NCBI GenBank assembly: GCA_016342715.1
Contig: JAEINW010000001.1
Coordinates: 5,984-69,983, forward strand
Reading direction: 5' to 3'
Source of the DNA: Salinivirgaceae bacterium
Lineage (GTDB): Bacteria; Bacteroidota; Bacteroidia; Bacteroidales; SZUA-534
DNA length: 64,000 nucleotides
Of this stretch, positions 1 through 64,000 are shown piece after piece. The notes beneath the pieces are model-generated. The model did not search any database. It was not told where the DNA came from and saw only the letters and a program-made list of their open reading frames with translations. Position 1 is the first letter of the stretch, and every line of letters starts with the position of its first letter. Both the position numbers and the translations under genes were made by a program.

Positions 1-1473
1 TTAAGTAAACTTGGCTTAAACAAGAAAGGTTTAAAAATGATTCAAGAAGCTCAAGTAGAAGCGGAAATGATAAAGAAGGATAAGATTCTTCAGGCAAAAG
101 AAAAGTTTTTACAATTAAAGTCTGAACACGAAAAATTAATTAACGAAAAGAACAGTAGAATTTCTGTTGCCGAGAATAAATTAAAACAAAGAGAATTAAC
201 TATTTCTCAGAGAATCGAAGAATTAAGTCGTAAAACTAAAGAGGTTGATGTTGTTAAAGATAATTTAACTTCGCAAATGGAGCTTGTTGACAAAAGAAGC
301 GAAGAACTTGATAAAATGCATAAGCAACAAGTTGACCAGTTAGTAGCTATTTCAGGCTTATCAGTTGAAGATGCAAAAGGTCAACTTATTGAATCACTTA
401 AGGCTGAGGCAAGAACTGAGGCAATGTCATACATTAATGAAATAATGGATGAAGCTAAAATGACAGCTAATAAAGAAGCTAAGAGAGTGGTTATTCAAAC
501 CATACAGAGAGTGGCTTCAGAATATGCTGTTGAAAATTCGGTTACTGTTTTTCATATTGATAATGATGATATTAAAGGTAGAATTATTGGTAGAGAAGGT
601 CGTAATATTAGAGCTCTTGAAGCTGCAACAGGAATAGAGATTATTGTTGATGATACGCCTGAAGCAATTATTTTATCAGGTTTTGATCCGGTTCGTAGAG
701 AGATTGCTAGGTTGGCACTTCACCAGTTGGTTACTGATGGTAGAATTCACCCAGCAAGAATTGAAGAGGTTGTGGCCAAAACCCAGAAAATGGTTGAAGA
801 AGAAATCGTTGAAACTGGAAAACGAACTGCAATTGATTTAGGTATTCATGGATTACATCCAGAGCTGATTCGTTTAATTGGTAAAATGAAATATCGTTCT
901 TCATACGGTCAGAATTTATTGCAGCACTCTAGAGAAGTAGCAAATTTAGCTGCCATAATGGCTTCGGAACTTGGTTTAAATCCAAAATTAGCTAAACGTG
1001 CAGGTTTGCTTCATGATATTGGTAAGGTGCCGGACGATGAGCCAGAATTGCCACATGCAATTTTAGGTATGAAGTTAGCAGAAAAATATAAGGAGAAACC
1101 AGATATTTGTAATGCCATTGGTGCTCACCATGATGAGGTGGAAATGAATACTTTAATTGCACCAATTATTCAAGTATGTGATGCTATTTCAGGTGCTCGA
1201 CCTGGTGCGCGTCGTGAGGTGGTTGAATCATATATAAAACGACTAAAAGATCTTGAAGAATTGGCATTGTCATACCCTGGAGTGTTGAAAACATATGCTA
1301 TTCAAGCTGGACGTGAACTTAGAGTAATTGTTGGAAGTGAAAAGGTTACCGATATGGACGCTGAAACTCTTTCGTATGAAATTTCTAAGAAAATTCAGGA
1401 TGAAATGACTTACCCTGGACAGATTAAAATTACGGTTATTCGAGAAACCAGAGCTATAAATTACGCAAAATAA
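1..1473 (+). CDS. rny: Ribonuclease Y, 5' end cut by the window edge
   Basis: Reading frame is open from base 1. Lys/Glu-rich coiled-coil N-terminal part, KH block [17 protein letters not shown] block LLHDIGK...GAHH. Confidence 0.9.
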
Positions 1474-1491
1474 AACTTGTTATTAACATAT

Positions 1492-1528
1492 AAAAAAAGA
1501 GGGATTTATCACAATCCCTCTTTTTTTA
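1492..1528 (+). terminator. Rho-independent terminator after rny
   Basis: Stem AGAGGGATT (1498-1506) pairs with AATCCCTCT (1513-1521), 6-nt loop. A-run before and T-run after. Confidence 0.7.
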
Positions 1529-1603
1529 TTATGTATGACGAAATAATTATTTAATATTGTTGTTTATTTAAGATATAGTAATCATTTTTTGAAATATAAG
1601 CCT

Positions 1604-2734
1604 ATGCGTCCACTAACTATGGTTGATTTAAAGAGTCAATACGAAAAGATAAAACCAGATGTTGACAAAGCCATTCAATTTGTGATTGACAATACCCAAT
1701 TTATTAAAGGGGATGCTGTAAAAGAGTTTGAAAATGAGCTCGCAACTTATTTAGGAGTTAAACATGTAATAGGCTGTGCAAATGGAACCGATGCTTTACA
1801 AATTGCAATGATGGCCTTGGGTTTGAAGCCTGGTGATGAGGTTATAACCACAAATTTTACCTTTATTGCCACTGTTGAAGTTATAGCCTTATTAGGACTT
1901 AAACCCATTTTAGTTGATGTTTATCCTGATACTTATAATATTAATATCAACGAGTTAAAAAAGGCAATATCTCCTAAAACAAAAGCCATTGTTCCAGTTC
2001 ATTTATTTGGTCAATGCGCCCATATGGAAAGCCTAATGGAAATAGCCAAACAGCATAATTTATTTGTAATCGAAGATAATGCGCAAGCTATTGGAGCTGA
2101 TTATACCTTTTCAAGTGGGATTACTAAAAAAGCGGGAACCATAGGTCATATTGGATGCACTTCATTTTTTCCATCTAAAAACTTAGGTTGCTATGGCGAT
2201 GGTGGTGCATTATTTACAAATGATGATGAATTAGCAGAACAAATAGCATCCATAGTAAACCATGGAATGAAAAAGAGGTATTATCATGATAGAATTGGTG
2301 TAAACTCAAGATTAGATACTATTCAAGCAGCAATTCTTAGAATAAAACTTCCAAAATTAGATGAATATATTTTAGCAAGACAAGAAGTTGCTTCTTATTA
2401 TACAAAAGCTTTTCAGGAAATAGCAGAAATTGACACACCAAAAATTGATTCCTTTACTAGTCATGTTTTTCATCAATATACCATGAGGATTAAGGGTGGA
2501 AAAAGAGAGGCTTTAAAAAGCTTTTTAGAAAGCAAAAATGTACCAGCAATGATATATTATCCAGTTCCTTTGCATACGCAAAAAGCTTTTTTGGAATTCA
2601 AAGACGATAGAGACTTTCCGATTACTGAGGAATTATGCAACGAAGTATTATCCTTGCCCATGCATACTGAATTAGATGAGGAACAATTAACATATATTAC
2701 CAATTCTGTAATAGAATTTTTTGAGAACAACTAA
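1604..2734 (+). CDS. DegT/DnrJ/EryC1/StrS-family sugar aminotransferase, WbpE-like by context
   Basis: Blocks GCANGTDALQIAM, EDNAQAIGA, SFFPSKNLG. The ORF-track start at 1589 is TTG; the first ATGs are at 1604 and 1619, so the start is uncertain. Confidence 0.8.
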   Translation: MRPLTMVDLKSQYEKIKPDVDKAIQFVIDNTQFIKGDAVKEFENELATYLGVKHVIGCANGTDALQIAMMALGLKPGDEVITTNFTFIATVEVIALLGLKPILVDVYPDTYNININELKKAISPKTKAIVPVHLFGQCAHMESLMEIAKQHNLFVIEDNAQAIGADYTFSSGITKKAGTIGHIGCTSFFPSKNLGCYGDGGALFTNDDELAEQIASIVNHGMKKRYYHDRIGVNSRLDTIQAAILRIKLPKLDEYILARQEVASYYTKAFQEIAEIDTPKIDSFTSHVFHQYTMRIKGGKREALKSFLESKNVPAMIYYPVPLHTQKAFLEFKDDRDFPITEELCNEVLSLPMHTELDEEQLTYITNSVIEFFENN

Positions 2735-2735
2735 A

Positions 2736-3311
2736 ATGGAAGATTTAAAGTATTATGCTCATGAAAGCTCTGTTATTGATGCTGGTTGTGAGATTGGAGC
2801 AGGATCGAAAATATGGCATTTTTCGCATATCATGACAAATTGTAAGTTAGGTGAGAAATGTAATATTGGCCAAAATGTAGTGGTTTCGCCAGGAGTACAG
2901 CTGGGTGCTAATGTAAAAGTGCAAAATAACGTATCCATTTATACCGGTGTAATTTGCGAAGATGATGTCTTTTTAGGACCATCCATGGTTTTTACAAACA
3001 TAACAAATCCTCGCAGTGCTATTATTCGTCGAGACCAATATGAAACAACCTTAGTAAAAAAAGGAGCTTCAATTGGTGCAAATGCTACAGTTGTTTGTGG
3101 AAACGAAATTGGTGAATATGCTTTAATAGGAGCAGGAGCTGTAATTACAAAACCTGTAAAACCCTATGCTCTGGTTGTTGGGAATCCTGCAAAACAGATT
3201 GGATGGGTAAGTGAGTATGGTCATCGATTAAACTTTGATAATAACAAAGCTACTTGCCCAGAAAGTGGGGATGAATATTATGTTGATAATGATCAGGTTT
3301 ATAAAGTTTGA
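2736..3311 (+). CDS. Hexapeptide-repeat (left-handed beta-helix) N-acetyltransferase, WbpD-like by context
   Basis: Hexapeptide blocks IGQNVVVSPG, IGANATVVCG, IGAGAVITKP. The track start at 2721 is TTG; an in-frame ATG at 2736 lies 1 nt after the upstream stop. Confidence 0.75.
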   Translation: MEDLKYYAHESSVIDAGCEIGAGSKIWHFSHIMTNCKLGEKCNIGQNVVVSPGVQLGANVKVQNNVSIYTGVICEDDVFLGPSMVFTNITNPRSAIIRRDQYETTLVKKGASIGANATVVCGNEIGEYALIGAGAVITKPVKPYALVVGNPAKQIGWVSEYGHRLNFDNNKATCPESGDEYYVDNDQVYKV

Positions 3312-3362
3312 TCAATAAAAGTAAAATAGTAAATTCGCTTTTTCAAAAATTAATATTATTAA

Positions 3363-4307
3363 ATGAAAAATTTTGCATTAGTTGGAGCAGCCGGATATAT
3401 AGCTGTTCGTCACTTAAAAGCCATTAAAGAAACTAATAATAATTTGGTTGCAGCGCTTGATCCATTTGATAGCGTGGGTATTATTGATAGCTATTTTCCT
3501 GAGGCTGATTTTTTTACCGAATTTGAAAGATTCGACCGTCATATATATAAACTTAATAGAGAGAAAAATCCGGTAGAATACATAAGTATTTGTTCGCCAA
3601 ATTACTTGCACGATTCACATATTCGTTTTGCTTTACGTCAAGGAGCTGATGCTATTTGTGAAAAACCTTTGGTGTTAAATCCATGGAACATTGAGGCCTT
3701 GAAAGATTATGAAAAAGAGACCGGAAAAAAGGTTTACAATGTGTTGCAATTACGATTGCATCCTAGTATAATTGCTCTAAAGGAAAAAATTGATAAGGGT
3801 GATCCCGATAAAATATACGATGTTGATTTAAGTTATATAACCAGCCGAGGTAAATGGTATCATTATTCATGGAAGGGGAATGACGCAAAATCAGGTGGAG
3901 TAGCTACAAATATTGGGGTACATTTTTATGATATGTTAAGCTGGATTTTTGGAGAGGTGCAAATGAATCAGGTACACGTGCGAACCGAAACCAAAGCCGC
4001 AGGATATCTTGAATTTAAGCGGGCTCGTGTTCGTTGGTTTTTAAGTGTGGATTACAACGATTTGCCACAAGAAATAAAAGAAAAAGGACAGCGTACCTAT
4101 CGTTCGATAACTATTGAAAATGATGAATTAGAATTTAGTGGTGGATTTACCGACTTACATACAAAAACTTATAATGGCATATTAAATGGCGAAGGTTTTG
4201 GATTGGATGATGCTTTTGCTTCAATAAATATTGTTCATCACATACGGAACACACAGCCTATTGGTATTTCAGGAGATTATCACCCTATTTTGAAGAATAT
4301 TAGATAA
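3363..4307 (+). CDS. Gfo/Idh/MocA-family NAD oxidoreductase, WbpB-like by context
   Basis: N-terminal Rossmann block FALVGAAGYIAVRHLKAI, CEKPL motif, 314 aa. Confidence 0.75.
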   Translation: MKNFALVGAAGYIAVRHLKAIKETNNNLVAALDPFDSVGIIDSYFPEADFFTEFERFDRHIYKLNREKNPVEYISICSPNYLHDSHIRFALRQGADAICEKPLVLNPWNIEALKDYEKETGKKVYNVLQLRLHPSIIALKEKIDKGDPDKIYDVDLSYITSRGKWYHYSWKGNDAKSGGVATNIGVHFYDMLSWIFGEVQMNQVHVRTETKAAGYLEFKRARVRWFLSVDYNDLPQEIKEKGQRTYRSITIENDELEFSGGFTDLHTKTYNGILNGEGFGLDDAFASINIVHHIRNTQPIGISGDYHPILKNIR

Positions 4308-4353
4308 TGCAGATGTAAGAGCATAGACACGAGACACAAGACGTAAGAAGAGA

Positions 4354-4710
4354 ATGAAGCATAATTTTAAAGAAATAATAGCTTGGCAAAAAGCAAAGGG
4401 AATTGTTAAGGATGTCTATATTTTAGCAAATAAACTTCCAGTTGAAGAAAAGTATGCATTAGCTTCTCAGATAAAAAGGGCTGCGGTCTCTATATCATCA
4501 AATATTGCAGAAGGTAGTGGTAGAAATACGGATGCAGATTTTGCCTATTTTTTGGATATGGCGCTAGGTTCAGCTTTAGAATTAGAAAGTGAACTATTGG
4601 TTGCTCTTGAACTAGATTTTATTACATTAGAAAGCTGTAATAATGTAATTGAAAAATTAACAGAGGTTCAAAAATTAATTATAGGATTTCAGAATAAGTT
4701 GAGAAAATAG
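4354..4710 (+). CDS. Four-helix-bundle protein (23S rRNA intervening-sequence protein family)
   Basis: 118-aa all-helical protein with the family pattern IAWQKAKGIVKDVY...LASQIKRAAVSISSNIAEG. Isolated by non-coding flanks inside an otherwise tight operon. Confidence 0.7.
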   Translation: MKHNFKEIIAWQKAKGIVKDVYILANKLPVEEKYALASQIKRAAVSISSNIAEGSGRNTDADFAYFLDMALGSALELESELLVALELDFITLESCNNVIEKLTEVQKLIIGFQNKLRK

Positions 4711-4789
4711 TATATAAAATAAAACTCTAGAGTCTGACATCTTTAGTCTAGAATCTAGAAAAATATAGCCACACAAAATTACTACCTCT

Positions 4790-6079
4790 ATGTACAACAA
4801 AATAAAGAATAAAGAAGAACGAATCTCGGTAATTGGATTAGGATATGTAGGATTACCCATTGCGTTAGAATTTGCAAGAGTAGCAAGAGTAATAGGATTT
4901 GATATTAAATCTGATCGGGTTGAATTGATGAAACAAAACATTGATCCAAGTAAAGAATTGGAAGCTCATGAATTTGAAGGATGCGATATTGAATTTACAG
5001 CTAATGCAGAAGATATTAAAAAAGCTAAATTTCATATTGTAGCTGTTCCAACACCCATCGATGATCATAACCAACCAGATTTAACGCCCGTAATTGCCGC
5101 ATCTAAAACAGTAGCTAGAGCTTTAAAAAAAGGTGATTACGTGATTTATGAATCCACGGTTTATCCAGGCTGTACCGAAGAAGATTGTGTGCCAATTTTA
5201 GAGGAAATATCTGGATTAAAGATGGGTATTGATTTTAAAGTTGGTTTTTCGCCTGAGAGAATTAATCCAGGAGATAAAGTTAACACACTTACAACCATTA
5301 CAAAAGTAGTTTCAGGGAATGATGATGAAGCTTTAGATAATATTGCCAAGATTTATGAGATGGTAATTAAAGCAGGCGTTCACAGAGCACCTTCATTAAA
5401 AGTAGCCGAAGCTGCAAAAATTATTGAAAATACGCAACGCGATGTAAATATTGCCTTAATGAACGAATTGTCATTAATTTTCAATAGAATGGGCATTAAT
5501 ACCTTTGATGTGTTGGAGGCAGCAGGAACCAAATGGAATTTTCTGAAATTCTTTCCAGGTTTAGTGGGTGGTCATTGTATTGGAGTTGATCCATACTATT
5601 TACTATATAAAGCCAAAGAATTAGGATATCATGCAAAAATGATAGATTCAGGACGTTTTATAAACGACAGTATGGGTGGCTATGTGGCCAAGCAAACCGT
5701 TAAAAAGATTATTGCATCCGACAAAAATGTAAAAGACTCACGTGTTCTGGTAATGGGAGTAACCTTTAAAGAAGATGTATCTGATATTCGAAATTCTAAA
5801 GTAGTTGATGTTATTAATGAATTGAAAACCTATAGTGTAAATGTTGATGCTATAGATCCACATGCATCAAAAGAAGAGGTAATGGAAGAGTATGGTTATG
5901 AGATAAAAGATAAACCAGAAGGTAAATATGATGCAGTAATAGTGGCTGTTCAGCACGCAGAATATAAAAACTTAACTGAAGATTATTTTAAATCGATATT
6001 AACTGAAAATGGTGTATTTGTTGATCTTAAAGGAATTTATAAAAATAAAATACAAGACTTGACTTATTGGAGTCTTTAA
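4790..6079 (+). CDS. UDP-N-acetyl-hexosamine 6-dehydrogenase (TviB/WbpA/WecC type), copy 1
   Basis: NAD-binding block [12 protein letters not shown], catalytic Cys block [14 protein letters not shown], 429 aa. Confidence 0.85.
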   Translation: MYNKIKNKEERISVIGLGYVGLPIALEFARVARVIGFDIKSDRVELMKQNIDPSKELEAHEFEGCDIEFTANAEDIKKAKFHIVAVPTPIDDHNQPDLTPVIAASKTVARALKKGDYVIYESTVYPGCTEEDCVPILEEISGLKMGIDFKVGFSPERINPGDKVNTLTTITKVVSGNDDEALDNIAKIYEMVIKAGVHRAPSLKVAEAAKIIENTQRDVNIALMNELSLIFNRMGINTFDVLEAAGTKWNFLKFFPGLVGGHCIGVDPYYLLYKAKELGYHAKMIDSGRFINDSMGGYVAKQTVKKIIASDKNVKDSRVLVMGVTFKEDVSDIRNSKVVDVINELKTYSVNVDAIDPHASKEEVMEEYGYEIKDKPEGKYDAVIVAVQHAEYKNLTEDYFKSILTENGVFVDLKGIYKNKIQDLTYWSL

Positions 6080-6091
6080 GAATGTAGGTTC

Positions 6092-6141
6092 AATAAACAA
6101 TAAAAGCTATTCATTTTTATGAATAGCTTTTATTGTTTATT
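6092..6141 (+). terminator. Strong Rho-independent terminator
   Basis: Perfect 23-bp stem (6092-6114 pairs with 6119-6141), TTTT loop, T-rich tail. Confidence 0.8.
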
Positions 6142-6160
6142 TTTATTTTAAATAAATAGA

Positions 6161-6760
6161 ATGGAAAAACAAAATATATTTCCAGTATTTGAAAGGATGC
6201 TGGATCGATCTCATAAAGAAAAATTACTCAGGCAAAAATCAAAAGTTATTTGGGTTTATGGCTTAAGTGGATCTGGGAAAACCACAATAGCAATTGCCTT
6301 AGAAAAAGCGTTGCATGACCGAGGTTTTTTAACACAAATTTTAGATGGAGATAACGTTCGAAGCGGAATAAATAATAACCTTGGATTTACAAAAGAAGAC
6401 AGGGCTGAAAACTTAAGGCGAATTGCAGAAGTAAATAAACTTTTTTATAACTGTGGATTAATTACCATTAACTGTTTTATTTCGCCTTTGAAAGAAAATC
6501 GAGAACACATTCGAGAAATTATTGGTAAGGATGATTTTATTGAAATATTCGTTGATACCCCGATTGAAGAATGTGAGCGAAGAGATGAAAAAGGTTTGTA
6601 TAAAAAAGCTAGAGCTGGAGAATTAAAAAACTTTACTGGAGTAGACGCACCTTTTGAAAAACCTGAAACTCCCGATATTCGTGTGGAAACAATAGGATTC
6701 ACTCCTGAAAAAATTGTTGGAGATATTCTGGATATTGTTTTGCCAAAACTTTATTATTAA
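6161..6760 (+). CDS. cysC: Adenylyl-sulfate (APS) kinase
   Basis: P-loop GLSGSGKTTIA, 199 aa, typical APS-kinase length and layout. Confidence 0.9.
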   Translation: MEKQNIFPVFERMLDRSHKEKLLRQKSKVIWVYGLSGSGKTTIAIALEKALHDRGFLTQILDGDNVRSGINNNLGFTKEDRAENLRRIAEVNKLFYNCGLITINCFISPLKENREHIREIIGKDDFIEIFVDTPIEECERRDEKGLYKKARAGELKNFTGVDAPFEKPETPDIRVETIGFTPEKIVGDILDIVLPKLYY

Positions 6761-6772
6761 ATTTTCATCTAC

Positions 6773-8551
6773 ATGATAACCTTCGATCAAATTCTGGTTT
6801 ACTTAGTTATTCTATTTATTTTCATTTCGCTTTATTGGGATTTGATTAGACCTGGATTTACCTTTATTTTGGGAGTTTCAGTATTGGGAGTATTTCAAGT
6901 ACTTTCACCCAAGGAAGTTTTAGCAGGGATGGCCAATGAGCAAATAATGGTAATTCTATTATTATTGGTTATTGGTGATACTTTTAGACAAACTTCGGTA
7001 TTAGATATATTATTTGATGGGGTTTTTAAAGAAACAAAGACATACAAAGGGTTTATATCAAAAATGTTTTTAATAATTGCACCTCTTTCCGCATTTTTAA
7101 ATAATACACCCCTTGTTGCTTTAATGATGCCTTACGCCCACACATGGAGTAAAAAAAATAAAGTTTCAATTTCAAAACTATTGATTCCATTGTCATATGC
7201 CGCAATACTTGGAGGATGTATAACTTTGATTGGGACTTCAACGAACCTAATCGTTAATGGCTTGGTTGTCGATCAAAAAATTGTACACGAATTGCCTGAA
7301 TTAAATATGTTCGATTTCTTTTGGGTAGGTTTTCCAATGCTTATTATTGGCTTTGTTTATATTTTGTTATTTGGAAATAAATTACTGCCAAATAGAGAAA
7401 ATGTTATTGAAACCTTTGAATCGCATCAAAGAGAATATATAGTTGAAACACAAATAAAAGCAGGGAGTCCATTAAACGGAAAAACAATTACTGAAGCAAA
7501 GTTAAGAAATTTGGAGGGTCTATACCTGTTTCGTATCATTAGAAATGACCGGTATTTAATGGCTGAACCAAACGAAACTATTCTTCGAGAGAAAGATGTA
7601 TTAATGTTTACAGGAGATACAGCAGCAATTTCAAATATTGTACAAAAAAATCCTTCCATTGAAATCCCATCAGTTGGAATGTTTACTAAAAAAGATAAAA
7701 CTGATATTATTGAAATTGTTGTTTCCCATAATTCATCAATGATTAATAAAACATTGAAAGAAGAAAATTTTAGAGCGAAATATGATGCCACTGCAATAGC
7801 TATTCATAGAAATGGTGAGCGTTTGTCAGGAAAGATAGGTTTAGTAAATTTAAAGGCTGGAGATACCATTTTATTATTAGCAGGAGCAGATTTTAAAAAC
7901 TTAATGAATGTAACAAAAGATTTTTACACCATTTCTAGGCCACGAGAACTTAATAAACTTGGTAATTTTAGAACAAGTTTACTAATTGGAGGGACTATTC
8001 TTGTAATTTTATTAGCTGCATTAAAAATAACGTCTTTATTCATGGGGCTAGTTGTTTTTATTTCAGTGTTAGTAGCAGCTGGTATTACAACTCCAAAAAA
8101 AATTAGTAGAAACATCGATTATCAATTGGGTATTGTTATTGTTATGGCTTTGGCTCTTGGTCATGCAATGATTAAAACAAATGTGGCTGAAAATTTCGCG
8201 CAAATTCTTATTCAGGTATTCGAGCCATTTGGCAATGTGGGGCTGCTAATAGGAATTTACTTGATAACATCTTTATTAGCTGCTTTTGTAACTAATGTTG
8301 CTGCTGTTGCCATAATTTTCCCTATTTCATTGACATTAGCCAGTGATTTAAATCTACCATTTCTTCCTTTTATATTGGTAGTTTCGTTTGCTGCTGCTGC
8401 AAATTTTATGACGCCTATTGGTTACCAAACAAATATTATGGTTTATGGGCCTGGCGGATATAAATTTCGAGATTATTTGAAGATCGGAACTCCTCTTACA
8501 ATAATTTATATGATTGTAACTATTACAATTCTGAGTATTTTTTATTTATAA
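6773..8551 (+). CDS. SLC13/DASS-family anion (sulfate-type) permease with two central TrkA_C-like domains
   Basis: Hydrophobic N- and C-terminal halves flank two soluble repeats (GSPLNGKTITEAKL..., SSMINKTLKEENF...). Sits between cysC and cysQ. Confidence 0.75.
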   Translation: MITFDQILVYLVILFIFISLYWDLIRPGFTFILGVSVLGVFQVLSPKEVLAGMANEQIMVILLLLVIGDTFRQTSVLDILFDGVFKETKTYKGFISKMFLIIAPLSAFLNNTPLVALMMPYAHTWSKKNKVSISKLLIPLSYAAILGGCITLIGTSTNLIVNGLVVDQKIVHELPELNMFDFFWVGFPMLIIGFVYILLFGNKLLPNRENVIETFESHQREYIVETQIKAGSPLNGKTITEAKLRNLEGLYLFRIIRNDRYLMAEPNETILREKDVLMFTGDTAAISNIVQKNPSIEIPSVGMFTKKDKTDIIEIVVSHNSSMINKTLKEENFRAKYDATAIAIHRNGERLSGKIGLVNLKAGDTILLLAGADFKNLMNVTKDFYTISRPRELNKLGNFRTSLLIGGTILVILLAALKITSLFMGLVVFISVLVAAGITTPKKISRNIDYQLGIVIVMALALGHAMIKTNVAENFAQILIQVFEPFGNVGLLIGIYLITSLLAAFVTNVAAVAIIFPISLTLASDLNLPFLPFILVVSFAAAANFMTPIGYQTNIMVYGPGGYKFRDYLKIGTPLTIIYMIVTITILSIFYL

Positions 8552-8558
8552 AAACAAT

Positions 8559-9353
8559 ATGGATATTTATTTAGTAGCTATTAAAGCAGCAATTGAGGCT
8601 GGAAAGGAGATTTTAAAAATTTACAATTCTGATGATTTTGAAATTGAAAATAAAATTGACAACTCTCCGCTTACAAAAGCCGATAAAAATGCTCATTTAA
8701 AAATTATGGAATATCTTTCTGAATTCGATATTCCTGTTTTGAGTGAAGAAGGAAAAGAAATTCTTTTTAATGAAAGGAAAGCATGGCAAAAGATGTGGAT
8801 TGTTGACCCATTGGATGGAACAAAAGAATTTATTAAGCGGAATGGGGAGTTTACTGTTAACATAGCGCTAGTTGAAAATGGAGTTCCAATATTTGGAGTA
8901 ATATATGTTCCAGTTAGCAAAGAACTATATGTTGGAATAAATGGTTTGGGCAGTTATAAATTTAAAGATATAATAGATTTTGAGCATAAATATCTTGATT
9001 TAAAACACTTGCTTAATCAAGGAATTAAATTACCTATTAAGATTGAACGACCTTTTACAGTGGTAGCCAGCAGGTCGCATTTGAATGACGAAACCAAACT
9101 CTTTATTGATTCATTAAAAAAGGATAATCCTAGCTTAGAATTTATATCAAAAGGAAGCTCATTGAAATTATGTGCAGTAGCTGAAGGAATAGCCGATATA
9201 TATCCGCGATTTGCTCCAACTATGGAATGGGACACTGCAGCAGGACAAGCTATTGTAGAGTCAGCTGGGGGTGTTGTGCAAAATAAAAAAGGGGAGCATT
9301 TAAAATATAATAAAGAGAATTTATTGAATCCACATTTTATTGTTAAATTTTAG
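8559..9353 (+). CDS. cysQ: 3'(2'),5'-bisphosphate nucleotidase (PAP phosphatase)
   Basis: Inositol-monophosphatase-family motifs WIVDPLDGTKEF and WDTAAGQAIVESAGG. Confidence 0.8.
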   Translation: MDIYLVAIKAAIEAGKEILKIYNSDDFEIENKIDNSPLTKADKNAHLKIMEYLSEFDIPVLSEEGKEILFNERKAWQKMWIVDPLDGTKEFIKRNGEFTVNIALVENGVPIFGVIYVPVSKELYVGINGLGSYKFKDIIDFEHKYLDLKHLLNQGIKLPIKIERPFTVVASRSHLNDETKLFIDSLKKDNPSLEFISKGSSLKLCAVAEGIADIYPRFAPTMEWDTAAGQAIVESAGGVVQNKKGEHLKYNKENLLNPHFIVKF

Positions 9354-9405
9354 AATTAAAAATGATATTCTGCAAAATCTCATTTTTATTTTTTAATATT
9401 AAGTT

Positions 9406-9413
9406 TACATTTG
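9406..9413 (+). promoter_or_regulatory. Candidate Bacteroidota -7 box (TAnnTTTG)
   Basis: TACATTTG, 40 nt upstream of the ATG at 9453. Confidence 0.4.
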
Positions 9414-9452
9414 AAGAATTAGCATAATTATAATAATAAAATCTGTAATTAA

Positions 9453-10847
9453 ATGACACAAATAAAAAATATCTGTTGTATAGGCGCTGGTTATGTAGGT
9501 GGACCTACTATGGCAGTAATAGCACAAAAATGTCCAGAGATAAATGTTACAGTTGTTGATTTAAATGAACAAAGAATAGCAGATTGGAATGATGATGATT
9601 TGGATAAATTGCCAATCTATGAACCAGGATTAAAAGAGGTAGTAGCTGAAGCTCGAGGCAGAAACTTATTTTTTTCAACTGATGTTGATAAAGCTATCGA
9701 TAATGCAGAAATGATATTTATCTCGGTAAATACCCCAACCAAAACCTACGGTAAAGGAAAAGGAATGGCTGCTGATTTGAAATATATAGAACTTTGTGCT
9801 CGTCAGATTGCAAGAGTATCAAAAACAGATAAAATAGTTATTGAAAAATCAACCTTGCCTGTTCGCACAGCAGAGGCATTACGATCTATCCTTGATAATA
9901 CAAGTTCTGGAGTAAAGTTTCAAATACTGTCAAGCCCTGAATTTTTAGCTGAAGGAACTGCTGTGGATGATTTGCAAAATGCCGATCGTGTTTTAATTGG
10001 TGGGGATCAAACACCAGAAGGACTTGAGGCAATGCAAGCTTTAACAGATATTTATGCACATTGGTTACCTAAAGAAAGAATACTTCAAACAAATGTTTGG
10101 TCTTCAGAATTATCGAAATTAACCGCAAATGCATTTTTGGCACAACGAGTATCTTCAATTAATTCCTTATCGGCACTTTGTGAAAAAACGGAAGCTAATA
10201 TTGAAGAAGTAAGTAGAGCAATCGGAGCTGATAGCCGAATAGGGTCGAAGTTTTTAAAATCATCAGTAGGATTTGGTGGTTCGTGTTTTCAAAAAGACAT
10301 ACTAAATCTTGTTTATATTTGCCAATCTCTAGGACTTAAAGAGGTGGCCGATTATTGGGAGCAAGTAATTATTATGAATGATTATCAAAAACATCGGTTT
10401 GCAGATAATATCATTAAAACATTATATAATACGGTATCAGGAAAAAAAATAGCTTTTTTGGGATGGGCCTTTAAGAAAGATACAAATGATACACGAGAAA
10501 CTGCGGCCATGTATGTGGCTGATATTTTAATGGAGGATAGGGCTACTATTGTGGTTTATGATCCAAAAGTTAAGTATGAACAAATGTTTGCTGATGTTGA
10601 CTACCTGAACACAAGAACAGAGAAAGAAAATAAAGAACTACTTAAACCTCAAACAGATCCTTATGAAGCATGTAAAGATGTTCATGCTATTGCAATTTTA
10701 ACAGAATGGGACGAGTTTAAAGGATACGATTGGCAAAAAATATATGATCATATGATGAAGCCTGCCTTTGTATTTGATGGGCGAAATGTTTTGGATGGAG
10801 AAAAGTTGGAAAAAATAGGTTTTAAATACTATGGAATAGGTAAATAA
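9453..10847 (+). CDS. ugd: UDP-glucose 6-dehydrogenase, long eukaryote-like type
   Basis: [56 protein letters not shown], 464 aa. Confidence 0.9.
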
Positions 10848-10868
10848 CTATTTTCTAAAAACTATTGA

Positions 10869-10900
10869 AAAGAGTTTAATTATTAAAGATTAAACTCTTT
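10869..10900 (+). terminator. Rho-independent terminator after ugd
   Basis: AAAGAGTTTAAT (10869-10880) pairs with ATTAAACTCTTT (10889-10900), followed by a T-rich tail. Confidence 0.6.
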
Positions 10901-10921
10901 TGTCATTACAGATAATACTAT

Positions 10922-10929
10922 TACTTTTG
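10922..10929 (+). promoter_or_regulatory. Candidate -7 box (TAnnTTTG) for the rfb unit
   Basis: TACTTTTG, 32 nt upstream of the rfbA ATG. Confidence 0.4.
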
Positions 10930-10960
10930 CTGCATTAAATCTAAACCAAATTATTATACT

Positions 10961-11833
10961 ATGAAAGGCATTATTCTAGCAGGTGGAAGTGGAACCAGAC
11001 TTTATCCAATAACTAAAGGGGTTTCAAAGCAGTTGTTGCCCATTTATGATAAACCTATGATTTATTATCCGCTATCGGTATTAATGTTGGCAGGTATTAA
11101 AGATATTTTAGTAATATCAACTCCAGAAGATTTGCCAGGGTTTAAACGTTTGCTAGGTTCTGGAGCCGATTGGGGGATTAATTTAGCATATGCAGAACAA
11201 CCTTCTCCCGATGGACTTGCTCAAGCCTTTATTATCGGAGATGAATTTATTGGAGATGATGATGTTTGTTTGGTACTGGGCGATAATATTTTTTACGGTC
11301 ATGGCTTACCAGAATTGTTAAGAAATGCTCGTAAAAATGTAGAAGAAGATAAGCAAGCTACCGTTTTTGGCTATTATGTTAATGACCCAGAACGTTATGG
11401 GGTTGCTGAGTTTGATGAAAATGGTAAAGTAACTTCCATTGAAGAAAAGCCGGAAAATCCGAAATCAAATTATGCGGTGGTTGGTTTATACTTTTATCCT
11501 AATAGCGTAATTAAAGTAGCAAAAAATATTAAACCTTCGCATCGAGGAGAGTTGGAAATTACTACGGTAAATCAAGAATACCTCAAAAAAGATACACTGA
11601 AAGTTGAACTCATGGGTCGTGGTTTTGCTTGGCTTGATACAGGAACTCATGAAAGCTTGATTGAAGCAAGTAACTTTATTGAAACCTTACAAAAGCGAAC
11701 AGGTTTAATGGTGGCATGTCCTGAAGAGATTGCTTATGATCGTGGTTTTATAACAAAAGAACAAGTGGCTAAATTAGCTGAGCCATTGAGTAAGAATGCT
11801 TATGGACAGTATTTGATGAAATTAGGGAAATAG
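10961..11833 (+). CDS. rfbA: Glucose-1-phosphate thymidylyltransferase
   Basis: [34 protein letters not shown], 290 aa. Confidence 0.95.
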
Positions 11834-13210
11834 ATGACTTCAGATGAATTAAAACATATTATCTCACAAGGTGAAGGTGAAAAAGTTGAGTTCAAACTTT
11901 CATACAATAATGAAACCATTGAAACGCTTAATGCTTTTGCAAATACCAAAGGGGGATATGTTTTAATTGGGATTTCCAATAAGAACTCAATTGTTGGTGT
12001 TGATATTAATGAAGAATCTATTCAGAATTGGTTGAATGAAATCAAGCAAAAAACGTCACCTTCTATAATGCCTGATTGTGAAGATATTACTATTTCAGGT
12101 AAAACTGTTGTTGTTTTTAGGATACAGGAATATCCTATAAAGCCCATTGCTTTAAAAGGACGGTATTTCAAACGAATTAAAAACTCAAACCATCTCTTAT
12201 CTTTAAATGAAATAAGCGATTTGCATTTGCAATCACTTAAAGTGTCTTGGGATAGCTATGAAAATACTTTTTCTACGATAGATGATCTTGATTTACTTAA
12301 GGTTTCCTCATTTATTAATAAAGTGAATAAGGGAGGACGGTTTAAATTGACTTCTGATCCAATAATAGCGCTTGAAAAATTGAGGCTGGTTGAAGACAAT
12401 AAACCTACCAATGCAAGTGTACTCCTGTTTTCTAAAAATGAAATAGAACATACCATTCATGTGGGGCGATTTAAAACCCCTGAAATGATTATGGATGACA
12501 AGATTTATAAGGTCACTTTATTTGAGGCAGTAGAACTTGTTATGCAATATCTTTATAATTGGATAAAAGTTGCTTTTGAAATTACTGGAAAGAAAACACA
12601 AAGAGACGAAATATTTGAATACCCCATACCTGCATTAAGGGAAATCGTTTTAAATTCCATTGTTCATAGAGATTACACTAGTCCCATTGATATACAAATT
12701 AAAATATTTGATAATAGCATTACCGTTTATAATCCGGGAAAATTGTTTGGAGACTTAACTATTGAAGAACTTAAAACCGATTATTATCAGTCTAATGCTC
12801 GAAACCGGTTAATTTCTGAGGTATTTTACCTTACTCATGATATAGAAAAGTATGGGAGTGGTTTTACCAGAATACGGAAAGAAATCAGTTCGTACCCTAC
12901 TATGGAGTTTAATTATAAGGAAATGGGCAATGGTTTTTTTGTAGAATTGAAATATAAAGAACAAAAAACATCCAATATTACCCCCATAAAGACCCCCATA
13001 AAGAATGTTGAGATAACAGAACTTGAAGAAAAAATAATACATAAAATAATTGAAAATCCTAAAATTTCAATAAATAAGATAGGTGAGAAGCTGGGAATTG
13101 GAAGGGATACGGTTGCAGAATACATCAATAAACTTAAAAGAAAAGGCATTTTATTGAGAGAAGGAAGTAAACGTGGTGGAAGTTGGAAAGTAATTGATAA
13201 ACTTATTTAA
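11834..13210 (+). CDS. COG2865-type putative regulator: AlbA_2/Schlafen-like N-domain, ATPase-like domain and C-terminal winged HTH
   Basis: N-terminal block GEGEKVEFKLSY...FANTKGGYVLIG, central LREIVLNSIVHRDY, C-terminal ISINKIGEKLGIGRDTVAEYINKLKRKGIL. The ATG directly abuts the rfbA stop. Confidence 0.7.
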   Translation: MTSDELKHIISQGEGEKVEFKLSYNNETIETLNAFANTKGGYVLIGISNKNSIVGVDINEESIQNWLNEIKQKTSPSIMPDCEDITISGKTVVVFRIQEYPIKPIALKGRYFKRIKNSNHLLSLNEISDLHLQSLKVSWDSYENTFSTIDDLDLLKVSSFINKVNKGGRFKLTSDPIIALEKLRLVEDNKPTNASVLLFSKNEIEHTIHVGRFKTPEMIMDDKIYKVTLFEAVELVMQYLYNWIKVAFEITGKKTQRDEIFEYPIPALREIVLNSIVHRDYTSPIDIQIKIFDNSITVYNPGKLFGDLTIEELKTDYYQSNARNRLISEVFYLTHDIEKYGSGFTRIRKEISSYPTMEFNYKEMGNGFFVELKYKEQKTSNITPIKTPIKNVEITELEEKIIHKIIENPKISINKIGEKLGIGRDTVAEYINKLKRKGILLREGSKRGGSWKVIDKLI

Positions 13211-13261
13211 TAATTTAAAAAGAAATAATAATTTTGGAAGCCCTAAATTGCTAATTAATTT

Positions 13262-13831
13262 ATGAAAGTTATAGAAACGAATATACCGGATGTAAAAATA
13301 ATAGAACCTCGAGTTTTTAAAGATGAAAGAGGTTATTTTTTTGAATCCTTTAATGAACAACGTTTTTTCGAGAAAGTACTGAAAACTTCTTTTGTTCAGG
13401 ACAACGAATCGTTGTCAACAAAAGGGGTTTTGCGAGGATTGCATTATCAGATGCCTCCATACGCTCAATCAAAATTAGTTAGAGTCATAAAAGGGGAAGT
13501 GTATGATGTAGCCGTTGATATCAGGAAAGGCTCACCCACATTTGGACAATATACAGGAGTTTTATTAACGGAACGGAATAAAAAGCAGTTTTTTATTCCA
13601 AGGGGATTTGCTCATGGTTTTGTAGTTTTAAGTGAGGAAGCAATATTTTTTTATAAATGTGATAATTATTATGCTCCTGAATCAGAAAGAAGTATAAACT
13701 TTGATGACCCTGATTTAAATATTGACTGGAATATTGATTTAAAAAAACTCATGCTTTCTGATAAAGATAAAAAGGGAGTGAGTTTCAAAGAAGCCGATTT
13801 GTTTGATTTTAATACAAATTTGTATGAATAG
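13262..13831 (+). CDS. rfbC: dTDP-4-dehydrorhamnose 3,5-epimerase
   Basis: VLRGLHYQ...SKLVRV, PRGFAHGF, 189 aa. Confidence 0.95.
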   Translation: MKVIETNIPDVKIIEPRVFKDERGYFFESFNEQRFFEKVLKTSFVQDNESLSTKGVLRGLHYQMPPYAQSKLVRVIKGEVYDVAVDIRKGSPTFGQYTGVLLTERNKKQFFIPRGFAHGFVVLSEEAIFFYKCDNYYAPESERSINFDDPDLNIDWNIDLKKLMLSDKDKKGVSFKEADLFDFNTNLYE

Positions 13832-14702
13832 CAGAAAAATCTTGGTAACCGGAAGTAATGGGCAGTTGGGGAGTGAATTGCGTAAAATTGCCAATGACTA
13901 TGATGATTTTACATTTCATTTTACCGATGTAGCTGAATTAGACATTACCAATTATGAAGCCTTAGTTAATTTTGTAAAAGATAAAAAAATAAATACAATA
14001 ATTAATTGTGCAGCCTATACCGCAGTTGATAAAGCTGAAGATGAGAAAGAATTAGCATTAAAGATTAATGCTGAGGCAACTGCAAATCTTGCAAAAATAA
14101 TGCATGATACTAAGGGTCAATTAATTCATGTGTCTACGGATTATGTATTTAAGGGAAACAATTTTTTGCCTTACTCGGAAATTGACAAAATCGACCCCAT
14201 TAATTATTATGGTTTTTCTAAACTTAAGGGTGAAGAAGAGATATTTAAATTCCCAATAAATGCTCAGATAATCAGAACTTCTTGGTTGTACTCCTCGTTT
14301 GGAAATAATTTTGTTAAAACCATATTACGGGTAGCTAAAGAAAGAGATGAGTTAAAAGTGGTTTTTGATCAAATAGGTACACCCACCTATGCGGCAGATT
14401 TAGCCCAAGCCATAATGACTATTTTAGCAAAAGAAAAAGCGGCAAGTAGTGTTCCATCCGTTTATCATTATTCCAACGAAGGAGTGGCTTCATGGTTTGA
14501 TTTTGCGATAGCAATAGTGGAGGGATCAAGCAGTAAATCAAAAATATTACCAGTCAGAAGTTCAGAATTCCCAACCATAGCAAATCGACCAAACTATTCG
14601 GTGCTTGATAAAACTAAGATTAAAAAAGAATATAATTTGGAAATCCCTTATTGGAAAGATTCTTTACAAGTATGTTTAAAAAAATTGAATAATGATGAGT
14701 AA
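13824..14702 (+). CDS. rfbD: dTDP-4-dehydrorhamnose reductase
   Basis: ILVTGSNGQLG, STDYVF. The track start at 13803 is TTG; the ATG at 13824 overlaps the rfbC stop. Confidence 0.9.
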   Translation: MNSRKILVTGSNGQLGSELRKIANDYDDFTFHFTDVAELDITNYEALVNFVKDKKINTIINCAAYTAVDKAEDEKELALKINAEATANLAKIMHDTKGQLIHVSTDYVFKGNNFLPYSEIDKIDPINYYGFSKLKGEEEIFKFPINAQIIRTSWLYSSFGNNFVKTILRVAKERDELKVVFDQIGTPTYAADLAQAIMTILAKEKAASSVPSVYHYSNEGVASWFDFAIAIVEGSSSKSKILPVRSSEFPTIANRPNYSVLDKTKIKKEYNLEIPYWKDSLQVCLKKLNNDE

Positions 14703-15705
14703 AGCCATATTAGTTACCGGTGGAGCCGGATTTATTGGTTCTAATTTTGTTCCGTATTTTCTAAATAAATATTCAGAATATCATTTGATAAACTTGGATA
14801 AATTAACCTATGCAGGGAATTTGGATAACCTGAAAGAAATAGAAAAAAGCGAACGATATACTTTTGTACAAGGAGATATTTGCAATCGTGAATTGGTGGA
14901 ATATCTTTTTAAAACCTTTGACATTAGAGGAGTGATTCATTTTGCAGCCGAATCGCATGTGGACAATTCTATATCAGGACCTGAAGTTTTTATTCAAACT
15001 AACATAAATGGGACATTTACTTTGATTGATGTTGCCAGAAAATATTGGATGAATGCTCCTTTCGAATATAAAGAGGGCTATGAAAAATGTCGTTTTCATC
15101 ACATTTCTACTGATGAGGTTTATGGTACTTTAGGTGAAACTGGATTGTTTGAAGAAGTTACTCCTTATGCACCAAATTCACCCTATTCAGCGGCCAAAGC
15201 CAGTTCTGATTTTATTGTTAGATCATATCATCATACCTATGGAATGGATGTAACAACTAGCAATTGTTCAAATAATTATGGTCCAAAGCAGCATAATGAA
15301 AAACTGATTCCCGTTATTATTCGTAAAGCCATAAACGGTGAAAATATTCCCATTTATGGCGATGGAAAGAATATACGTGATTGGTTGTATGTTTTGGATC
15401 ATTGTACAGGAATTGATTTGGTTTATCATACTGGCAAATCTGGAGAAACGTATAATATTGGTGGAAGAAATGAAAAAACAAATATGGATATCGTAAACCA
15501 TATTTGTGAATATTTAGATAAAAAACAACCCAAAACTCAAGGATCATACAAAGATCAAATTTCCTTTGTACAAGATAGAGCAGGCCATGATAGGCGCTAT
15601 GCCATTGATGCAACAAAAATAGAAAAAGAATTGGGCTGGAAGGCTGAAGAGAATTTTGAGAATGGTATTATTAAAACCATTGAGTGGTATTTAAATAATC
15701 TATAG
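14692..15705 (+). CDS. rfbB: dTDP-glucose 4,6-dehydratase
   Basis: ILVTGGAGFIGSNF, STDEVYG, YSAAKASSD (YxxxK). Confidence 0.95.
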   Translation: MMSKAILVTGGAGFIGSNFVPYFLNKYSEYHLINLDKLTYAGNLDNLKEIEKSERYTFVQGDICNRELVEYLFKTFDIRGVIHFAAESHVDNSISGPEVFIQTNINGTFTLIDVARKYWMNAPFEYKEGYEKCRFHHISTDEVYGTLGETGLFEEVTPYAPNSPYSAAKASSDFIVRSYHHTYGMDVTTSNCSNNYGPKQHNEKLIPVIIRKAINGENIPIYGDGKNIRDWLYVLDHCTGIDLVYHTGKSGETYNIGGRNEKTNMDIVNHICEYLDKKQPKTQGSYKDQISFVQDRAGHDRRYAIDATKIEKELGWKAEENFENGIIKTIEWYLNNL

Positions 15706-15708
15706 AAT

Positions 15709-16998
15709 ATGTACAATAAAATAGTAAACAAAGAAGAAATTATATCAGTTATTGGTCTTGGGTATGTAGGATTACCAATAGCATTAGAATTTGCAAAGGT
15801 AGCAAAGGTAATTGGTTTTGATATCAAACCAGACCGTGTTGAATTAATGAAACAAAATATTGATCCAAGTAAAGAATTGGAGTCTCATGAATTCGAAGGA
15901 TGTGACATTGAATTTTCCGCAAATGCTGAGGATATTAAAAAAGCTAAATTTCATATTGTTGCTGTACCAACACCTATTGATGATCATAATCAGCCAGATT
16001 TAACGCCCGTAATTGCCGCATCTAAAACAGTAGCTAGAGCTTTAAAAAAAGGTGATTATGTGGTTTACGAATCTACAGTTTATCCAGGTTGTACAGAAGA
16101 AGATTGTGTACCTATTTTGGAAGAAATCTCGGGATTAAAAATGGGAGAAGATTTTAAAGTAGGATTTTCACCAGAAAGAATAAATCCAGGAGATAAAGTA
16201 AATACCTTAACCACTATTACAAAAGTTGTATCAGGTAGTGATGATGAAGCATTAGAGAATATAGCCAAAATTTATGAAATGGTTATTAAGGCTGGTGTTC
16301 ACAGAGCCCCATCTTTGAAAGTAGCTGAAGCAGCAAAAATAATTGAAAATACGCAGCGCGATGTAAATATTGCATTAATGAATGAATTATCGTTGATATT
16401 CAATAGAATGAATATTAATACATTCGACGTATTAGAAGCAGCTGGAACCAAATGGAATTTTTTGAAATTTTTCCCTGGTTTAGTAGGGGGGCATTGTATT
16501 GGTGTTGATCCTTATTATTTACTTTACAAAGCGAAAGAATTAGGGTATCATGCAAAAATGATAGATTCAGGTAGATTTATTAATGACAGTATGGGAGCTT
16601 ATGTTGCCAAACAAACTGTTAAAAAAATAATAGCAGCCGATAAAAATGTAAAAGATGCGCGTGTATTAGTAATGGGGGTGACCTTTAAGGAGGATGTTTC
16701 AGATATTAGAAACTCAAAAGTAGTTGATGTTGTAAACGAATTAAAATCATATAGTGTAAATGTGGATGCCATTGATCCACATGCATCGAAACAGGAGATA
16801 ATGGAAGAATATGGTTATGAAATTCGGGATAAACCGGAAGGTAAATACGATGCAATAATTGTAGCAGTTCAGCATGAAGAATACAAGAATTTATCGGAAG
16901 ATTACTTTAAAGGATTATTGAGTGAAAAAGGGTTGTTTATAGACCTTAAAGGTATTTATAAAGACAAGGTTAAGGATTTGAATTATTGGAGTTTGTAA
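15709..16998 (+). CDS. UDP-N-acetyl-hexosamine 6-dehydrogenase, copy 2 (paralog of 4790..6079)
   Basis: Same length (429 aa) and no indels relative to copy 1. My hand alignment gives about 33 substitutions. Same GLGYVGLP and GGHCIGVDP motifs. Confidence 0.85.
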
Positions 16999-17030
16999 GG
17001 AACTTCGCATTTGATAAGTTTATACGTAAA

Positions 17031-18335
17031 ATGATGAAAAAAATAGTATATATAGGAATGAGTGCGGATATTATTCATCCAGGGCATTTAAATATAATAA
17101 AAGAAGGAGTTAAACTTGGAGAAGTTACTGTAGGTCTATTAACAGATACTGCAATTGCAAGTTATAAAAGATTACCCTATCTAAGTTATGATCAGAGGAA
17201 ATTAATTGTCGAGAGTTTAAAGGGTGTCGATAAGGTGATTCCTCAAGACTCCTTAGATTATGTTCCAAATTTGCTTATTGTAAAACCCCATTTTGTTGTG
17301 CATGGTGATGATTGGAAGGAAGGTATTCAACAAGTTACGAGGCAACGAGTTATAGATACTATTACTGATTGGGGGGGGAAAGTGATTGATATTCCTTATA
17401 CTCAAGGAATTTCATCAACAAAATTGAATGAAAATATTAAAGCAATTGGAACAACCCCTGAAATTAGAATGAAAAGACTTAGACGGTTAATTCAGGCAAA
17501 ACCAATTGTTCGAATCTTAGAATCTCATAGTGGATTAACAGGACTTATTGCTGAGAATATTAAGGTAGATATTAATGGTAAAGAACAAGAGTTTGATGGC
17601 ATGTGGTCAAGTAGTTTGACAGATTCGACATCTAAGGGAAAACCTGATATTGAAGCTGTTGATATTACAACAAGAATGCATGGATTAAATGACACCTTAG
17701 AATGTACTACCAAACCAATAATTTATGATGGAGATACAGGAGGAAAGTTAGAACATTTTGTATTTACTGTTAGGACACTAGAAAGACACGGAATATCTGC
17801 TGTTATTATTGAAGATAAAACAGGATTAAAGAAGAACTCATTGTTTGGAACTGCAGTACCACAGACACAAGACACCATTGAAGATTTTTCAGAGAAGATT
17901 AAAGCTGGTAAAAATGCACAAGTGACAGATGATTTTATGATTATTGCCAGAGTTGAAAGCTTGATTTTAGGTAAATCTGTTGAAGAAGCATTGGAAAGAG
18001 CTCATGCATATGTTGGAGCTGGTGCTGATGCGGTAATGATTCATAGCAAGGAAAAAACAGGTTTGGATATTAAAGAGTTTTGTAAGTCTTTCAGAAAAAG
18101 TAATAAAAATACGCCTATTGTTGTTGTTCCATCAACGTTTAATCATATAACTGAAGAAGAATTTTCAACATGGGGAGTGAATATTGTTATTTATGCTAAC
18201 CATATGTTAAGAGCATCTTATCCAGCTATGGTTGATGTAGCAAAATCTATATTATCGAATGGTAGATCATATGATGCTAATGATAAATGCATGCCTATTA
18301 AGGAAATTCTTGAATTAATACCCGGCACAAAATGA
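17031..18335 (+). CDS. Bifunctional cytidylyltransferase / phosphoenolpyruvate mutase (Fom1-like architecture)
   Basis: N-terminal TagD-like domain (IIHPGH, VDKVIP, HGDDW, GISSTKL). The C-terminal domain carries the PepM signature EDKX5NS ([12 protein letters not shown]). The track start at 16986 is TTG inside the upstream gene; the ATG at 17031 gives MMKKIVYIG. Confidence 0.85.
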
Positions 18336-19474
18336 TAAAACCAGAACAGTTTTACAAATTGCTTCAAAGCAATGGAGTAGAATTTTTTACAGGAGTCCCC
18401 GATTCTTTATTGAAAGATATTTGTGCTTATATCACGGAAAAGACTAAGTATTCAAGACATATTATAGCAGCCAATGAAGGAAATGCTGTGGCTTTAGCAA
18501 GCGGTTATTATTTGGCAACAGAAAAAATTCCTTTAGTATATATGCAAAACTCGGGAATTGGAAATGCTATAAATCCATTATTGTCACTTGCGGATGAAGA
18601 TGTTTATAGTATCCCCATGTTGTTGATGATTGGTTGGAGAGGTGAACCTGGGATAAAAGATGAACCTCAACATATTAAACAAGGAAAGGTTACTCTAGGT
18701 GTTTTAGATGCTATGGGAATTGAATACGTAATATTGCCAGATTCTTTTAATGAGGCTCAAATAGTAATAGAAAAATCTATTCAAAGAATATCTCAAACAA
18801 AATGTCCATTTGCACTTATTGTTAAAAAAAACACCTTCGAAAGTTATTCACTAAATGAAGGCAGCACAAAAGTACTTTCTATTTCAAGGGAGAATGCTAT
18901 AAAGGTCATTGTTGATCATCTTGAAGAGGATGCAATTGTAGTCTCTACAACAGGTAAAGCATCACGAGAATTATTTGAATATAGAAGTCAAAAAGGGCAA
19001 GGTCATCAGAGGGATTTTCTAACTGTTGGTTCAATGGGACATGCTAATCAAATTGCACTGACTATTGCCTTAGAAAAACCGAATAGAAATGTTTATTGTT
19101 TTGATGGTGATGGTGCTGTGTTAATGCACACAGGTGGTATGGGTATCATTGGAGATTATAAACCTCAAAACTTAAAACATATAATTTTTAATAATGGAGC
19201 TCATGAATCTGTGGGAGGACAGCCGACAATTGGATTTGATGTTGATTTTTCCAAATTGGCAAAAGGGTTTAATTACAGCACTACTTTAAAAGCTTCATCT
19301 AAGGAAGAAATTGAAAAATACATGCCTTTATTGAAAAATACACAAGGACCTATATTACTTGAGATATGGGTATCTATGGATTCTAGGAAAGATTTAGGTA
19401 GACCTACAATTTCACCTAAAAATAATAAAAATGATTTTATGAGATTTTTACAAGATGGATCAAATAATATTTGA
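18332..19474 (+). CDS. Phosphonopyruvate decarboxylase (ThDP-dependent)
   Basis: ThDP motif [13 protein letters not shown]...[14 protein letters not shown], ~380 aa. ATGA overlap with the PepM gene. Confidence 0.85.
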
Positions 19475-20588
19475 AGATAAAGACAATCTCAACAAAATTT
19501 CAATTTTATTAAGGCAAAAAAATATAGAAAGAGTTTTTGTTGTTTCTGGAAAAAAATCATATGATAATTCTTCAGCACGAGAAATTATCCAACCCATCTT
19601 GACTGGTTTTTCGGTATTTAGATTTTATAATTTTGAAGAAAATCCCAAAGTTGAGGATGTAATTAGGGGTGTGAATTTTTTTAATGAAAATAATTGTCAG
19701 ATAATAGTTGCTATTGGAGGAGGTAGTGTTATCGATATGGCAAAGTTGATCAAGGCTTACCATGATAATTTTATTGATATAAAATCAAAAATTTCAAACA
19801 GTCGAGTTGGGGAGTGTTCGAAGGAATTAATAGCAATTCCAACTACAGCTGGTTCTGGAAGTGAAGCAACTCAATTTGCAGTTGTTTATATTAATAAAAT
19901 TAAATATTCTGTTTCAAATGTGAATCTTTTACCTAATATTGTTCATTTGGTACCTGAATTAACATATTCTACATCTCCTTATTTGACAGCCATTACAGGC
20001 TTAGATGCTTTTTCTCAAGCAATTGAATCGTGGTGGAGTGTGAATTCTACAGAAGAATCAATAGCTTATTCTAAAGAAGCAGTAAAGATTATTTACGAAA
20101 ATTTGGGTTCTGCCATTGAGAATAATAGAGGTGCAAAAAGACTAGTTCAGCAAGCATCTTATTTGGCAGGAAAAGCTATAAATATTGCGAAAACTACAGC
20201 ACCTCATGCTTTATCTTATGGCTTTTCAACTTATTGCAATTTACCGCATGGTCACGCAGTTTCAATATTTCTACCTAATTTTGTGGAGTTACACACCAAA
20301 ATTAATATAAATAATTGTAATGATTCTAGAGGTGTTGAATATGTGAATGATGTTATGAACAGTATAGCAGCACTTATGGGGACGGCAATAGAATTTTTAG
20401 CTGATAAAATTTATATGTTTATTAATGATTGTGGAATTTCAATTAATTATAAAGAATTAAGTATTACTAGGCAAAGGTTTGAAAAATCGATATCAAATAT
20501 TAATCAAGAAGGACTTAAAAATAATCCGGTTATAATAAATTCTGAATTTATTTCTGAATTGTATTTTTCTAAATTAAATAATAAGTAA
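19455..20588 (+). CDS. Group III iron-containing alcohol dehydrogenase, putative phosphonoacetaldehyde reductase
   Basis: AIGGGSVIDMAK, PTTAGSGSEAT, LPHGHAV. Overlaps the decarboxylase gene by 20 nt. Confidence 0.7.
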   Translation: MDQIIFEDKDNLNKISILLRQKNIERVFVVSGKKSYDNSSAREIIQPILTGFSVFRFYNFEENPKVEDVIRGVNFFNENNCQIIVAIGGGSVIDMAKLIKAYHDNFIDIKSKISNSRVGECSKELIAIPTTAGSGSEATQFAVVYINKIKYSVSNVNLLPNIVHLVPELTYSTSPYLTAITGLDAFSQAIESWWSVNSTEESIAYSKEAVKIIYENLGSAIENNRGAKRLVQQASYLAGKAINIAKTTAPHALSYGFSTYCNLPHGHAVSIFLPNFVELHTKININNCNDSRGVEYVNDVMNSIAALMGTAIEFLADKIYMFINDCGISINYKELSITRQRFEKSISNINQEGLKNNPVIINSEFISELYFSKLNNK

Positions 20589-20617
20589 TTGTATTCGGAG
20601 ATAAATAATATCATATA

Positions 20618-21775
20618 ATGAAAAGCAAATTAGAATACATATTAAAGCACAACCTCTTAATACAACAGATTTATAAAATAACCCTAAGTCTGTTTTTTAG
20701 ATTTGTTGGTTTGTTTATAAGAACAGATGAAAAACTTATTCTTTTAAATTCTTTTGGTGGACGAAAGTATAATGATAGCCCTAAAGTTATTTTTGAATAT
20801 ATGTCAAACCATGTTTTGTATAAAGACTTGACTTATGTATGGGCTTTTGAGAGTCCGCAAGATTTTGATATTCTAAATGCAAAAAAGATTAAAATCGATT
20901 CATGGACATACTTTATAACTGCTTTGAAAGCTAAATATTGGATATCGTCAGTAAACATTGAAAGAGGTTTAAAATTTAAAAAGAAAAATACAATTTATCT
21001 TAACACATGGCATGGTGCTGGAACAAAAAAAATAGGGAACGCTGTTGCTGGACGAAAAGATTTTGATTTTTCGAATGTTAATATAATGCTTGTTCAAAGC
21101 GTATATGAAAAGAAAATTTTTAGAAAAGATTTTCTAGTTCAGAATAATGATTTTTTACTTAGTGGATTTCCTAGAAGTGATGAACTATTTTACACAGATA
21201 AGGATCAGATAGAGCAATATAAAAAGGAACTAAATATTCCATCAAACAAAAAAATATTACTTTATGCACCTACATGGAGAGATAGTATAAATGGTGGGCA
21301 AAGTTATGATATAAAACCTCCAATAAATATAAATAAGTGGCAAAACCAATTAGGTGATGAGTATATTGTATTATTTAGAACGCATGCATTTACTACTAAG
21401 GTACTAAATATGAAGTTCAATGATTTTGTTCGTGATGCATCCTCTTACGAAAATCTTAATCATCTACTAAAAATAGCTGATATTGTTATAACTGATTATT
21501 CCACCTTAGTTTTTGATTATTCTATTCTTGAAAAGCCATTTTTATGTTTTGGTTATGATTATTGTAGATATAAGGAGGAAAGAGGATTTTACCTTGATAT
21601 CGAGAAAGAATATCCTTCAGGTGTGTTGAAAACAGAGGATGAAGTCTTAAAGTATATTATGGAGATGGATTATGAACACGAAGTTGAAAAGGTGCGTAAA
21701 TTTAAAATGAAATTTATTGAAGCAGGAGGAAAAGCAACGGAGTTATCAGTAAAAAGAATGTTTAATATCAGTTAG
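20618..21775 (+). CDS. TagF/TagB-family CDP-alcohol phosphotransferase (CDP-glycerol glycerophosphotransferase family)
   Basis: NTWHGAGTKKIG and LLYAPTWRDS family motifs, 385 aa. Confidence 0.7.
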   Translation: MKSKLEYILKHNLLIQQIYKITLSLFFRFVGLFIRTDEKLILLNSFGGRKYNDSPKVIFEYMSNHVLYKDLTYVWAFESPQDFDILNAKKIKIDSWTYFITALKAKYWISSVNIERGLKFKKKNTIYLNTWHGAGTKKIGNAVAGRKDFDFSNVNIMLVQSVYEKKIFRKDFLVQNNDFLLSGFPRSDELFYTDKDQIEQYKKELNIPSNKKILLYAPTWRDSINGGQSYDIKPPININKWQNQLGDEYIVLFRTHAFTTKVLNMKFNDFVRDASSYENLNHLLKIADIVITDYSTLVFDYSILEKPFLCFGYDYCRYKEERGFYLDIEKEYPSGVLKTEDEVLKYIMEMDYEHEVEKVRKFKMKFIEAGGKATELSVKRMFNIS

Positions 21776-21784
21776 ATCCTAAAT

Positions 21785-22897
21785 ATGAATATATTAATCA
21801 ATTCCGGCAGGATACCTCCATTTTTAACAACGCGTAGAAAACTAATTTTAGATTTAATACATAAAGGTCATAAAGTTATTTTGACTGGTTATCAAGAGGG
21901 ATTTGAAGAAGAAGTTGAAAAAATTGGAGCATCTCTTATTGTGGTTCCATTTGACAGAGCTGGCTTTAACCCAATTAAAGATATGGTTCAAGTCTATCGA
22001 TATTACAAAATAATCAAAAAATATAACATAGACATAGTACATAGTTATACTATTAAACCTAATGTGTTTGGAAGTATTGCAGCTAAATTAAGTGGAGTTA
22101 AAGAAGTCTATCCAACTTTAAATGGGGTAGGATATGCGTTTTCAGGACAAGGGTTAAAAGCAAAAGTAGTTCGGTTGTTTGCCTCAATACTGTATTTTAT
22201 CGCCTTTAAATGCAGTATAAAAATTTTTTTTCATAATTCTGATGACATTAATCTAATGGTAAATTCGCATTTAGTAAAAAGAAATAAATGTGTTTTAACA
22301 TTGGGTTCAGGTATTGATATGGAATACTATAAGGAACAAGAAATGCCAAATTCTATCTCGTTTTTATTAATATCTAGGTTGTTAAGAGCTAAAGGAATTA
22401 TGGAATACTTGAAAGCTGCCAAATTTGTAAAAGAAAAGTACCCAGATGTTGAATTTAATTTAGTAGGTCCAATTGATCCTAATCCTACTGGAATTAAGCT
22501 GTCAGATATTCAGGATTATCTGGATAATGATATAATAAAATATCATGGTCCTCAAGATGATGTTCGTCCGTTTATTAAAGGCTCTTCAGTTTTAGTATTG
22601 CCTTCATATAGGGAGGGATTACCTCATACTATATTAGAGGCAATGTCTATAGGTAGAGCAATTTTGACTACGAGTGCACCCGGGTGCAAAGAAACTGTAG
22701 AGGATGGAGTTAATGGCTTTCTAGTAAAGCTATATAGTAGTTCTGATCTAAAAGAAAAAATAATAGAGATGATTGAGAATCCAGAAAAAGTTATTGAAAT
22801 GGGAAAACAATCAGTTTTACTTGCTAAAGATCGATTTGAGGTTAGTATAGTAAATAATATAATATTAAGTACTATGGGACTTAATATATCAAATTAA
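21785..22897 (+). CDS. Glycosyltransferase family 4
   Basis: C-terminal EX7E-type block REGLPHTILEAMSIGRAILTT. Confidence 0.8.
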   Translation: MNILINSGRIPPFLTTRRKLILDLIHKGHKVILTGYQEGFEEEVEKIGASLIVVPFDRAGFNPIKDMVQVYRYYKIIKKYNIDIVHSYTIKPNVFGSIAAKLSGVKEVYPTLNGVGYAFSGQGLKAKVVRLFASILYFIAFKCSIKIFFHNSDDINLMVNSHLVKRNKCVLTLGSGIDMEYYKEQEMPNSISFLLISRLLRAKGIMEYLKAAKFVKEKYPDVEFNLVGPIDPNPTGIKLSDIQDYLDNDIIKYHGPQDDVRPFIKGSSVLVLPSYREGLPHTILEAMSIGRAILTTSAPGCKETVEDGVNGFLVKLYSSSDLKEKIIEMIENPEKVIEMGKQSVLLAKDRFEVSIVNNIILSTMGLNISN

Positions 22898-22900
22898 TAA

Positions 22901-23878
22901 ATGATGAATTATAAAGACTTAAATTTTGATAAGGAATCATGTTTTCTAGTTACAGGAGCAGCTGGTTTTATTGGTTCAAATTTAGTTGAGGTATTGCTAG
23001 ATATGGGATATAAGGTGAAAGCCTTAGATAATTTATCAACAGGGAAAAAAGAAAATATTGAATTGTTTATTGATAATTCAAATTTTTCATTTTTACAAGG
23101 CGATATTGTTGATTTGAGTACTTGCATTGAAGCTTGTAAAGGTGTTCATTTTGTTTTACACCAAGCAGCTTGGGGTAGTGTGCCTAGAAGTATTGAAATG
23201 CCACTTTTTTATGAGGAAGTGAATATTAGAGGCCAACTAAATATGTTGGAAGCAGCGCGCCAATGTGGTGTACAAAAATTTGTTTATGCTTCAAGTTCAT
23301 CTGTTTATGGCGATGAGCCAAATTTGCCTAAACAAGAAGGAGTTGAGGGAAATTTATTATCTCCTTATGCCCTAACAAAAAAAACAAATGAGGAATATGC
23401 TAGATTATATACAAAGCTTTATGGTTTAGATACTTATGGTTTGCGGTATTTTAATGTTTTTGGAAAAAGGCAAGACCCAGACGGTGCTTATGCTGCTGTA
23501 TTACCTAAATTTATTAAGCAACTATTAAATAATGAGCAGCCAATAATTAATGGAGATGGTAAGCAAAGCAGAGATTTTACGTATATAGATAATGTAATTG
23601 AAGCTAATTTAAAAGCTTGTTTTGCGCCTACAGAAGTTGCTGGCGAAGCTTTTAATATTGCGTTTGGTGGTAGAGAATATTTAATTGATATTTATTATCA
23701 TCTTTGTAAAGCTTTAAATACAGATATTAATCCTATTTTTGGTCCAGATAGGACCGGCGATATAAAGCATAGTAATGCTTCAATTGAGAAAGCGCAAGAA
23801 ATGTTGGGGTACAATCCACTATGGAGTTTTGAGCGGGGAATTAAGGAAGTCATAACTTGGTATAAAGATAATTTATAA
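22901..23878 (+). CDS. SDR-family UDP-HexNAc(A) 4-epimerase (WbpP/TviC-like)
   Basis: LVTGAAGFIGSNL, SPYALTKKTNE (YxxxK), 325 aa. Pairs functionally with the TviB-like dehydrogenase. Confidence 0.75.
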   Translation: MMNYKDLNFDKESCFLVTGAAGFIGSNLVEVLLDMGYKVKALDNLSTGKKENIELFIDNSNFSFLQGDIVDLSTCIEACKGVHFVLHQAAWGSVPRSIEMPLFYEEVNIRGQLNMLEAARQCGVQKFVYASSSSVYGDEPNLPKQEGVEGNLLSPYALTKKTNEEYARLYTKLYGLDTYGLRYFNVFGKRQDPDGAYAAVLPKFIKQLLNNEQPIINGDGKQSRDFTYIDNVIEANLKACFAPTEVAGEAFNIAFGGREYLIDIYYHLCKALNTDINPIFGPDRTGDIKHSNASIEKAQEMLGYNPLWSFERGIKEVITWYKDNL

Positions 23879-24975
23879 TGAATGAGCCTATAAGAATATT
23901 GCAAGTTTTAGCTGGTATGAACCGTGGTGGTTCAGAGGCTTTTATTATGAATGTTTATAGAAATATTGATAGGAGCAAGGTTCAATTTGATTTTATTCTT
24001 TATAGAAAAGAAGAGTGTGATTTTAACGAAGAAATTCGACAATTAGGAGGTAGAATATTTTGGGTTCCCAGATATACAGGAAAAAATCATTTTAAATTTA
24101 AAAATGCTTGGAATAAATTCTTTAAAGAACATTCAGAGTATAAAATTATTCACGGTCATGTTCGCAGTGCAGCTTCAATATATTTAAGTATTGCAAGAAA
24201 ATATGGGTTAAGAACGATTGCTCATAGCCATAGCACTTCTTCACGCGGAAATATTTTGGAACAATTAGGTAAAAAGATATTGCAATATCCTATCAGAAAA
24301 ATAGCAGATCATTTATTTGCTTGTTCTGAAAAGGCAGGGAAATGGTTATTTGGAAAGAATAGGAATTTTAAAGTTATTAATAATGCAATAGAGGTTGATA
24401 AATATATTTTTGAAAAGTCAGTTAGAGCTGCAAAAAGAGATGAATTGAAAATTAAGGATAAATTTGTTATCGGTCATATAGGTACATTTACTCATCCAAA
24501 AAATCACTCTTTTTTAATTGATGTATTTAAAGAGATTCACAAAAAATATAGTAATGCTGTTTTATTATTAATTGGAAAAGGAGAATTGCAATCAATAATT
24601 GAAAAAAAGGTCAATTATTTAGGATTAACTGAGAATGTTATTTTTACAGGAGTTCGGGCTGATATTCCAGAATTATTACAAGCAATGGATGTATTTGTAT
24701 TCCCTTCATTATTTGAAGGATTACCAGTAACCTTAATCGAAGCACAAGCGTCTGGTTTAAAGTGTGTTGTATCTGATTCTATAACAAAAGAAGTTGGGAT
24801 TACTGATTGTCTAGAATTTGTATCATTAAAAGATTCACCTGCTATCTGGTCTAATAAGATTATAGATAGTTTCAGTTGTTTTATTAGAAAGAATAATTAT
24901 GAAGAGGTTAAAACTAATGGTTATGACATTCAGGCAACTTCAAACTGGCTTGAATTTTTTTATATGTCTTTATAA
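23878..24975 (+). CDS. Glycosyltransferase family 1/4
   Basis: FEGLPVTLIEAQASGLKCVVSD. Confidence 0.8.
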   Translation: MNEPIRILQVLAGMNRGGSEAFIMNVYRNIDRSKVQFDFILYRKEECDFNEEIRQLGGRIFWVPRYTGKNHFKFKNAWNKFFKEHSEYKIIHGHVRSAASIYLSIARKYGLRTIAHSHSTSSRGNILEQLGKKILQYPIRKIADHLFACSEKAGKWLFGKNRNFKVINNAIEVDKYIFEKSVRAAKRDELKIKDKFVIGHIGTFTHPKNHSFLIDVFKEIHKKYSNAVLLLIGKGELQSIIEKKVNYLGLTENVIFTGVRADIPELLQAMDVFVFPSLFEGLPVTLIEAQASGLKCVVSDSITKEVGITDCLEFVSLKDSPAIWSNKIIDSFSCFIRKNNYEEVKTNGYDIQATSNWLEFFYMSL

Positions 24976-25011
24976 CAATTTTTTTTATTATAAGCCTTAA
25001 AATGTGAAAAA

Positions 25012-26271
25012 ATGGTGATTGTTGGTATAATAGGTTGCTTATTAGTGTTATTGTTTGTTCATACTGTATTAAAAGATTTTAAATCCCCTCCATTTATACT
25101 TGGTGCATTATGGCTGTTTGCCTATGTCTCTTTATATATATTTAAAGGTGGTATTGCCAATTTTAACAGTATCTATTATCTTTCATTTTTGATTGGACTA
25201 TGCTTTTTTGTTTTTGGTTTTTTTTTAAAAGTTGGAAATCGAAATAGGATTAATAGTAACATTATATTTGAAAGAAAAAGTTATATACGATTTAAGCTGC
25301 CATATATACAGATTTTTTTATTGATAGCTTTTATTTTATTTCTTATTTATATAATAAAAGCAGCTCTTTTTGTATCTAAAGAATTTGATTTTAATTTTTG
25401 GCGTACTCTTAGTCGAGGTCGAAAAACTGGAGATTTAAATATCCCTCTAGTGGTAGAATATTCTAGAAGTGCAATTATTGCACTTTCTACTGTTTGTGGT
25501 ATAATATATTTTAGTAATTCTTCGAAATTAAACAGGCGTCATTTTATATTTTCTTCAATAATAGCTTTGTTTTATGTTGTGACTGCTGGGAATAGAGGAG
25601 CAATTTTTCTTTGGGTATTGTCATTAACATTTAGTTATTTAATTATTAAAAATTTTGATAATAGAAAGCTATTTTCCATACTTTGGAAAATGGCTCTAAT
25701 TATTATAGGAATTTTTGTAGTTACTAATTTTGCAAAGTATGTTTATACAGATCAAAGCGATCCACTTAAATTTTCAATAAATCTTATTGGACATTATTTT
25801 TCATCCTCAACTGTTGCTTTTGTTGAATGGATGAAATTACCCAGAGACTATCTATTTGGGGCAAATACATTTCGTTTTTTTTTAGCAATTCTTGATGCAA
25901 TTGGTATGGATGTCAAGGTACCTGAATTAATCCAAGAAGAAATACATTTTTATGGTGATAAAACAAATATTTATACAGTATTGCATTATTATACCAAAGA
26001 TTTTGGGTTGTTATATGCATTTGTAATGCAATTATTAATGGGGATGTTCTATGGTGTTTTATATACTCATTCAACTTTATCAAAGAAGCTAAATATTTTT
26101 TATATTGCTTTATTATCTATTTTATATTTTCCTTTAATTAATCAATTTTTTGATGATAAGTACTTTTCTATATTATCATCGTGGATACAATTGTTTTTTT
26201 GGATATGGTTGTTTACAAGAAAGTTATTTTTAACAGGTGATGAAATCGTAGTAGATGATGAAATAACTTAA
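25012..26271 (+). CDS. Polytopic membrane protein, putative repeat-unit polymerase (Wzy)
   Basis: About 10 or more hydrophobic segments and no soluble domain. Its position between glycosyltransferases and Wzx fits a polymerase. Confidence 0.55.
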   Translation: MVIVGIIGCLLVLLFVHTVLKDFKSPPFILGALWLFAYVSLYIFKGGIANFNSIYYLSFLIGLCFFVFGFFLKVGNRNRINSNIIFERKSYIRFKLPYIQIFLLIAFILFLIYIIKAALFVSKEFDFNFWRTLSRGRKTGDLNIPLVVEYSRSAIIALSTVCGIIYFSNSSKLNRRHFIFSSIIALFYVVTAGNRGAIFLWVLSLTFSYLIIKNFDNRKLFSILWKMALIIIGIFVVTNFAKYVYTDQSDPLKFSINLIGHYFSSSTVAFVEWMKLPRDYLFGANTFRFFLAILDAIGMDVKVPELIQEEIHFYGDKTNIYTVLHYYTKDFGLLYAFVMQLLMGMFYGVLYTHSTLSKKLNIFYIALLSILYFPLINQFFDDKYFSILSSWIQLFFWIWLFTRKLFLTGDEIVVDDEIT

Positions 26272-26280
26272 TTTATACTA

Positions 26281-26340
26281 ATGAAACACTCACGAGAAAG
26301 ATTCTCACATTAGGACATGAAAATAATTTGAGTGTTTCAT
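26281..26340 (+). other. Intergenic stem-loop (12-bp perfect inverted repeat, 36-nt loop)
   Basis: ATGAAACACTCA (26281-26292) pairs with TGAGTGTTTCAT (26329-26340). Confidence 0.45.
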
Positions 26341-26367
26341 GATATATACAAGATGTAAGTTCTTTTA

Positions 26368-26375
26368 TAAATTTG
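26368..26375 (+). promoter_or_regulatory. Candidate internal -7 box (TAnnTTTG)
   Basis: TAAATTTG, 41 nt upstream of the GTG start at 26416. Confidence 0.35.
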
Positions 26376-26415
26376 CATTTAATAAAAAAAAGAATTTTAA
26401 ATAAATTATATACAC

Positions 26416-27321
26416 GTGAAAACAGTTCAAGTATTACTATCATCATATAATGGTGAAAAATATATTCTTCAACAATTAGGTAGTATTTTTAAGCAGAAAG
26501 GCGTGGATGTTTTTTGTTTGGTAAGGGATGATGGTTCAAAGGATAATACTCTTAATATATTATTAGATTGTAAAAAGGTCTATAAAAATTTGGAGGTTAT
26601 AGTAGGAGAGAATATCGGTTATGGAGCTAGTTTTTTGGAACTAATTAAGCTTTCTGGTGATTTTGATTTTTATTCATTCTCAGACCAAGATGATGTATGG
26701 GAGCCCTTAAAGCTAATAGCAGCAGTTGAACACATAAAAAAAATGGAGAATGTTCCTACTATGTATTTTTCTAATTTAACAATTGTTGATAATGAATTAA
26801 ATAAAATTGGAGTCTTACATAATATCGGCAATCCTATTCCAGATGATAAGTTAACAGCATTAGTTCAAGGATTTACTCATGGATGTACTATGGTTTTTAA
26901 TAAAAATTCCCGAAATTTAGTTAATAGCTATAAGCCACTTCAGAGTTATGCTCATGACTTTTGGATTCCTCTAATTCACTTTTTTGTTGGAAAAATTATA
27001 TACGATAAAAATTCATTTATAAATTATCGTCAACATGATAATAATGTATTTGGACAAAAACGCTCTCTATTAAGATTATTGATGCTTAAATTAACTTTTT
27101 TCTCTGAAAAGAAAAATTATTATTCATTGTTGGCTAAAGATTTGATTCTGGGATTTAAAAATATTTTAAATACAGAAGATTATCAAAACCTTAAGGATAT
27201 ATCCGAATATAGTAACACTTTTAGTGGCAAGCTAAAGCTATTGTTTAATAGGAAAATTAAAAGAAATACTTTTAAGGGAACAATTATTTTAAAGTTCTTA
27301 ATATTATTTTCAAAATTTTAG
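26416..27321 (+). CDS. Glycosyltransferase family 2
   Basis: VLLSSYNGEKYI, VRDDGSKDNT, FSDQDDVW (DxD). GTG start. Confidence 0.8.
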   Translation: MKTVQVLLSSYNGEKYILQQLGSIFKQKGVDVFCLVRDDGSKDNTLNILLDCKKVYKNLEVIVGENIGYGASFLELIKLSGDFDFYSFSDQDDVWEPLKLIAAVEHIKKMENVPTMYFSNLTIVDNELNKIGVLHNIGNPIPDDKLTALVQGFTHGCTMVFNKNSRNLVNSYKPLQSYAHDFWIPLIHFFVGKIIYDKNSFINYRQHDNNVFGQKRSLLRLLMLKLTFFSEKKNYYSLLAKDLILGFKNILNTEDYQNLKDISEYSNTFSGKLKLLFNRKIKRNTFKGTIILKFLILFSKF

Positions 27322-27338
27322 GATTACGTAAATTATTT

Positions 27339-28760
27339 ATGGTGGCAGACAAGCTTTTTCAAGTATTAAAAAATCTTTCATATACAATAATATCAAATCT
27401 GGTATCATTACTAGTTTCAGTGTTTGTGATTCTTATTATTCCTAAATTAATTGGAGTTGTAGAATATGGTTATTGGCAATTATATTTATTTTATACCCTG
27501 TATGTTGGTTTTCTTCATTTTGGTTGGAATGATGGCATTTATTTAAGGTATGGAGGTGCCGATTATAATTCTTTAGACAAACGGTTGTTTTTTTCGCAGT
27601 TTCATATGTTGGTTATATTGCAAATTTTTGTTGCAATTGTTACAGCCATAATTACATATTTTTATGTTGAGGATGGTAATCGAACCTTTATCTTTTACAT
27701 GGTCTCTTTATGTTTGGTTATTACAAACATAAGATGGATGCTAATATTTGTACTTCAGGCTACAAATAGAATAAAGGAGTATGCATTTATTACTTTAATA
27801 GGTAGGATATTGTATATAAGTATAATTTCAGTTTTATTAATAAGTGGTTTTAGGAATTATAAATTAATGATTTGGGCAGATGTTATCGGAAAAGCTATCT
27901 CATTATTATATGCAATATATTGCTGCAAGGACATTGTATTTAGGAAAATCTCCTCATTCTATTTTAGTTTTAATGAAACCATTCAAAATATTTCTGCGGG
28001 TGTTAAATTAATGTTTGCAACAATAGCAAGTATGTTAGTAATTGGAGTTGTAAGATTGGGAATTGAACGGACTTGGGATGTAAGTACCTTTGGTAAGGTG
28101 TCATTAACATTAAGTATCTCAAACATGATGATGATATTTATTAATGCTGTTGGTATAGTTATTTTCCCTTTATTAAGGCGTGCTAATCAAGATAGATTAC
28201 CAAACATTTATACATCTATAAGAGATTTATTAATGGTTATGCTACTTGGGATACTTATAATTTATTTTCCATTAAAAGAAGTGCTTGCTTCCTGGTTACC
28301 TAAATATGCCGAAAGTTTACGGTATATGGCTTTACTTTTTCCCATTTGTATATATGAGGGTAAAATGGCTCTTTTAATAAATACCTATTTAAAGACTTTA
28401 CGCAAGGAGCAATTAATGCTAAAGATCAATATTGCTACTCTAATTTTGAGTACCGTAATAACTTTTGTATTTACAGTTGTGCTCAATAATCTTAATCTGG
28501 TTATAGTTTCTATTGTATTTCTTCTGGCTTTTAGAGCAGTGTTAGCAGAATATTTTCTTTCTAAAATATTAAAAGTACACCTTGGTAAGGATATTATTTT
28601 AGAACTTATATTGACTCTTGTTTTTATTGCATCCGGTTGGTATATTGATTCATGGTTAACTGTCATTGTTTATGGTGTATTCTATTTACTATATATACTT
28701 GTTAAGTATAAAGTTATAATTCAAGCAATAAATGATTTAAAAAAAATAGCAAAGGAGTAA
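27339..28760 (+). CDS. Wzx-type (MOP superfamily) oligosaccharide flippase
   Basis: 473 aa, about 12-14 hydrophobic segments, typical flippase layout. Confidence 0.7.
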   Translation: MVADKLFQVLKNLSYTIISNLVSLLVSVFVILIIPKLIGVVEYGYWQLYLFYTLYVGFLHFGWNDGIYLRYGGADYNSLDKRLFFSQFHMLVILQIFVAIVTAIITYFYVEDGNRTFIFYMVSLCLVITNIRWMLIFVLQATNRIKEYAFITLIGRILYISIISVLLISGFRNYKLMIWADVIGKAISLLYAIYCCKDIVFRKISSFYFSFNETIQNISAGVKLMFATIASMLVIGVVRLGIERTWDVSTFGKVSLTLSISNMMMIFINAVGIVIFPLLRRANQDRLPNIYTSIRDLLMVMLLGILIIYFPLKEVLASWLPKYAESLRYMALLFPICIYEGKMALLINTYLKTLRKEQLMLKINIATLILSTVITFVFTVVLNNLNLVIVSIVFLLAFRAVLAEYFLSKILKVHLGKDIILELILTLVFIASGWYIDSWLTVIVYGVFYLLYILVKYKVIIQAINDLKKIAKE

Positions 28761-28776
28761 CTAAATAATATCATAA

Positions 28777-31377
28777 ATGTTTAAAGGAATTATTAAATAC
28801 AATTCATTTTTTTTTACGCTACCAATACTAGCTTCTTTAGCTTTAATATTTAGAGCTTTATTGCCATTTCAGTTAGCTCTTTCAGGCGGAGCTTTTTTTG
28901 TTTTTAGTGTATTTTATCTATTTAAATTTTCATTAAAAGATATTTTCAATGATGTAATAAGTGCATTAAAGAGTGGAATTTTATTCTTTACCGTTGCATT
29001 AATTTTATTGATAGTAATAGCATACTCTAAAACAGGATTATCAATAGTTGAGAAAGAGGCTTTTAGAGTTATATCTAGTATAATAATGTTTGTACTGTTA
29101 TATATTGTATCTAAAAGAAAAGGAATTGTATTCGTAATAAATAAATTTATAGATCTTTTCTTACTGTTTGTTTTAGTAATAGTATTCTATGCTATATATA
29201 GGCTTTCGAATCCTTTATATTCTCTTAGTTTGTTTTCCAGAAGCATTGATTTCAATATGTTCTCGATGTATCTTATAATGACTATAATTTTGATAGCTTA
29301 TAAATTACATAATAAAAAATATTCTAAGTGGAAGATTTACGGATTTAATTTATTTCTTTTTATATTAACAATAATTATTATTTTTTCTTCTTCACGAAGA
29401 GGAATAATTATATTAGGAGCCTTGTTTATTGTAATCCTTTGTGGGTTAATCATTAGGAGTTATCGAAAGACCTCAAAAAAGTTTGGTTTGTATTTTATTC
29501 TACTTACGCTTTTAGTAACTACTTCATTTTTTATTGTTGCAAATAACAATTTAAGATATTATTTAACTACTCAAATTAAATCAAATTCATTTAAGTGGAA
29601 ACTAAATGCAATTGCATCTGATTATAATTCTATTGTAAGTAAAGATCCAAACATCATACATTTTTTTCATCCTTTACCCGTGGGTTCAAAAACTATTAGA
29701 AAAGAAATTTTAAAAAATTATAGTAAAAATCAGGATGTAAATAGTGTATATCAAAGTATAAATAACTTAGCACTTTTTACTAAATCAAGAAAAGAGCTTA
29801 ATTCTTTAATTAAAGAGGCAAAGATAATTCCAGATACTATTTTTACGAAACAAAATACAATACAATTACCTAATTACTACAATTTAGATTATAATTTTAA
29901 ATACAGCTTTATACCTATTAGTTTTGGTAATTGCGAATTAAGATCTTTTACGCCAAACGTTAATGATTCTACTTTTGTTTTTCAATCACTTAAGCCAAAT
30001 GATAGATGTAGAATACTTAGCTTTTTACCACTAAGTGATAGTTCAAGATTTACTTTGGAATTTACTTATTTTGATTCTCAGCAATCAACTAACATTAAAA
30101 TCTTTGATAAGAAAAGAAATCCATTACCATTTGTATTGATGGATACGGTAGTAAATATTGGAGTAAATAAGTTTAAAAAACAATATAGAGTTGAAATATT
30201 TGATGCTGAATCCGATCAACTTTGTATTGAGATTGATTTTGTTGCTCCTTATTTAAAAATGTCAAATGTCAATTGGACGAGACAAAGTTTATCCTCTGAA
30301 GCAAAGTATTCTCCTGTAAAAGCAATTTTTAATAAACAAGATTATAATAAAAGAATTGATTTAATAAAAAAATTACATAATCCTAATCAGCATTTATTAA
30401 TTAATAGAGATTCTTTATTGTTAATCCATGATTTAATTTTAGCCAACGAAGATTTTAGAAATTATGCAAGATGCGAAATTGATAGTATAACAAATACTAA
30501 TGCATTTTTTAATGTAACTGATAATTATGGTGCTGTAATGAAAAAAGTACCAACAATCCCAGGGCAGAAATATGTTGTGTCGTATTATACCAATATTGAT
30601 CCTCAAAATTTGTTTTATAGAGTTGGCAGATACCCTCAGGTTGAACCTGAATTTACTAAAATAGTTGAGCTTAAAAAAGAGTTTACAAAAGAGGGTGAAT
30701 TGTTTTTTGTTAAGGATTCATTTATAGTTGAAGATTGTCTCTCCCTTCGTTCAAGTTTGGTAATTGGGTCAAAAATTAAAGATGATTCTTTAGTTGTTTC
30801 AAAATTTAAATACAAAATATATCCAGATACTAAAGAAATATGTCTTTCTCCTCGTCAATTAAAAGGTGCTCAAGAATTATTCAGAATGGCAAATATTGCT
30901 GATAGACAAAATGCACGATCTATTCAAGATAGTTTATTGAATTTTTATGGGTTAAATTTACCAACAAAAGAAACGGATTTACTTACAGGTCGCTTATTAC
31001 ATTATAAGTTAGGATTTAGTTTGTTTAAAAGATATAATTTAATAGCCAAGTTGATAGGCAATCAATTTAGTTATTTAAATATTTATGGGAAAGTTTTTTA
31101 CTCAGAAGATACGGATTATGGGTATCCACACAATCCTGTGATATCAGCAGTTTTATATTCTGGGGTTGTAGGAGGTATTCTATATTTATGGTTTTTGGTA
31201 TTAGCAATAGTTAAGTATATAAAAGGAAGGAAGAAATTTTCAATATTTTTTATTTTGTTCATTATTGCTTTTGCATTCTCATTTTTTAGTGGAAATAGTC
31301 ACTTCTCAATTCCAATTTTTACATTGCTATCTTTTATTCCATTTCTTAATACTAAAACAATAACTAATAATGACTAA
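28777..31377 (+). CDS. Wzy_C/O-antigen-ligase-like membrane protein with a ~530-aa extracytoplasmic insert
   Basis: N-terminal transmembrane bundle with FSSSRRG. The C-terminal YGYPHNPVISAVLYSGVVGG plus transmembrane segments is collinear with the equivalent part of 37425..39371. Residues ~257-785 are non-hydrophobic. Confidence 0.55.
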   Translation: MFKGIIKYNSFFFTLPILASLALIFRALLPFQLALSGGAFFVFSVFYLFKFSLKDIFNDVISALKSGILFFTVALILLIVIAYSKTGLSIVEKEAFRVISSIIMFVLLYIVSKRKGIVFVINKFIDLFLLFVLVIVFYAIYRLSNPLYSLSLFSRSIDFNMFSMYLIMTIILIAYKLHNKKYSKWKIYGFNLFLFILTIIIIFSSSRRGIIILGALFIVILCGLIIRSYRKTSKKFGLYFILLTLLVTTSFFIVANNNLRYYLTTQIKSNSFKWKLNAIASDYNSIVSKDPNIIHFFHPLPVGSKTIRKEILKNYSKNQDVNSVYQSINNLALFTKSRKELNSLIKEAKIIPDTIFTKQNTIQLPNYYNLDYNFKYSFIPISFGNCELRSFTPNVNDSTFVFQSLKPNDRCRILSFLPLSDSSRFTLEFTYFDSQQSTNIKIFDKKRNPLPFVLMDTVVNIGVNKFKKQYRVEIFDAESDQLCIEIDFVAPYLKMSNVNWTRQSLSSEAKYSPVKAIFNKQDYNKRIDLIKKLHNPNQHLLINRDSLLLIHDLILANEDFRNYARCEIDSITNTNAFFNVTDNYGAVMKKVPTIPGQKYVVSYYTNIDPQNLFYRVGRYPQVEPEFTKIVELKKEFTKEGELFFVKDSFIVEDCLSLRSSLVIGSKIKDDSLVVSKFKYKIYPDTKEICLSPRQLKGAQELFRMANIADRQNARSIQDSLLNFYGLNLPTKETDLLTGRLLHYKLGFSLFKRYNLIAKLIGNQFSYLNIYGKVFYSEDTDYGYPHNPVISAVLYSGVVGGILYLWFLVLAIVKYIKGRKKFSIFFILFIIAFAFSFFSGNSHFSIPIFTLLSFIPFLNTKTITNND

Positions 31378-32257
31378 GATATCTATCATAGGCTCTGATT
31401 CTTTCATAGCCACTCAATTTCACAATTCAATCGAAAACGAGGAAAATATAAAATTATTTTCCCGTCAGTCATCAGGCAAGCAAAATGAAATTGTAAAAGA
31501 TTTATTTCAAATTACAGCAAATAATTTCATAGGAGCTGAAGTTGTAATCAATTTTGCTGCAATAGTTCATCAGCCAAAACTTAAAGATGAGGCGATATAC
31601 AAAAAGGTAAATACAGAATTACCCATTCATTTAGCTAAAGAAGCAAAAAAAGCAGGAGTGAAACACTTTATTCAAATGAGTACTGTTGCAGTTTACGGGA
31701 ATGTTACATCAATTGATGAAAATATGCTTGAGAATCCAGTAAATATTTATGGTAAATCCAAACTGAATGCTGATAACGCTTTGTTAGCTATGCAGAATGA
31801 AAACTTTAAAGTGAGTATTATTCGTCCTCCAATGGTATATGGTGGTGGAAATGCTCCAGGTAATTTAATGAGTTTAATCAGGGCAGCTCAAAAAGGAATT
31901 CCAATGCCATTCAAAGGAGTGAATAATGCAAGAGATTTCATTCATGTAAGTAACTTGGTGCAGGCATTAAATTTAGTTGTTGCTAATACAATTACCGGAG
32001 TTGCTATTCCAACCGATAATAGTCCGGTATCAACTGAAGCAATTATAAATTTTGTAAAACTTCATTCGTCGAAGCGAGTTCGGCAGATTCAAATTCCTAA
32101 ATTTGCACATGTTCTTGTGAAAAAGATGCTTCCTTCCATTTATACTAAAGTCTTTGGTGATTTAAGAGTGCAATGTAATTTGCCTGATACTTATCAACCT
32201 AAATATGGAATTGAAGAAGGATTAAAAGAGATGGTTGCAACGATTGAAGTCATTTAA
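31370..32257 (+). CDS. NAD-dependent epimerase/dehydratase-family protein
   Basis: SDR fold with YGKSKLNAD (YxxxK). The N-terminal glycine motif is degenerate (IIGSDSFIA). Confidence 0.6.
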   Translation: MTKISIIGSDSFIATQFHNSIENEENIKLFSRQSSGKQNEIVKDLFQITANNFIGAEVVINFAAIVHQPKLKDEAIYKKVNTELPIHLAKEAKKAGVKHFIQMSTVAVYGNVTSIDENMLENPVNIYGKSKLNADNALLAMQNENFKVSIIRPPMVYGGGNAPGNLMSLIRAAQKGIPMPFKGVNNARDFIHVSNLVQALNLVVANTITGVAIPTDNSPVSTEAIINFVKLHSSKRVRQIQIPKFAHVLVKKMLPSIYTKVFGDLRVQCNLPDTYQPKYGIEEGLKEMVATIEVI

Positions 32258-32306
32258 TTATTTCTTTTTCACCTGAACAAGGCTTAAAAGAAGTTATGGA
32301 ATCGGT

Positions 32307-33092
32307 TTAAAACAACAAGGCAAACCCCTTATCTCTTTTCTTATATTTTTCAAGTTCCAGTTTGAAAAACTTGCTTTGTTGCAAACATATAAAATCCCTA
32401 AAAATAGTGAGATCTTCAAGTTCTTCCGTTTTGTTAAGAGCCTCAATATAGGCAGCTCGGTCTTCTGTAAATATTTTCAGTAAGGGTTCGTTGTGGTAAA
32501 ATTGAATGTAATTCATTAACAATCTGGCAGTTCTTCCGTTTCCATCGCCAAAAGGGTGAATGTTTATAAAGTTATAATGAAAATCGGCAGCCAGTTTTAA
32601 TACATCATTTTCATTAACATTAGCTAATTTATCATTTATATTTTTAAGTAGTTGGTTCAACAGGGATTCAACTTTTTTAAAATCGGGAAAATATTTTTTA
32701 TCCACATAAACCTGAGCAAGTCGCAAATCACCTTTTGAAGTATCAAAAGAATCACCCATGGAGTTTACTTTGCCTCCAGTATGTTGCATTACTATTGCAG
32801 CAGTCTCTTTCAAAAAATCAATAGATAGGCTACATTTTGCCTGCGCTTTTTCCTTTATAAATAAGAAGGCATTATAATGGTCTTTTACCATTAAGTGGTC
32901 TGTCAATGGTTTGCCATTTGCAGTAATGCCATTTTCCAATAATATTATAGTGTCATTTTCACTAAGTGAGCAGCCTTCAATTTTGGTAGAATGGTAAACC
33001 ATAGAAATCATAGATAATTTCTCATAATCGATTACCTGATCAAGGTTTAGATCAAGATATTTTTTTCTTAATAATTCCAATTCTTTCCACAT
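32307..33092 (-). CDS. Fic-family protein (putative AMPylase) with an N-terminal auto-inhibitory motif
   Basis: Fic motif HPFGDGNGRTARLL. STKIEG matches the (S/T)xxxE(G/N) inhibitory-helix motif. Confidence 0.9.
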   Translation of the reverse strand: MWKELELLRKKYLDLNLDQVIDYEKLSMISMVYHSTKIEGCSLSENDTIILLENGITANGKPLTDHLMVKDHYNAFLFIKEKAQAKCSLSIDFLKETAAIVMQHTGGKVNSMGDSFDTSKGDLRLAQVYVDKKYFPDFKKVESLLNQLLKNINDKLANVNENDVLKLAADFHYNFINIHPFGDGNGRTARLLMNYIQFYHNEPLLKIFTEDRAAYIEALNKTEELEDLTIFRDFICLQQSKFFKLELEKYKKRDKGFALLF

Positions 33093-33177
33093 GTGTGCAA
33101 AATTAGGATAAAATATATTGTTGATGGTAATATAAGTGGTTATTTTTGCATTTCTCTTTCTATAATTCGTTAATATT

Positions 33178-33340
33178 CGTGGCTAAAATATTTTTACTAT
33201 GATATTTTTTACCTTATACTTTTTATAGCAGCGCTAGGCTTAACCTATTTAGTTCGTTTCTTAGCCCTCAAAAAATACATAATTGATAACCCCAATGAGC
33301 GCAGTTCACATACCATTCCAACATCGTGGTGGTGGGTTGG
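33178..33340 (+). pseudogene. Decayed duplicate of the 5' end (plus ~20 nt upstream) of the wecA-like gene at 36419
   Basis: Aligns by eye at about four-fifths identity to 36398-36560. A 1-nt deletion after the ATG (33199) gives a stop at codon 10. The corrected frame reads YLILFIAALGLTYLVRFLALKKYIIDNPNERSSHTIPT and then diverges. Confidence 0.75.
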
Positions 33341-33502
33341 TAAAAGTCAATTAATCCCAAAATTGTCATTAGACTTCATCTAATTTGCAATTCGATAAAG
33401 AATATCTAAACCTTTCAACGATGCTGAAAGGTAAGATTTTCTAGATACGTCTTACGGCTGTTGTCATTGAAGATTTTGCAAATCTCTAATGACAAATCTC
33501 GG

Positions 33503-34696
33503 TTAATATAAAAAGCCAAACATCCATAAAGGGATTGTTTTGTTAACACCCGTTTCTATATTGTCTTTTACTAAATAGGCATCGCTTATTGTATTTATTT
33601 GTTGTCGTGTTTTATTTTTTCCTCCTACTTCAAAAGTATATTTATCGTCAATTAAAAAATCACCGTTTTTTGGTAAATTTATTTTGTGTTGGTATGACAA
33701 CTGATTTATGAAGAAGGTTTCCCTCAGGTTTCCGCTTACTGCATTTTCTTCAGCAATGGAATATATTAAGTTAGTGTTTCTTAGGTGCAATTTTTCTGGT
33801 TTACTTAATTGGCTAACACCTTTGTTGCTTTGGTGTAGTTGGATTAATAAATGAGCCTTTTCTAAAAGCACCAAAGCTTTTATCATAAAGGGTCGAGAGA
33901 GTTCAATTTTTTCGCTTAGTTTACTAATGTTGGGTGTGAATGGAACACTTGTGGCAACTGAAAAAAGCAGTTTTTTAAGTTTAACAATATGGTTATAATC
34001 CAGATTTTCAATGGCACCCAAATCAACATCTAATATAAGTTGAATGGTATTCATTACTTTTTGATAGTAGTCTTCAATACCTTCAATAAAATATGGATAC
34101 TGGCCGTATTTTAGATATTTATTGAATTCAAATACCGGTTTGATTTTTTTTAAAATATCAAAGGATATTTCTTGATGGTTTTCTAATATTTCATCCAATT
34201 TTAATTCAGGTAGTTTAATTTGACTTTCTAATTCAATAAACTCACGGAGCGATAATTCTGGTAATTCAAAAGTGATGGCTCTTCTGCTTAAATCAGATTC
34301 AGCTTGAAAAATATTGAGTATGGATGAGGAGGTGAAAAGTACCTGCAAGCTTGGAAAATCATCATAAATTAGCTTTAATTCTCGCGACCAATTGGGGTAT
34401 TTGTGAACCTCATCTATTAATAAATGTTTACCATTATTAATAACGAATTGTTCAGCCAGACTGTAAAGCGTATTTTTTGTAAAGAAGAGATCATCCATGG
34501 CAAAATAGAGTACAGAATTATCTATAGGTAAAAATTTTTTAGCATACTGCAAAAGTAGGGTGGTTTTGCCGATACCTCGTGCACCTTTAATCGCAATTAA
34601 ACGGTGCTTAAATATGTTCTCACTTATTAGAAACCGTTGAAAAGTTAAGTTTATTTGTTCAATTTTGCGGTTCGATTTTATAAGTAATTTTTCCAT
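33503..34696 (-). CDS. AAA-family ATPase (AAA_14 + DUF4143 type, COG1373-like)
   Basis: Walker A GARGIGKTTLLLQ, Walker B LLIDEVHKYP, 397 aa. Confidence 0.75.
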   Translation of the reverse strand: MEKLLIKSNRKIEQINLTFQRFLISENIFKHRLIAIKGARGIGKTTLLLQYAKKFLPIDNSVLYFAMDDLFFTKNTLYSLAEQFVINNGKHLLIDEVHKYPNWSRELKLIYDDFPSLQVLFTSSSILNIFQAESDLSRRAITFELPELSLREFIELESQIKLPELKLDEILENHQEISFDILKKIKPVFEFNKYLKYGQYPYFIEGIEDYYQKVMNTIQLILDVDLGAIENLDYNHIVKLKKLLFSVATSVPFTPNISKLSEKIELSRPFMIKALVLLEKAHLLIQLHQSNKGVSQLSKPEKLHLRNTNLIYSIAEENAVSGNLRETFFINQLSYQHKINLPKNGDFLIDDKYTFEVGGKNKTRQQINTISDAYLVKDNIETGVNKTIPLWMFGFLY

Positions 34697-34858
34697 ATGT
34701 TGTAATTATATATTTACAAATATAGTAAATAATGTTATTCGTTAATAACAAAAAGGGTTTATTATTGAAAATTATAAATAACATTCAATTTATTTTGTTT
34801 AATCTGTATGCTTAATTTTTTGTTTGTTAGTTTGATAATATCTTCCTCTACTCTTTTT

Positions 34859-34920
34859 AAATTCGTGAAAATTCGTGTACTTAGCGCAGCGTTCTTAGGA
34901 GCGTAGCGAATAAATTCGTG
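34859..34920 (+). repeat. Three AAATTCGTG direct repeats around a GC-rich core
   Basis: Copies at 34859-34867, 34869-34877 and 34912-34920. Core is TACTTAGCGCAGCGTTCTTAGGAGCGTAGCGAA. Lies 17-78 nt upstream of the ATG at 34937. Confidence 0.5.
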
Positions 34921-34936
34921 CTTAAAGAATATTATT

Positions 34937-36322
34937 ATGCATTTAAACCAGATACTGACTTCTGGAGAAAACGAACAAACAGAATTTAAGTTAATTTGGA
35001 AAACAGATTGGCTTAAAACTATTTGTGCATTTTCAAATACCAAAGGTGGTGTTTTAATAATTGGTGTTTCTGATACTGGTGAAATTGAAGGGATTAAAAA
35101 TAGTAAGAAACTTATTGAAGATATTCCAAATACCATTTTAAACCAACTTGCAATTATTTGTTCAGTGGAATTAAAATTGGTTGAAAATAAAGACATTATC
35201 CTTGTTGAGATAAAACCATCTTATGCACCGGTGTCTTTTAGAGGTGTTTTTTATGCTAGGAGTGGTGCTGTTACATTGGCCTTGAATGGGGGCGAATTAT
35301 CCAAATTTTTACTTAAGAAATATGGAAAAACCTGGGATGATGTTATTGTAGATAATTTCACAATTCATGATATCAATATTGAAACTATTGAGTTTTTTAA
35401 ATCATTGGCTAAAAATCGTATGCCATTTTTGGAAAAAGAAAGTGATTTGAAAGTACTATTGGAGAAACTAAACCTTTTTGATGGAGAATACTTAAAGCGA
35501 GCTGCTGTTTTACTTTTTGGCAAAAATCCACAAAAGTTTTTTATTCAATCGCATTCAAAAATTGGAAGATTCAAATCTGAAACAAATATTATTTCAAGTG
35601 ATGTTGTGGAGGGTAATCTTTTTCAACAAGTTCAAGAGATACTTACTGTTTTACGAAATAAGTATTTAAAAAATGAGATTAGCTTTGAAGGGATATATCG
35701 AAAAGAGGAACTTGAGTATCCTGAAGCTGCATTACGAGAGGCAATAATAAATGCATTAATTCATCGCGACTATACAAATAATTCAAATTTGCAGATTAAA
35801 GTGTATGACTCTAAGTTGGTTTTGACAAATGGAGCTGATTTGCCAAGTCAATTGAATATAAATGATTTAGATAAACCCCATCCTTCTTTACCAACAAATC
35901 CCACTATTGCAGCAATTTTTTATAAGGCAGGTCTTATTGAAAACTGGGGGCGAGGAACTATAAATATGATTGAGGAGTGCATTGCTAAAGGCTTACCCAT
36001 TCCGGAGTATAAATATGAATTTACAACTTTTCAAATTGTATTTCATAAAAATGACACTGTAAATGACACTGTAAATGACACTGTAAATGACACTGTAAAT
36101 GACACTGTAAATGACACTAAAGAAAATCGTAATGAATTGATATTGAATTTAATCAAGAGTAATAATAAGATAACGTTACTTGAGATGGCCTCAGTATGTG
36201 GTGTGTCACTTCGAACAATTACAAGAGATATTGAAAAATTTAAAAAAATGGGTGTTTTGATCCGAGAGGGCAGTGATAAAACAGGACACTGGAAAGTAAA
36301 AAGCAACGAAGTATCTAAATGA
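34937..36322 (+). CDS. COG2865-type putative regulator (AlbA_2/Schlafen-like + ATPase-like + wHTH), paralog of 11834..13210
   Basis: GENEQTEFKLIW...FSNTKGGVLIIG, LREAIINALIHRDY, C-terminal ITLLEMASVCGVSLRTITRDIEKFKKMGVL. Has an (NDTV)5 linker. Confidence 0.7.
   Translation: MHLNQILTSGENEQTEFKLIWKTDWLKTICAFSNTKGGVLIIGVSDTGEIEGIKNSKKLIEDIPNTILNQLAIICSVELKLVENKDIILVEIKPSYAPVSFRGVFYARSGAVTLALNGGELSKFLLKKYGKTWDDVIVDNFTIHDINIETIEFFKSLAKNRMPFLEKESDLKVLLEKLNLFDGEYLKRAAVLLFGKNPQKFFIQSHSKIGRFKSETNIISSDVVEGNLFQQVQEILTVLRNKYLKNEISFEGIYRKEELEYPEAALREAIINALIHRDYTNNSNLQIKVYDSKLVLTNGADLPSQLNINDLDKPHPSLPTNPTIAAIFYKAGLIENWGRGTINMIEECIAKGLPIPEYKYEFTTFQIVFHKNDTVNDTVNDTVNDTVNDTVNDTKENRNELILNLIKSNNKITLLEMASVCGVSLRTITRDIEKFKKMGVLIREGSDKTGHWKVKSNEVSK
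36050..36118 (+). repeat. Perfect 12-bp tandem repeat, 5 full copies plus 9 nt, in-frame
   Basis: AATGACACTGTA x5 followed by AATGACACT. Encodes NDTV x5 + NDT. Confidence 0.95.
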
Positions 36323-36418
36323 TTAATAAATATGATTTTTTCATTATAAGCAGAACGCTTCCAAAGAACTGATACTTTAATAATTTATTTTCTAATTTGT
36401 GACTTATATATTTTAACT

Positions 36419-37402
36419 ATGATTATCTTTTACCTTATACTTTTTATTTCAGCTATTGGCTTAACCTACTTGGTTCGTTTATTGGCCATCAAAAAGAACA
36501 TTTTTGATAATCCCAACGAGCGTAGTTCACATACCATTCCAACACCACGCGGAGGTGGTTTGGCTATTGTTATTGTCTGGTTTTTAGGCTTAGGCTATTT
36601 GTTTTGGGCTGGGCAAATAGAGCAAAACCTGTTTTTGGCTTTACTATCAGGACTTGTTTTAGCTATAGTGAGTTTATTGGATGATATTATGGATTTGAAA
36701 CCAACTATTAGAATGTTGGCTCAAAGTATATCTGCTGTAGGAGCATTATATTTCCTTGGAGGGTTTCATATCTTACCAGAACTAAATAATCCGATTTTAT
36801 TTTGGCTAATAAATATTGGTGTTTTTATTGGAATTATCTGGTTCATTAATCTTTATAACTTTCTAGATGGTATTGATGCCTATGCATCGCAAGAAGCTAT
36901 TTTTGTTGCTGCTGGTTTGTTAATATTTACAGGGAATCCCATTCTAGGCTTATTAATCGTGGCCGTAGGAGGGTTCTTAGTTTGGAATTGGCCCAAAGCT
37001 AAAATATTTATGGGTGATGTTGGTAGTACACAATTGGGATTTATTTTAGTGGTTTTAGGTATTTATTTTCATAATAAAATAGAGTTGGATATTTTTAGTT
37101 GGCTGGTGCTGACATCTATATTTTGGTTCGACGCTTCTTATACACTTTTTAGGAGATGGAGGAATAAGGAAAAATTAAGTGTAGCTCATAAAAAGCATGC
37201 TTATCAGAGGCTTATTCAAGGAGGCTTTTCTCATTTGAAGGTAGATGTGCTTGCTATTGGATTAAACAGTCTTTTAATAGGCTTGGTTTATTTAAATAAA
37301 TTATATTTTTCCACTGGAATTTTATTGTTGTTAATTGTTATCGGTTTGCTTTTCTTTGTCAATAGTAGAGTGGATAAATTTTTTCCATTTAAAAATGATT
37401 AA
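36419..37402 (+). CDS. WecA/MraY-family (GT4 polytopic) UDP-HexNAc:undecaprenyl-phosphate HexNAc-1-P transferase
   Basis: NFLDGIDAYAS, MGDVGSTQLGF, ~10 transmembrane segments, 327 aa. Confidence 0.85.
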   Translation: MIIFYLILFISAIGLTYLVRLLAIKKNIFDNPNERSSHTIPTPRGGGLAIVIVWFLGLGYLFWAGQIEQNLFLALLSGLVLAIVSLLDDIMDLKPTIRMLAQSISAVGALYFLGGFHILPELNNPILFWLINIGVFIGIIWFINLYNFLDGIDAYASQEAIFVAAGLLIFTGNPILGLLIVAVGGFLVWNWPKAKIFMGDVGSTQLGFILVVLGIYFHNKIELDIFSWLVLTSIFWFDASYTLFRRWRNKEKLSVAHKKHAYQRLIQGGFSHLKVDVLAIGLNSLLIGLVYLNKLYFSTGILLLLIVIGLLFFVNSRVDKFFPFKND

Positions 37403-37424
37403 TTGATAAAGTACTTTAAAAAAT

Positions 37425-39371
37425 ATGATAGCTCTTAAAAATTTAGATAAAAACAAATTATTAATAAATACATTTCAATTTACCCTGACCTTATGGATTT
37501 TTCGTATGGTTTTACCAGGTGTTAAGTATGTTTTTATTCCTACATTTTTGTTTTTTATTTTGTTAATTATTTCTACACAATCAAAATCAATCTTTAGAAG
37601 AGCCTATATTTTTGAGTTCCTAAAAACATTCAATCCATTATTAATTTTAGGAGTGTTCTTTTTCTTGGGGATTATAATCTCTGGTGAATTTTATAGTAGG
37701 GCATTTAAGGACATTTTTGAATATCTAATAAATCTATCCTTTTTAGTAATCTTTTTTGCTCTTACGCATCGTTCAAGAAAACAAGATGGCTTTTTAGCTG
37801 TTTTTAGAAGATTTGCTAAAATAATAAAAGGATCTTCTGTTATTATAGCAGTTCTGGGACTAACAAAATTTTCTTTACAACTTCTAAATTGGGACATGCC
37901 TCTTGACACTCCTTTTGGAACAGCTTTCAATCAGGATGTCAACTTTTATGCACTATATTCATTTCTTGGAGTAATTAGTTTTTATCCGCGCCTGGCAAAA
38001 GAAAACTTATTTAAAAAACGAATTACCGTTCAAATTTCTTTAGTAATATTGTTACTGAATATTATATTTTCTTTTTCATTCAGGTCTTTCTTTATACTAG
38101 GCTTTATTTTGCTAGTATTGATGTTTTTTCAAGTTTATATTATTATTAAAAGACATTCCATTCGAGTAAAATTATTAGCCCGAAATTTACGCTTACTGAC
38201 TGTTTTGTTGGTTTTGTTTTTTGTATCTGTTTTTTATGGAATTAATCAAAGTGAATCCTTATATCAAAATTTGGTTGAAATATATAATGAAGAAAACGCT
38301 ATTGATTTTAGAAATCAAGAAATAAAAGCGATAGCTCAAAACACATTCAATATAGATAAATGGGAGTATGCATTTGAAATCTTTCAATCTCAAAATTTAA
38401 TACAAAAACTATTTGGTAGAGGATTTAATTATTTTGAGGCTTACGGATTGAAATTTAATGGAGATAAAAACATTTATGATTATCCTCACAATCCCGTATT
38501 GTCAGCTTTATTATACTCTGGTATTATAGGTGCAATTTTTATCTTATTTTTCATATTCACATCTTTTTATTATTCTGTTTTATATTTTAAAAAGTATCCA
38601 TTATTTTCAATGATGCTTTTTGTAAGCCTCATGTTTGTATCCTTTAGCGGTAACAGTTTATTTAGTGTGCCCATCTTTTTATTTTTGTTTTCATTGTCTT
38701 TTTTAATTCGACATCAGGAAATTTCAGAACTAAAATTAGTGGTAAATATTAAAAAACCAGGAAGTAAATTTATAAAGGAGACATTCGACTATATTGTAGC
38801 TTCCATAGCCTTAGTAGCACTTTCTCCAATACTTATTATTTTAAGTTTCTTCATTGGCTTCACCATGGGATGGCCTGTAGTTTTTAGTCAGAAGCGTATT
38901 GGCCAAAATGGAAAATCATTTCGATTGCATAAATTTCGTAGTATGAAAAAATCAAAATCAAATACAACGGTTGCTGCACAAGAAATTAATAGAATAACTC
39001 GTTTAGGTAGAATTATGCGAAAGTACAAATTAGATGAGTTACCAGAATTATGGAATATTATAAGAGGGGATATGAGTTTTGTGGGTCCTAGACCAGATGT
39101 TCCCGGTTATGCCGATAAATTATCTGGAGAAGATAGAATTATTTTGGACTTAAAACCAGGACTTACTGGCGCAGCTTCATTAAAATATATGCACGAAGAA
39201 GAATTACTTGCTAAACAAGAAGATCCACAAAAATATAACGATGAAGTGATTTTCCCTGATAAAGTATATGTAAATAAAAAGTATATGGAAAAGTGGAATC
39301 TTTGGTTGGATATTAAAATTATTATTTATACTGCCATGGGTAAATCTATGGATGAAAATTATTTTTTATAG
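37425..39371 (+). CDS. Fusion protein: Wzy_C/O-antigen-ligase-like membrane domain + PglC/WbaP-C-type monotopic phosphoglycosyl transferase
   Basis: Residues 1-~430 are polytopic with YDYPHNPVLSALLYSGIIG. Residues ~443-648 carry the bacterial sugar transferase motifs KFRSMKK and LDELPELWNIIRGDMSFVGPRPDVPGY. The ORF is uninterrupted. Confidence 0.75.
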   Translation: MIALKNLDKNKLLINTFQFTLTLWIFRMVLPGVKYVFIPTFLFFILLIISTQSKSIFRRAYIFEFLKTFNPLLILGVFFFLGIIISGEFYSRAFKDIFEYLINLSFLVIFFALTHRSRKQDGFLAVFRRFAKIIKGSSVIIAVLGLTKFSLQLLNWDMPLDTPFGTAFNQDVNFYALYSFLGVISFYPRLAKENLFKKRITVQISLVILLLNIIFSFSFRSFFILGFILLVLMFFQVYIIIKRHSIRVKLLARNLRLLTVLLVLFFVSVFYGINQSESLYQNLVEIYNEENAIDFRNQEIKAIAQNTFNIDKWEYAFEIFQSQNLIQKLFGRGFNYFEAYGLKFNGDKNIYDYPHNPVLSALLYSGIIGAIFILFFIFTSFYYSVLYFKKYPLFSMMLFVSLMFVSFSGNSLFSVPIFLFLFSLSFLIRHQEISELKLVVNIKKPGSKFIKETFDYIVASIALVALSPILIILSFFIGFTMGWPVVFSQKRIGQNGKSFRLHKFRSMKKSKSNTTVAAQEINRITRLGRIMRKYKLDELPELWNIIRGDMSFVGPRPDVPGYADKLSGEDRIILDLKPGLTGAASLKYMHEEELLAKQEDPQKYNDEVIFPDKVYVNKKYMEKWNLWLDIKIIIYTAMGKSMDENYFL

Positions 39372-39481
39372 TATGTCTGGTTAAATGTATTTCACTATTT
39401 ATTTCCTATCATCATATTGAATAAATTATTTATATTTACCGACTTTTAAATCGTGTATTATTAAGGATTGAGGGATATAGA

Positions 39482-40615
39482 ATGAAAGATAAAATATGGT
39501 TATCATCTCCACATATGAGTGGAAATGAGAAAAAATACATAGATAGTGCATTTGAAGAAAACTGGATTGCCCCGGCTGGGCCAAACATTGCAGGATTTGA
39601 AAATGAGTTAGGTGAATATTTAGGACTCCCTCATGTAGCAGCTTTAACAACAGGAACGGCTGCAATTCATATAGCCTTGATGCTAGTTGGTGTTGGTAAT
39701 GGCGATGAAGTTTTGGCCCCAACCTTTACCTTTGCTGCCACTATTAATCCAATTATGTACTTAGGGGCTACTCCTATTCATGTGGATAGTGATTTTGAAT
39801 CTTGGAATATGAATCCTGAGTTGCTTGAAAAGGCTATAAAGGATAGAATTGTAAAAGGGAAAAAGCCAAAAGCTATTATTATAGTTCATTTATATGGAAT
39901 GCCTGCTAAAATGAAAGCCATTATGGAGATTTCAGAAAAATATGAAATTCCTGTAATTGAGGATGCAGCGGAAGCTCTAGGTAGTGAATATATGGATCAA
40001 CGATGTGGCACTTTTGGAGAATATTCTATTCTTTCGTTTAATGGAAATAAAATAATTACAACCAGTGGTGGGGGCGCTCTAATTTCAAGAAAAAAAGATG
40101 GAATAGCTAAAGCAAAATTCTTAGCAACTCAGGCAAAGGATGAAGCCCCTCATTATCAACATTCTGAAATTGGATATAACTATAGAATGAGTAATATAGT
40201 TGCTGGCATTGGTCGTGGCCAATTAGAAGTTATAAATTTACGGGTTAAACAGCGACGAGCAATTCATGATTTTTATGTTTCACGATTGGGAAAAATTAGT
40301 GGAATTGAATTTTTAAAAGAAAGACCTGGAGCTTTTTCAAATTTTTGGTTAACCACTATTTTGGTTGATCCTGAAAAAACAGGAGGTGTTAGCCGTGAAC
40401 ACATTCGTTTAGCGCTTGAGGAAAAAAACATTGAAACACGACCGCTATGGAAGCCCATGCATATGCAACCTATTTTTGAAAAGTACCCAAAATATGTGGA
40501 CGGTACTTCAGAAAAATTATTTGAAAATGGATTATGTCTTCCTTCAGGCTCAAATATGACTGATGAGCAAAAAGAACGAGTAGTATCAAATATTATAAAG
40601 GTATTAAATCGTTAA
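39482..40615 (+). CDS. DegT/PglE/WcfR-type sugar 4-aminotransferase
   Basis: TTGTAAIHIAL, EDAAEALGSEY, SFNGNKIITTSGGGAL. Confidence 0.85.
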   Translation: MKDKIWLSSPHMSGNEKKYIDSAFEENWIAPAGPNIAGFENELGEYLGLPHVAALTTGTAAIHIALMLVGVGNGDEVLAPTFTFAATINPIMYLGATPIHVDSDFESWNMNPELLEKAIKDRIVKGKKPKAIIIVHLYGMPAKMKAIMEISEKYEIPVIEDAAEALGSEYMDQRCGTFGEYSILSFNGNKIITTSGGGALISRKKDGIAKAKFLATQAKDEAPHYQHSEIGYNYRMSNIVAGIGRGQLEVINLRVKQRRAIHDFYVSRLGKISGIEFLKERPGAFSNFWLTTILVDPEKTGGVSREHIRLALEEKNIETRPLWKPMHMQPIFEKYPKYVDGTSEKLFENGLCLPSGSNMTDEQKERVVSNIIKVLNR

Positions 40616-40634
40616 GGTTTTTTATCGACATAGA

Positions 40635-41912
40635 ATGAATGTTAAATCAGCAATAAAGAAGTCTGTATCTTCTTCAATTTTTAAGAATTTATCAGTTCTT
40701 GTAGTAGGGACCATCATTGCTCAGTTAGTAGTAATTGCTTTCCAAATAGTTATTAGGCGTATTTATTCGCCAGAAGATTTTGGAGCTTTTGCTGTGTATA
40801 TGAGTATTCTAGGAATGGTTGCAACCATAGCTTCATTGAGATATGAACAAACCATAATATTACCTAAAGAGAAGGTAAAAGCGAGGGCCTTATTGAGCTT
40901 GTCAATTTTAATTGCCTTTTTATTTTCATTCATTGTTTTTTTATTGGTGATTCTATTTAAAACACAAATAGTGGCTCTCTTGGGATTATCTGAGCAATAT
41001 GGTACGTGGTTGTTTTTTATTCCAATTTCTGTTTTTCTTTTTTGTTCGTATCAGGCTATAAACTTTTATTTGATACGGGAGAAACAATTTACAGTATCCG
41101 CATCAAATAAAGTAATTCGTCGATTATCTGAAGGGTCTGTACAATCTCTATTTGGAACCTTGGGATCATCCTTTGGCCTTTTTGTTGGAGATATGATTGG
41201 TCAAGGTGCTATGATTTGTAGGGCAGTTTTTGTTAATAAGAAAGTATTTAAAAATAAAATAAGCTTTCATAATCTAACGGAGGTTGCTTTACGATATAAA
41301 GATTTTCCATTAAAAAATGGGATACCTTCAATTTTGAACAGCATCAGTTTATTGTTGCCGGTTATTCTAATAAATCGTTTTTTTAGTGAAGAAATTACCG
41401 GTTTTTTTGACTTAGCCCGGATGGTATTAATTATTCCCTTATCCTTGGTTACAGCCTCTTTATCTCAAGTGCTCTTGCAACGATTCACCGAAAAACGAAA
41501 TAATAAACAATCCATTGTAAAAGATTCCTTAGGAATTGTTGCTTTTCTACTGCTTTTTTCAACAAGTTTTATTTTGATCATTGAACTTTTTGGACCTAAA
41601 TTATTTGAGTTTATTTTTGGAAATGAGTGGATTGAATCAGGAAATTATGCAAAAATTTTGGTTTGGGCATTCGGATTAAAATTTATAATTTCACCCTTTA
41701 ATGTTTCTTTCACAGCATTTGAACGAATAGGAGTAGGTTCATTATGGCAAACCTTCTATTTTGCTTTAATAATTTCATTAATTTTTATTCCTCATGACAA
41801 CATTGTGCAATTTCTTAGAAACTATTTAATCATAGAGATTGTTGCTTATGTATTCGCAGCAATAATGAATGTTACAATTATAGCTAATTATGAGAATAGT
41901 TTGAAGATATGA
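40635..41912 (+). CDS. Second Wzx-type oligosaccharide flippase
   Basis: 425 aa, polytopic. N-terminal block IFKNLSVLVVGTIIAQLVVIAFQIVIRRIYSPEDFGAF is typical of RfbX/Wzx. Confidence 0.65.
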   Translation: MNVKSAIKKSVSSSIFKNLSVLVVGTIIAQLVVIAFQIVIRRIYSPEDFGAFAVYMSILGMVATIASLRYEQTIILPKEKVKARALLSLSILIAFLFSFIVFLLVILFKTQIVALLGLSEQYGTWLFFIPISVFLFCSYQAINFYLIREKQFTVSASNKVIRRLSEGSVQSLFGTLGSSFGLFVGDMIGQGAMICRAVFVNKKVFKNKISFHNLTEVALRYKDFPLKNGIPSILNSISLLLPVILINRFFSEEITGFFDLARMVLIIPLSLVTASLSQVLLQRFTEKRNNKQSIVKDSLGIVAFLLLFSTSFILIIELFGPKLFEFIFGNEWIESGNYAKILVWAFGLKFIISPFNVSFTAFERIGVGSLWQTFYFALIISLIFIPHDNIVQFLRNYLIIEIVAYVFAAIMNVTIIANYENSLKI

Positions 41913-43042
41913 CGATAAAAGTTTGCCATTTAACATCGGTTCATCCGCCTTTTGATATACGAATATTTTATAAGGAATGTATTAGTCTTGCAAAGAATGG
42001 ATATGAAGTGTCTCTTATTGCTCCTATAGAATCAGAAGTAATAAAAGAAAATATAGAAATTATCCCTATTCATTTACCCAAAAGTAGATTAAAAAGAATG
42101 CTTCAGGTTTCTTTTAAAATGTTCAGATTGGCAATGAAGCAAAAAGCAAAAGTTTACCATTTTCACGATCCTGAATTAATGCTTTGTGGTGCAATGTTAA
42201 AGTTTTCAGGAAAAAAAGTTATTTACGATATCCATGAGAACAATCGTTTAACCATACTGGATAAAGAGTATTTAAATAAATTCTCACGAAAATTATTAGC
42301 TGCAAGCTATTACCTGATTGAAAAATTTTTCAACTTATTTTATGATCAGTTGGTTTTGGCTTTATCGGAAGAAACCTATGAAAAATACTATTCCAAACGA
42401 AATTCAACTGTAGTTTTGAATTTCCCCTTACCCTTGAAGTTGAAAGAAATCTCTAGGAAAAATGACAAAGATGGCTGTATTCGGCTGATTTATGTAGGAG
42501 TTATACATGAAACCAGAGGCATCTTTGAAATGCTAAAATTAGCAGGCGAAATAAAAAGAAAGGGAAGAAAGGTTCTTTTGGATCTGGTGGGGCAGGTTCG
42601 TCCCGATTCATTGATGGCTGAAATTGATAATTTTAAAATTGAGTATGACTTAAATGATGAAATTGTAATGCATGGATTTGTTAATGCACCCATAGTTTCT
42701 GAATTCATTTCAAAAGCACATTTTGGCTTAGCTTTTCTTTTTCCTTTTGTACGATATCAGGAAGCTTTACCCACAAAATTTTTTGAATATATGCAACAAG
42801 GACTCCCTGTTATAGCAAATGATTACCCCTTGTATAGAAAATATGTTGAAGATTTGAACCTTGGAATAAATGTAGATACTCGTGATTTAGAAAGTGCTGC
42901 ATTAAAAGTAATTGAACTTTCCGATAATAAAGAAAAACTTCAAGCTATGAGAGAAAAAGGTATTTCATTTACATCGTTTGAATTTAATTGGGCGAGTCAA
43001 GAGAAAAAGTTACTTTCTTTGTATCAAAAATTAACCAAATAG
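41909..43042 (+). CDS. Glycosyltransferase family 4
   Basis: EALPTKFFEYMQQGLPVIAND. ATGA overlap with the upstream gene. Confidence 0.75.
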   Translation: MTIKVCHLTSVHPPFDIRIFYKECISLAKNGYEVSLIAPIESEVIKENIEIIPIHLPKSRLKRMLQVSFKMFRLAMKQKAKVYHFHDPELMLCGAMLKFSGKKVIYDIHENNRLTILDKEYLNKFSRKLLAASYYLIEKFFNLFYDQLVLALSEETYEKYYSKRNSTVVLNFPLPLKLKEISRKNDKDGCIRLIYVGVIHETRGIFEMLKLAGEIKRKGRKVLLDLVGQVRPDSLMAEIDNFKIEYDLNDEIVMHGFVNAPIVSEFISKAHFGLAFLFPFVRYQEALPTKFFEYMQQGLPVIANDYPLYRKYVEDLNLGINVDTRDLESAALKVIELSDNKEKLQAMREKGISFTSFEFNWASQEKKLLSLYQKLTK

Positions 43043-43045
43043 TAA

Positions 43046-44032
43046 ATGGGAATTAGTGTTGTTATACCCTGTTTTAATGAAGAACAATATATTGAATCAT
43101 GCTTGAATTCAATATTGGAAAATGGTTTTCCACTGGAAGCACTTGAAATATTAGTTGTGGATGGGGGTAGCAATGATGATACGCTTACAATTTTACGAAA
43201 AATATCACAAAAGTATCCAATAATTAAAATACTTGATAATAAGCATAAAGTAACGCCATATGCATTAAATATGGGTATTGAGCATGCTTCAAATGCCTAC
43301 ATTATGGTAGCTGGAGCACATGCCATTTATCCAAATAATTATCTTAATTCACTATATGAAACCATTCAAAACCCTGAAATAGATATCATTGGCGGGGCTA
43401 TTGAAACGGTAACGAAACATTCAAATAAAAAATCGAATTCAATTAAATATGTTTTGTCTCATCCCTTAGGAGTTGGTAATGCAATGTTTCGAATTGGGGC
43501 AAAAGAATTGGTTCCAGTTGATACGGTGCCCTTTGGCTTGTATCCCAAAAACTTATTTAGCAAAGTTGGGAATTACAATGTAAAACTTATTCGAAATCAT
43601 GACATGGAGCTATCAAAGAGAATTATTGCGAATGGTTACAAAATTTGGATGGATCCAAGTAAAAAAGTAAAATACTTTGCTCGAGAAACCTATTCAGGCT
43701 TGTTTGAAAATAATTATGCTAATGGTTTTTGGAATATAAAAACGGTTTGGATAACCAAAAACTTTAAGTCATTAAGTTTCCGGCATTTTGTGCCATTAAT
43801 TTTTGTATTGTCTCTATTTTTACCTTTAATTGGAATGATATTTTATAAATATCTTGTGCTAATAAGCCTTTTATCTATAGCTTTGTATTTATTTAGTGTT
43901 GTTGCTATTGCTTTACGAGGGACTGAAAATACCGCAGTTGTTTCTATAATAAAATCATTTTTTGTTCTGCATTTTTCTTATGGAATGGGATCCTTAATGG
44001 CTATTTTTTCATTAGTAAATTTTCGAAAATAG
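43046..44032 (+). CDS. Glycosyltransferase family 2 with C-terminal membrane anchor
   Basis: SVVIPCFNEEQYI, VVDGGSNDDT, hydrophobic C-terminal ~90 aa. Confidence 0.8.
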   Translation: MGISVVIPCFNEEQYIESCLNSILENGFPLEALEILVVDGGSNDDTLTILRKISQKYPIIKILDNKHKVTPYALNMGIEHASNAYIMVAGAHAIYPNNYLNSLYETIQNPEIDIIGGAIETVTKHSNKKSNSIKYVLSHPLGVGNAMFRIGAKELVPVDTVPFGLYPKNLFSKVGNYNVKLIRNHDMELSKRIIANGYKIWMDPSKKVKYFARETYSGLFENNYANGFWNIKTVWITKNFKSLSFRHFVPLIFVLSLFLPLIGMIFYKYLVLISLLSIALYLFSVVAIALRGTENTAVVSIIKSFFVLHFSYGMGSLMAIFSLVNFRK

Positions 44033-44899
44033 ATGGGGTATATAGAGAGATATCAGGACTTACTTAAAAAGCAAAATATTAATTACTTCTCAACGGGAAA
44101 GGTATTGTTTCGTGAATATAATAAGATAATTGTGCCCTTGGGACCCATTCTTCAAGATAAGGACCAGTATTCTAATTTTAGTGTTAATGATCTTAAAGGC
44201 TTGAAAGGTTTTTTAATTTGGTGGTCATATACATCAGAAAAAGAAAGTGAATGGTATGGGGTTATTAAAGATTCCTATTTTGATATTTCTGACTATAAAT
44301 CTTCAAATGTTAGAAATCAAATTAAAAAAGGATTGAAAAATAATCAGATAAAAAAATTGGATATTGATTATTTACTTGAAAATGGTTATTCCACCTATAA
44401 ATCGGCATTAAAAAGGTTCACCTCGGTAGATAAAATTATTTGTGAGGAAACCTTTGTAAGAAATATTTCGGCATTTAAAGGTTTTAATGATATCATTGAT
44501 ATTTGGGGTATTTTTCAAGACGAAGCTTTTGTAGGCTATTCAATAATATATACCTACGATAAAATTGAAGCAAATATTTCTGAAGTAAGAATAAATCCAG
44601 CCTATCAAAAAATGTATCCTTCATATGCATTATTTCATATGCTTCAAGAATATTATCTAAAGGAAAAAGGCTTTGATTATGTTAGTGATGGATACAGAAG
44701 TGTAAGTCATGAAACAAAAATCCAAGATCTATTGATTGATAAATTTGGATTTCGCAAGCTATACTTGTCATTAAACCTTCATATTGTAAAACCTCTTAAA
44801 TGGATATTTGAGATGCTTTTTTATGTGCGAGGTGTATTTGTAATAAAAAAAATTGAACCCGTAATTCGATTAATGAGCCATGCAAAAAACAATGAATGA
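44033..44899 (+). CDS. Hypothetical protein, possibly a FemAB/GNAT-fold acyl- or aminoacyl-transferase
   Basis: Weak resemblance only: SSNVRNQIKKGLKNNQIKKL-type segment and a C-terminal GNAT-like core (FVGYSIIY...YPSYALFHMLQEY). Confidence 0.3.
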   Translation: MGYIERYQDLLKKQNINYFSTGKVLFREYNKIIVPLGPILQDKDQYSNFSVNDLKGLKGFLIWWSYTSEKESEWYGVIKDSYFDISDYKSSNVRNQIKKGLKNNQIKKLDIDYLLENGYSTYKSALKRFTSVDKIICEETFVRNISAFKGFNDIIDIWGIFQDEAFVGYSIIYTYDKIEANISEVRINPAYQKMYPSYALFHMLQEYYLKEKGFDYVSDGYRSVSHETKIQDLLIDKFGFRKLYLSLNLHIVKPLKWIFEMLFYVRGVFVIKKIEPVIRLMSHAKNNE

Positions 44900-46175
44900 T
44901 ATAAAGAATACAATAAATAGTAAAAATCTATTTTTTGCTTCAGGAATGCTACTTGCATTTGTTATTCCCTTTAATCAAAAGGTAGTAAGTTTGTTAATAG
45001 GTGTTTTCATTATTATGGGAGCTATTTTGGCCATTCGAAGTAAAACTCAAATTATTTGGAAATATAAGATCCCATATTTGGTGTTAATTTCTTTTTATCT
45101 GATTCACTTATTAAGTGTTTTAAAAGGAATTTCTGATCCACATTTTACTGACTTAGAGGTTAAATTAAGCTTTATTATATTTCCCTTGTTGTTTATTTTT
45201 TTACCAATAGTGAGGAGTAATATTGATAAAAACATATACAAGGCCTTTCTTGTCGGCGTTATTCTTGTATTTTTTATATGTTTGGTAAATGCCTTTCGTC
45301 ACTCAATAGAATTAGATAACTGGCAGTTCAATCCAAATGTAATTGGAGGACATAATTATTTTTTATACAGTTTATTCTCAACTTTTACACATCCAAGTTA
45401 CAATACCATGTTTTCTTCATTGGCTTTTGCTTTTCTATTGTATGTTGGAGCAAAAAATAATTTTAAAAAATTATGGTTATATTATTTAATTGGAGGAATA
45501 ATAGTTATTAATGTTTATTTATTGTCCTCAAGGGCAGGTACTTACGCCTTCTTTGCAATGTTGTATTTTTCAGCCTTGTCTTTTTATTTATGGCGTCGGA
45601 ATCTCTTGAAGTTTATACTATTTTTAATTGCAATTACAATTTTATTTTTTTGTTTTCAAAAAATTAATCCAAGAGTAGTTCATTTTTCAAAAAATGTAGA
45701 GAAGCAAGTTTTAATTGCAAAAAGTGAAGGTTTAAGTAAAGCAAGTGTTGCTGATGTAAATGTTCGCTGGGCTTATTGGAAAGCCGGACTAAGTATGGCA
45801 TCTTCGAATTGGGCTACAGGGGTGGGCGTTGGAAATGTTTTTCAAAAAAGATTAAATAAATATGAAGAATTTGGTTTAGAGGAAGGCGTGGATAAAAAGC
45901 ACAATTTTCATAATCAATATATGGAAACATTGGTAGGAACAGGGGTAATAGGCTTGTCTTTATTATTAAGCATATTTTTTATAGCATTATGGCGTGGTAT
46001 AAAATATAAAGACTACCTGCTGGTAAGTTTTTCAATTATTGTTGGCATTAACTTGTTGTTTGAATCGATGCTTATGATGTCGTCAGGTTCTATATTTACT
46101 GCCTTTTTTTATTGTTTACTCATATCTAAATCTGAAATTAGTATAGTTGAACATAAAAAAAAGCTACCTAAGTAG
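44880..46175 (+). CDS. O-antigen ligase (Wzy_C) family membrane protein
   Basis: Polytopic, with LLSSRAG and a periplasmic-loop block HNFHNQYMETLVGTGVIG. Confidence 0.65.
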   Translation: MQKTMNDIKNTINSKNLFFASGMLLAFVIPFNQKVVSLLIGVFIIMGAILAIRSKTQIIWKYKIPYLVLISFYLIHLLSVLKGISDPHFTDLEVKLSFIIFPLLFIFLPIVRSNIDKNIYKAFLVGVILVFFICLVNAFRHSIELDNWQFNPNVIGGHNYFLYSLFSTFTHPSYNTMFSSLAFAFLLYVGAKNNFKKLWLYYLIGGIIVINVYLLSSRAGTYAFFAMLYFSALSFYLWRRNLLKFILFLIAITILFFCFQKINPRVVHFSKNVEKQVLIAKSEGLSKASVADVNVRWAYWKAGLSMASSNWATGVGVGNVFQKRLNKYEEFGLEEGVDKKHNFHNQYMETLVGTGVIGLSLLLSIFFIALWRGIKYKDYLLVSFSIIVGINLLFESMLMMSSGSIFTAFFYCLLISKSEISIVEHKKKLPK

Positions 46176-46177
46176 CT

Positions 46178-47134
46178 TTAAATTATTTTTTCTTTTGATT
46201 TTTTTAGCTGGTTTATAATAAATTTCCGTTGGTCAAAGAATAATATAACTAAAAACCCCAACAATAGAGAAATTTTAGCAAATGTTATCATCAATGCCAT
46301 CACATTGTTTTCTTCTTTTGTAGGCACTGAAAAATCAAGAATAATTTCAAAAGGATCTTTATTTAGAAACAAATCTCTTTCAATTTTTTGCTGCTCTCTA
46401 ACCAATGCTAAAACATCCTGATGATATAATTTTGTTTCTTTTTCACCTAACAAAATCATATCTCCTAATTTTGCTGTTGTAGGCTTGTTTTTTTCGAAAT
46501 ATTCCATACGTTTCAAACTATCTAATTCAGCAATTTCATTCTTTAGCTTTGGAATTATTTCTTCCATTTGTTGCAACCGAATCTGATTTCTTTCAATTAC
46601 TCGTTTATTTTTTGATAGATAATCAATAACTTTTGTATTTATTTTTGCAATCATTGAAGTGTCAAAAACTTCAACTAGGATACAAAACTTACCATAAATC
46701 CGTTGCTTCATTATTGTGGTATCCATCTTGTCAAGGTTTTTTAAATCTTCAACCATATCCCAATTTCCATCACCATTTATATCTAACAAATAAGTAGCTC
46801 CAATCGTTTTTATTTTTTCTAATTCGTCTTCTGTAAATTCTGAGGTGTAATTCCAGTTATTTATGCTTTGTATAACTTCTATATTATTAATGGTGTGTGA
46901 ATAACCAATCATTTCGCTATGGTAATAAAGATTAGTTACTTTGTGACTTATATATCCCCCGATGATTCCTAAAACAATAAACAACGCAAACCAAAGTGCA
47001 TTTCTAACAAAGAAATAGAATACCTTTAAGACAATATTGAATAAGCAATTGATTTGCTTTCCGAACCAATTTCCAATATTCGAGAATAATTCTATGAGAT
47101 CAATTTCTTGAGGTGTGTTTTTATTTTCTGACAT
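46178..47134 (-). CDS. Wzz/PCP-like chain-length-determinant candidate
   Basis: N-terminal QEIDLIELF followed by a transmembrane segment, a long coiled-coil-rich soluble region, and a C-terminal transmembrane segment. Confidence 0.5.
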   Translation of the reverse strand: MSENKNTPQEIDLIELFSNIGNWFGKQINCLFNIVLKVFYFFVRNALWFALFIVLGIIGGYISHKVTNLYYHSEMIGYSHTINNIEVIQSINNWNYTSEFTEDELEKIKTIGATYLLDINGDGNWDMVEDLKNLDKMDTTIMKQRIYGKFCILVEVFDTSMIAKINTKVIDYLSKNKRVIERNQIRLQQMEEIIPKLKNEIAELDSLKRMEYFEKNKPTTAKLGDMILLGEKETKLYHQDVLALVREQQKIERDLFLNKDPFEIILDFSVPTKEENNVMALMITFAKISLLLGFLVILFFDQRKFIINQLKKSKEKII

Positions 47135-47157
47135 AATTTAATTTTGTTAATTTGAGC

Positions 47158-48024
47158 TCAAAAATATAAAATTTTTGCAAGTGATCGATACGAATCTGCT
47201 TTTGTTTGATCAGCAATGGATTCATAATAATCAATAATGCTATTTATTAAGTTAATAATTGTTTCTCTGTTTGTACAAGGTTGGAAATAGGCCTTTTTAT
47301 TTTCCAGCTTTTGTTGTTTAATGAAAAGTTGAATTTCTTTTTTTCCAAATACAATCCCTTTATTAAAGGGATTTATATAAAAAAGAACTCCGTTGCTTTG
47401 TTCATCATCAAAAGCTTCCAGTTCTTTATCGCGGTAACAAAGTATAAAGTTTTTGGGTAAGGATACTCCATATACGGGAATATTCAATTGTTGGGCTATT
47501 ATGGCATATAATATGGAAAGAGATATGGGTGATCCTTTTTTTGAGTCTAATAATTGATTTAAAAAATGAGTGTTTGGGTTTTTTTGAAAGGTATTATTTC
47601 TTGAAAAATTATGTAATTCATAGAAAATGTGGTTTATAATTTTTACTTTTTCTAAAGCCGTTAAATTTTCATTTATTTCCAGCCAAATATCATTTTTTAT
47701 TTTTTCAATTTTTGCAAGTAGCTCTTCCTCATTAATATCGGGGTATTGAAAACGATTAATTAGAAATGCTCCTTTAAATAAGTCGCTAGCTCCATTATCA
47801 ACCCATGTTTTTAGCTGAGTTGTTATGTCGTTTTGATGAATTTCTTGAATAATATTTTCTATTCGCGATTGAAACAGATGGTCTAATGAGTTTTCCCATG
47901 CCTTTTCAAGGAAAGGAATTACCTCTGAGCCCATTTGACCCAATTTGATACGGATGGCTTTAAATACATCCGTATCTGGGTCATCGAGTAATTTTATAAG
48001 TGAATCTATTTCTTTTTTTGTCAT
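47158..48024 (-). CDS. Transglutaminase-like/SirB1-family protein
   Basis: Block LLDSKKGSPISLSILYAIIAQQLNIPVYGVSLPKNFILCY resembles the UPF0162/SirB1 N-terminal region. Weak call. Confidence 0.4.
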   Translation of the reverse strand: MTKKEIDSLIKLLDDPDTDVFKAIRIKLGQMGSEVIPFLEKAWENSLDHLFQSRIENIIQEIHQNDITTQLKTWVDNGASDLFKGAFLINRFQYPDINEEELLAKIEKIKNDIWLEINENLTALEKVKIINHIFYELHNFSRNNTFQKNPNTHFLNQLLDSKKGSPISLSILYAIIAQQLNIPVYGVSLPKNFILCYRDKELEAFDDEQSNGVLFYINPFNKGIVFGKKEIQLFIKQQKLENKKAYFQPCTNRETIINLINSIIDYYESIADQTKADSYRSLAKILYF

Positions 48025-48896
48025 TATTGAGTCAGTCTTTCAAGAACTGTCAAAATTAATGATTTAACTGATGTTTTATAGTCTTGGCTGTATTCTTTTC
48101 TAATTCTATTGGCAATAATATTACAAACAGTAAGTGCATTATGCCCTAAAAGTGCTGATAATCCGTAAATTGCAGAGCATTCCATTTCATAATTGGTTAT
48201 GTTTAAACCCTCATAATCAAAAGCTGTAATTTTATCGTTAATGTCAGCATCCTGAATTGGTAAGCGTAAAACGCGTCCCTGTGGTCCGTAAAAACCAGGA
48301 GCAGAAATAGTTAAACCCTGACGCATATCGTGTGCCACTTTTTGTAATAAATTATCAGATCCGGGTACAAAGTAGGGAGCTGTTAATTGTTTATTCCAAG
48401 TAAGGTGCTTTTTAAATGCTTCTTCCATATCATTGTTAGTAACATTATTTCTGTTGGCATAGTAGTTTAATAAGCCATCAAAACCAATGGCCATTTTTGA
48501 AGCTACAGGAGTATCCACCGGAATATCACCTTGTAAAGCTCCAGAAGTTCCAATTCTAACAAAATTCAGTACTTTTTTTTTCGTTTTTTCTAGTCTGGTT
48601 TCCAAATCAATATTTACCAGAGCGTCCAACTCATTTACAACAATATCAATGTTGTCGGTACCAATTCCTGTAGATGTTACTGTTATTCTTTTTCCATTAA
48701 AGTAACCTGTATGGGTAATAAACTCTCGGTTTTGTTTTTTTACTTCAATTTTATCAAAGAAACTAGATACAACTTCTACACGATCTTGGTCTCCAACTAG
48801 AATAATGGTATCGGCAATTTCACCGGGTTTTAAATGAAGGTGAAATATACTTCCATCACTATTAATTATTAATTCTGATTCTGGAATTCTTCTCAT
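48024..48896 (-). CDS. Nucleoside phosphorylase (PNP_UDP_1 family; uridine/purine nucleoside phosphorylase-like)
   Basis: GDQDRV, TSTGIGTDNIDIVVNEL, YEMECSAIYG. I place the start at the internal Met (MRRIPESEL); the longer track ORF runs into the divergent promoter. Confidence 0.7.
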   Translation of the reverse strand: MRRIPESELIINSDGSIFHLHLKPGEIADTIILVGDQDRVEVVSSFFDKIEVKKQNREFITHTGYFNGKRITVTSTGIGTDNIDIVVNELDALVNIDLETRLEKTKKKVLNFVRIGTSGALQGDIPVDTPVASKMAIGFDGLLNYYANRNNVTNNDMEEAFKKHLTWNKQLTAPYFVPGSDNLLQKVAHDMRQGLTISAPGFYGPQGRVLRLPIQDADINDKITAFDYEGLNITNYEMECSAIYGLSALLGHNALTVCNIIANRIRKEYSQDYKTSVKSLILTVLERLTQ

Positions 48897-48965
48897 AATT
48901 AGATGTAGTTTACTTTGTTTTGTAAAAATATTATTTGTTATTGTTAGCTTATCATTTTTAAATCC

Positions 48966-48973
48966 TATTTTTG
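48966..48973 (+). promoter_or_regulatory. Candidate -7 box (TAnnTTTG)
   Basis: TATTTTTG, 34 nt upstream of the ATG at 49007. Confidence 0.4.
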
Positions 48974-49006
48974 TAAAAACGATAACTTCAAATGTAAAAA
49001 AAGAAT

Positions 49007-49882
49007 ATGGATTCAACAACCAATCATTTACTAGTACCGGTAGATTATTCTGAAAAATCAATGTATGGATTGCAAATGGCAGATAATCTACTAAATAAAT
49101 CAGGGGGTCAGTTAACCGTTATTAACATATTGAAAGGCGTAGATCCCATTTGGTCAGACTTTTTTACTGAGGAAGAACGTCAGAATTTATTACTGAAACT
49201 TAAAAAGCATTTAGAGAATTTCACTGCTAAATACATAAAAAATGGGAATTATAAGGTGAATTATATGATTTCTAAAGGAATGTTATGTGATACTATTTTG
49301 AAGACAGCGAATGAGCTTGATGTTACTAAGATAATTATGGGAACCAGTACGGCCGATAATATTAAAAAACGGATTATTGGAACCAATGCTTTGAGAGTGG
49401 TTTCAGAGGCTCATTGTCCAGTTATTACATTAAAGAAAACTCCACAGTCAAATGAAATTAATAAAATTATTTTGCCTTTAGATGTGAGCAAAGAAACCAA
49501 AGAAAAAGTGGTTTATGCTGTTCATTTGGCAAAACGATATGATGCCGAAATTGATGTGATTTCTGCTTATACTATTAATGACGAGATTATCTTGAAAAAA
49601 CTTGATTTACAGCAAAAACAAGTGGTAAGGTTTATTAAAGATCATGGGATAAAATGTGAAGGTGATTTAATAAAGGTAAAGGATAGAGTAGATGGTGTGC
49701 TAAAATATATGGAAGATAAAAAAGGTGACTTGGTTGTAATTACAACCCATCAGCAGATGGAATTAGTTTCGTCATTTATGGGATCGTTTGCTAAAAGTAT
49801 AATAAGCAAGGCAAACATTCCTGTAATGAGCATTGTTCCTAAAATTAAAAATCATGTAATATTTAAGCTTCCAGCATCTTAA
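49007..49882 (+). CDS. Tandem-domain universal stress protein family
   Basis: LLVPVDYSEKS..., two Usp-like halves, 291 aa. Confidence 0.7.
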   Translation: MDSTTNHLLVPVDYSEKSMYGLQMADNLLNKSGGQLTVINILKGVDPIWSDFFTEEERQNLLLKLKKHLENFTAKYIKNGNYKVNYMISKGMLCDTILKTANELDVTKIIMGTSTADNIKKRIIGTNALRVVSEAHCPVITLKKTPQSNEINKIILPLDVSKETKEKVVYAVHLAKRYDAEIDVISAYTINDEIILKKLDLQQKQVVRFIKDHGIKCEGDLIKVKDRVDGVLKYMEDKKGDLVVITTHQQMELVSSFMGSFAKSIISKANIPVMSIVPKIKNHVIFKLPAS

Positions 49883-49920
49883 AAAAGCAAATATATATTT
49901 ATTAATAAAATCGAACGAAA

Positions 49921-50736
49921 ATGAAAAAACAACAAAGTCTTGTAGTTATTGGATTAGCAGTATTGCTTGCAATTATATTATTGGGTGGTAGATTATTTTT
50001 AACCTTGGATGCCACAGAGCGTGGGGTAATATTTAAACCATTTAGCGAAGAAAGTTTAGATAAGGAAAATGTATATGGCCCTGGAATTCATATAATTGCC
50101 CCATGGAATAAAATGTTTGTATTCGATGTGAAAGAACAGAAAAGTGAAGAACCAATGGATGTTTTAGATAGAAGTGGACTATCTGTGAATATTGACGTAA
50201 CCGTGCGTTTTTACCCTGTATATGACAAAATTGGATATTTATATGAAGGGTTTAGACTCGATTATGCGAATTTATTAGTAATTCCTGAAGTAAGATCAAC
50301 CGTACGACAAGTAGCTGGTAGATATACCGCTGAAGAGATTTATTCTACCAAACGTTCTGAAGTTGAACAAGCAATTATTGATGAGGCAGGGGCAAAACTT
50401 AAAGATAATAATATTGAGATGAAAGCATTGCTTATTCGTTCAATTAATCTACCTAGTGAAATTAGGAAAGCGATTGAGACTAAATTGACACAGGAGCAAG
50501 AGGCCTTAGCATATAAGTTTAAACTTGAAAAAGAAACTTCAGAAGCTGAGCGTAAGAGAATTGCCGCTGAGGGTGAGGCTGTTGCCAATAAAATTATTAA
50601 CTCTAGTTTAACACCTGAGTTATTAAAAATGCGTGGTATTGAAGCTACTTTAGAATTGGCAAAATCACCAAATACCAAAGTTGTGGTGGTTGGAAGTGGA
50701 AAAGATGGAATGCCGTTGATTTTAGGAAATAATTAA
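49921..50736 (+). CDS. SPFH/band-7 (prohibitin/HflC-like) membrane protein
   Basis: N-terminal transmembrane segment, SPFH core, Glu/Ala-rich coiled coil (EQEALAYKFKLEKETSEAERKRIAAEGEA). Confidence 0.85.
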   Translation: MKKQQSLVVIGLAVLLAIILLGGRLFLTLDATERGVIFKPFSEESLDKENVYGPGIHIIAPWNKMFVFDVKEQKSEEPMDVLDRSGLSVNIDVTVRFYPVYDKIGYLYEGFRLDYANLLVIPEVRSTVRQVAGRYTAEEIYSTKRSEVEQAIIDEAGAKLKDNNIEMKALLIRSINLPSEIRKAIETKLTQEQEALAYKFKLEKETSEAERKRIAAEGEAVANKIINSSLTPELLKMRGIEATLELAKSPNTKVVVVGSGKDGMPLILGNN

Positions 50737-50800
50737 TATGTTGATTATTAGTTAGATATTGATTTGTTTAATAATCTAATTATTGAGATTTCAACTAAAA

Positions 50801-50850
50801 GTTACAAGTTACAAGTTGCAGGTTTAAACCCGCAACTTGCAACTCGTAAC
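50801..50850 (-). terminator. uvrA terminator (long hairpin, best formed in the minus-strand RNA)
   Basis: 25-nt arms (50801-50825 and 50826-50850). The three mismatches are A.C on the plus strand but G.U on the minus strand. On the minus strand the hairpin is followed by TTTT. Confidence 0.65.
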
Positions 50851-50924
50851 CTCGAAAAGAGTTAGGTGGGTATTTTAAATAAATAATTATTGGAATTTAT
50901 TTATTGTGGACAGTATTAAACTAA

Positions 50925-53717
50925 CTAATGCAGTTTCTCTGCTAAAAATTGTCCGGTATAAGATTTCTTGCATTTTGCTAAATCTTCAGGTGTACCTTCA
51001 AAAACTAATTCTCCTCCCTTATCTCCACCTTCTGGACCAAGATCAATCACCCAATCGGCATTCTTAATAATTTCATGATTGTGTTCAATAATAAGTACCG
51101 TATTCCCTTTTTTAATGAGCGCATTAAACGATTTTAACAGGTTATTAATATCATGAAAATGCAGACCCGTAGTAGGTTCATCGAAAATAAAAAGAATGGG
51201 CTGATTGGAACGTTCTTTGCCAAGAAATGAAGCTAATTTTATGCGTTGGCTTTCCCCACCACTTAAAGTGCTCGATGATTGACCAAGCTGAACATATCCC
51301 AAACCAACATCTATTAATGTTTGAAGCTTCTTATTTATTTTTGTGCTTATTGTAGTTGGTTTTTCATTAAAGAATTCAAAGGCGTCATTAACGGTCAATT
51401 GCAAAATATCATGAATGCTTTTCGATCGGAATTTAACATCTAAAACATCTTGTTTAAAACGTTTTCCTTTGCAACTTTCGCATTCCAATTCAATGTCGGC
51501 CATAAATTGCATTTCCACTTTTATGCTTCCTTCACCTTGACATTCATCGCAACGACCGCCATCTACATTAAACGAAAAGTGTGCGGGTTTAAAACCCATA
51601 ACCTTGGCCGACTTTAATTCTGAGAATAGTTTTCTTATTTCATCATATGCTTTAATGTAGGTCACTGGATTTGATCTGGACGATCGTCCAATGGGATTTT
51701 GATCTACAAATTCCACATCGCTTAAAAGATTTAAATCGCCCGATAAACGGTCGAAATGACCTGATTCATCACTATGCCCACCATATCTTTTCTTTAAGGA
51801 AGTGTATAATACTTTTTTTATAAGTGATGATTTTCCGGAACCTGAAACCCCGCTTACAACTGTTAAAATATTTAGCGGAATCTTGAGACTAAGGTTTTTT
51901 AAATTGTTTTCTCTAGCCCCTTCAATCATTAAATAATTGTTCCATTTTCTGCGAATTTTTGGAACCTCAATAAACAATTCGTTGGTTAAATATTTCGTTG
52001 TTAAGCTGTTTTTATTTCCAATTAATTCATCCTGATTTCCTTGAAATACGACTTCACCACCATGGGTTCCTGCCAATGGACCAATGTCAATAACTTGATC
52101 AGCAGCTCTAATAATATCTTCGTCATGCTCTACCACAACTACCGTATTGCCCAACTTTTGCAAATCGCGTAATACTTTGATTAAAAGCTGCGTGTCTTTT
52201 GAATGCAACCCAATGCTGGGTTCATCTAAAACATAAAGAGATCCCACCAAACTGCTACCCAATGAAGTTGCTAAATTAATACGTTGTGATTCTCCACCCG
52301 AAAGGGTAGAAGATACCCTGTTTAAGGTCAAATATCCCAAGCCAACATCTTGTAAAAACTGAATTCTGTTTTTTATTTCAAGAAACAAACGTTCGGCAAC
52401 TTTTTTATCGTGATTATCTAGCTTTATCGATGAAACAAATATTGATAAGTCTTTTATAGGAAGGTTAACTAATTCTGTAATTGACTTAGCACCCACCTTA
52501 ATATAGTTGGTTTCTTTTTTTAGTCGGGTTCCTTTGCATTCGGGGCAAGTCGTTCTTCCTCGGTATCTCGAAAGCATTACTCGATATTGAATTTTATAGG
52601 CTTTTTCTTCTAAATACTGAAAAAAACGATGCAATCCATGAAAATGTTTATTCCCCGTCCATAACAGTTCCATTTCATCGGCTGAAAGCTGATTTACTGG
52701 TTTATGAATGGGAAAATTATACTTGTCGGCACTGTAAATTAATTTGTTTTTCCATTCTGCCATTTTTTCTCCACGCCAACATGCAATGGCATCGTCGTAA
52801 ATTGAAACACTTTTGTTGGGAATCACCAAATCGGGATCAATTCCGATAGTCATTCCATAGCCTTCGCATCGCGGACAAGCGCCTAAGGGATTATTGAAAC
52901 TAAAGGTATGTATGGTGGGTTCTTCAAAAGAAATTCCATCGGCTTCAAATTGACTTGAAAAATGCTGTTCAATAGGAGTGTCTCCATCAAGAATTCTAAT
53001 TATACAAGTTCCATGCCCCTCAAAAAAACTTGTTTGTACAGAATCAGCAATTCGGCTCAAGGTGTCTTGTTCTTGATTGAAAATTATTCGATCAATTACA
53101 ATATTAATGGCTTCCTTGGTTTTGAAATCAGTAAATTCTTCAATTTTGACTACTTCATTTTTAAATTCAATTCTTGAAAATCCTTGCTGTTTTAAAACTT
53201 CAAGAGTTTGTTCCAAAGATCTATCCTTTTTATGATTTAGCGGCGAAAGAATTAATGCTTTCGTGTTTTCAGGGAATTTATTTAAAAAATTAATAATATC
53301 TTCTGGGTGATGCTTTTTTACAAGATTTCCAGAAATGGGTGAATATGTTTTTCCAATGCGGGCATATAATAACTTTAAATAATCGTAGATTTCAGTGGAT
53401 GTGCCTACTGTAGATCGCGGATTTAGGGTATTTACTTTTTGTTCGATAGCAATTGCCGGTGGAATACCCTTAATAAAATCAACCTCTGGTTTATGAACCC
53501 TGCCCAAAAATTGACGCGCATACGATGATAAACTTTCAACATATCTGCGTTGCCCTTCGGCATAAAGCGTATCAAAGGCCAATGATGATTTTCCGCTACC
53601 CGAAAGACCCGTAATTACAACCAATTGATTTCTAGGTATATTTAAGCTAATATTTTTGAGGTTGTGAACTTTAGCTCCTTTTATTTCAATATATTTTTCT
53701 TTTGTCATATGCGCCAT
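50925..53717 (-). CDS. uvrA: Excinuclease ABC subunit A
   Basis: GLSGSGKSSLAFDT, two LSGGESQRI signatures, Zn-finger Cys pairs, 930 aa. Confidence 0.95.
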   Translation of the reverse strand: MAHMTKEKYIEIKGAKVHNLKNISLNIPRNQLVVITGLSGSGKSSLAFDTLYAEGQRRYVESLSSYARQFLGRVHKPEVDFIKGIPPAIAIEQKVNTLNPRSTVGTSTEIYDYLKLLYARIGKTYSPISGNLVKKHHPEDIINFLNKFPENTKALILSPLNHKKDRSLEQTLEVLKQQGFSRIEFKNEVVKIEEFTDFKTKEAINIVIDRIIFNQEQDTLSRIADSVQTSFFEGHGTCIIRILDGDTPIEQHFSSQFEADGISFEEPTIHTFSFNNPLGACPRCEGYGMTIGIDPDLVIPNKSVSIYDDAIACWRGEKMAEWKNKLIYSADKYNFPIHKPVNQLSADEMELLWTGNKHFHGLHRFFQYLEEKAYKIQYRVMLSRYRGRTTCPECKGTRLKKETNYIKVGAKSITELVNLPIKDLSIFVSSIKLDNHDKKVAERLFLEIKNRIQFLQDVGLGYLTLNRVSSTLSGGESQRINLATSLGSSLVGSLYVLDEPSIGLHSKDTQLLIKVLRDLQKLGNTVVVVEHDEDIIRAADQVIDIGPLAGTHGGEVVFQGNQDELIGNKNSLTTKYLTNELFIEVPKIRRKWNNYLMIEGARENNLKNLSLKIPLNILTVVSGVSGSGKSSLIKKVLYTSLKKRYGGHSDESGHFDRLSGDLNLLSDVEFVDQNPIGRSSRSNPVTYIKAYDEIRKLFSELKSAKVMGFKPAHFSFNVDGGRCDECQGEGSIKVEMQFMADIELECESCKGKRFKQDVLDVKFRSKSIHDILQLTVNDAFEFFNEKPTTISTKINKKLQTLIDVGLGYVQLGQSSSTLSGGESQRIKLASFLGKERSNQPILFIFDEPTTGLHFHDINNLLKSFNALIKKGNTVLIIEHNHEIIKNADWVIDLGPEGGDKGGELVFEGTPEDLAKCKKSYTGQFLAEKLH

Positions 53718-53832
53718 TTAAACTATAAAACCTTTATCAGGACGAAAGGTTTGTTTGTCTTCAATTTTTATTTGATTGACAAAGATTGTTTTTTTTTTCT
53801 TGAACAATATTAGGAGTGGGGAGTTTTTTTTA

Positions 53833-53840
53833 TATATTTG
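53833..53840 (+). promoter_or_regulatory. Candidate -7 box (TAnnTTTG)
   Basis: TATATTTG, 84 nt upstream of the sigma-factor ATG. Confidence 0.3.
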
Positions 53841-53923
53841 CCCTATTCAAATTATTAATCACTTAAAAGAAAGGACTGCTTATAGAAACATAATTACACT
53901 TAACCAAAAACTAGGAGGTAGTT

Positions 53924-54514
53924 ATGAGTATTCATAGTTTAAATGATTATGATTTAATTAAGCAGTATTTAGGTGGAAAAGAATCCAGCCTTGAAATATT
54001 AATCAATCGTCACAAAAACAAAGTCTTTTCTTATATATTAATGGTTGTAAAAAACCGTGAACTTGCTGAAGATATTTTTCAAGATGCTTTTATTAAAGTT
54101 ATTAAATCGCTTCACGCAGGAAATTATAAAGAAGAGGGAAGATTTGTATCGTGGGTCATGCGAATCTCGCATAATCTAATCATTGATTTTTACCGAAAAG
54201 ACAAACATTTAAAAACGGTTTCTGATGATGAAACTGAGTATCCTTTATTTAATTCTTCAAAATTTTCGGATGCAACTATTGAAGAAAACTTAATTAAGGA
54301 ACAAATTCATCAGGATGTTAAAGATTTGGTTGAAAAATTGCCAGATGAGCAAAAGGAGGTAGTTGTATTAAGGTATTACTATGGCTTGAGTTTCAAAGAA
54401 ATTGCTGAACATACTAGTGTTAGTATAAATACAGCTTTAGGTAGAATGAGATATGCAATTATTAATTTACGCAAGCTTATGGTGGAATCAAAAGTTGACC
54501 TTGTTTTTAATTAA
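53924..54514 (+). CDS. ECF-type sigma-70 family RNA polymerase sigma factor
   Basis: Region 2 (DIFQDAFIKV...WVMRISHNLIIDFYRK) and region 4 HTH (LSFKEIAEHTSVSINTALGRMRYA). Confidence 0.85.
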   Translation: MSIHSLNDYDLIKQYLGGKESSLEILINRHKNKVFSYILMVVKNRELAEDIFQDAFIKVIKSLHAGNYKEEGRFVSWVMRISHNLIIDFYRKDKHLKTVSDDETEYPLFNSSKFSDATIEENLIKEQIHQDVKDLVEKLPDEQKEVVVLRYYYGLSFKEIAEHTSVSINTALGRMRYAIINLRKLMVESKVDLVFN

Positions 54515-54632
54515 AAAATAAAATATATTCTATTTTTTATAATAAATAGAAATTGGTGTCGTTTCATATTTAAATGATTGAAAAAACACCGTGCCTATGC
54601 GTATAATTACTATTTGTTATCAATTAAAGAAA

Positions 54633-54800
54633 ATGTTTGGTATAAATGAGTCTACGAAAGCTGACAAATTCGTAATGGATGGGCTTTCTGAAAGCTATGA
54701 ACCTTCTGAGAAAACATTAACTAACATCCTGGGTTTTTCAAATGCTTATAGGTTTGAAAAATCTAAAAATATTGGAGATGTTGAGTATCTAATTAATTGA
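54633..54800 (+). CDS. Small hypothetical protein downstream of the ECF sigma factor
   Basis: Only an ORF plus a strong downstream terminator. The start is ambiguous (GTG 54591, ATG 54597, ATG 54633). No recognisable domain. Confidence 0.3.
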   Translation: MFGINESTKADKFVMDGLSESYEPSEKTLTNILGFSNAYRFEKSKNIGDVEYLIN

Positions 54801-54828
54801 AAAAAAGCGGCATGGGCCGCTTTTTTTG
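54801..54828. terminator. Bidirectional Rho-independent terminator
   Basis: GCGGC (54807-54811) pairs with GCCGC (54816-54820), flanked by an A-run and a T-run between convergent genes. Confidence 0.75.
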
Positions 54829-54830
54829 TT

Positions 54831-55502
54831 TTAGATATCGTCAATAATTACATCTTTAGCTTCTTGATTACTTTTCTTAGCATTTTTCAACTTGTCTTTA
54901 TTTTCAGGAAGATATAGGTCTTTTGAAGCAATTTCAATATATCCCTTAAATTCTTCAAAAAACTTTTTTGCGTTGGAGTATTCTGAGCGAATTTCAGCAT
55001 TTTGATAGAGCAGACTTAAAAAAGCAATCTCTTTTTTTGTATTAAAAATATAACCTAATTTGATTCCTCCTTTGGTAATAAATACCATACTTCCTTTTGA
55101 ATTTTTATCGGTTTTCCTTTTTATGTCTGCTAAAATTTGGCTAACAACCACTAAAACTTCGGAGTATTCTGATTCATCAATATATCCTTCGAATTCATTA
55201 GAGGTTTTTGCTGTTTTTTCCTCGCCACTAGTATTTTCCGAGAACAAGGAAATTTTAACACCTTTCAAAATATCAGTACTATTTGCTGCTTTGTATTGAA
55301 CGGCCTCTACAATTAATTCAATTTTATCTTCCGCTTTTTGTTCATCAATTTCCCAAATATTCAAAGTATGTGTTATTTGGCTTTGATTTAAAGCTTTCGA
55401 TATTTTTGAACTTGGAGGTGTTCCATATAAAGTTTGCTGGGCAAACCCTTCGCTCATTAACAAGTATAAAATTGAAACTAGAATAATTGATACTGTCTTC
55501 AT
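54831..55502 (-). CDS. Hypothetical secreted protein
   Basis: N-terminal signal-peptide-like MKTVSIILVSILYLLMSEGFAQ. No recognisable domain. Confidence 0.5.
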   Translation of the reverse strand: MKTVSIILVSILYLLMSEGFAQQTLYGTPPSSKISKALNQSQITHTLNIWEIDEQKAEDKIELIVEAVQYKAANSTDILKGVKISLFSENTSGEEKTAKTSNEFEGYIDESEYSEVLVVVSQILADIKRKTDKNSKGSMVFITKGGIKLGYIFNTKKEIAFLSLLYQNAEIRSEYSNAKKFFEEFKGYIEIASKDLYLPENKDKLKNAKKSNQEAKDVIIDDI

Positions 55503-55736
55503 GGTTAAATTCTTTAGTGAATAATAATTTGATTAAAACCCAAATTGAGCGATTAGCTATCGCTATTCTGCTCAATCGACTGAGTTATTGTAAGGTTTTC
55601 AAATTTTTCATTTCACTCAAATTGTGAAAACCAACAATTTCTAGGTCGGGGTTAACTCTAAGTATAGCGCTTTTCATTTTATTCAAATCGCTCAACTTAG
55701 GTAAAAATAAAGAATTGTTTGTCAATATAAAAGAAA

Positions 55737-55760
55737 AGCCTTCCAAAATTTTGGAAGGCT
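55737..55760 (-). terminator. Perfect 24-nt palindrome, likely iorAB terminator
   Basis: AGCCTTCCAAAATTTTGGAAGGCT. On the minus strand it is followed by a T-rich tract. Confidence 0.55.
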
Positions 55761-55932
55761 CTATTTATGTATCAATTATTCTTTTAGCGGGCAATAAAAC
55801 TGTTGCAAATTGATTATTCTAACTCTCGCCCCTCATTCCCCTAAAGGCAAAGCACCATGCTACCAGCGTGTTGAATTTTTCCCTTGATGGGAAAGGAGTT
55901 ATGGCAGGCAAAAGCGAGTTTTCTTGCAGAGA

Positions 55933-56520
55933 CTAGTTAAGTGTCTTTTCAGCAAATTCTTTACCTGAACGAAGAGCAGATAAATTTACATCCACCACTT
56001 TTTGACCTTTGCTGGTAAATAGCTCTATAATACCTTGTTCCAAAGAACTCAATTCAATGGATTCAATAAATGGGGATGCAGCTCCTAACATGACCATATT
56101 TGACGATAATTTTGAGCCTATTTTTTCAGCAATACCATCAGCATCAATGGCAACAACTCTTTTTAGTGAGCCTAGTTTATTTAGTACCGCTTCAAGTTCA
56201 GGATAATTATTAATATTTTTAAAGGGAGTGGTATTGGTAACAATATATCCAGTTTCCGATAAATAGGGTAAATATCTTAAGGCTTCCATGGGCTCAATAG
56301 ATAAAATTAAATCTGCTTTTCCTTCAGGAATTAAATCTGAAAAAATAGCTTTGTCAGAAATTCTCATGTGCGACACCACCGCTCCTCCACGTTGGCTCAT
56401 TCCATGAGTTTCGGCTTGTTTTACATGCAATCCGTTTTTTAATGCAGCAACTCCAATGGCTGTGGCTATTGATAGGATTCCTTGACCTCCAACACCTGCT
56501 AATATGATATCTGTTTTCAT
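55933..56520 (-). CDS. iorB: Indolepyruvate:ferredoxin oxidoreductase subunit beta
   Basis: ILAGVGGQGILS N-terminus, 195 aa, downstream of iorA. Confidence 0.85.
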   Translation of the reverse strand: MKTDIILAGVGGQGILSIATAIGVAALKNGLHVKQAETHGMSQRGGAVVSHMRISDKAIFSDLIPEGKADLILSIEPMEALRYLPYLSETGYIVTNTTPFKNINNYPELEAVLNKLGSLKRVVAIDADGIAEKIGSKLSSNMVMLGAASPFIESIELSSLEQGIIELFTSKGQKVVDVNLSALRSGKEFAEKTLN

Positions 56521-56743
56521 GTGTTTAAACTTTAATTAATATTCTGAATTAATGCAAGTTGCAGCTTTCAACCTTAGTTTGGGTGAGCTTTGTTGCCTCA
56601 CTCTCACTTATTTTTTGATAGTGTTTGGCGAACCCTCATCAGGGAAAACATCTTACAGCTTGCTTTTTTATTCATATCCTTTTGTTTTTGTACCTCATTT
56701 CTTAAACTTACTTAAGGATGAGGGTTTCATCTGTTTATTTTTA

Positions 56744-58342
56744 TTATGCGTTTTGTGCTTTACGAATTTTAATGTCTCGTCGGTTTTTCTGAACACAGAC
56801 CCTTCGTGGAATGATTACAGACACACCATTGTAATTCATTTCATCGCGAATAAGGTTCTTAAGTTCTTCGTGATTTTTAGGCACAGGAATAATTACATGT
56901 ATATGATTTGGATCTACTCCAATTCCTTTACAAATATCTTCTAGTTTACCAACTGCCGAAGATTCTTGACCTCCAGTCATTGATGTGGATTCATTGTCAG
57001 AAATAATTACAGTTATTGGAGTTTTTTCAATTACTGCATCTAGCAGTCCTGTCATTCCACTATGGGTAAATGTTGAATCACCAATAACAGAAACGGCGGG
57101 TATTAAACCGGCATCGGCAGCACCTTTTGCCATGGTTATAGATGCACCCATATCAACACAAGAATTAATTGATTTATAAGGTTCAAGAGCACCTAAAGTG
57201 TAGCAACCGATATCAGAGAAAACTCTTCCTTGTCCAAATTCCGCAACCACTTCGTTTAATGCTTTATATACATCGTGGTGGCTACAGCCTATACACAATG
57301 CAGGCGGACGGTTTTCAACCAATTCGGGTATATCATCTCCTTTTTGAACTTTCAGACCTAAACACTTTCCAATAATGTCTGGATTTAATTCGCCATCACG
57401 AGGTAAAGTTCCATCCAGTCTTCCGCTTACATTTTCTTTTTCTAAATATCCTTTGATGCTTTCTTCAACAATTGGAAATCCTTCCTCTAACACTAAAATT
57501 GAATCTGTTTCGTTGGTTAGTTGGATGATTTGTTTTCGAGGTAGTGGATACTGACCAACACGTAAAACAGGGAATGGACATCCATTAGGATAATTTTCCA
57601 TTAAATAATTATACGTTATTCCACAAGCAATAATTCCTTTTGATTTGTCGGCTCCATCAAAATATTCGTTGAATTGACTTTCTTCAGAATCTTTTTCAAA
57701 ATTAACTTGATTAGCTAATAGTTTTTTATATTGTTTTCGTGCAATCGAAGGCAATAAAATAAATTGAGTAGGGTCTGAAGGAAGCTTTAAATCATTTTCT
57801 TTTATAACTTCTTTTAATTCAACAATAGATCGGGAATGGGCTAAACGCGTGGTTATTCTTATCATAACAGGAATCCCAAATTTTTCAGATAATTGGAATC
57901 CATAATAGCCCATATTATATGCTTCTTGCTGATTGCTTGGTTCAAGCACCGGAATTTGAGCAAATTTTCCAAAAAATCTTGAATCTTGTTCGTTTTGGCT
58001 CGAATGCATTGAAGGATCGTCAGCTACAGTTACTAACATTCCTCCATTTACTCCGGTAATTGCTGCATTCATAAAGCAGTCGGCAGCTACGTTTAATCCA
58101 ACGTGTTTCATACAAACCATGGAACGTTTGCCAGCATAAGCCATTCCTAAGGCCGATTCCATAGCCGTTTTTTCATTGGCCGACCACATGCTGTGGAGTT
58201 TTTTCTCTTGAGCATATTTATTATGCTGAATGTACTCTGTTATTTCTGTTGATGGAGTTCCAGGATATGCATACACTCCCGACATTCCACCATCAATAGC
58301 ACCTTGTGCGATAGCTTCTACACCAAGTAATACTTTTTGCAT
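56744..58342 (-). CDS. iorA: Indolepyruvate:ferredoxin oxidoreductase subunit alpha
   Basis: ThDP-enzyme blocks (GDSTFTHSG), Cys cluster PPALCIGCSHHD, 532 aa. Confidence 0.9.
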   Translation of the reverse strand: MQKVLLGVEAIAQGAIDGGMSGVYAYPGTPSTEITEYIQHNKYAQEKKLHSMWSANEKTAMESALGMAYAGKRSMVCMKHVGLNVAADCFMNAAITGVNGGMLVTVADDPSMHSSQNEQDSRFFGKFAQIPVLEPSNQQEAYNMGYYGFQLSEKFGIPVMIRITTRLAHSRSIVELKEVIKENDLKLPSDPTQFILLPSIARKQYKKLLANQVNFEKDSEESQFNEYFDGADKSKGIIACGITYNYLMENYPNGCPFPVLRVGQYPLPRKQIIQLTNETDSILVLEEGFPIVEESIKGYLEKENVSGRLDGTLPRDGELNPDIIGKCLGLKVQKGDDIPELVENRPPALCIGCSHHDVYKALNEVVAEFGQGRVFSDIGCYTLGALEPYKSINSCVDMGASITMAKGAADAGLIPAVSVIGDSTFTHSGMTGLLDAVIEKTPITVIISDNESTSMTGGQESSAVGKLEDICKGIGVDPNHIHVIIPVPKNHEELKNLIRDEMNYNGVSVIIPRRVCVQKNRRDIKIRKAQNA

Positions 58343-58630
58343 TTTGTATATTTTAAATGTTTTATTTATAAAGTTGAATAAAATGAAAGATTCCTATTTA
58401 AGGGAATAGCAGAGAAAGTTAGCGATTCTTACAGACCGCCAAATCGTTTTAAAAAGCCAACTTGAATGGCTACAACGAAATAAAAAATTGAAGGGTAGTG
58501 TGTTTTTTTCACTAGATGTCCATTTTTATTTAAAACAAAAGTAATAATTAATAATGTCTTGCAAATAGAACAATATATGTTGTGTGAAACGTTTAAAAGC
58601 AAGTAGCTTATTGCTTAGGTCTTTATCAGC

Positions 58631-59041
58631 TTACGAAATAATTGTTGCTACTATTTTTCTATGGCCTCCATGATTCCTAAATTCGCATAAATATATTCCT
58701 TGCCAGGTTCCTAAATTTAGTTGGTGATTTGTAATTGGAATGCTTAACTCAGCTCCAAATAATGATGATTTTATATGAGCAGGCATGTCATCGCTACCTT
58801 CAAAAATGTGTGTATAAAGCGGATGATTTTCTGGTATAAGTTTGTTAATAAAACTTTCAAAATCGTCACGAACCGAAGGATCGGCATTTTCATTTAGAGT
58901 AAGTGCTGCAGAAGTATGTTTTATCATTAAATGCAATAAACCTGTTTCTGGTAATTCTGGCAGTTGATGTATTATTTTTGATGTTATTAAATGAAAACCC
59001 CTTGAGTAGCCATTTAATTGAAGTTCGACTTGTTTAATCAT
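58631..59041 (-). CDS. yjbQ: YjbQ/UPF0047-family protein (secondary thiamine-phosphate synthase)
   Basis: 136 aa, blocks HTSAALTLNENADP and DMPAHIKSSL. Confidence 0.8.
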   Translation of the reverse strand: MIKQVELQLNGYSRGFHLITSKIIHQLPELPETGLLHLMIKHTSAALTLNENADPSVRDDFESFINKLIPENHPLYTHIFEGSDDMPAHIKSSLFGAELSIPITNHQLNLGTWQGIYLCEFRNHGGHRKIVATIIS

Positions 59042-59193
59042 AGATAAATTTATTCAGAGTGAATTATTTTGTAAAATATCAATTAAATATTAAAAAATAA
59101 TAATTTTAGCTAGGTCTATTCACAATTTTTTGTTCAAATTACAGTTTTCTAAGCAAAGAGACCTTTAGCATTATTTTAAATTAAATAAAAAGG

Positions 59194-59201
59194 TATTTTT
59201 G
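59194..59201 (+). promoter_or_regulatory. Candidate -7 box (TAnnTTTG)
   Basis: TATTTTTG, 35 nt upstream of the GTG start at 59236. Confidence 0.4.
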
Positions 59202-59235
59202 CTTTTAATTATTTAATAACCTACAATATTATACT

Positions 59236-61683
59236 GTGAATAAGACATTATTTCTCTTCCTGATACTTTTACTAGTTACCCTATCAAGTTTTTCGCAAAG
59301 TAGTAGCATTTTTGGAGTAGTCAACGATCAAAATGGTAAGCCTTTGGAATTGGTAAATGTTGCGTTAAAAGGGTTTCCCTTAGGTACTTCAACCAATGAA
59401 AAAGGAGAATATTTATTAAATATTGAGCCAAACATTAAATATGTTGTTTCATTTACAACTTTGGGATATCATGAATATTATGAAAGTGTTTTACTGAAAA
59501 ATGGACAAAAAAAACAAATAAATGCTACTTTAAAAGAAAGCTCTGAGCAAATTGATGAAGTGGACATTGAAGATAAATATGTAAGAAAAACTTCACTTAT
59601 AAGATTAGATCCCAAAATAATGAGTGTTATTCCTGAAGCTTCAGGAAATTTCGAAGCAGTCATAAAAACCTTGCCTGGGGTATCATCTAACAATGAACTA
59701 AGTTCGCAATATAATGTGCGTGGAGGAAATTTTGATGAAAATTTGGTGTATGTAAATGGAATTCAAATTTACCGTCCATTGTTAATTCGTTCGGGACAAC
59801 AAGAGGGAATGAGCTTTATTAATTCTGAAATGGTATCTTCAGTGTTGTTTTCTGCGGGTGGTTTTGATGCAAAATATGGCGATAAATTATCATCGGTTTT
59901 AGATATTCGATATAAAAAGCCAACAGAATTTGCTGCTTCTTTTTCTGCCAGTTTATTAGGAGGATCTTTAACCGTACAAGGCGATTCAAAAGATCATCGT
60001 TTTACTCATATTAGTGGCGTTCGTTATAAATCGACAAAATATGTACTAAATTCTTTAGAAACAGAAGGCGATTATGAACCTAAGTTTTTCGATTTTCAAA
60101 CCTATTTATCGTATGATATTACCGATAAACTTGAAATTGGGTTTTTAGGAAATGTTGCTCAAAACAGTTATAAGTTTATTCCACAAAACCGCAAAACCAA
60201 ATTCGGAACTATTAATGAGGCTCTTGAATTGAACATGTATTTCGATGGTCAGGAAGTGGATGCATTTGATACCTATATGGGAGCTATATCATTTGATTTA
60301 AAGGCTAGTGAAAATTTAAGTTTAAAACTAATTGGTTCCGCTTTTTCTACCAATGAATCGGAAACTTTTGATATTCAATCGCAATATTGGATAAATGAGG
60401 TGGATAAGGATTTAGGTTCTGAAACTCTGGGTGATAGTATAGCAAACCTTGGAGTGGGAACCTATTTGCGTCATGCTAGAAATTATTTATATGCCAATGT
60501 ATATGCATTGGAGCATCAAGGAATGTATTCAAATGATCATAACTTTTTACAATGGGGAGTAAAAGCTCAACAAGAAATAATTGAAGACGACTTAACAGAA
60601 TGGAAAATGGTGGATTCATCGGGTTATACACTACCAAATTCTGATGAAGAAATTCAAATGGCTTATTCGATTAAAGCAAAAAATAAAATTGAAAGTTTTC
60701 GTTATCAGGCTTTCGCTCAAAATACATATTCCATCGATTTTGATTCAAGTGAACTTAGTTTTACTGGCGGTATTCGTTGTGCTTATTGGGATTTTAACGA
60801 TGAATTTACTCTTAGTCCTCGTGGAAATATAGCCTACAAACCCAACTGGGAAAACGATTTTCTTTTCCGGTTTTCAGCAGGTTTTTATTATCAACCTTCT
60901 TTTTATAAAGAGATGCGCGATTTTGATGGAAATATTAATGCAAATATTAAGTCGCAAAAATCTCTTCATTATGTATTAGGAGCCGATTATAATTTCAAAG
61001 CTTGGAATAGACCTTTTAAAATGGTTGCCGAATTATATTATAAGCAGCTTAAAGATATTATTTCGTATTCGGTTGATAATGTGAGAATTTTATATTCTGG
61101 CGTAAATGATGCCGATGGATACGCCGCTGGATTAGATATGAAAGTGAATGGCGAGTTTGTAAAGGGAGTAGACTCTTGGTTTAGTTTATCCGTAATGAAA
61201 ACCGAAGAAGATATTCGTAACGATGACCATTTTGAAACTAATGATAAAGGAGAACAAGTTTGGGTGGAACAAGGATATATACGACGACCTGCGGATCAAA
61301 GAGTTAATGTGGGTATGTTCTTTCAAGATTATTTTCCGAACAGACCCGATTATAAAATGCATTTACAAATTAATTATGGTTCAAAATTAGCTTTTGGTGC
61401 GCCACAAACTCCGCGTTGGACTCATACTGGTGAAATGAAATCGTATCAAAGGGTTGATATTGGCTTTTCAAAAATGTTAAAACGCGCAGATAAAGAGTAC
61501 CATAAAGGACAAATTTTGTATCGGGTAAAGGATGCCTGGCTAAGTTTGGAAGTTTTTAATTTGTTAGATAGAAACAATACCATTTCGCACGAATGGGTAA
61601 CCGACTATCAGGGCAGGCAATATGGGGTTGAAAATAGTATGACTGGAAGACGTTTGAACGTAAAACTATCGGCTAAATTTTAA
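59236..61683 (+). CDS. TonB-dependent-receptor-like outer-membrane beta-barrel with N-terminal CarboxypepD_reg domain
   Basis: Signal peptide, IFGVVNDQNGKPLELVNVALKG domain, plug-like region, C-terminal aromatic residue (…LSAKF). Confidence 0.7.
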   Translation: MNKTLFLFLILLLVTLSSFSQSSSIFGVVNDQNGKPLELVNVALKGFPLGTSTNEKGEYLLNIEPNIKYVVSFTTLGYHEYYESVLLKNGQKKQINATLKESSEQIDEVDIEDKYVRKTSLIRLDPKIMSVIPEASGNFEAVIKTLPGVSSNNELSSQYNVRGGNFDENLVYVNGIQIYRPLLIRSGQQEGMSFINSEMVSSVLFSAGGFDAKYGDKLSSVLDIRYKKPTEFAASFSASLLGGSLTVQGDSKDHRFTHISGVRYKSTKYVLNSLETEGDYEPKFFDFQTYLSYDITDKLEIGFLGNVAQNSYKFIPQNRKTKFGTINEALELNMYFDGQEVDAFDTYMGAISFDLKASENLSLKLIGSAFSTNESETFDIQSQYWINEVDKDLGSETLGDSIANLGVGTYLRHARNYLYANVYALEHQGMYSNDHNFLQWGVKAQQEIIEDDLTEWKMVDSSGYTLPNSDEEIQMAYSIKAKNKIESFRYQAFAQNTYSIDFDSSELSFTGGIRCAYWDFNDEFTLSPRGNIAYKPNWENDFLFRFSAGFYYQPSFYKEMRDFDGNINANIKSQKSLHYVLGADYNFKAWNRPFKMVAELYYKQLKDIISYSVDNVRILYSGVNDADGYAAGLDMKVNGEFVKGVDSWFSLSVMKTEEDIRNDDHFETNDKGEQVWVEQGYIRRPADQRVNVGMFFQDYFPNRPDYKMHLQINYGSKLAFGAPQTPRWTHTGEMKSYQRVDIGFSKMLKRADKEYHKGQILYRVKDAWLSLEVFNLLDRNNTISHEWVTDYQGRQYGVENSMTGRRLNVKLSAKF

Positions 61684-61703
61684 TAGTTTACTTGAAATCG
61701 TTC

Positions 61704-61711
61704 TATATTTG
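61704..61711 (+). promoter_or_regulatory. Candidate -7 box (TAnnTTTG)
   Basis: TATATTTG, 36 nt upstream of the ATG at 61747. Confidence 0.4.
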
Positions 61712-61746
61712 CAACTCATTAACGCAAAAGATTAAATAAAAAATAA

Positions 61747-63789
61747 ATGCAGTTTTTATATCCAAAATTTTTGTGGGCATTGTTGGCAATTGCCATTCCA
61801 ATAATTATTCATTTATTCAACTTCAGAAAGTATAAAACGATTTATTTCAGCAATGTTCAGTTTTTACAGAACATAAAAAAGGAAACCAAATCGAAATCAA
61901 CCCTTAAAAATTTATTGCTGCTCTTATTAAGAGTTCTTGCTATTTGTTTTTTAGTATTTGCTTTTGCAAAACCTTATATTCCGTTAAACAAAAATGCCAA
62001 AACGCTTAAGGATCCATTAGTAGTTGTTTATATTGATAATTCTTTTAGTATGGAAGCTGAAGGGAAATATGGCATGTTACTGGAGAATGCAAAAATGGAT
62101 GCTGTAAAAATATCAGAGAGCTTTCCGTTTAATACAAAATATTTGTTGCTAACAAATAATTTTGAGTTAAAGCATCAACAGACGGTAAATAAAGAGCAGT
62201 TTAACGATTGGGTTTCACAACTTGAATCTACTCATGTTTTACGAACAATTAATGAGGTATTTGATAAAGCAGCTGTCCTAATTTCTGAAGAATACAAAAA
62301 TCATCCCGTACAATACTTTTTGTTATCTGATTTTCAAAAAAGTGTTTTTGATACTCACATACCATTTGTGGCTGAAAATCATAAAGTTTTTACCGTAAAT
62401 ATTGAAAATAACCAAAGCAATAATTTATTTATCGATTCGGTTTGGTTTGAATCGCCTGGTCATTTTAAAGGAAAAAAAGAAAAATTATTTGTTTCAATTA
62501 CAAATGCTTCAAATATTGATTACTCTGAAATTCCTCTAAGTTTTTATATTAATGATACTTTGAAGTCGATGGTTTCATTTAGCGTAGAAGCATTAAAAAA
62601 GCAAAGGGTTCAGGTATCGTTTATTCAATGGCATGCCGGAGCTAATCAGGCAAAAGTTCAAATTGATGATTATCCGGTGAATTTCGATAATGATTATTAC
62701 ATGAATTGGATAATTAAAGAAAAGATGGATGTTCTTTTAGTAAATGACGAAAAATCACCTAAATTTTTTGAAGCACTTTACAACAAGGATGAAAATTTTA
62801 ATTTAACAAAAGTTAAGGTCTTGTCGTTACAATACAATGTCTTTCCCAATTATCCAATAATTATTTTAAACGAGCTTGAGAAAATTTCAAGTGGATTAAG
62901 GGTAGAACTTCAAAAGTATATGAAACAAGGCGGCCAGATTGTTCTAATTCCTTCGGAAAAAGGCAATATTGAGCAATACAATCATTTAATTGAACAGAAT
63001 GCTGGAATTAGATTGTCAGAGTGGCGTGAAGAAAAAGGATCCGTATCAAGAATTGATGAAAAAAATCGTTTGTTTGAAGCAGCCATAAAGAATGATTTGG
63101 AAAAGGTTAAGTTCCCCGATTATAATGGGTTTTTTAAAATGTATTTGTCGAATACTACTCTATCAAATACCCTTATTTTTAATGAAGCTGGCAATTCTAT
63201 TTTTATTCAAATCCCCTTTGGTAAAGGCCAATTGTTTGTATCGGCAGTGCCTATGAATAAGAATATTACCGACTTTGGAACGCATCCTTTATTTGTACCC
63301 TTATTTTACAATCTGGCGCTACATAGCAATACTCAGCAAATTAATTCATATTGGATTCAACCAAGTTTGTTCTTCAAATTAAAAACTTCTTTCGATAATG
63401 ATTTTCCGGTTGAATTAGTTAGTCAGGAAAATGACTTGAATCTTTCGTGCAATAAAGTTTATGAGAATGGTCAATTGCGCCTATATCCTGAGATATCACA
63501 GCTAAAGGCTGGCCATTTTGATATTACTTCCAATCAAAACATGCTACATGGAGTTTCACTAAATTACGACCGTAAAGAATCTATTTTAGACTATTATTCT
63601 GCTTCAGAAATTGAAAGTAAGTTAACATCTATGGGGGTTGAGACTATGGCCAATTTACAGTCGAAAAGCAATTTAATTGAACGAGACATTCAAAAAGAGA
63701 ATAGCAAAAATGAATTGAGTCTACTTATGTTAGGTTTAGCCCTGTTATTTTTGCTAAGTGAAATGCTAGTTATTCGCTTTATGAAATAA
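61747..63789 (+). CDS. BatA_N (aerotolerance regulator N-terminal) domain membrane protein
   Basis: FLYPKFLWALLAIAIPIIIHLFNFRK N-terminus and a C-terminal transmembrane segment, 680 aa. Confidence 0.6.
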   Translation: MQFLYPKFLWALLAIAIPIIIHLFNFRKYKTIYFSNVQFLQNIKKETKSKSTLKNLLLLLLRVLAICFLVFAFAKPYIPLNKNAKTLKDPLVVVYIDNSFSMEAEGKYGMLLENAKMDAVKISESFPFNTKYLLLTNNFELKHQQTVNKEQFNDWVSQLESTHVLRTINEVFDKAAVLISEEYKNHPVQYFLLSDFQKSVFDTHIPFVAENHKVFTVNIENNQSNNLFIDSVWFESPGHFKGKKEKLFVSITNASNIDYSEIPLSFYINDTLKSMVSFSVEALKKQRVQVSFIQWHAGANQAKVQIDDYPVNFDNDYYMNWIIKEKMDVLLVNDEKSPKFFEALYNKDENFNLTKVKVLSLQYNVFPNYPIIILNELEKISSGLRVELQKYMKQGGQIVLIPSEKGNIEQYNHLIEQNAGIRLSEWREEKGSVSRIDEKNRLFEAAIKNDLEKVKFPDYNGFFKMYLSNTTLSNTLIFNEAGNSIFIQIPFGKGQLFVSAVPMNKNITDFGTHPLFVPLFYNLALHSNTQQINSYWIQPSLFFKLKTSFDNDFPVELVSQENDLNLSCNKVYENGQLRLYPEISQLKAGHFDITSNQNMLHGVSLNYDRKESILDYYSASEIESKLTSMGVETMANLQSKSNLIERDIQKENSKNELSLLMLGLALLFLLSEMLVIRFMK

Positions 63790-63793
63790 AAAA

Positions 63794-63818
63794 AACCTGA
63801 ACTTATTGTGCTCAGGTT
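63794..63818. terminator. Probable bidirectional terminator
   Basis: AACCTGA (63794-63800) pairs with TCAGGTT (63812-63818), flanked by an A-run and TTTT between convergent genes. Confidence 0.45.
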
Positions 63819-63840
63819 TTCTAATATTAGGAGTTATTTA

Positions 63841-64000
63841 TTACTCTTCCGTTTTAATTAATTCGGCTTTAGGATAAACTGCTGTTTTAGCAATTATATC
63901 GTGCAAAGCAAGTTTACTCTCACCTAAAACGAAGAAACAACCAATTATTATAATCAATCCAAAAATTGAACCTAAAGTTCCAATAAATGAAATCATGGTT
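63841..64000 (-). CDS. C-terminal fragment of a small membrane protein (RDD-family-like), running off the window edge
   Basis: The minus-strand frame reads ...ISFIGTLGSIFGLIIIIGCFFVLGESKLALHDIIAKTAVYPKAELIKTEE*. The hydrophobic helix followed by LHD..A.T.V resembles RDD-protein C-termini. Confidence 0.35.
   Translation of the reverse strand, partial: TMISFIGTLGSIFGLIIIIGCFFVLGESKLALHDIIAKTAVYPKAELIKTEE

Follow-up and report, generated by a model that had tools for sequence, protein, structure and literature searches.

Four tightly packed genes in a marine Bacteroidales MAG (Salinivirgaceae) probably constitute a phosphonoglycan module within a Wzx/Wzy-type surface-polysaccharide locus, in which CMP-activated 2-hydroxyethylphosphonate (CMP-HEP) would serve as the donor of a TagF-like transferase. 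The module occupies positions 17031-21775 of the window, i.e. of the whole 64-kb stretch of DNA that was analysed, and encodes on the plus strand, in this order, a cytidylyltransferase-PEP mutase fusion (CyTase-PepM), a phosphonopyruvate decarboxylase (Ppd), a PhpC-type iron alcohol dehydrogenase (ADH) and a 385-aa PF04464 transferase (Table 1). The stop of the fusion gene and the start of the Ppd gene overlap by 4 nt (18332-18335), the Ppd and ADH genes overlap by 20 nt (19455-19474), and a gap of 29 nt (20589-20617) precedes the transferase gene. An automatic ORF call places the start of the fusion gene at a TTG (16986). The supported start is the ATG at 17031, since the N-terminal residues of the protein line up one by one with the beginning of the Fom1 cytidylyltransferase domain. 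An earlier sequence-only reading had given the same ORFs and junctions, which were confirmed. The motifs it quoted are all present in the translations, and its four domain assignments hold in Pfam and NCBIfam profile searches and in comparison with known structures. Its interpretation stood in part: the enzymes and the link between donor and transferase are supported, while a HEP polymer is not.

Table 1 Features of the phosphonate module and the surrounding locus, in window coordinates
Feature	Position	Strand	Basis
Nucleotide-sugar genes: Ugd, RmlA, Schlafen/AlbA_2 insert, RmlC, RmlD, RmlB, UDP-sugar dehydrogenase	9453..16998	+	Pfam
Cytidylyltransferase domain (aa 1-138)	17031..17444	+	PF01467 (5.7e-12); HxGH = IIHPGH
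PEP mutase domain (aa 150-434)	17478..18335	+	PF13714 (3.6e-52); EDKX5NS motif
Ppd	18332..19474	+	TIGR03297, PF02776, PF02775
PhpC/FomC-type group III ADH	19455..20588	+	PF00465 (1e-34), PF25137
TagF/TarF-like phosphotransferase, catalytic domain only	20618..21775	+	PF04464 (4.9e-83)
GT4 glycosyltransferase	21785..22897	+	PF13477, PF00534
Rest of repeat-unit assembly locus	22901..32257	+	Pfam, NCBIfam, TM counts
Epimerase	22901-23878	+	Pfam/NCBIfam
GT4	23878-24975	+	Pfam/NCBIfam
Wzy-type polymerase	25012-26271	+	TIGR04370 (1e-33)
GT2	26416-27321	+	Pfam/NCBIfam
Wzx-like 11-TM protein	27339-28760	+	TM segment count; PF01943 (Wzx) at the matching position of syntenic locus L081
866-aa polytopic membrane protein	28777-31377	+	TM segment count
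Epimerase/reductase	31370-32257	+	Pfam/NCBIfam

The 64-kb window contains a single PF01467-type domain, the cytidylyltransferase domain of the fusion; neither a TagD gene nor any further PF01467 gene was found in it. The domain had been described as TagD-like but is closer to Fom1 (61% identical to PDB 5X3D, with 199 bits, compared with 50 bits to TagD 1COZ). Likeness to Fom1 alone is not proof of HEP specificity, because the fused cytidylyltransferases of 2-aminoethylphosphonate (AEP) loci share 50-57% identity with it as well. We predict that the domain forms CMP-HEP from CTP and HEP. The PEP mutase domain scores 416.6 bits against TIGR02320 (cut-off 319.55) and 152 bits against mussel PEP mutase 1M1B, and Ppd scores 498.4 bits against TIGR03297 (cut-off 312.5). 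From family membership and conserved synteny it follows that the two would convert PEP to phosphonopyruvate and phosphonopyruvate to phosphonoacetaldehyde.

The ADH is 100% identical to an NCBI MAG protein named phosphonoacetaldehyde reductase, and about 25 loci from a wide range of phyla have an orthologue (27-47% identity) next to CyTase-PepM and Ppd. Its score against TIGR03405 (135.8 bits) lies under the cut-off of 423.7. The spacing of K150, T247, Y255 and R353 matches that of the PhpC residues, exactly save for R353, and the metal ligands D184, Q188, H251 and H265 are spaced exactly as in PhpC (PMC13576164). In the family alignment these residues and the four ligands are invariant or nearly so. 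The enzyme is predicted to reduce phosphonoacetaldehyde to HEP. The proposal that it stands in place of an AEP transaminase is strengthened by the sister locus L150, where Aminotran_5 fills that slot behind CyTase-PepM and Ppd.

The transferase, likewise 100% identical to an NCBI MAG protein, aligns with Staphylococcus epidermidis TagF (177 bits) over TagF residues 352-707 only, with H132 at the position of the catalytic H444 and H256 at that of H584. It falls below the TarF equivalog cut-off (198 versus 550 bits). Its AF2 model has a pLDDT of 86 and a Foldseek TM-score to TagF of 0.81. We propose that CMP-HEP is its donor and that it places the HEP phosphonyl group on a hydroxyl of a repeat-unit sugar, with release of CMP. 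No other candidate phosphonyl transferase, of the LicD, sulfatase/EptA or another type, was found among the locus ORFs scanned.

The association of transferase and donor was examined in a neighbour-joining tree of 86 sequences and by classifying gene contexts with tblastn thresholds. Relatives of the transferase with 48-73% identity lie beside a TagD cytidylyltransferase, an AEP cassette (PntC, CyTase-PepM, Ppd, Aminotran_5) or a HEP cassette. Among 37 distinct homologues flanked on each side by 2.5 kb of sequence or more, TagD-like genes adjoin 19, AEP cassettes 8 and HEP cassettes 7, and 3 have none of these contexts. One clade with a bootstrap of 99/100, whose members were found beside HEP cassettes only, comprises all 21 HEP-linked loci, which represent 18 distinct sequences; the AEP-linked transferases form a separate clade (100/100). 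The HEP-linked clade spans Bacteroidota and Clostridia, taking in Salinivirgaceae contigs as well as contigs whose PepM shares ~91% identity with the PepM of Clostridia MAGs, and among the TagD-linked relatives are Clostridium, Mesobacillus and Anaerosalibacter; the clade thus follows the donor module and not taxonomy. Gene order differs within it: in L088 and L101 the transferase gene precedes the cassette. Part of the agreement between clade and context could be due to co-inheritance of one ancestral gene block. Nine residues specific to the HEP clade (G135, T136, L158, Q160, F184, F191, T296, V298 and F308) adjoin the catalytic motifs WHG, GFPR and DYS; they could reflect the acceptor instead of the donor.

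The three-gene HEP cassette is also flanked by far more distant PF04464 lineages, or by LicD, in at least six phyla. These PF04464 proteins, from Ignavibacteria, Actinomycetota, Chitinophagaceae, Clostridia, Pseudomonadales, Chloroflexi and a cultured Saccharicrinis, are 13-25% identical to the transferase and keep both histidines. Together with the clade that tracks the adjacent donor module, they back the suggestion that the CMP-phosphonate produced by the neighbouring genes is the substrate of the TagF-like enzyme. PF04464 is not obligatory for the cassette, since LicD, or no recognizable transferase, accompanies many HEP cassettes. The sequence-only reading knew of no description of the arrangement; it is not rare, recurring in many metagenomes and in the cultured Saccharicrinis isolate.

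In the window, as in L081, L166 and L167, the cassette lies among glycosyltransferases, Wzx and Wzy. The UDP-sugar dehydrogenase gene directly precedes it, an order shared with L081. Genes matching the following GT4 gene lie 9-61 nt 3' of the TagF-like gene in L081, L082, L086 and L087, and in L083, L084 and L141 the TagF-like homologue is likewise followed by a GT4 of PF13477 architecture. The GT4 might either make the acceptor sugar or glycosylate after HEP has been added. Nearly all window ORFs of at least 110 aa were put through Pfam, and among them no Fom3-type radical-SAM, Fom4/HppE-type epoxidase or MpnS/HEPD-type enzyme was found; the claimed absence of Fom3 and Fom4 thus holds for these ORFs and extends to the MpnS/HEPD type. 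A FomD-like gene or a lipid-synthesis gene was not found in the window either.

In the pathway that we propose, the PEP mutase domain would convert PEP to phosphonopyruvate, and decarboxylation by Ppd to phosphonoacetaldehyde would draw the unfavourable mutase reaction forward. The ADH would then reduce the aldehyde to HEP, and the Fom1-like domain would join HEP and CTP to CMP-HEP, a phosphate-phosphonate anhydride. In the undecaprenyl-linked repeat unit, a sugar hydroxyl may be activated by H132 of the transferase for attack on the phosphonate phosphorus, so that CMP departs and a phosphonate ester, sugar-O-P(O)(O-)-CH2CH2OH, is formed. The decorated unit would be flipped by Wzx and polymerized by Wzy, most likely with one HEP per repeat unit. 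The steps to HEP draw on family membership and synteny, cytidylylation on the identity to the biochemically characterized Fom1 domain, and transfer and export on gene context and phylogeny.

The TagF-like enzyme might instead be an ordinary glycerol- or polyol-phosphate transferase that receives CDP-glycerol made elsewhere, with CMP-HEP handled by another enzyme and adjacency reflecting a shared glycan operon. Outside the HEP clade, the homologues nearest to it (48-57% identity) are indeed paired with TagD or other CDP-polyol genes, and donors can be supplied in trans, because two homologues in glycan loci (L141 and L144) have no cytidylyltransferase gene within ~4 kb. Our analysis covers 64 kb of the genome, and a CDP-glycerol source could lie outside this window. 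However, TagD was found near no member of the HEP clade but occurs beside sister clades, several unrelated PF04464 lineages independently adjoin the cassette, the locus ORFs scanned offer no alternative phosphonyl transferase, and in L169 the four-gene module stands alone without surrounding glycan genes. We therefore consider this explanation unlikely. The setting in L169 also implies that the acceptor could be something other than a capsule repeat unit. It fits the idea that CMP-HEP is no glycan donor at all but a transient intermediate, as the Fom1 product is in Streptomyces (PMC6697681), or a precursor of phosphonolipids or small molecules, the TagF-like enzyme using a lipid or some other acceptor that is not a glycan. 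Given the glycan context of the cassette in four loci including the window, in which none of the Fom3, Fom4, FomD-like, HEPD/MpnS or lipid-synthesis genes was found, this appears very improbable.

A decorated repeat unit has also to be weighed against HEP within the chain, either as sugar-P-CH2CH2-O-sugar, formed by the next glycosyltransferase on the free 2-hydroxyl, or as poly-HEP made by the TagF-like enzyme, as the sequence-only reading had considered. HEP retains a free hydroxyl, polymerases occur in the TagF family, and the recurrent PF13477 GT4 as immediate neighbour fits a transferase and a glycosyltransferase acting in sequence. We nevertheless regard an in-chain position as doubtful. 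Poly-HEP in particular is unlikely: the protein is limited to the catalytic domain and lacks the N-terminal region of the polymerases, and the locus is of the Wzx/Wzy type, with Wzy and a protein resembling Wzx, and its scanned ORFs include no ABC exporter; TagD-linked relatives likewise occur in Wzy-type capsule loci.

The component parts of this module are individually known already. Its fusion shares the domain architecture of Fom1 from Streptomyces wedmorensis, which works with Fom2 (Ppd) and FomC (ADH), and the HEP cytidylylation by Fom1 has been summarized (PMC6697681). The fosfomycin pathway has the first three chemical steps to HEP and then CMP-HEP in common with our model (PMC6697681), but there CMP-HEP is methylated and epoxidized. 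As Fom3, Fom4 and FomD were not found in the window and the cassette leads on to a TagF-like transferase and to glycan genes, CMP-HEP is here the predicted end donor. In a 2014 J Bacteriol study on HEP-containing phosphonoglycans of a Glycomyces sp., HEP was reportedly ester-linked to a hexose and to glycerol, which is the product type predicted here. We know of no transferase identified for the HEP-phosphonoglycans of actinomycetes. HEP-bearing glycans are documented from only two actinomycetes as of 2026 (PMC13576164). In contrast to the present Bacteroidales case, they are actinomycete exopolysaccharides.

PF01467-Ppm fusions account for 23.6% of Ppm enzymes, one of them in the Bacteroides fragilis polysaccharide B locus (PMC6697681, PMC8942020). 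The AEP phosphonyl-tailoring (Pnt) pathway with its PntC cytidylyltransferases, to which that polysaccharide belongs, also directs a CMP-phosphonate to a cell-surface glycan, but has an AEP transaminase where this locus has the ADH, and the transferase that the literature proposes for it is LicD-like and not PF04464. The AEP-linked clade lies within the TagF-like subfamily too. With TagF, TarF, TagB and the Gram-negative TagF-like capsule enzymes Cps3D and Bcs3 the transferase shares fold and both histidines, and with wall teichoic acid synthesis (TagD/TagF) the logic of a cytidylyltransferase coupled to a CMP-releasing transferase; in size it corresponds to TarF and TagB, which make single additions. 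In contrast to teichoic acid systems, the context is Wzx/Wzy instead of an ABC transporter, and the predicted phosphonate donor would give a phosphonate ester and not a phosphodiester. A proposed precedent for a non-polyol CDP donor in the PF04464 family is the TagF-like CD0244 of C. difficile, suggested from mutants to transfer phosphothreonine from CDP-threonine to a sugar of the flagellin type A glycan (PMC10714395), although its donor is a phosphate ester and its acceptor a protein-linked GlcNAc.

In the open literature we found no paper linking PF04464 enzymes to phosphonates. The locus is a testable candidate for encoding the enzyme that places phosphonates onto bacterial glycans.

The four co-directional ORFs that the sequence-only reading had placed at 17031-21775 are confirmed by the ORF calls and translations of the window. 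Genes 1 and 2 overlap by 4 nt (18332-18335) and genes 2 and 3 by 20 nt (19455-19474), and a gap of 29 nt (20589-20617) precedes gene 4. The motifs quoted in that reading were all found in the translations, and profile searches bore out its four domain assignments, namely PF01467 with PF13714, TIGR03297, PF00465 with PF25137, and PF04464 (4.9e-83). In gene 1 the mechanical ORF opens with TTG at 16986, and the N-terminus of the Fom1 cytidylyltransferase domain lines up exactly with the ATG at 17031. NCBI holds MAG proteins (Salinivirgaceae, Bacteroidales) that are 100% identical to the alcohol dehydrogenase (ADH) and to the transferase of the module, named "phosphonoacetaldehyde reductase" and "CDP-glycerol glycerophosphotransferase family protein".

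The first protein has the Fom1-type bifunctional architecture, with a cytidylyltransferase (CyTase) domain at aa 11-133 (PF01467) and a PEP mutase (PepM) domain at aa 150-408 (PF13714). Both the HxGH motif, as IIHPGH, and the PepM signature EDKX5NS are present in the translation, and the PEP mutase equivalog TIGR02320 is matched with 416.6 bits (cut-off 319.55). The CyTase domain is 61% identical to the crystallised domain of Fom1 (5X3D, 199 bits), compared with 50 bits for TagD (1COZ). PF01467 fusions account for 23.6% of PEP mutases, and Fom1 cytidylylates 2-hydroxyethylphosphonate (HEP; summarised in PMC6697681). Fom1 is thus a precedent for the fused architecture and for HEP cytidylylation, whereas for the window protein the latter is predicted. 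The closeness to Fom1 was not accepted as proving HEP specificity, because the PepM-fused PF01467 domains of loci of the 2-aminoethylphosphonate (AEP) type are nearly as similar (50-57% identical to Fom1). The AEP-type loci L143, L147, L149-L151, L156 and L158 each encode two cytidylyltransferases, the PepM-fused domain and a stand-alone PntC (PF12804), the cytidylyltransferase of the AEP pathway, which lies 6-7 nt after the TagF-like gene and in L143 3.6 kb downstream. The second protein of the module is a phosphonopyruvate decarboxylase (Ppd) that reaches 498.4 bits with TIGR03297 (cut-off 312.5) and has the ThDP motif GDG...NN, starting GDGAVLMH.

The third protein is a group III iron ADH matched by both PF00465 and PF25137. 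Its family comprises 5998 proteins at E<=1e-20, and in about 25 of the best 80 ADH-anchored genome loci CyTase-PepM and Ppd lie directly beside the ADH. These loci come from Bacteroidota, Planctomycetota, Ignavibacteria, Actinomycetota, Spirochaetia, Elusimicrobia, Clostridia, Chloroflexi, Cloacimonadota and Pseudomonadales. For the phosphonate ADH PhpC, a 2026 study predicts HEP binding by Lys157, Thr256, Arg349 and Tyr264, with the tyrosine and the Lys/Arg clamp specific to PhpC, and gives Asp191, His195, His260 and His274 as metal ligands (PMC13576164). Mapped by spacing rather than by alignment to the PhpC reference protein, K150, D184, Q188, T247, H251, Y255 and H265 of the window ADH are spaced identically to the published residues, and R353 follows H265 by 88 residues, compared with 75 for the arginine of PhpC. 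In the alignment of the ADH family these positions vary little or not at all, which also holds for the glutamine at the second metal-ligand position (D184-x3-Q188), where the modelled Paraburkholderia PhpC has histidine and sulfoacetaldehyde reductase has glutamine (PMC13576164). The window ADH does not reach the cut-off of TIGR03405, a model of phosphonate-cluster ADHs (135.8 vs 423.7 bits), which appears to describe a different sub-lineage. The description of a reductive branch standing in the transaminase slot was accurate, since an AEP transaminase (Aminotran_5) fills the position of the ADH in sister loci such as L150. In Natronoflexus pectinivorans, a PhpC-like ADH 43% identical to that of the window lies inside a capsule locus (L168), and no pepM or ppd is closer to it than 10 kb. 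It may be what is left after loss of the cassette, or it may act on another substrate.

The module is embedded in a polysaccharide locus in which all called genes between 9.4 and 32.3 kb lie on the + strand with short gaps (see table). With a polymerase, a protein at the flippase position and two GT4 and one GT2 glycosyltransferases on one strand, it has the composition of a Wzx/Wzy-dependent locus, and it is syntenic with L081, a locus of a second Salinivirgaceae MAG. No ABC exporter was found among the ORFs scanned in the glycan locus. Pfam searches of nearly all window ORFs of at least 110 aa returned no radical-SAM, HppE/Fom4, FomD, HEPD/MpnS or AEP-transaminase gene, which upholds the earlier statement that a Fom3-type radical-SAM enzyme and a Fom4-type epoxidase are absent. 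The 473-aa ORF at 27339-28760, without a Pfam match, was considered as an MpnS/HEPD-type HEP-tailoring enzyme and rejected, as it encodes a membrane protein at the Wzx position. The PepM-fused domain is the sole PF01467-type cytidylyltransferase in the 64 kb, and RmlA is the only other nucleotidyltransferase. A promoter and terminator scan gave 127 promoter-like sites against 119 expected, with a consensus not suited to Bacteroidota.

Features of the glycan region of the window and of the comparison loci (L numbers)
Feature	Position	Strand	Evidence or remark
23S rRNA-intervening-sequence protein family gene	4354-4710		PF05635; within nucleotide-sugar operon at window start
UDP-sugar dehydrogenase, first paralogue	4790-6079		429 aa
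APS kinase, CitMHS/TrkA_C-type anion transporter with sodium:sulfate symporter region, CysQ-like inositol-monophosphatase-family gene	6161-9353		Head of glycan region
ugd, rmlA, rmlC, rmlD, rmlB, UDP-sugar dehydrogenase	Upstream of module	+	Pfam
Schlafen/AlbA_2-HATPase_c_4-HTH gene, first	11834-13210	+	Between rmlA and rmlC
UDP-sugar dehydrogenase, second paralogue	15709-16998	+	429 aa
Four-gene module	17031-21775	+	CyTase-PepM, Ppd, ADH, TagF-like transferase
TagF-like transferase	20618-21775	+	PF04464
GT4, epimerase, second GT4, Wzy-type polymerase, GT2, in this order	Downstream of module	+	Pfam/NCBIfam
Wzy-type polymerase	25012-26271	+	TIGR04370, 1e-33
Wzx-like protein	27339-28760	+	11 TM-like segments; no Pfam match; positional equivalent in L081 is PF01943 (Wzx)
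Polytopic membrane protein, then another epimerase	28777-31377 (membrane protein)	+	After Wzx-like gene; 866 aa, 11 TM-like segments
Counterpart of the 866-aa protein in L081	17761-20352		Same position in the locus
Fic and AAA_14 genes	32307-34696	Opposite	Between first and second glycan loci
Schlafen/AlbA_2-HATPase_c_4-HTH gene, second	34937-36322		After the locus
Second glycan locus	36419-46175		WecA-like PF00953, 648-aa Wzy_C-Bac_transf fusion, DegT aminotransferase, Wzx, GT4, GT2, O-antigen-ligase-like protein
AEP-type example locus, L150	9974-15471
Fragment of Schlafen/AlbA_2 family, L168 (Natronoflexus)	9293-9859		Precedes orphan PhpC-like ADH
PhpC-like ADH, L168	10001-11131		Natronoflexus pectinivorans
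HEP cassette with PF04464-like gene, L169	3744-9188		5.9-Mb genome

Several neighbours of the module are worth recording. The 866-aa membrane protein belongs to no Pfam family and gives a faint Wzy-like signal (TIGR04370, 1.5e-4). The sulfate-related genes at the head of the glycan region suggest that PAPS is provided for a sulfated polysaccharide. The window ORFs scanned include no sulfotransferase, and in L167, a metagenome contig, an APS kinase directly follows the TagF-like gene and a sulfotransferase lies further on. The two UDP-sugar dehydrogenase paralogues are 92% identical, and the second directly precedes the phosphonate cassette, which is also the order in L081. This suggests that the gene was duplicated recently or that recombination has left its mark where the cassette begins. 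The two Schlafen/AlbA_2 genes are 29% identical to each other and could be regulators or recombination hot spots.

The fourth protein of the module belongs to the PF04464/TagF family by its domain, its GT-B-like fold and its two catalytic histidines. Its 385 aa align to residues 352-707 of Staphylococcus epidermidis TagF (177 bits), with H132, in WHGAGTKK, on the catalytic H444 of TagF and H256 on H584; the H444N entry 3L7J differs at exactly the H132 column. An AlphaFold2 model (pLDDT 86, pTM 0.86) superimposes on TagF (3L7M/3L7J) at a TM-score of 0.81; the next matches are Cps3D and TarL. The protein stays below equivalog level for TarF, TarL and TarB (198, 91.7 and 64.7 bits vs cut-offs of 550, 1000 and 500). 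It covers TagF 352-707 only and lacks the extra N-terminal region of the TagF-type polymerases, whose products are usually exported by an ABC transporter, and the 64-kb window contains no TagD or other stand-alone PF01467 gene as its partner.

Whether the transferase uses the phosphonate was examined through its relatives, the closest of which are up to 73% identical and several of which lie on contigs with ADH matches. In the best 80 loci of a metagenome scan that started from these relatives in alignment, 37 distinct homologues were flanked on each side by 2.5 kb of sequence or more. Their contexts were classified by tblastn with the window proteins, AEP transaminase, PntC and TagD and by Pfam spot checks, so that the classes depend on the tblastn thresholds. 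Among these matches listed, and not as population frequencies, 19 of the 37 have a TagD-like cytidylyltransferase as neighbour, eight an AEP cassette (PntC, CyTase-PepM, Ppd, Aminotran_5) and seven a HEP cassette, i.e. CyTase-PepM, Ppd and a PhpC-type ADH; the other three (L083, L141, L144) have none of these modules, L083 having a Gtp-like CDP-glycerol module 9 kb off. In a neighbour-joining (distance-based) tree, all 21 HEP-linked loci (18 distinct sequences among the matches listed) form one clade with a bootstrap of 99/100, the AEP-linked transferases form a clade of their own (100/100), and the TagD-linked ones make up the rest of the tree. No member of the HEP-linked clade among the loci listed has a TagD neighbour; the 19 well-flanked homologues that do have one come from other clades. 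The HEP-linked clade is not a taxonomic artefact, because it joins Salinivirgaceae-type loci with contigs from the rumen that carry a PepM about 91% identical to the PepM of Clostridia MAGs, because the TagD-linked relatives include Clostridium (L170, 57% identical), Mesobacillus and Anaerosalibacter, and because gene order varies within the clade, L088 and L101 having the transferase on the upstream side of the cassette. Nine residues (G135, T136, L158, Q160, F184, F191, T296, V298 and F308) are shared by the whole HEP-linked clade and hardly ever occur in the TagD-linked transferases, and they adjoin the invariant WHG, GFPR and DYS motifs.

The association with PF04464 extends beyond this clade. 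In tblastn searches the window transferase gave no match in the 80 ADH-anchored loci, but the reading that the TagF link is not conserved was rejected as a sensitivity artefact, because HMM and Pfam searches showed much more divergent PF04464 proteins beside the cassette in many of them. These proteins are 13-25% identical to the window transferase and keep both histidines. They occur in Salinivirgaceae (L001), Bacteroidales (L002), Ignavibacteria (L007), Actinomycetota (L008), Chloroflexi (L021), Clostridia (L023), Chitinophagaceae (L026, L028) and Pseudomonadales (L038), in the cultured isolate Saccharicrinis sp. FJH2 (GCA_042436675.1, L166) and on a contig of the Logan assembly of run SRR31444215 (L167). 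In L169, the four genes stand alone amid housekeeping genes. Four other HEP cassettes (L011, L018, L042, L077) have LicD instead, and for the remaining ones among the loci examined HMM and Pfam searches recognised no transferase; PF04464 is therefore a frequent, not an obligatory, partner of the HEP cassette. A search from an actinobacterial PF04464 seed gave only Acidimicrobiia-type metagenome proteins among the matches listed. A large, mostly Acidimicrobiia-type PF04464-like family beside HEP cassettes (P0241-P0360; L169) is often missed by precomputed Pfam, and many of its members carry the JGI label "YidC/Oxa1 family membrane protein insertase", very likely a mis-annotation.

We propose that PepM would convert PEP into phosphonopyruvate, which Ppd would decarboxylate to phosphonoacetaldehyde, and that the ADH would reduce the latter to HEP; these steps are predicted from family membership and synteny. 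The fused cytidylyltransferase, by homology to a characterised enzyme, would then form CMP-HEP. Judged by context and phylogeny, the TagF-like enzyme, with H132 as base, may move the HEP phosphonyl group onto a sugar hydroxyl of a lipid-linked repeat unit with release of CMP, and Wzx and Wzy would export and polymerise the unit. This pathway is the best explanation of the locus, and taken as a whole it is rather likely. The proposal that the TagF-like enzyme is the user of CMP-HEP had already been made from the sequence; the match of clade to context and the independent pairings strengthen it, and it remains a prediction.

The main competing explanation is an ordinary glycerophosphotransferase that receives CDP-glycerol in trans. 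Two homologues in glycan loci, L141 and L144, would fit such a supply, as no cytidylyltransferase gene lies closer to them than about 4 kb. For the window transferase this is hard to reconcile with the correspondence between clade and context and with the repeated independent pairing of PF04464 proteins and HEP cassettes. If the product is a HEP-modified glycan, its form is a separate question. Poly-HEP, a possibility raised earlier, is unlikely, because the transferase is built without the polymerase N-terminal region, because the locus is of the Wzx/Wzy type and because the TagD-linked relatives likewise occur in Wzy-type capsule loci. HEP might instead be a linker within the chain, the C-P counterpart to glycerol phosphate in capsules of the teichoic-acid-like kind, and a GT4 with PF13477 recurrently follows the window-type transferase subfamily. 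Returning to transfer from CMP-HEP, we see an even chance that PF04464 includes dedicated phosphonyl transferases, with a CMP-HEP and a CMP-AEP clade that diverged from CDP-glycerol users through changes near the catalytic histidine, and with several distant lineages recruited to the HEP cassette.

The steps after cytidylyl activation have been termed enigmatic, and LicD-like enzymes alone were proposed for transfer (PMC6697681). The HEP branch makes up 8.5% of ppm neighbourhoods, products have been isolated for only two of its gene cluster families, and the Bacteroides fragilis PS B locus contains a PF01467-Ppm fusion with a transaminase (PMC8942020). HEP on glycans is documented for two actinomycetes only (PMC13576164). 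CD0244 of Clostridioides difficile, a TagF-like enzyme with a proposed non-polyol donor (PMC10714395), is a proposed precedent for what we predict for the window transferase. Searches of the open full-text literature gave no paper connecting phosphonates with TagF, glycerophosphotransferase, PF04464 or teichoic, and searches of supplements to phosphonate papers gave nothing on PF04464 or LicD. The window locus is a member of a recurrent, auto-annotated and functionally uncharacterised class, and what is new is a candidate donor specificity for one PF04464 clade. If the prediction is wrong, what is left is an ordinary locus of the HEP branch that automatic annotation already covers.

A TagF-family transferase whose phylogeny tracks the donor module is a concrete, cloneable candidate for the phosphonate attachment step, for which the TagD-linked and AEP-linked relatives at about 50% identity are natural controls and the nine clade-specific residues are candidate specificity residues. 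If the prediction is true, PF04464 would be a major missing attachment enzyme of bacterial phosphonoglycan synthesis in at least six phyla. Phosphonate esters withstand phosphatases and phosphodiesterases, and HEP-decorated capsules could therefore matter for resistance to phages or grazers; they could also supply phosphonates that are bound in high-molecular-weight organic matter of the sea and the gut.

Follow-up and report, generated by a model that had tools for sequence, protein, structure and literature searches.

The ligases, polymerases and O-oligosaccharyltransferases of the Wzy_C superfamily determine what bacteria display at their surface and serve in the production of glycoconjugate vaccines. 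How these enzymes choose their donors and acceptors is poorly understood. WaaL and PglL have in common two conserved Arg residues and a conserved His, which are Arg215, Arg288 and His338 in Escherichia coli WaaL (PMC3643930, PMC10920833), and the position that activates the acceptor is occupied by His in O-antigen ligases and by Asp or Glu in the related inverting polymerases (PMC10920833). The Pfam family Wzy_C includes polymerases and O-oligosaccharyltransferases too. No Wzy_C protein or O-antigen ligase with an inserted carbohydrate-binding module (CBM) or beta-sandwich is described in the literature that we searched, including two surveys (PMC10920833, PMC12004945). The protein analyzed here is a rare, so far undescribed variant of this familiar enzyme type, and its family is tiny and comes from MAGs only.

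The gene is an ATG-started open frame in a 64,000-nucleotide stretch of Salinivirgaceae DNA, which we call the window (Table 1). Its GC content is even from end to end, and its 866-residue product is identical to JEZ09_00170, a Salinivirgaceae MAG protein labelled “hypothetical protein”. The initial annotation had described an N-terminal bundle of hydrophobic helices to about residue 256, followed by a non-hydrophobic, extracytoplasmic loop of about 530 residues rich in Asn, Lys, Phe and Tyr. Hydropathy and the AF2 model agree with the bundle, placing nine TM helices before residue ~255 and three more at residues 787–856; the FSSSRRG motif (residues 203–209) lies within it. The loops that follow TM4, TM6, TM8 and TM10 contain 3, 4, 5 and 4 Lys/Arg residues, respectively, and no Asp or Glu. 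Because these Lys/Arg-only loops follow even-numbered helices, the large loop after TM9 is predicted to be periplasmic, as had been proposed, which gives a polytopic core with a large catalytic loop between TM9 and TM10. Within residues 257–742 no 19-residue window exceeds a Kyte-Doolittle value of 1.03, in line with a non-hydrophobic loop of the annotated total length, but only about 450 residues are a true insertion and the remainder is the normal Wzy_C loop. The supposed bias in composition was not borne out, as the most abundant residues are Leu, Lys, Asn, Ser and Ile, which is ordinary for a genome of 26–31% GC.

Table 1. Features of the 866-residue protein and of its neighbors (coordinates in the window; all on the + strand).
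Feature	Residues	Nucleotides	Strand	Basis
Whole gene; Wzy_C-superfamily membrane protein with enlarged periplasmic loop	1–866	28777..31377	+	Open frame, database identity
TM helices 1–9 of the GT-C-type core (predicted)	1–256	28777..29544	+	Hydropathy, AF2 helices, positive-inside pattern
Candidate catalytic Arg pair of SSSRRG, periplasmic end of TM7/TM8	207–208	29395..29400	+	Invariant in 9/9 family members
Periplasmic helical region (predicted)	257–362	29545..29862	+	AF2, Wzy_C profile break
Beta-sandwich domain 1 (predicted)	366–508	29872..30300	+	AF2, Foldseek, invariant residues
Two-helix linker between beta-sandwiches (predicted)	509–557	30301..30447	+	AF2, conservation
Beta-sandwich domain 2 (predicted)	558–688	30448..30840	+	AF2, conservation
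Long helix leading the chain back into the Wzy_C loop (predicted)	689–734	30841..30978	+	AF2, conservation
Conserved Wzy_C periplasmic helices	735–786	30979..31134	+	BLASTP to paralogue, hhalign to WaaL
TM helices 10–12 (predicted)	787–856	31135..31344	+	Hydropathy, AF2, conservation
Wzx flippase, directly upstream, 16-nt gap		27339..28760	+	59% identity to Polysacc_synt protein of locus L001
Dedicated Wzy, the repeat-unit polymerase of this locus		25012..26271	+	TIGR04370, E 1e-33, 117 bits (cut-off 40)
Short-chain NAD-dependent epimerase/reductase		31370..32257	+	Start overlaps the stop of the 866-residue gene by 8 nt
Paralogue; Wzy_C-like domain with ~100-aa loop, fused to Bac_transf phosphoglycosyl transferase		37425..39371	+	Pfam, BLASTP

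The polymerase/ligase-type identity put forward in the initial annotation was then examined against the Pfam profile Wzy_C (PF04932), and it held for the spliced sequence. The intact protein failed this search, with E 0.1 in two pieces and no Pfam match of any kind at E<0.01. When residues 268–731 were removed, the profile was matched over positions 2–149 of 149 with E 2.4e-8 and 34.3 bits, above the gathering score of 31.7, and 12 of 13 relatives passed after the same splicing. In the intact proteins, the two halves match positions 2–63 and 64–149 separately. Because the spliced but not the intact sequence passes end to end, we conclude that the Wzy_C domain is split, between profile positions 63 and 64, by an insertion of ~450 residues; the profile breaks at about residue 258. 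As far as profile comparison goes, these results show a GT-C(B)-type enzyme of the Wzy_C superfamily, which would use an undecaprenyl-diphosphate-linked (Und-PP-linked) glycan. Profile searches of the PDB returned no solved WaaL structure, either at E≤10 with the spliced profile or at E≤1 with the full-length profile. WaaL is also absent from the best 50 Foldseek matches, because the beta domains dominate that list.

The residues expected of a ligase-type active site can be placed on both sides of the insertion. An alignment to E. coli K-12 WaaL by hhalign, which is weak (E 0.02), pairs Arg288 with Arg739 (nt 30991–30993) and His338 with His785 of the YPHNP motif (nt 31129–31131). The two residues are 46 positions apart, compared with 48–51 in WaaL and PglL (numbering from PMC3643930 and PMC10920833). 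The SSSRRG motif sits at the start of the Wzy_C match, and Arg207/Arg208 are candidates for the first phosphate-binding Arg, the counterpart of WaaL Arg215, by position only. The Arg-Arg-His set of WaaL and PglL is thus matched through the weak alignment for Arg739 and His785 and by position for the SRR motif, and the insertion falls between the first and the second Arg. In an alignment of 13 spliced sequences, Arg208 and His785 are invariant, as expected of a His-type enzyme, and Arg207 and Arg739 are nearly so. Conservation within the protein peaks in the parts that hold the catalytic Arg and His residues and in the C-terminal TM helices (44–59% identity, with TM10–12 highest at 59% mean identity), and SRR and PHN are invariant.

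For the catalytic loop and TM10–12, the nearest relative by sequence is the paralogue at 37425..39371, with which they share the YPHNP, LYSG and FSGNS motifs. Residues 743–847 align without gaps to residues 313–417 of the paralogue with 41% identity (BLASTP E 3e-21), far beyond chance; the position-by-position alignment reported earlier for the C-terminal ~90 residues is therefore real, and it extends over 105. The distance from SRR to PHN is 578 residues here, 136 in the paralogue and ~122–136 in ordinary members. The paralogue differs in its loop of normal length, in its C-terminal phosphoglycosyl transferase (PGT) and in having Asn/Lys where the long protein has Arg739.

AlphaFold predicts the insert to consist, in order, of helices, a beta-sandwich, helices, a second beta-sandwich and a long helix. 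The normal Wzy_C loop still includes the first helices of residues 257–362, and the insertion opens with the remainder of this region. Beta-sandwich 1 has about ten predicted strands (pLDDT ~80–90) and carries invariant YNxDYxF...FxP and LPxSDSS motifs, beta-sandwich 2 (pLDDT 85–94) has a conserved TNIxPxxLxYxxxRxP loop, and the long helix bears a conserved QDSLL motif in its stretch 692–723. Mean pairwise identity, with few indels, is 31.5% in beta-sandwich 1 and 37.9% in beta-sandwich 2, compared with 27% in the N-terminal TM bundle, the lowest value of the structured parts; the linker is the least conserved part overall (20%). The models and the conservation support the view that the insert is a folded module under selection, conserved like the membrane core. 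The initial annotation had allowed that the central region might turn out to be membrane-embedded or disordered filler; it is instead predicted to be folded, is conserved and has no hydrophobic window.

Foldseek matched the modelled insert to a tandem CBM22 structure (4xup, E 5e-5) and to the Bacteroides thetaiotaomicron protein SGBP-B (7kwb, E 1e-4). The target-normalised TM-scores were 0.56 for a CBM (8xmz) and 0.48 each for CBM4 (1gui) and CBM27 (1of4), and the probabilities of the CBM matches were 0.99–1.00, the likeness being at the level of fold only. Phage receptor-binding proteins annotated as CenC-like, ConA-like or F5/8-C were also found, the CenC-like and ConA-like ones within the same range of probability. 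These comparisons show that both beta-sandwiches, as modelled, have a jelly-roll shape like that of carbohydrate-binding modules (CBM4/22/27-like), in agreement with the earlier suggestion that the large module might bind carbohydrate. Domain-level TM-scores to CBMs are only ~0.5, and by sequence the insert has no match to a described CBM family in Pfam or NCBIfam. The profile searches of the PDB gave nothing significant, and their only near-hit, to YceI-like polyisoprenoid-binding proteins (5w17, E 0.08, residues ~476–567), was set aside as noise, because in the AF2 model this stretch covers the last part of beta-sandwich 1 and the helical linker, with no YceI barrel. Comparison of the two beta-sandwiches by hhalign gave no similarity (E 0.38–0.7), so an internal duplication was rejected: the insert did not arise by recent tandem repetition. 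The periplasmic domains of Wzz proteins are mainly alpha-helical. A Wzz-like ruler domain is improbable, since the insert is mainly beta-sandwich.

A profile of the insert found about 10 matches among 1.84 billion representative proteins, all within its own family, of the same architecture and from Bacteroidales/Salinivirgaceae MAGs. Eight further full-length proteins from independent assemblies are collinear with the long protein at 29–46% identity. A second, word-indexed homologue search with the 9-sequence alignment added no new members, and a scan of GTDB species genomes returned only two MAGs, both already known. Because the insert interrupts the Pfam match, every member carries the label “hypothetical protein”. 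Other loop-expanded Wzy_C proteins of 571–832 residues occur on Bacteroidota metagenome contigs (P0004–P0007 and P0015–P0028). These sister proteins, none of which is annotated, have the core in common with the present family and carry their insert at the same site. Their inserts are beta-rich, some with matches to CBM_4_9; they differ from the present one in being ~100–150 residues shorter and in having no sequence homology to it, and HMMs of its sub-domains found no match in the inserts of P0004–P0007. The genes of P0005 and P0007 are likewise accompanied by another polymerase candidate in a Wzx/Wzy locus. The CBM-like inserts described here, together with other CBM-type inserts at the same site in the sister clades, suggest modular substrate recognition.

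The genomic setting proved to be as first annotated, with the gene directly after Wzx and a separate conventional Wzy at 25012. The Wzx gene product has no Pfam match of its own, but a full-length alignment shows 59% identity to its syntenic counterpart in locus L001, which matches Polysacc_synt/Wzx. The pairing of the long-protein gene with the epimerase/reductase is also found in L001. In all five loci examined, the Wzy_C-PGT fusion followed by DegT is near the long-protein gene, which always closes a variable Wzx/Wzy locus on its 3′ side, at the junction with this conserved Wzy_C-PGT/DegT module. Each of the examined loci contains a candidate polymerase, which is of TIGR04370 type in the window, of EpsG type in L001 and L007, and of other types in the remaining loci. 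The candidates in the window are unrelated to those in L001. The same two loci share orthologues of the long protein (45% identity), of Wzx (59%) and of the PGT fusion (59%). Two further His-type Wzy_C proteins are encoded in the region, at 37425 and 44880, and the role of lipid A-core ligase could fall to any of the three or to none.

Of the roles that the initial annotation had considered, namely a second polymerase, a ligase or an O-oligosaccharyltransferase, the evidence leans toward the ligase type without settling the choice. Because each locus already has a polymerase candidate, because the gene is always at the junction of the variable locus and the conserved module, and because the polymerase candidates of the window and L001 are unrelated while the long protein, Wzx and the PGT fusion are orthologous, we favor, with a probability of about one half, an Und-PP-glycan transferase of ligase type that has its own glycan-binding modules rather than a repeat-unit polymerase. 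Since Wzx too is conserved between the window and L001, the argument from the variable locus is only partial. In the proposed mechanism, Wzx (27339) would flip the repeat unit of the locus and Wzy (25012) would polymerise it. The two Arg residues of the enzyme would hold the diphosphate of the Und-PP-glycan, and His785 would activate a hydroxyl on a conserved acceptor other than Und-PP. The glycan would be moved en bloc to this acceptor, for which lipid A-core/LOS or a different envelope glycoconjugate is the simplest candidate. The tandem lectin-like modules would sit above the active site, where they may bind the incoming polymer or the glycan acceptor and would thereby supply a capture or selection of substrate that is absent from plain WaaL.

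A doubtful alternative is a polymerase, either a second one of Wzy type or one that makes a different linkage or polymer, with lectin-like modules that would hold the growing chain for processivity or chain-length control. Both polymerases and ligases belong to Pfam Wzy_C, the gene lies behind Wzx in a locus of Wzx/Wzy type, and a built-in ruler is conceivable because the window yielded no gene for Wzz, Wzc or Wza. A weak match of residues 39–271 to the polymerase family TIGR04370 (E 1.5e-4, 20.9 bits) points the same way, but it appears marginal: it lies under the cut-off of 40 bits, compared with 117 bits for the neighbor at 25012, and it was not repeated in NCBIfam searches of the spliced core, the insert and the two paralogues, which gave no match. 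Moreover, a strong polymerase candidate is already present in each locus, the acceptor-activating position holds His and not Asp/Glu (PMC10920833), and the protein is conserved across loci with differing polymerase candidates, unlike a repeat-unit-specific Wzy.

It is unlikely that the enzyme acts on proteins, either as a PglL-like O-oligosaccharyltransferase or as a glycan-to-glycan ligase that extends a protein-bound core glycan with an Und-PP-linked outer glycan, with the lectin-like domains recognising the glycoprotein acceptor. A general system of the phylum should be common, and only ~10 such proteins were found among 1.84 billion; the locus is a variable, polymerase-bearing polysaccharide locus, and no metG-wzx (LFG-type) arrangement was seen within the window. 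Among Pfam matches at E≤1 for this protein and six relatives there was no PglL-specific family or flanking motif, only Wzy_C and a weak DUF. [quoted passage not shown] The idea draws on the Arg/Arg/His signature, which is as in PglL (PMC3643930), on the Bacteroidota O-oligosaccharyltransferase and outer-glycan ligase, which “remain undiscovered” (PMC12871550; PMC8729774), and on the fit of a lectin-like acceptor-recognition module to a glycan acceptor. A more general form is more speculative still, namely that loop-expanded Bacteroidota Wzy_C proteins as a whole are glycan-to-glycan ligases whose lectin modules recognise a glycan acceptor, for example a protein-bound core glycan or the LOS core, and whose His/Arg site would join an Und-PP-linked polysaccharide to that acceptor.

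It is very improbable that this Wzy_C paralogue is catalytically dead or accessory and that the beta-sandwiches carry the real function, for instance in scaffolding, as an adaptor for export or as an inner-membrane phage-decoy lectin. The strong conservation of the catalytic Arg and His residues and of the C-terminal TM helices, with invariant SRR and PHN, argues for retained catalysis, although the presence of three His-type Wzy_C paralogues within the same region points to redundancy, conservation among the structured parts is lowest in the N-terminal TM bundle, and phage receptor-binding proteins are among the fold neighbors. An artefact of assembly or annotation, two genes joined by a frameshift or a chimeric contig, which the initial annotation had raised and at which only the missing Pfam match of the intact protein at default thresholds hints, can practically be dismissed, since the insertion lies within one Pfam domain whose halves flank it, eight independent full-length relatives repeat the architecture collinearly, and GC is uniform along the gene.

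The long protein and others like it could help to find acceptors or serve as templates for engineered ligases with new specificity. Profile-based annotation misses insert-split Wzy_C proteins of this kind entirely. If the glycan-to-glycan reading were true, the group would contain, or point to, the Bacteroidota outer-glycan ligase or O-oligosaccharyltransferase (PMC12871550, PMC8729774) and would represent a new way to display polysaccharide on envelope glycoproteins.

Compared with known systems, the long protein resembles WaaL (E. coli K-12; Cupriavidus metallidurans, PDB 7TPG; GT121) in its 12-TM core and periplasmic TM9–TM10 catalytic loop, in its Wzy_C match after splicing, in its Arg...Arg...His signature with similar Arg-His spacing, and in being encoded alongside Wzx and Wzy genes; it differs in the ~450-residue insertion with two predicted beta-sandwiches and has no detectable sequence match to solved WaaL. 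The PglL/PilO O-oligosaccharyltransferases have the same Wzy_C core and three catalytic residues (PMC3643930) and move Und-PP-linked glycans as a whole onto an acceptor that is not a lipid, whereas the long protein is without the PglL flanking motifs, lies in a polymerase-bearing locus and carries a large lectin-like insert. A precedent for a ligase-type Wzy_C enzyme with an acquired extra module is WadA of Brucella and Mesorhizobium (GT121 + GT25; PMC10920833). There the module is an appended glycosyltransferase of cytoplasmic type, in contrast to the lectin-like insertion that the long protein has in its periplasmic loop. The best Foldseek matches come from the C-terminal region of Cry1 protoxins (4w8j, 9h99 and 8w7n; E 5e-9 to 1.5e-8 over ~490–530 columns), where domain types and order match but the arrangement does not (global TM-score ~0.18, rmsd ~25 Å, ~10% identity). 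Like the insert, the 4w8j protoxin alternates helical and CBM-like beta-roll domains, and Cry1 has no functional link to the long protein. Periplasmic CBM-like domains are present in mycobacterial EmbA/B/C and AftD. The PMT protein O-mannosyltransferases have a luminal MIR domain (PMC7759382), a lectin-like extracytoplasmic module as in the long protein. PMT and Emb/AftD belong to another GT-C subclass and fold family, use other donors, and have beta-trefoil or terminal CBMs in place of a loop-inserted tandem jelly-roll, but the design is shared: a membrane transferase dependent on a polyprenyl-(di)phosphate-sugar is combined with an extracytoplasmic module of carbohydrate-binding type, which in these enzymes is thought to hold the acceptor or the product.

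The 866-aa protein is encoded by an open reading frame that runs uninterrupted from ATG to stop (Table). In a Kyte-Doolittle scan, its hydrophobic segments are confined to the region up to residue ~257 and to residues 787-843, and the top 19-residue mean within residues 257-742 is 1.03, well under the transmembrane (TM) level. Hydropathy and AlphaFold2 together give an order of nine helices, a loop and three helices. The loops after TM4, 6, 8 and 10 each carry 3-5 Lys/Arg and no acidic residues, which places them in the cytoplasm and the loop after TM9 in the periplasm; the predicted topology agrees with the WaaL pattern. The initial annotation had described the gene correctly overall, as to its open frame, its hydropathy, its alignment to a paralogue and its Wzx and Wzy neighbours. 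The C-terminal match to that paralogue, a Wzy_C-like domain fused to a Bac_transf phosphoglycosyl transferase (PGT), is indeed position by position (residues 743-847 against 313-417, ungapped, 41% identity, BLASTP E 3e-21), but it extends over 105 aa rather than the ~90 aa claimed. Similarly, the loop expansion put at ~530 aa is real and non-hydrophobic, but the true insertion is only about 450 aa; the spacing from SSSRRG to YPHNP is 578 residues, versus 136 in the paralogue. The loop, described as rich in Asn, Lys, Phe and Tyr, has a composition that is unremarkable for a genome of 26-31% GC. Few Cys residues occur in its periplasmic stretch ~262-735.

The intact protein matched nothing in Pfam at E<0.01. 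At E<=1, two protein ends matched separate halves of the Wzy_C profile: residues 193-258 of the 866-aa protein correspond to positions 2-63, and residues 708-802 of P0002, a 45% identical homologue, to positions 64-149. When residues 268-731 were removed and the remaining 402 aa were rescanned against Pfam, the match covered positions 2-149 of 149 (E 2.4e-8, 34.3 bits, curated cut-off 31.7), which confirms the proposed Wzy_C-type identity; 12 of 13 relatives spliced likewise also matched. Because the spliced sequence spans the whole profile, the protein is a single interrupted Wzy_C domain, and an origin of the reading frame from two fused genes is ruled out.

Three essential residues, R215, R288 and H338 in E. 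coli WaaL, are common to WaaL and PglL (PMC3643930). PMC10920833 gives R191, R265 and H313 as their equivalents in the solved C. metallidurans WaaL, and places His at the acceptor site of O-ligases versus Asp or Glu in related inverting polymerase families. Against the spliced family profile, E. coli K-12 WaaL scored weakly (E 0.02), with R288 falling on R739 and H338 on H785; these two lie 46 residues apart, versus 48-51 in WaaL and PglL. R208 and H785 do not vary among 13 sequences, and R207 and R739 hardly do. The periplasmic catalytic loop of this Wzy_C/GT-C(B)-type core bears the ligase-type Arg/Arg/His residues. On the His criterion of PMC10920833, the protein is ligase-type because it has His where inverting polymerases have Asp or Glu, with the caveat that the other two Wzy_C proteins of the window (37425 and 44880) are likewise His-type.

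AlphaFold2, run with nine family sequences as input, returned a mean pLDDT of 78.7 for the whole protein and 76.9 for the insert alone, with 80-94 in the beta domains. These values and the lack of TM-level hydropathy in residues 257-742 argue against a central region that is membrane-embedded or disordered filler. No sequence similarity was detected between the two predicted beta-sandwiches. In Foldseek searches of the PDB, the insert matched Cry1 protoxins over about 490-530 columns (E 5e-9 to 1.5e-8), with a global TM-score of only ~0.18, which reflects like domains, differently arranged. Further matches were the tandem CBM22-1/CBM22-2 of Xyn10C (4xup, E 5e-5) and B. thetaiotaomicron SGBP-B (7kwb, E 1e-4), and single CBMs gave target-normalised TM-scores of 0.56 (8xmz), 0.48 (CBM4, 1gui) and 0.48 (CBM27, 1of4). 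The best viral-model matches were receptor-binding and tail proteins annotated as CenC-like, ConA-like or F5/8 type C. No CBM family in Pfam or NCBIfam matched the insert by sequence. We conclude that the modelled insert holds two CBM/lectin-like jelly-roll domains, a likeness at the level of the fold with sugar binding putative; at that level, the earlier idea of a carbohydrate-binding-type module is borne out.

We built a profile of the insert (residues 258-742) from three homologues that are 45% identical and searched 1.84 billion representative proteins with it. No more than 10 reached E<=0.001: eight are full-length, 826-886 aa long, and carry the insert in the same place, and two are fragments; neither a stand-alone insert nor one in another protein context was found among these representatives. 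All named family members are annotated 'hypothetical protein' and come from Salinivirgaceae/Bacteroidales MAGs. The nine family sequences are collinear and 28-46% identical to the 866-aa protein, and GC content is level throughout the gene. The insert is under selection, because mean pairwise identity is higher in both sandwiches than in the N-terminal TM bundle. It is a conserved, folded orphan of two lectin-like beta-sandwiches.

The same core with a long loop is also seen in further metagenome-derived Bacteroidota proteins, which are 571-832 aa long. By sequence and profile comparison, the inserts of the sister-clade loop-expanded proteins show no homology to the 866-aa insert, and some of them (P0005 and P0028) match CBM_4_9. 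Beta-sandwich insertion in this position of the Wzy_C loop therefore recurs, and the 866-aa family is one rare version of it. The loops of P0004, P0005 and P0028 contain visibly duplicated ~170-aa modules, and the CBM_4_9 matches lie in the modules of the latter two. The P0005 gene (L005:123-2621) is followed by Wzx and then by a 610-aa Wzy_C protein, possibly one more with an expanded loop.

Features of the 866-aa protein, of locus 1 and of the fusion orthologues
Feature	Position	Strand	Mean pairwise identity	Details
866-aa gene	28777..31377	+
N-terminal TM bundle			27%
Helices	residues 257-357			AlphaFold2
Beta-sandwich 1	residues 380-504		31.5%	~10 strands, AlphaFold2
Two helices between sandwiches	residues 520-557			AlphaFold2
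Beta-sandwich 2	residues 561-682		37.9%	~10 strands, AlphaFold2
Long helix	residues 692-723			AlphaFold2
Conserved Wzy_C loop helices	residues 735-774			AlphaFold2
C-terminal TM helices			59%
Locus 1	about 9453-32257			includes 866-aa gene; glycosyltransferases, Wzy, Wzx, then 866-aa gene
Nucleotide-sugar genes, locus 1				rmlABCD, UDP-sugar dehydrogenases
Phosphonate branch, locus 1	16986-21775	+
Wzy polymerase, locus 1	25012..26271			TIGR04370, E 1e-33
Wzx, locus 1	27339..28760			no own Pfam match; 59% end-to-end identity to syntenic Polysacc_synt protein
SDR gene, locus 1				start overlaps 866-aa gene stop by 8 nt
Fusion, window	37425-39371	+
Fusion, L001	18242-20197
Fusion, L003	14825-16765
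Fusion, L008	13425-15281
Fusion, L010	12668-14578

Two Wzx/Wzy-type loci lie in tandem in the window. The conventional Wzy proposed at 25012 is confirmed by its TIGR04370 match, and the claim of a Wzx directly upstream of the 866-aa gene stands because that product is identical end to end at 59% of positions to a syntenic protein matching Polysacc_synt. GC content over 25012-31377 is 26.3% in Wzy, 27.0% in GT2, 28.5% in Wzx and 25.8% in the 866-aa gene, compared with 32-37% in nucleotide-sugar genes and a window mean of 31.4%; such clearly lower values in the membrane-protein genes are typical for the serotype-specific part of polysaccharide loci. The phosphonate branch, whose genes are also present in L001, comprises a PEP mutase-cytidylyltransferase fusion, a TPP decarboxylase (phosphonopyruvate decarboxylase-like), an Fe-ADH and a Glyphos_transf-family protein, and suggests that the locus-1 polysaccharide carries a hydroxyethyl- or aminoethyl-phosphonate-type group. 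Immediately upstream of the locus (6161-9353, +) lie genes for an APS kinase, for a CitMHS/Na-sulfate-symporter-type transporter with TrkA_C domains and for a CysQ-like member of the inositol-monophosphatase family, which suggest PAPS supply for a sulfated glycan.

An inserted island with Fic, AAA_14 ATPase and Schlafen/AlbA_2 genes separates the loci. The Fic-domain and AAA_14/DUF4143 genes (32307-34696, -) lie on the strand opposite to the loci, and in their place the corresponding junction of a related MAG (L001:13715-17970) carries the toxin-antitoxin genes ParE and HicA; the junction seems to attract insertions of small mobile or defence cassettes. Two Schlafen/AlbA_2-HATPase_c_4-HTH paralogues (11834-13210 and 34937-36322, both +; 29% identity, E 3e-51), co-directional in and between the polysaccharide loci, could act in regulating the loci or in defence. 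Locus 2 consists, in order, of a WecA-like gene, the Wzy_C-Bac_transf fusion, DegT, Wzx, two glycosyltransferases, an unassigned gene and a 431-aa Wzy_C protein. The last (44880-46175, +; Pfam E 2.3e-19) is His-type by its motifs SSRAG, VRWAYWK and FHNQYMETL, and could be the locus-2 polymerase or the actual lipid A-core ligase; three His-type Wzy_C proteins thus lie within 18 kb. Despite two complete-looking Wzx/Wzy loci, the scan of ORFs in the window turned up no Wza/OPX, Wzc/PCP or Wzz gene; export and chain-length functions must be encoded elsewhere or handled differently.

We compared the window with four other loci that contain family members (L001, L003, L008 and L010). In all four, a variable locus with its own polymerase candidate has the long gene at its 3' end, and this gene adjoins or lies near a module of the Wzy_C-PGT fusion followed by DegT. 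Wzx follows this module in three of the four, and in two (L003 and L008) a 430-448-aa Wzy_C gene stands at its end. The polymerase candidates of the window and of L001 are not related to each other; the orthologues of these two loci are 45% (long protein), 59% (Wzx) and 59% (fusion) identical. The fusion (618-651 aa), with a His-type Wzy_C-like membrane domain of normal loop and a C-terminal Bac_transf PGT, is present in all five loci with the long protein, always with the DegT aminotransferase following it. It unites a periplasm-facing ligase-like domain with a cytoplasm-facing initiating transferase, an architecture of which we found no description in the literature searched.

Taken as a whole, we give a probability of about one half to the reading that the 866-aa protein is a ligase-type Und-PP-glycan transferase with glycan-binding lectin-like modules. 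The upstream locus would make an Und-PP-linked glycan, which the enzyme would take and transfer en bloc to a conserved non-Und-PP acceptor, and the lectin-like modules may bind the polymer or a glycan acceptor. It seems unlikely that the protein is instead a polymerase, since its site is His-type, every locus has a dedicated polymerase, and the protein is kept across loci whose polymerases differ; none of these three grounds for a ligase is decisive. A protein-directed OTase or glycan ligase is improbable. The Bacteroidota O-glycan ligase/OTase is still undiscovered (PMC12871550, PMC8729774), and it would be a long shot that loop-expanded Wzy_C enzymes bear on it as glycan-to-glycan ligases.

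The core of the proposed ligase is a familiar enzyme type, and the novelty lies in the CBM-like insertion within the Wzy_C catalytic loop, of which we found no description in the literature searched, including a recent Wzy review, or in the passages searched of a CAZy survey. Among GT-C enzymes, Emb and AftD carry lectin-like modules. Another, PMT, has a lectin-like MIR domain (PMC7759382), and a precedent for added modules within the Wzy_C ligases themselves is WadA, which PMC10920833 describes with an extra GT25 domain.

Follow-up and report, generated by a model that had tools for sequence, protein, structure and literature searches.

How does the gap between two genes that usually adjoin come to hold three other genes and a dead piece of its own right-hand neighbour? 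In 72 of the 86 related loci that carry both, an epimerase gene lies directly upstream of wecA (by at most 350 nt), an arrangement that spans the Bacteroidales and Campylobacterota. In the window (the whole 64-kb stretch of DNA that was analysed) this widespread pair is split, as a preliminary description had noted. The gene for a NAD-dependent epimerase/dehydratase (31370–32257, plus strand; Pfam PF01370) forms the left boundary; an intact WecA-family (Glycos_transf_4) gene (36419–37402, plus strand; PF00953) forms the right boundary and is the proposed recombination anchor. Pfam bears out the three genes described between them, which encode a Fic-domain protein, an AAA_14 ATPase (ATPase1), and a COG2865-type protein (SLFN). 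The gap lies inside a polysaccharide-synthesis locus of a Salinivirgaceae genome. The reading toward which we lean is a recombination hotspot just upstream of wecA, filled by serial displacement via conserved wecA sequence.

The analysis starts from a duplicate of the wecA 5′ end, first noticed by eye. A BLASTN comparison of 33050–33450 with 36250–36750 shows that this copy is real: there is a single strong match, 33175–33340 to 36395–36563, with 139 of 169 positions identical (82%), three gap columns, and an E value of 2e-41. This stub is the sole additional match to the wecA start within the window. Its coding part, a pseudo-fragment of codons 1–50 (33199–33340, plus strand), begins with a pseudo-ATG at 33199 and contains two deletions. 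The first, of 1 nt at nucleotide 5, introduces a stop as the tenth codon (frame 0: MIFFTLYFL, then stop), exactly as the preliminary description had it; the second removes 2 nt at nucleotides 127–128. Homology reaches SSHTIPT, where it had been thought to end, but continues beyond the 2-nt deletion via RGGGL to 33340. Upstream lies a retained promoter-proximal region (33141–33198, plus strand), which as read from the sequence consists of a TATTTTTG box at 33141–33148 (present as described, one base from the position first given) and a leader copy, L1 (ATAATTCGTTAATATTCGTGGCTAAAATATTTTTACT). This region aligns with the wecA leaders of related loci L001, L003, L005, and L163. The homologous leader copy L3 (AATTTGTGACTTATATATTTTAACT; 36394–36418, plus strand) precedes the live wecA, the similarity of L3 to L1 beginning about 25 nt upstream of the live ATG.

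Stub and live gene differ by 24 substitutions, distributed 5/1/18 over the three codon positions (p = 3.6e-5 against a uniform spread, and p = 0.002 against the 44% expected under duplication followed by decay); 17 of the 24 are synonymous. This third-position skew argues that the stub derives from a working, diverged wecA allele. The stub thus appears to be the scar of a displaced, once-working allele, and the older allele suggested in the preliminary description seems genuine. It is unlikely that the wecA 5′ end was instead duplicated in place (in tandem or segmentally), with neutral decay of the upstream copy and independent arrival of the cargo. Such an origin would suit the observation that the two copies in the window are mutual closest relatives (81% identical, versus at most 73% to the wecA 5′ end of any other genome), although gene conversion between them could have inflated their similarity. 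The stub in L003, whose codon-position split of 14/10/12 shows no skew, also fits neutral decay. The excess of third-position and synonymous changes speaks against duplication in place, even with decay confined to the stub, as does the oddity of some 17% substitution with merely two small indels in a long-dead bacterial pseudogene. Moreover, the stub leader is closer to the leaders of L001, L003, L005, and L163 than to that of the live copy.

The Fic gene (32307–33092, minus strand; 261 aa; PF02661, 63.8 bits) encodes both the catalytic motif HPFGDGNGRTAR and the N-terminal inhibitory motif STKIEG, confirming the earlier reading, and its product is proposed to be a self-inhibited AMPylase. The best PADLOC model is PDC-S04 (4.3e-30); the SoFic model also matches (4.2e-22), covering only profile positions 60–256 of 361. 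An orthologue, 85% identical, occupies the same hotspot in L163.

ATPase1 (33503–34696, minus strand; 397 aa) comprises an AAA_14 ATPase (89 bits), a winged-helix region, and a DUF4143-like carboxyl-terminal domain that scores just 19.4 bits, under its Pfam cutoff of 28.1. DUF4143 is classed in the PD-(D/E)XK nuclease superfamily (PMC3424549), and residues D346, E356, and K362 are invariant. The PADLOC match is to PDC-S01 (AAA ATPase plus PD-(D/E)xK; 1.6e-25). The AlphaFold model (pLDDT 84) matches only generic AAA+ proteins (clamp loader, DnaA, RuvB). ATPase1 is a candidate single-gene PDC-S01-type system and probably a nucleotide-dependent nuclease. In E. coli, four systems gave protection against T7, T5, or T4, and the single PDC-S01 representative tested was not one of them (bioRxiv 10.1101/2024.09.26.614923). 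Of six related loci with ATPase1, five (L001, L005, L161, L162, and L163) have it in the same gap, and in L003 it has been relocated; throughout the clade it is a resident of the epimerase–wecA gap.

The SLFN gene (34937–36322, plus strand; 461 aa) combines SLFN_AlbA_2, HATPase_c_4, and a DeoR-type wHTH in Pfam, and contains a 12-nt tandem repeat at 36049–36118; its product is proposed to be a nucleic-acid-binding regulator or effector. In L169, an 81% identical orthologue (P0121) is the immediate upstream neighbour of wecA and itself follows another wecA fragment. The DNA homology with L169 is limited to 34913–36292. Between ATPase1 and SLFN, the intergenic region 34697–34936 contains three AATTCGTG motifs (34860, 34870, and 34913) and leader copy L2. 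It is 84–92% identical to the ATPase1–wecA intergenic region of L161 as far as the ATG, which starts wecA in L161 and SLFN in the window. The ATPase1/SLFN join falls within a wecA-type leader of about 27 nt, just 5′ of the ATG, and this leader and ATG (34913–34939), now fused to SLFN, look like a second wecA stub, with zero codons.

These comparisons resolve the 4-kb region into three single-gene modules with separate histories rather than one island. The closest relatives of Fic, ATPase1, and SLFN lie on three different metagenome contigs (L163, L161, and L169), at synonymous divergences (dS) of 0.79, 0.16, and 0.58, respectively; flanking genes stand at 1.4 or are saturated. In the comparison with L163, the Fic value contrasts with 1.43 for the ATPase; in that with L169, the SLFN value contrasts with 1.39 for wecA. 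(The live wecA, whose product is 69–74% identical to those of its relatives, is saturated to all others.) The different closest relatives of ATPase1 and SLFN argue against the earlier proposal that the two entered as a single block, 33341–36397. At the DNA level, ATPase1 with its upstream region (33503–34939) is 93% identical to L161, in which nothing separates it from wecA; synonymous divergence is saturated in the neighbouring genes for WecA, the Wzy-transferase, and the aminotransferase. The tract of high identity peaks within the ATPase1 gene (95–100%) and falls at both ends. L161, represented by only 9 kb with no housekeeping gene, could alternatively be a close relative with swapped flanking polysaccharide genes.

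Occupied gaps in related loci hold defence- or toxin–antitoxin-type genes: HigB with a partner gene; Phd/YefM–YoeB; a Phd-family antitoxin with a ParE-family toxin; an additional AAA_14/DUF4143 ATPase; a PD-(D/E)XK transposase-family gene; and a HEPN gene with a nucleotidyltransferase. L163 has PIN–DUF2281 and HEPN–nucleotidyltransferase pairs, the latter flanked by the full-length Fic gene on one side and a second copy of the final 49 Fic codons on the other, which shows the same signature in another gene. (In L005, a HicA toxin and UPF0150-like partner lie immediately downstream of wecA.) Stubs of wecA recur in four relatives, with different cargo and with breakpoints from about codon 32 to codon 110: they span codons 1–45 in L002, 7–62 in L003, 1–54 in L163 (abutting the ATPase1 stop codon, with a weaker second remnant besides), and 15–110 in L169. 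Further breakpoints fall in the wecA leader or start itself, since homology to L161 ends at the ATG and homology to L169 begins at 34913.

Could the block be what is left of an element that integrated site-specifically at the wecA 5′ end, carried a replacement for it, and then lost its integrase? The architecture fits: one flank has the truncated old end and the other an intact gene whose missing part the element would have supplied, about 165 nt are directly repeated around the insert, and stub plus insert recur in several genomes. This origin is nonetheless distinctly improbable. Stub breakpoints are spread over many codons rather than one core site, what lies between the repeats is mosaic and has two or more histories, and the inverted repeat near the stub is at chance level. 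Integrase matches are absent from the island genes and from the scanned or Pfam-called genes of L002, L003, L005, L161–L163, and L169. As the preliminary description held, Pfam assigns no integrase or transposase family to any of the three island genes (other open reading frames of at least 40 aa are short, overlap these genes, and lie outside the scan). A viral association of the region was looked for and none was found, and GC content does not distinguish the insert from its surroundings.

A very doubtful alternative makes the AAA_14/DUF4143 ATPase-nucleases selfish, homing-like genes that are copied in after breaking the DNA close to wecA. Every wecA stub found (in the window, L002, L003, L163, and L169) has such a gene adjacent or one or two small genes away, from three subfamilies and in both orientations; the nuclease kinship of DUF4143, the exchange of ATPase1 alleles between lineages (dS 0.16), and a 40% homologue that separates the epimerase gene from wecA in Sulfurimonas (L057 and L144) point the same way. 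However, PDC-S01-type genes are among the commonest prokaryotic accessory genes (PMC12988326), so chance alone would make them neighbours in a small hotspot; homologues at 57–60% identity occur in unrelated contexts; breakpoints are not site-specific; and the shape of the L161 tract is that of ordinary allele replacement by homologous recombination. That Fic, ATPase1, and SLFN form a single three-gene defence or abortive-infection system is scarcely credible, for although they adjoin and all match PADLOC models of defence-associated proteins, they never co-occur as a set in related loci and differ in dS and in closest relative: L005 and L161 have ATPase1 but neither Fic nor SLFN (the partial contigs L001 and L162 also show neither), L163 has Fic and ATPase1 in a different order with other cassettes between, and in L169 SLFN accompanies a different ATPase.

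Serial displacement at wecA would run as follows. The epimerase gene ancestrally adjoined wecA, and ATPase1 would have settled in the gap within this clade. Later single-gene modules would have joined one by one, namely Fic and SLFN here, and in relatives toxin–antitoxin pairs and further AAA_14 ATPases. (The empty state of this lineage was not seen in collections whose nearest genomes have about 73% WecA and 84% UvrA identity.) Incoming DNA, we infer, pairs via the wecA leader, the patch encoding NPNERSSHTxPTPRGGG, and downstream genes. One side would be resolved by homologous recombination and the opposite side by an illegitimate join, which amounts to homology-facilitated illegitimate recombination; one crossover with a circularised fragment would be equivalent. 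Because the incoming piece would bring a wecA start with it, that of the recipient would be shifted upstream and left as a dead stub; each arrival would leave one, 33199–33340 among them. The three genes would act independently. All are of a type enriched in defence islands, and any anti-phage role is a candidate function. The preliminary description was right to assign no named system, the only labels being the candidates PDC-S04/SoFic-like and PDC-S01.

A mechanism like homology-facilitated illegitimate recombination was proposed for serial displacement of T6SS effector–immunity modules, leaving orphan genes, and was hypothesised for Rhs loci (PMC5361080). As in Rhs/CDI carboxyl-terminal displacement and the Vibrio cholerae T6SS arrays (PMC5361080), a conserved gene portion serves as homologous anchor, the new module brings its own variable part, the old piece stays as an orphan, and layers accumulate, with one homologous and one illegitimate join proposed. 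Those arrays displace a toxin 3′ end or immunity gene, whereas what is displaced at the wecA hotspot is the 5′ portion (promoter, leader, and 30–110 codons) of a gene for a housekeeping-type glycosyltransferase; these orphans are dead and have no evident use, and the cargo is unrelated to the anchor's function. Defence islands and core-gene-flanked hotspots likewise hold fast-turnover single-gene modules and toxin–antitoxin pairs between two conserved genes, vary among related genomes, and lack dedicated mobility genes. Unlike the usual defence islands, this hotspot sits within a polysaccharide (O-antigen or capsule-type) gene cluster, its wecA junction is recognisable in two phyla, and none of its three genes in the window belongs to an experimentally validated system. 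PDC-S01 and PDC-S04/SoFic are themselves candidates, identified by defence-island embedding; domain make-up agrees with the matches here, although the SoFic profile is half covered and the DUF4143 score is sub-threshold. Integrative islands in tRNA or tmRNA genes also leave a partial direct duplication, with intact and truncated target copies flanking the insert, but differ from the wecA hotspot in having an integrase and a constant core site rather than variable breakpoints and mosaic content. The wecA hotspot is a tidy yet fairly ordinary case of accessory-hotspot growth.

Between the stub and ATPase1 lies a unique 163-nt spacer (33341–33502), of which no other copy was found in the window or in 164 related loci, and for which Rfam gives no match. 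The inverted repeat reported here exists (arms 33356–33373 and 33485–33502; 18 nt, 83% complementary) but is not special: the 261 nt that hold it give seven comparable pairs, and it gives no evidence of a mobile-element end. Its right arm adjoins the ATPase1 stop codon, and the last 10–20 nt or so of that arm (from 33482/33493) can be aligned with sequence flanking each of the two ATPase copies in L163. The reported hairpin is also present, at 33410–33432; with its 8-bp stem, it is the sole good terminator-like site on the plus strand here.

The plus-strand run of polysaccharide-synthesis genes spans approximately 9.4 to 46 kb of the window, and its only two minus-strand genes both fall in the gap that separates an epimerase-family gene (31370-32257) from a WecA-family gene, wecA (36419-37402). 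Three genes occupy this interval: Fic (32307-33092, minus strand), which matches Pfam PF02661; ATPase1 (33503-34696, minus strand), an AAA_14 ATPase; and SLFN (34937-36322, plus strand), with SLFN_AlbA_2, HATPase_c_4, and DeoR-type HTH domains. A 144-aa minus-strand ORF (34762-35196) overlaps the SLFN start and the ATPase1 upstream region, covers intergenic DNA conserved with L161 (one of the numbered related loci from other genomes and metagenome contigs), and was treated as spurious.

The preliminary description saw the epimerase-wecA pair as split, and the relatives agree. Among 104 related loci with enough upstream sequence, the epimerase gene lies upstream of wecA in 86. Of these loci, which span Bacteroidales and Campylobacterota, 72 have a gap of no more than 350 nt between the two genes, and 14 have inserted genes in between. 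The insertions examined are mostly toxin-antitoxin or defence-type genes; the exceptions, L063 and L067, hold ordinary polysaccharide genes. Cargo in the relatives includes: HigB with a partner gene; an additional AAA_14/DUF4143 ATPase; a PD-(D/E)XK transposase-family gene; Phd/YefM-YoeB; a Phd-family antitoxin with a ParE-family toxin; and HEPN with a nucleotidyltransferase. Several interrupted loci are from Campylobacterota (Arcobacter, Sulfurimonas), making the epimerase-wecA junction a hotspot that two phyla share. Composition does not mark the insert: there is no GC step, and values of 0.26-0.34 across the insert fall inside the flank range of 0.23-0.37.

A second small hotspot in relatives is the junction downstream of wecA, before a gene (37425-39371 in the window) whose 648-aa product fuses an O-antigen-ligase/polymerase-like (Wzy_C) membrane domain to a Bac_transf initiating sugar transferase. 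The fusion is kept in relatives at 58% identity. This junction holds a HicA toxin gene and a UPF0150-like partner just downstream of wecA in L005 (11029-11444), a nucleotidyltransferase and a HEPN-like gene in L161 (4944-5761), and 1.3 kb of unannotated sequence in L001 (1488-2822); in the window it is empty (22 nt, 37403-37424). With WecA and Bac_transf, the window locus has two initiating transferases. The 866-aa protein encoded upstream of the epimerase gene (28777-31377) has no Pfam hit, but its C-terminus aligns with the Wzy-like region of the fusion.

The ATPase and SLFN genes had been described as a single inserted block (33341-36397). Their histories argue otherwise: the closest relatives differ (L161 for ATPase1, L169 for SLFN), as does synonymous divergence (dS 0.16 versus 0.58). 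ATPase1 shares the same gap in L001, L005, L161, L162, and L163 and is relocated in L003, at 78-93% amino acid identity; in every comparison, its DNA homology begins at or within approximately 10 nt of the stop codon (33503). The window and L161 are 93% identical through ATPase1 and its upstream intergenic region up to 34939, the ATG that starts wecA in L161 but SLFN in the window. Identity then drops to 75% in wecA. Relative to L161, dS is 0.16 for ATPase1, and saturated for wecA, the Wzy-transferase fusion gene, and the aminotransferase gene. Within the shared tract, identity is 95-100% inside ATPase1 and 77-92% at the ends, a pattern that fits allele replacement by homologous recombination; alternatively, L161 may be a close relative with swapped polysaccharide flanks.

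The closest relative of SLFN, P0121 in L169 (81% amino acid identity), lies directly upstream of wecA, and is itself preceded by a third kind of AAA_14/DUF4143 ATPase gene and a wecA fragment (codons 15-110). Homology between SLFN and L169 is limited to 34913-36292, and dS is 0.58 for SLFN and 1.39 for the adjoining wecA. Fic has an 85% orthologue at the same hotspot in L163, in another order and with other cassettes between Fic and ATPase1; here dS is 0.79 for Fic and 1.43 for ATPase1. As a set, Fic, ATPase1, and SLFN never co-occur in the related loci compared. Judged by their sequence relatives, the three are independent single-gene modules. Scans covering one genome per species and the JGI metagenomes found no WecA relative above 73% identity, so the pre-insertion state in this lineage is not directly visible. 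Look-ups for exact matches to the WecA, ATPase1, and UvrA proteins of the window returned no record. For UvrA (50925-53717), the best relative beyond its own source record is 84% identical.

L163 (JGI Ga0534203_007330) is a more heavily layered form of the hotspot, with seven parts packed in 6.5 kb. In window orientation, the epimerase gene comes first, followed by a wecA stub, ATPase1, a duplicated 3' piece of Fic together with HEPN-nucleotidyltransferase, Fic itself, a decayed remnant of wecA together with DUF2281-PIN, and, where the contig ends, another, incomplete copy of ATPase1.

The window retains a 5' fragment of wecA (codons 1-50, 33199-33340), noticed beforehand as a duplicate. BLASTN aligned 33175-33340 with 36395-36563 (139/169 identical, 82%; E 2e-41), the only match in the window, and similarity stops at 33340. 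The reported inactivating 1-nt deletion, with a stop at codon 10, lies at nt 5 of the copy; a second deletion, of 2 nt, lies at nt 127-128. The 24 substitutions between stub and live wecA are distributed 5/1/18 by codon position; 17 are synonymous, and the seven replacements are all conservative. This third-position skew departs from a uniform spread (p = 3.6e-5), and also from the approximately 44% expected for stub-only decay after in-place duplication (p = 0.002). The skew therefore indicates that most of the divergence arose while both sequences coded; the two deletions are the only small indels accumulated since then. Rather than an in-place duplication, the window stub is by this codon pattern a displaced wecA allele that once worked. 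Its leader, the short stretch just 5' of the ATG (...ATTCGTGGCTAAAATATTTTTACTATG), fits the wecA leaders of L001, L003, L005, and L163 better than the live-copy leader does. Codon-position differences are 7/7/18 for the L002 stub and 14/10/12, without skew, for that of L003; a once-working origin thus holds for the window stub, not for every stub.

Similar scars recur. Fragments comprise: codons 1-45 in L002, followed by a different AAA_14 ATPase; codons 7-62 in L003, followed by HigB and a partner gene and then ATPase1; leader plus codons 1-54 in L163, abutting the ATPase1 stop; and the L169 fragment. The heavily decayed second remnant in L163, beside Fic, has a coding part that is weakly significant. 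All stubs keep the wecA leader and/or the patch coding for NPNERSSHTxPTPRGGG, and every stub found has AAA_14/DUF4143 genes as company. Their ends vary (about codons 32, 45, 50, 54, 62, and 110). In L163, a HEPN-nucleotidyltransferase pair separates full-length Fic from a second copy of the final 49 Fic codons, the wecA-scar signature at another gene.

This pattern of conserved anchor, orphaned start, scattered joints, and no recombinase matches, we infer, homology-facilitated illegitimate recombination; a circularised fragment integrating by a single crossover would be equivalent. An incoming piece would carry its own copy of the start of the anchor, wecA, and the old start would be orphaned. 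At least two such layers would be present in the window: the 50-codon stub, and the leader-plus-ATG now driving SLFN (34913-34939). The same displacement logic has been proposed for T6SS effector-immunity orphan arrays, and hypothesised for Rhs loci (PMC5361080). Serial-displacement arrays (Rhs/CDI/T6SS) likewise have a conserved anchor common to the resident gene and the displaced fragments. However, they displace a variable 3' toxin or immunity module that can retain function, whereas the window displaces a frameshifted wecA 5' end. The window locus is the same process in a different family; it is a well-resolved case in which both the processes and the gene families are already known, and its novelty is modest. 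The initial picture of a cassette-exchange scar with defence-like content and no mobility gene was right in spirit, if not in its single block. In L003 (13811-18735), the wecA, Wzy-transferase, aminotransferase block lies left of the stub, followed by HigB and its partner, ATPase1, and another AAA_14/DUF4143 ATPase; the block lies right of ATPase1 both in the window and in L161. The two orders differ by a rearrangement of this block around the repeated sequences they share.

A more specific reading makes the wecA leader, with its AATTCGTG repeats, and the first approximately 50 codons a dedicated integrase-free capture site, upstream of which defence and toxin-antitoxin cassettes are stacked, possibly with help from AAA_14/DUF4143 ATPase-nucleases. 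We consider this very improbable. If true, each captured gene would come under the polysaccharide-locus promoter, and a surface-polysaccharide locus would contain an integron-like cassette acceptor acting by homologous and illegitimate recombination. A site-specific integrative element is unlikely: Pfam found no integrase or transposase family among Fic, ATPase1, and SLFN, as first reported for the interval, or among the scanned or Pfam-called genes of the related loci, and the scattered ends (approximately codon 32 to 110) define no constant insertion point (att core) in wecA. (Other ORFs of at least 40 aa in 32258-36418 are short and overlap the three genes.) A phage or mobile-element origin was rejected on viral-contig scans, which yielded a single partial 51% ATPase match and no SLFN match.

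The leader motif itself consists of two or three AATTCGTG units approximately 10 nt apart, then GCTAAAAT, 20-60 nt upstream of the ATG. It stands ahead of wecA, of wecA stubs, and of SLFN, and ahead of the Wzy-transferase gene in L001. Occurrences are: window, 34860-34920, 33163-33184, and 36394-36401; L001, 466-492 and 2680-2755; L003, 9904-9955; L005, 9954-9980 and 17681-17698; and L163, 464-480, 1301-1327, and 5268-5284. Clusters of AATTCGTG are confined to Salinivirgaceae-type loci (5 of 164 sequences searched), and the AATTCGTG/GCTAAAAT motif has no Rfam match. Possible roles are those of operator, 5' UTR element, or recombination substrate.

For the 163-nt spacer between the stub and ATPase1, neither the window nor a set of 164 loci holds a relative, and neither it nor the leaders matched Rfam at E up to 1. 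The inverted repeat and hairpin noted there are present, and the hairpin (33410-33432) is terminator-like. The repeat is not special: seven comparable pairs occur in the same 261 nt, which places it at chance level. Its right arm abuts the ATPase1 stop codon, and the last 10-20 nt or so of that arm (from 33482/33493) can be aligned to the sequence bordering each of the two L163 ATPase copies. The repeat was rejected as a miniature-element end; a second copy was found nowhere, and comparable repeats are common locally.

As for the proteins, Fic scores 63.8 bits against PF02661 (cutoff 24 bits), and its translation contains the catalytic motif HxFx(D/E)GNGRxxR as HPFGDGNGRTAR. The inhibitory motif STKIEG occupies residues 35-40 of the 261-aa protein, on the N-terminal side of the Fic core, so that both motifs are in one protein as initially described. 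Class II-type Fic proteins reportedly carry (S/T)xxxE(G/N) as an inhibitory motif in the same chain, ahead of the core. No separate small antitoxin ORF adjoins Fic. By its catalytic and cis inhibitory motifs, Fic fits a predicted self-inhibited (class II-type) AMPylase. Defence-system matching used PADLOC HMMs, of which the PDC-S04 models fit Fic best (4.3e-30, profile positions 6-200 of 227); the SoFic model PDLC03963 (E 4.2e-22) is covered only at positions 60-256 of 361.

ATPase1 scores 89.4 bits against PF13173 (AAA_14). Across 35 homologues, its Walker residues (G38-x-x-G41-x-G43-K44-T45 and D95-E96) do not vary, and its AlphaFold model is an AAA+ fold (pLDDT 84). A fold search with the model returned generic AAA+ proteins only, with no specific structural homologue, and a PDB sequence search was empty. 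PF13635 (DUF4143) reaches 19.4 bits, under its 28.1 cutoff; D346, E356, and K362 are invariant in the same 35 homologues, and the C-terminal region has a predicted beta-rich core. DUF4143 has been described as PD-(D/E)xK (PMC3424549). ATPase1 also matches, at the profile level, the candidate defence gene PDC-S01 (PDLC04789, 1.6e-25; PDLC04787, 3.1e-18; PDLC04790, 5.9e-18; profile coverage about 65-73%). PDC-S01, an ATPase fused to PD-(D/E)xK, is the fourth commonest "defence" call in prokaryotes, and most such candidates still await validation (PMC12988326). One PDC-S01 representative was not among the systems protecting E. coli B against T7, T5, or T4 (bioRxiv 10.1101/2024.09.26.614923).

The ATPase1-wecA link holds for homologues of at least 78% identity, and one 66% homologue adjoins polysaccharide genes. 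A general link was rejected: at 57-60% identity it is absent, and the neighbours are spermine synthase, ECF sigma/FecR, BacA, and SNF2 helicase genes. Two of the 57-59% homologues, in L165 (Prolixibacteraceae, 7001-11397) and L166 (Algoriphagus litoralis, 6131-8194), lie one beside BacA (undecaprenyl-diphosphatase) and the other 2 kb from a Glycos_transf_4 gene, a placement that may be chance or may reflect some weak connection with undecaprenyl-phosphate metabolism. In two Sulfurimonas loci (L057 and L144, approximately 2071-5335), a 40% homologue with the same ...IPLWLFGFIY C-terminus lies between the epimerase gene and wecA, with three toxin-antitoxin-type modules alongside; the ATPase-wecA association thereby crosses phyla.

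Defence-like content was also suggested at the outset, and the PADLOC matches are to the candidates PDC-S04 and PDC-S01. Because relatives hold toxin-antitoxin pairs at the same site, the label "defence-type" is reasonable by context, and an anti-phage role is putative. The case resolves, to a few bases, a build-up of defence-type genes without a mobility gene, in which such genes would arrive through recombination that uses a conserved neighbour as its anchor, leaving behind stubs that can be dated. Since the insertions examined at the junction are mostly of toxin-antitoxin or defence type, surface-polysaccharide loci, which phages already drive to diversify, may also serve as landing pads for defence genes, an idea useful to those who search MAGs for new systems or type polysaccharide loci. 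The case also urges caution in annotation: a tidy three-gene "island" can be three unrelated events.

The SLFN family is spread across phyla at approximately 50% identity and is often mislabelled "RecG"; a structure search matched only 3lmm, an uncharacterised protein. Within SLFN, a perfect 12-nt tandem repeat, AAATGACACTGT (approximately 5.5 copies, 36049-36118), is in frame and specifies (NDTV)5 within the linker that leads to the HTH domain. In the 81% orthologue of L169 the repeat is shorter and imperfect, so copy number varies.
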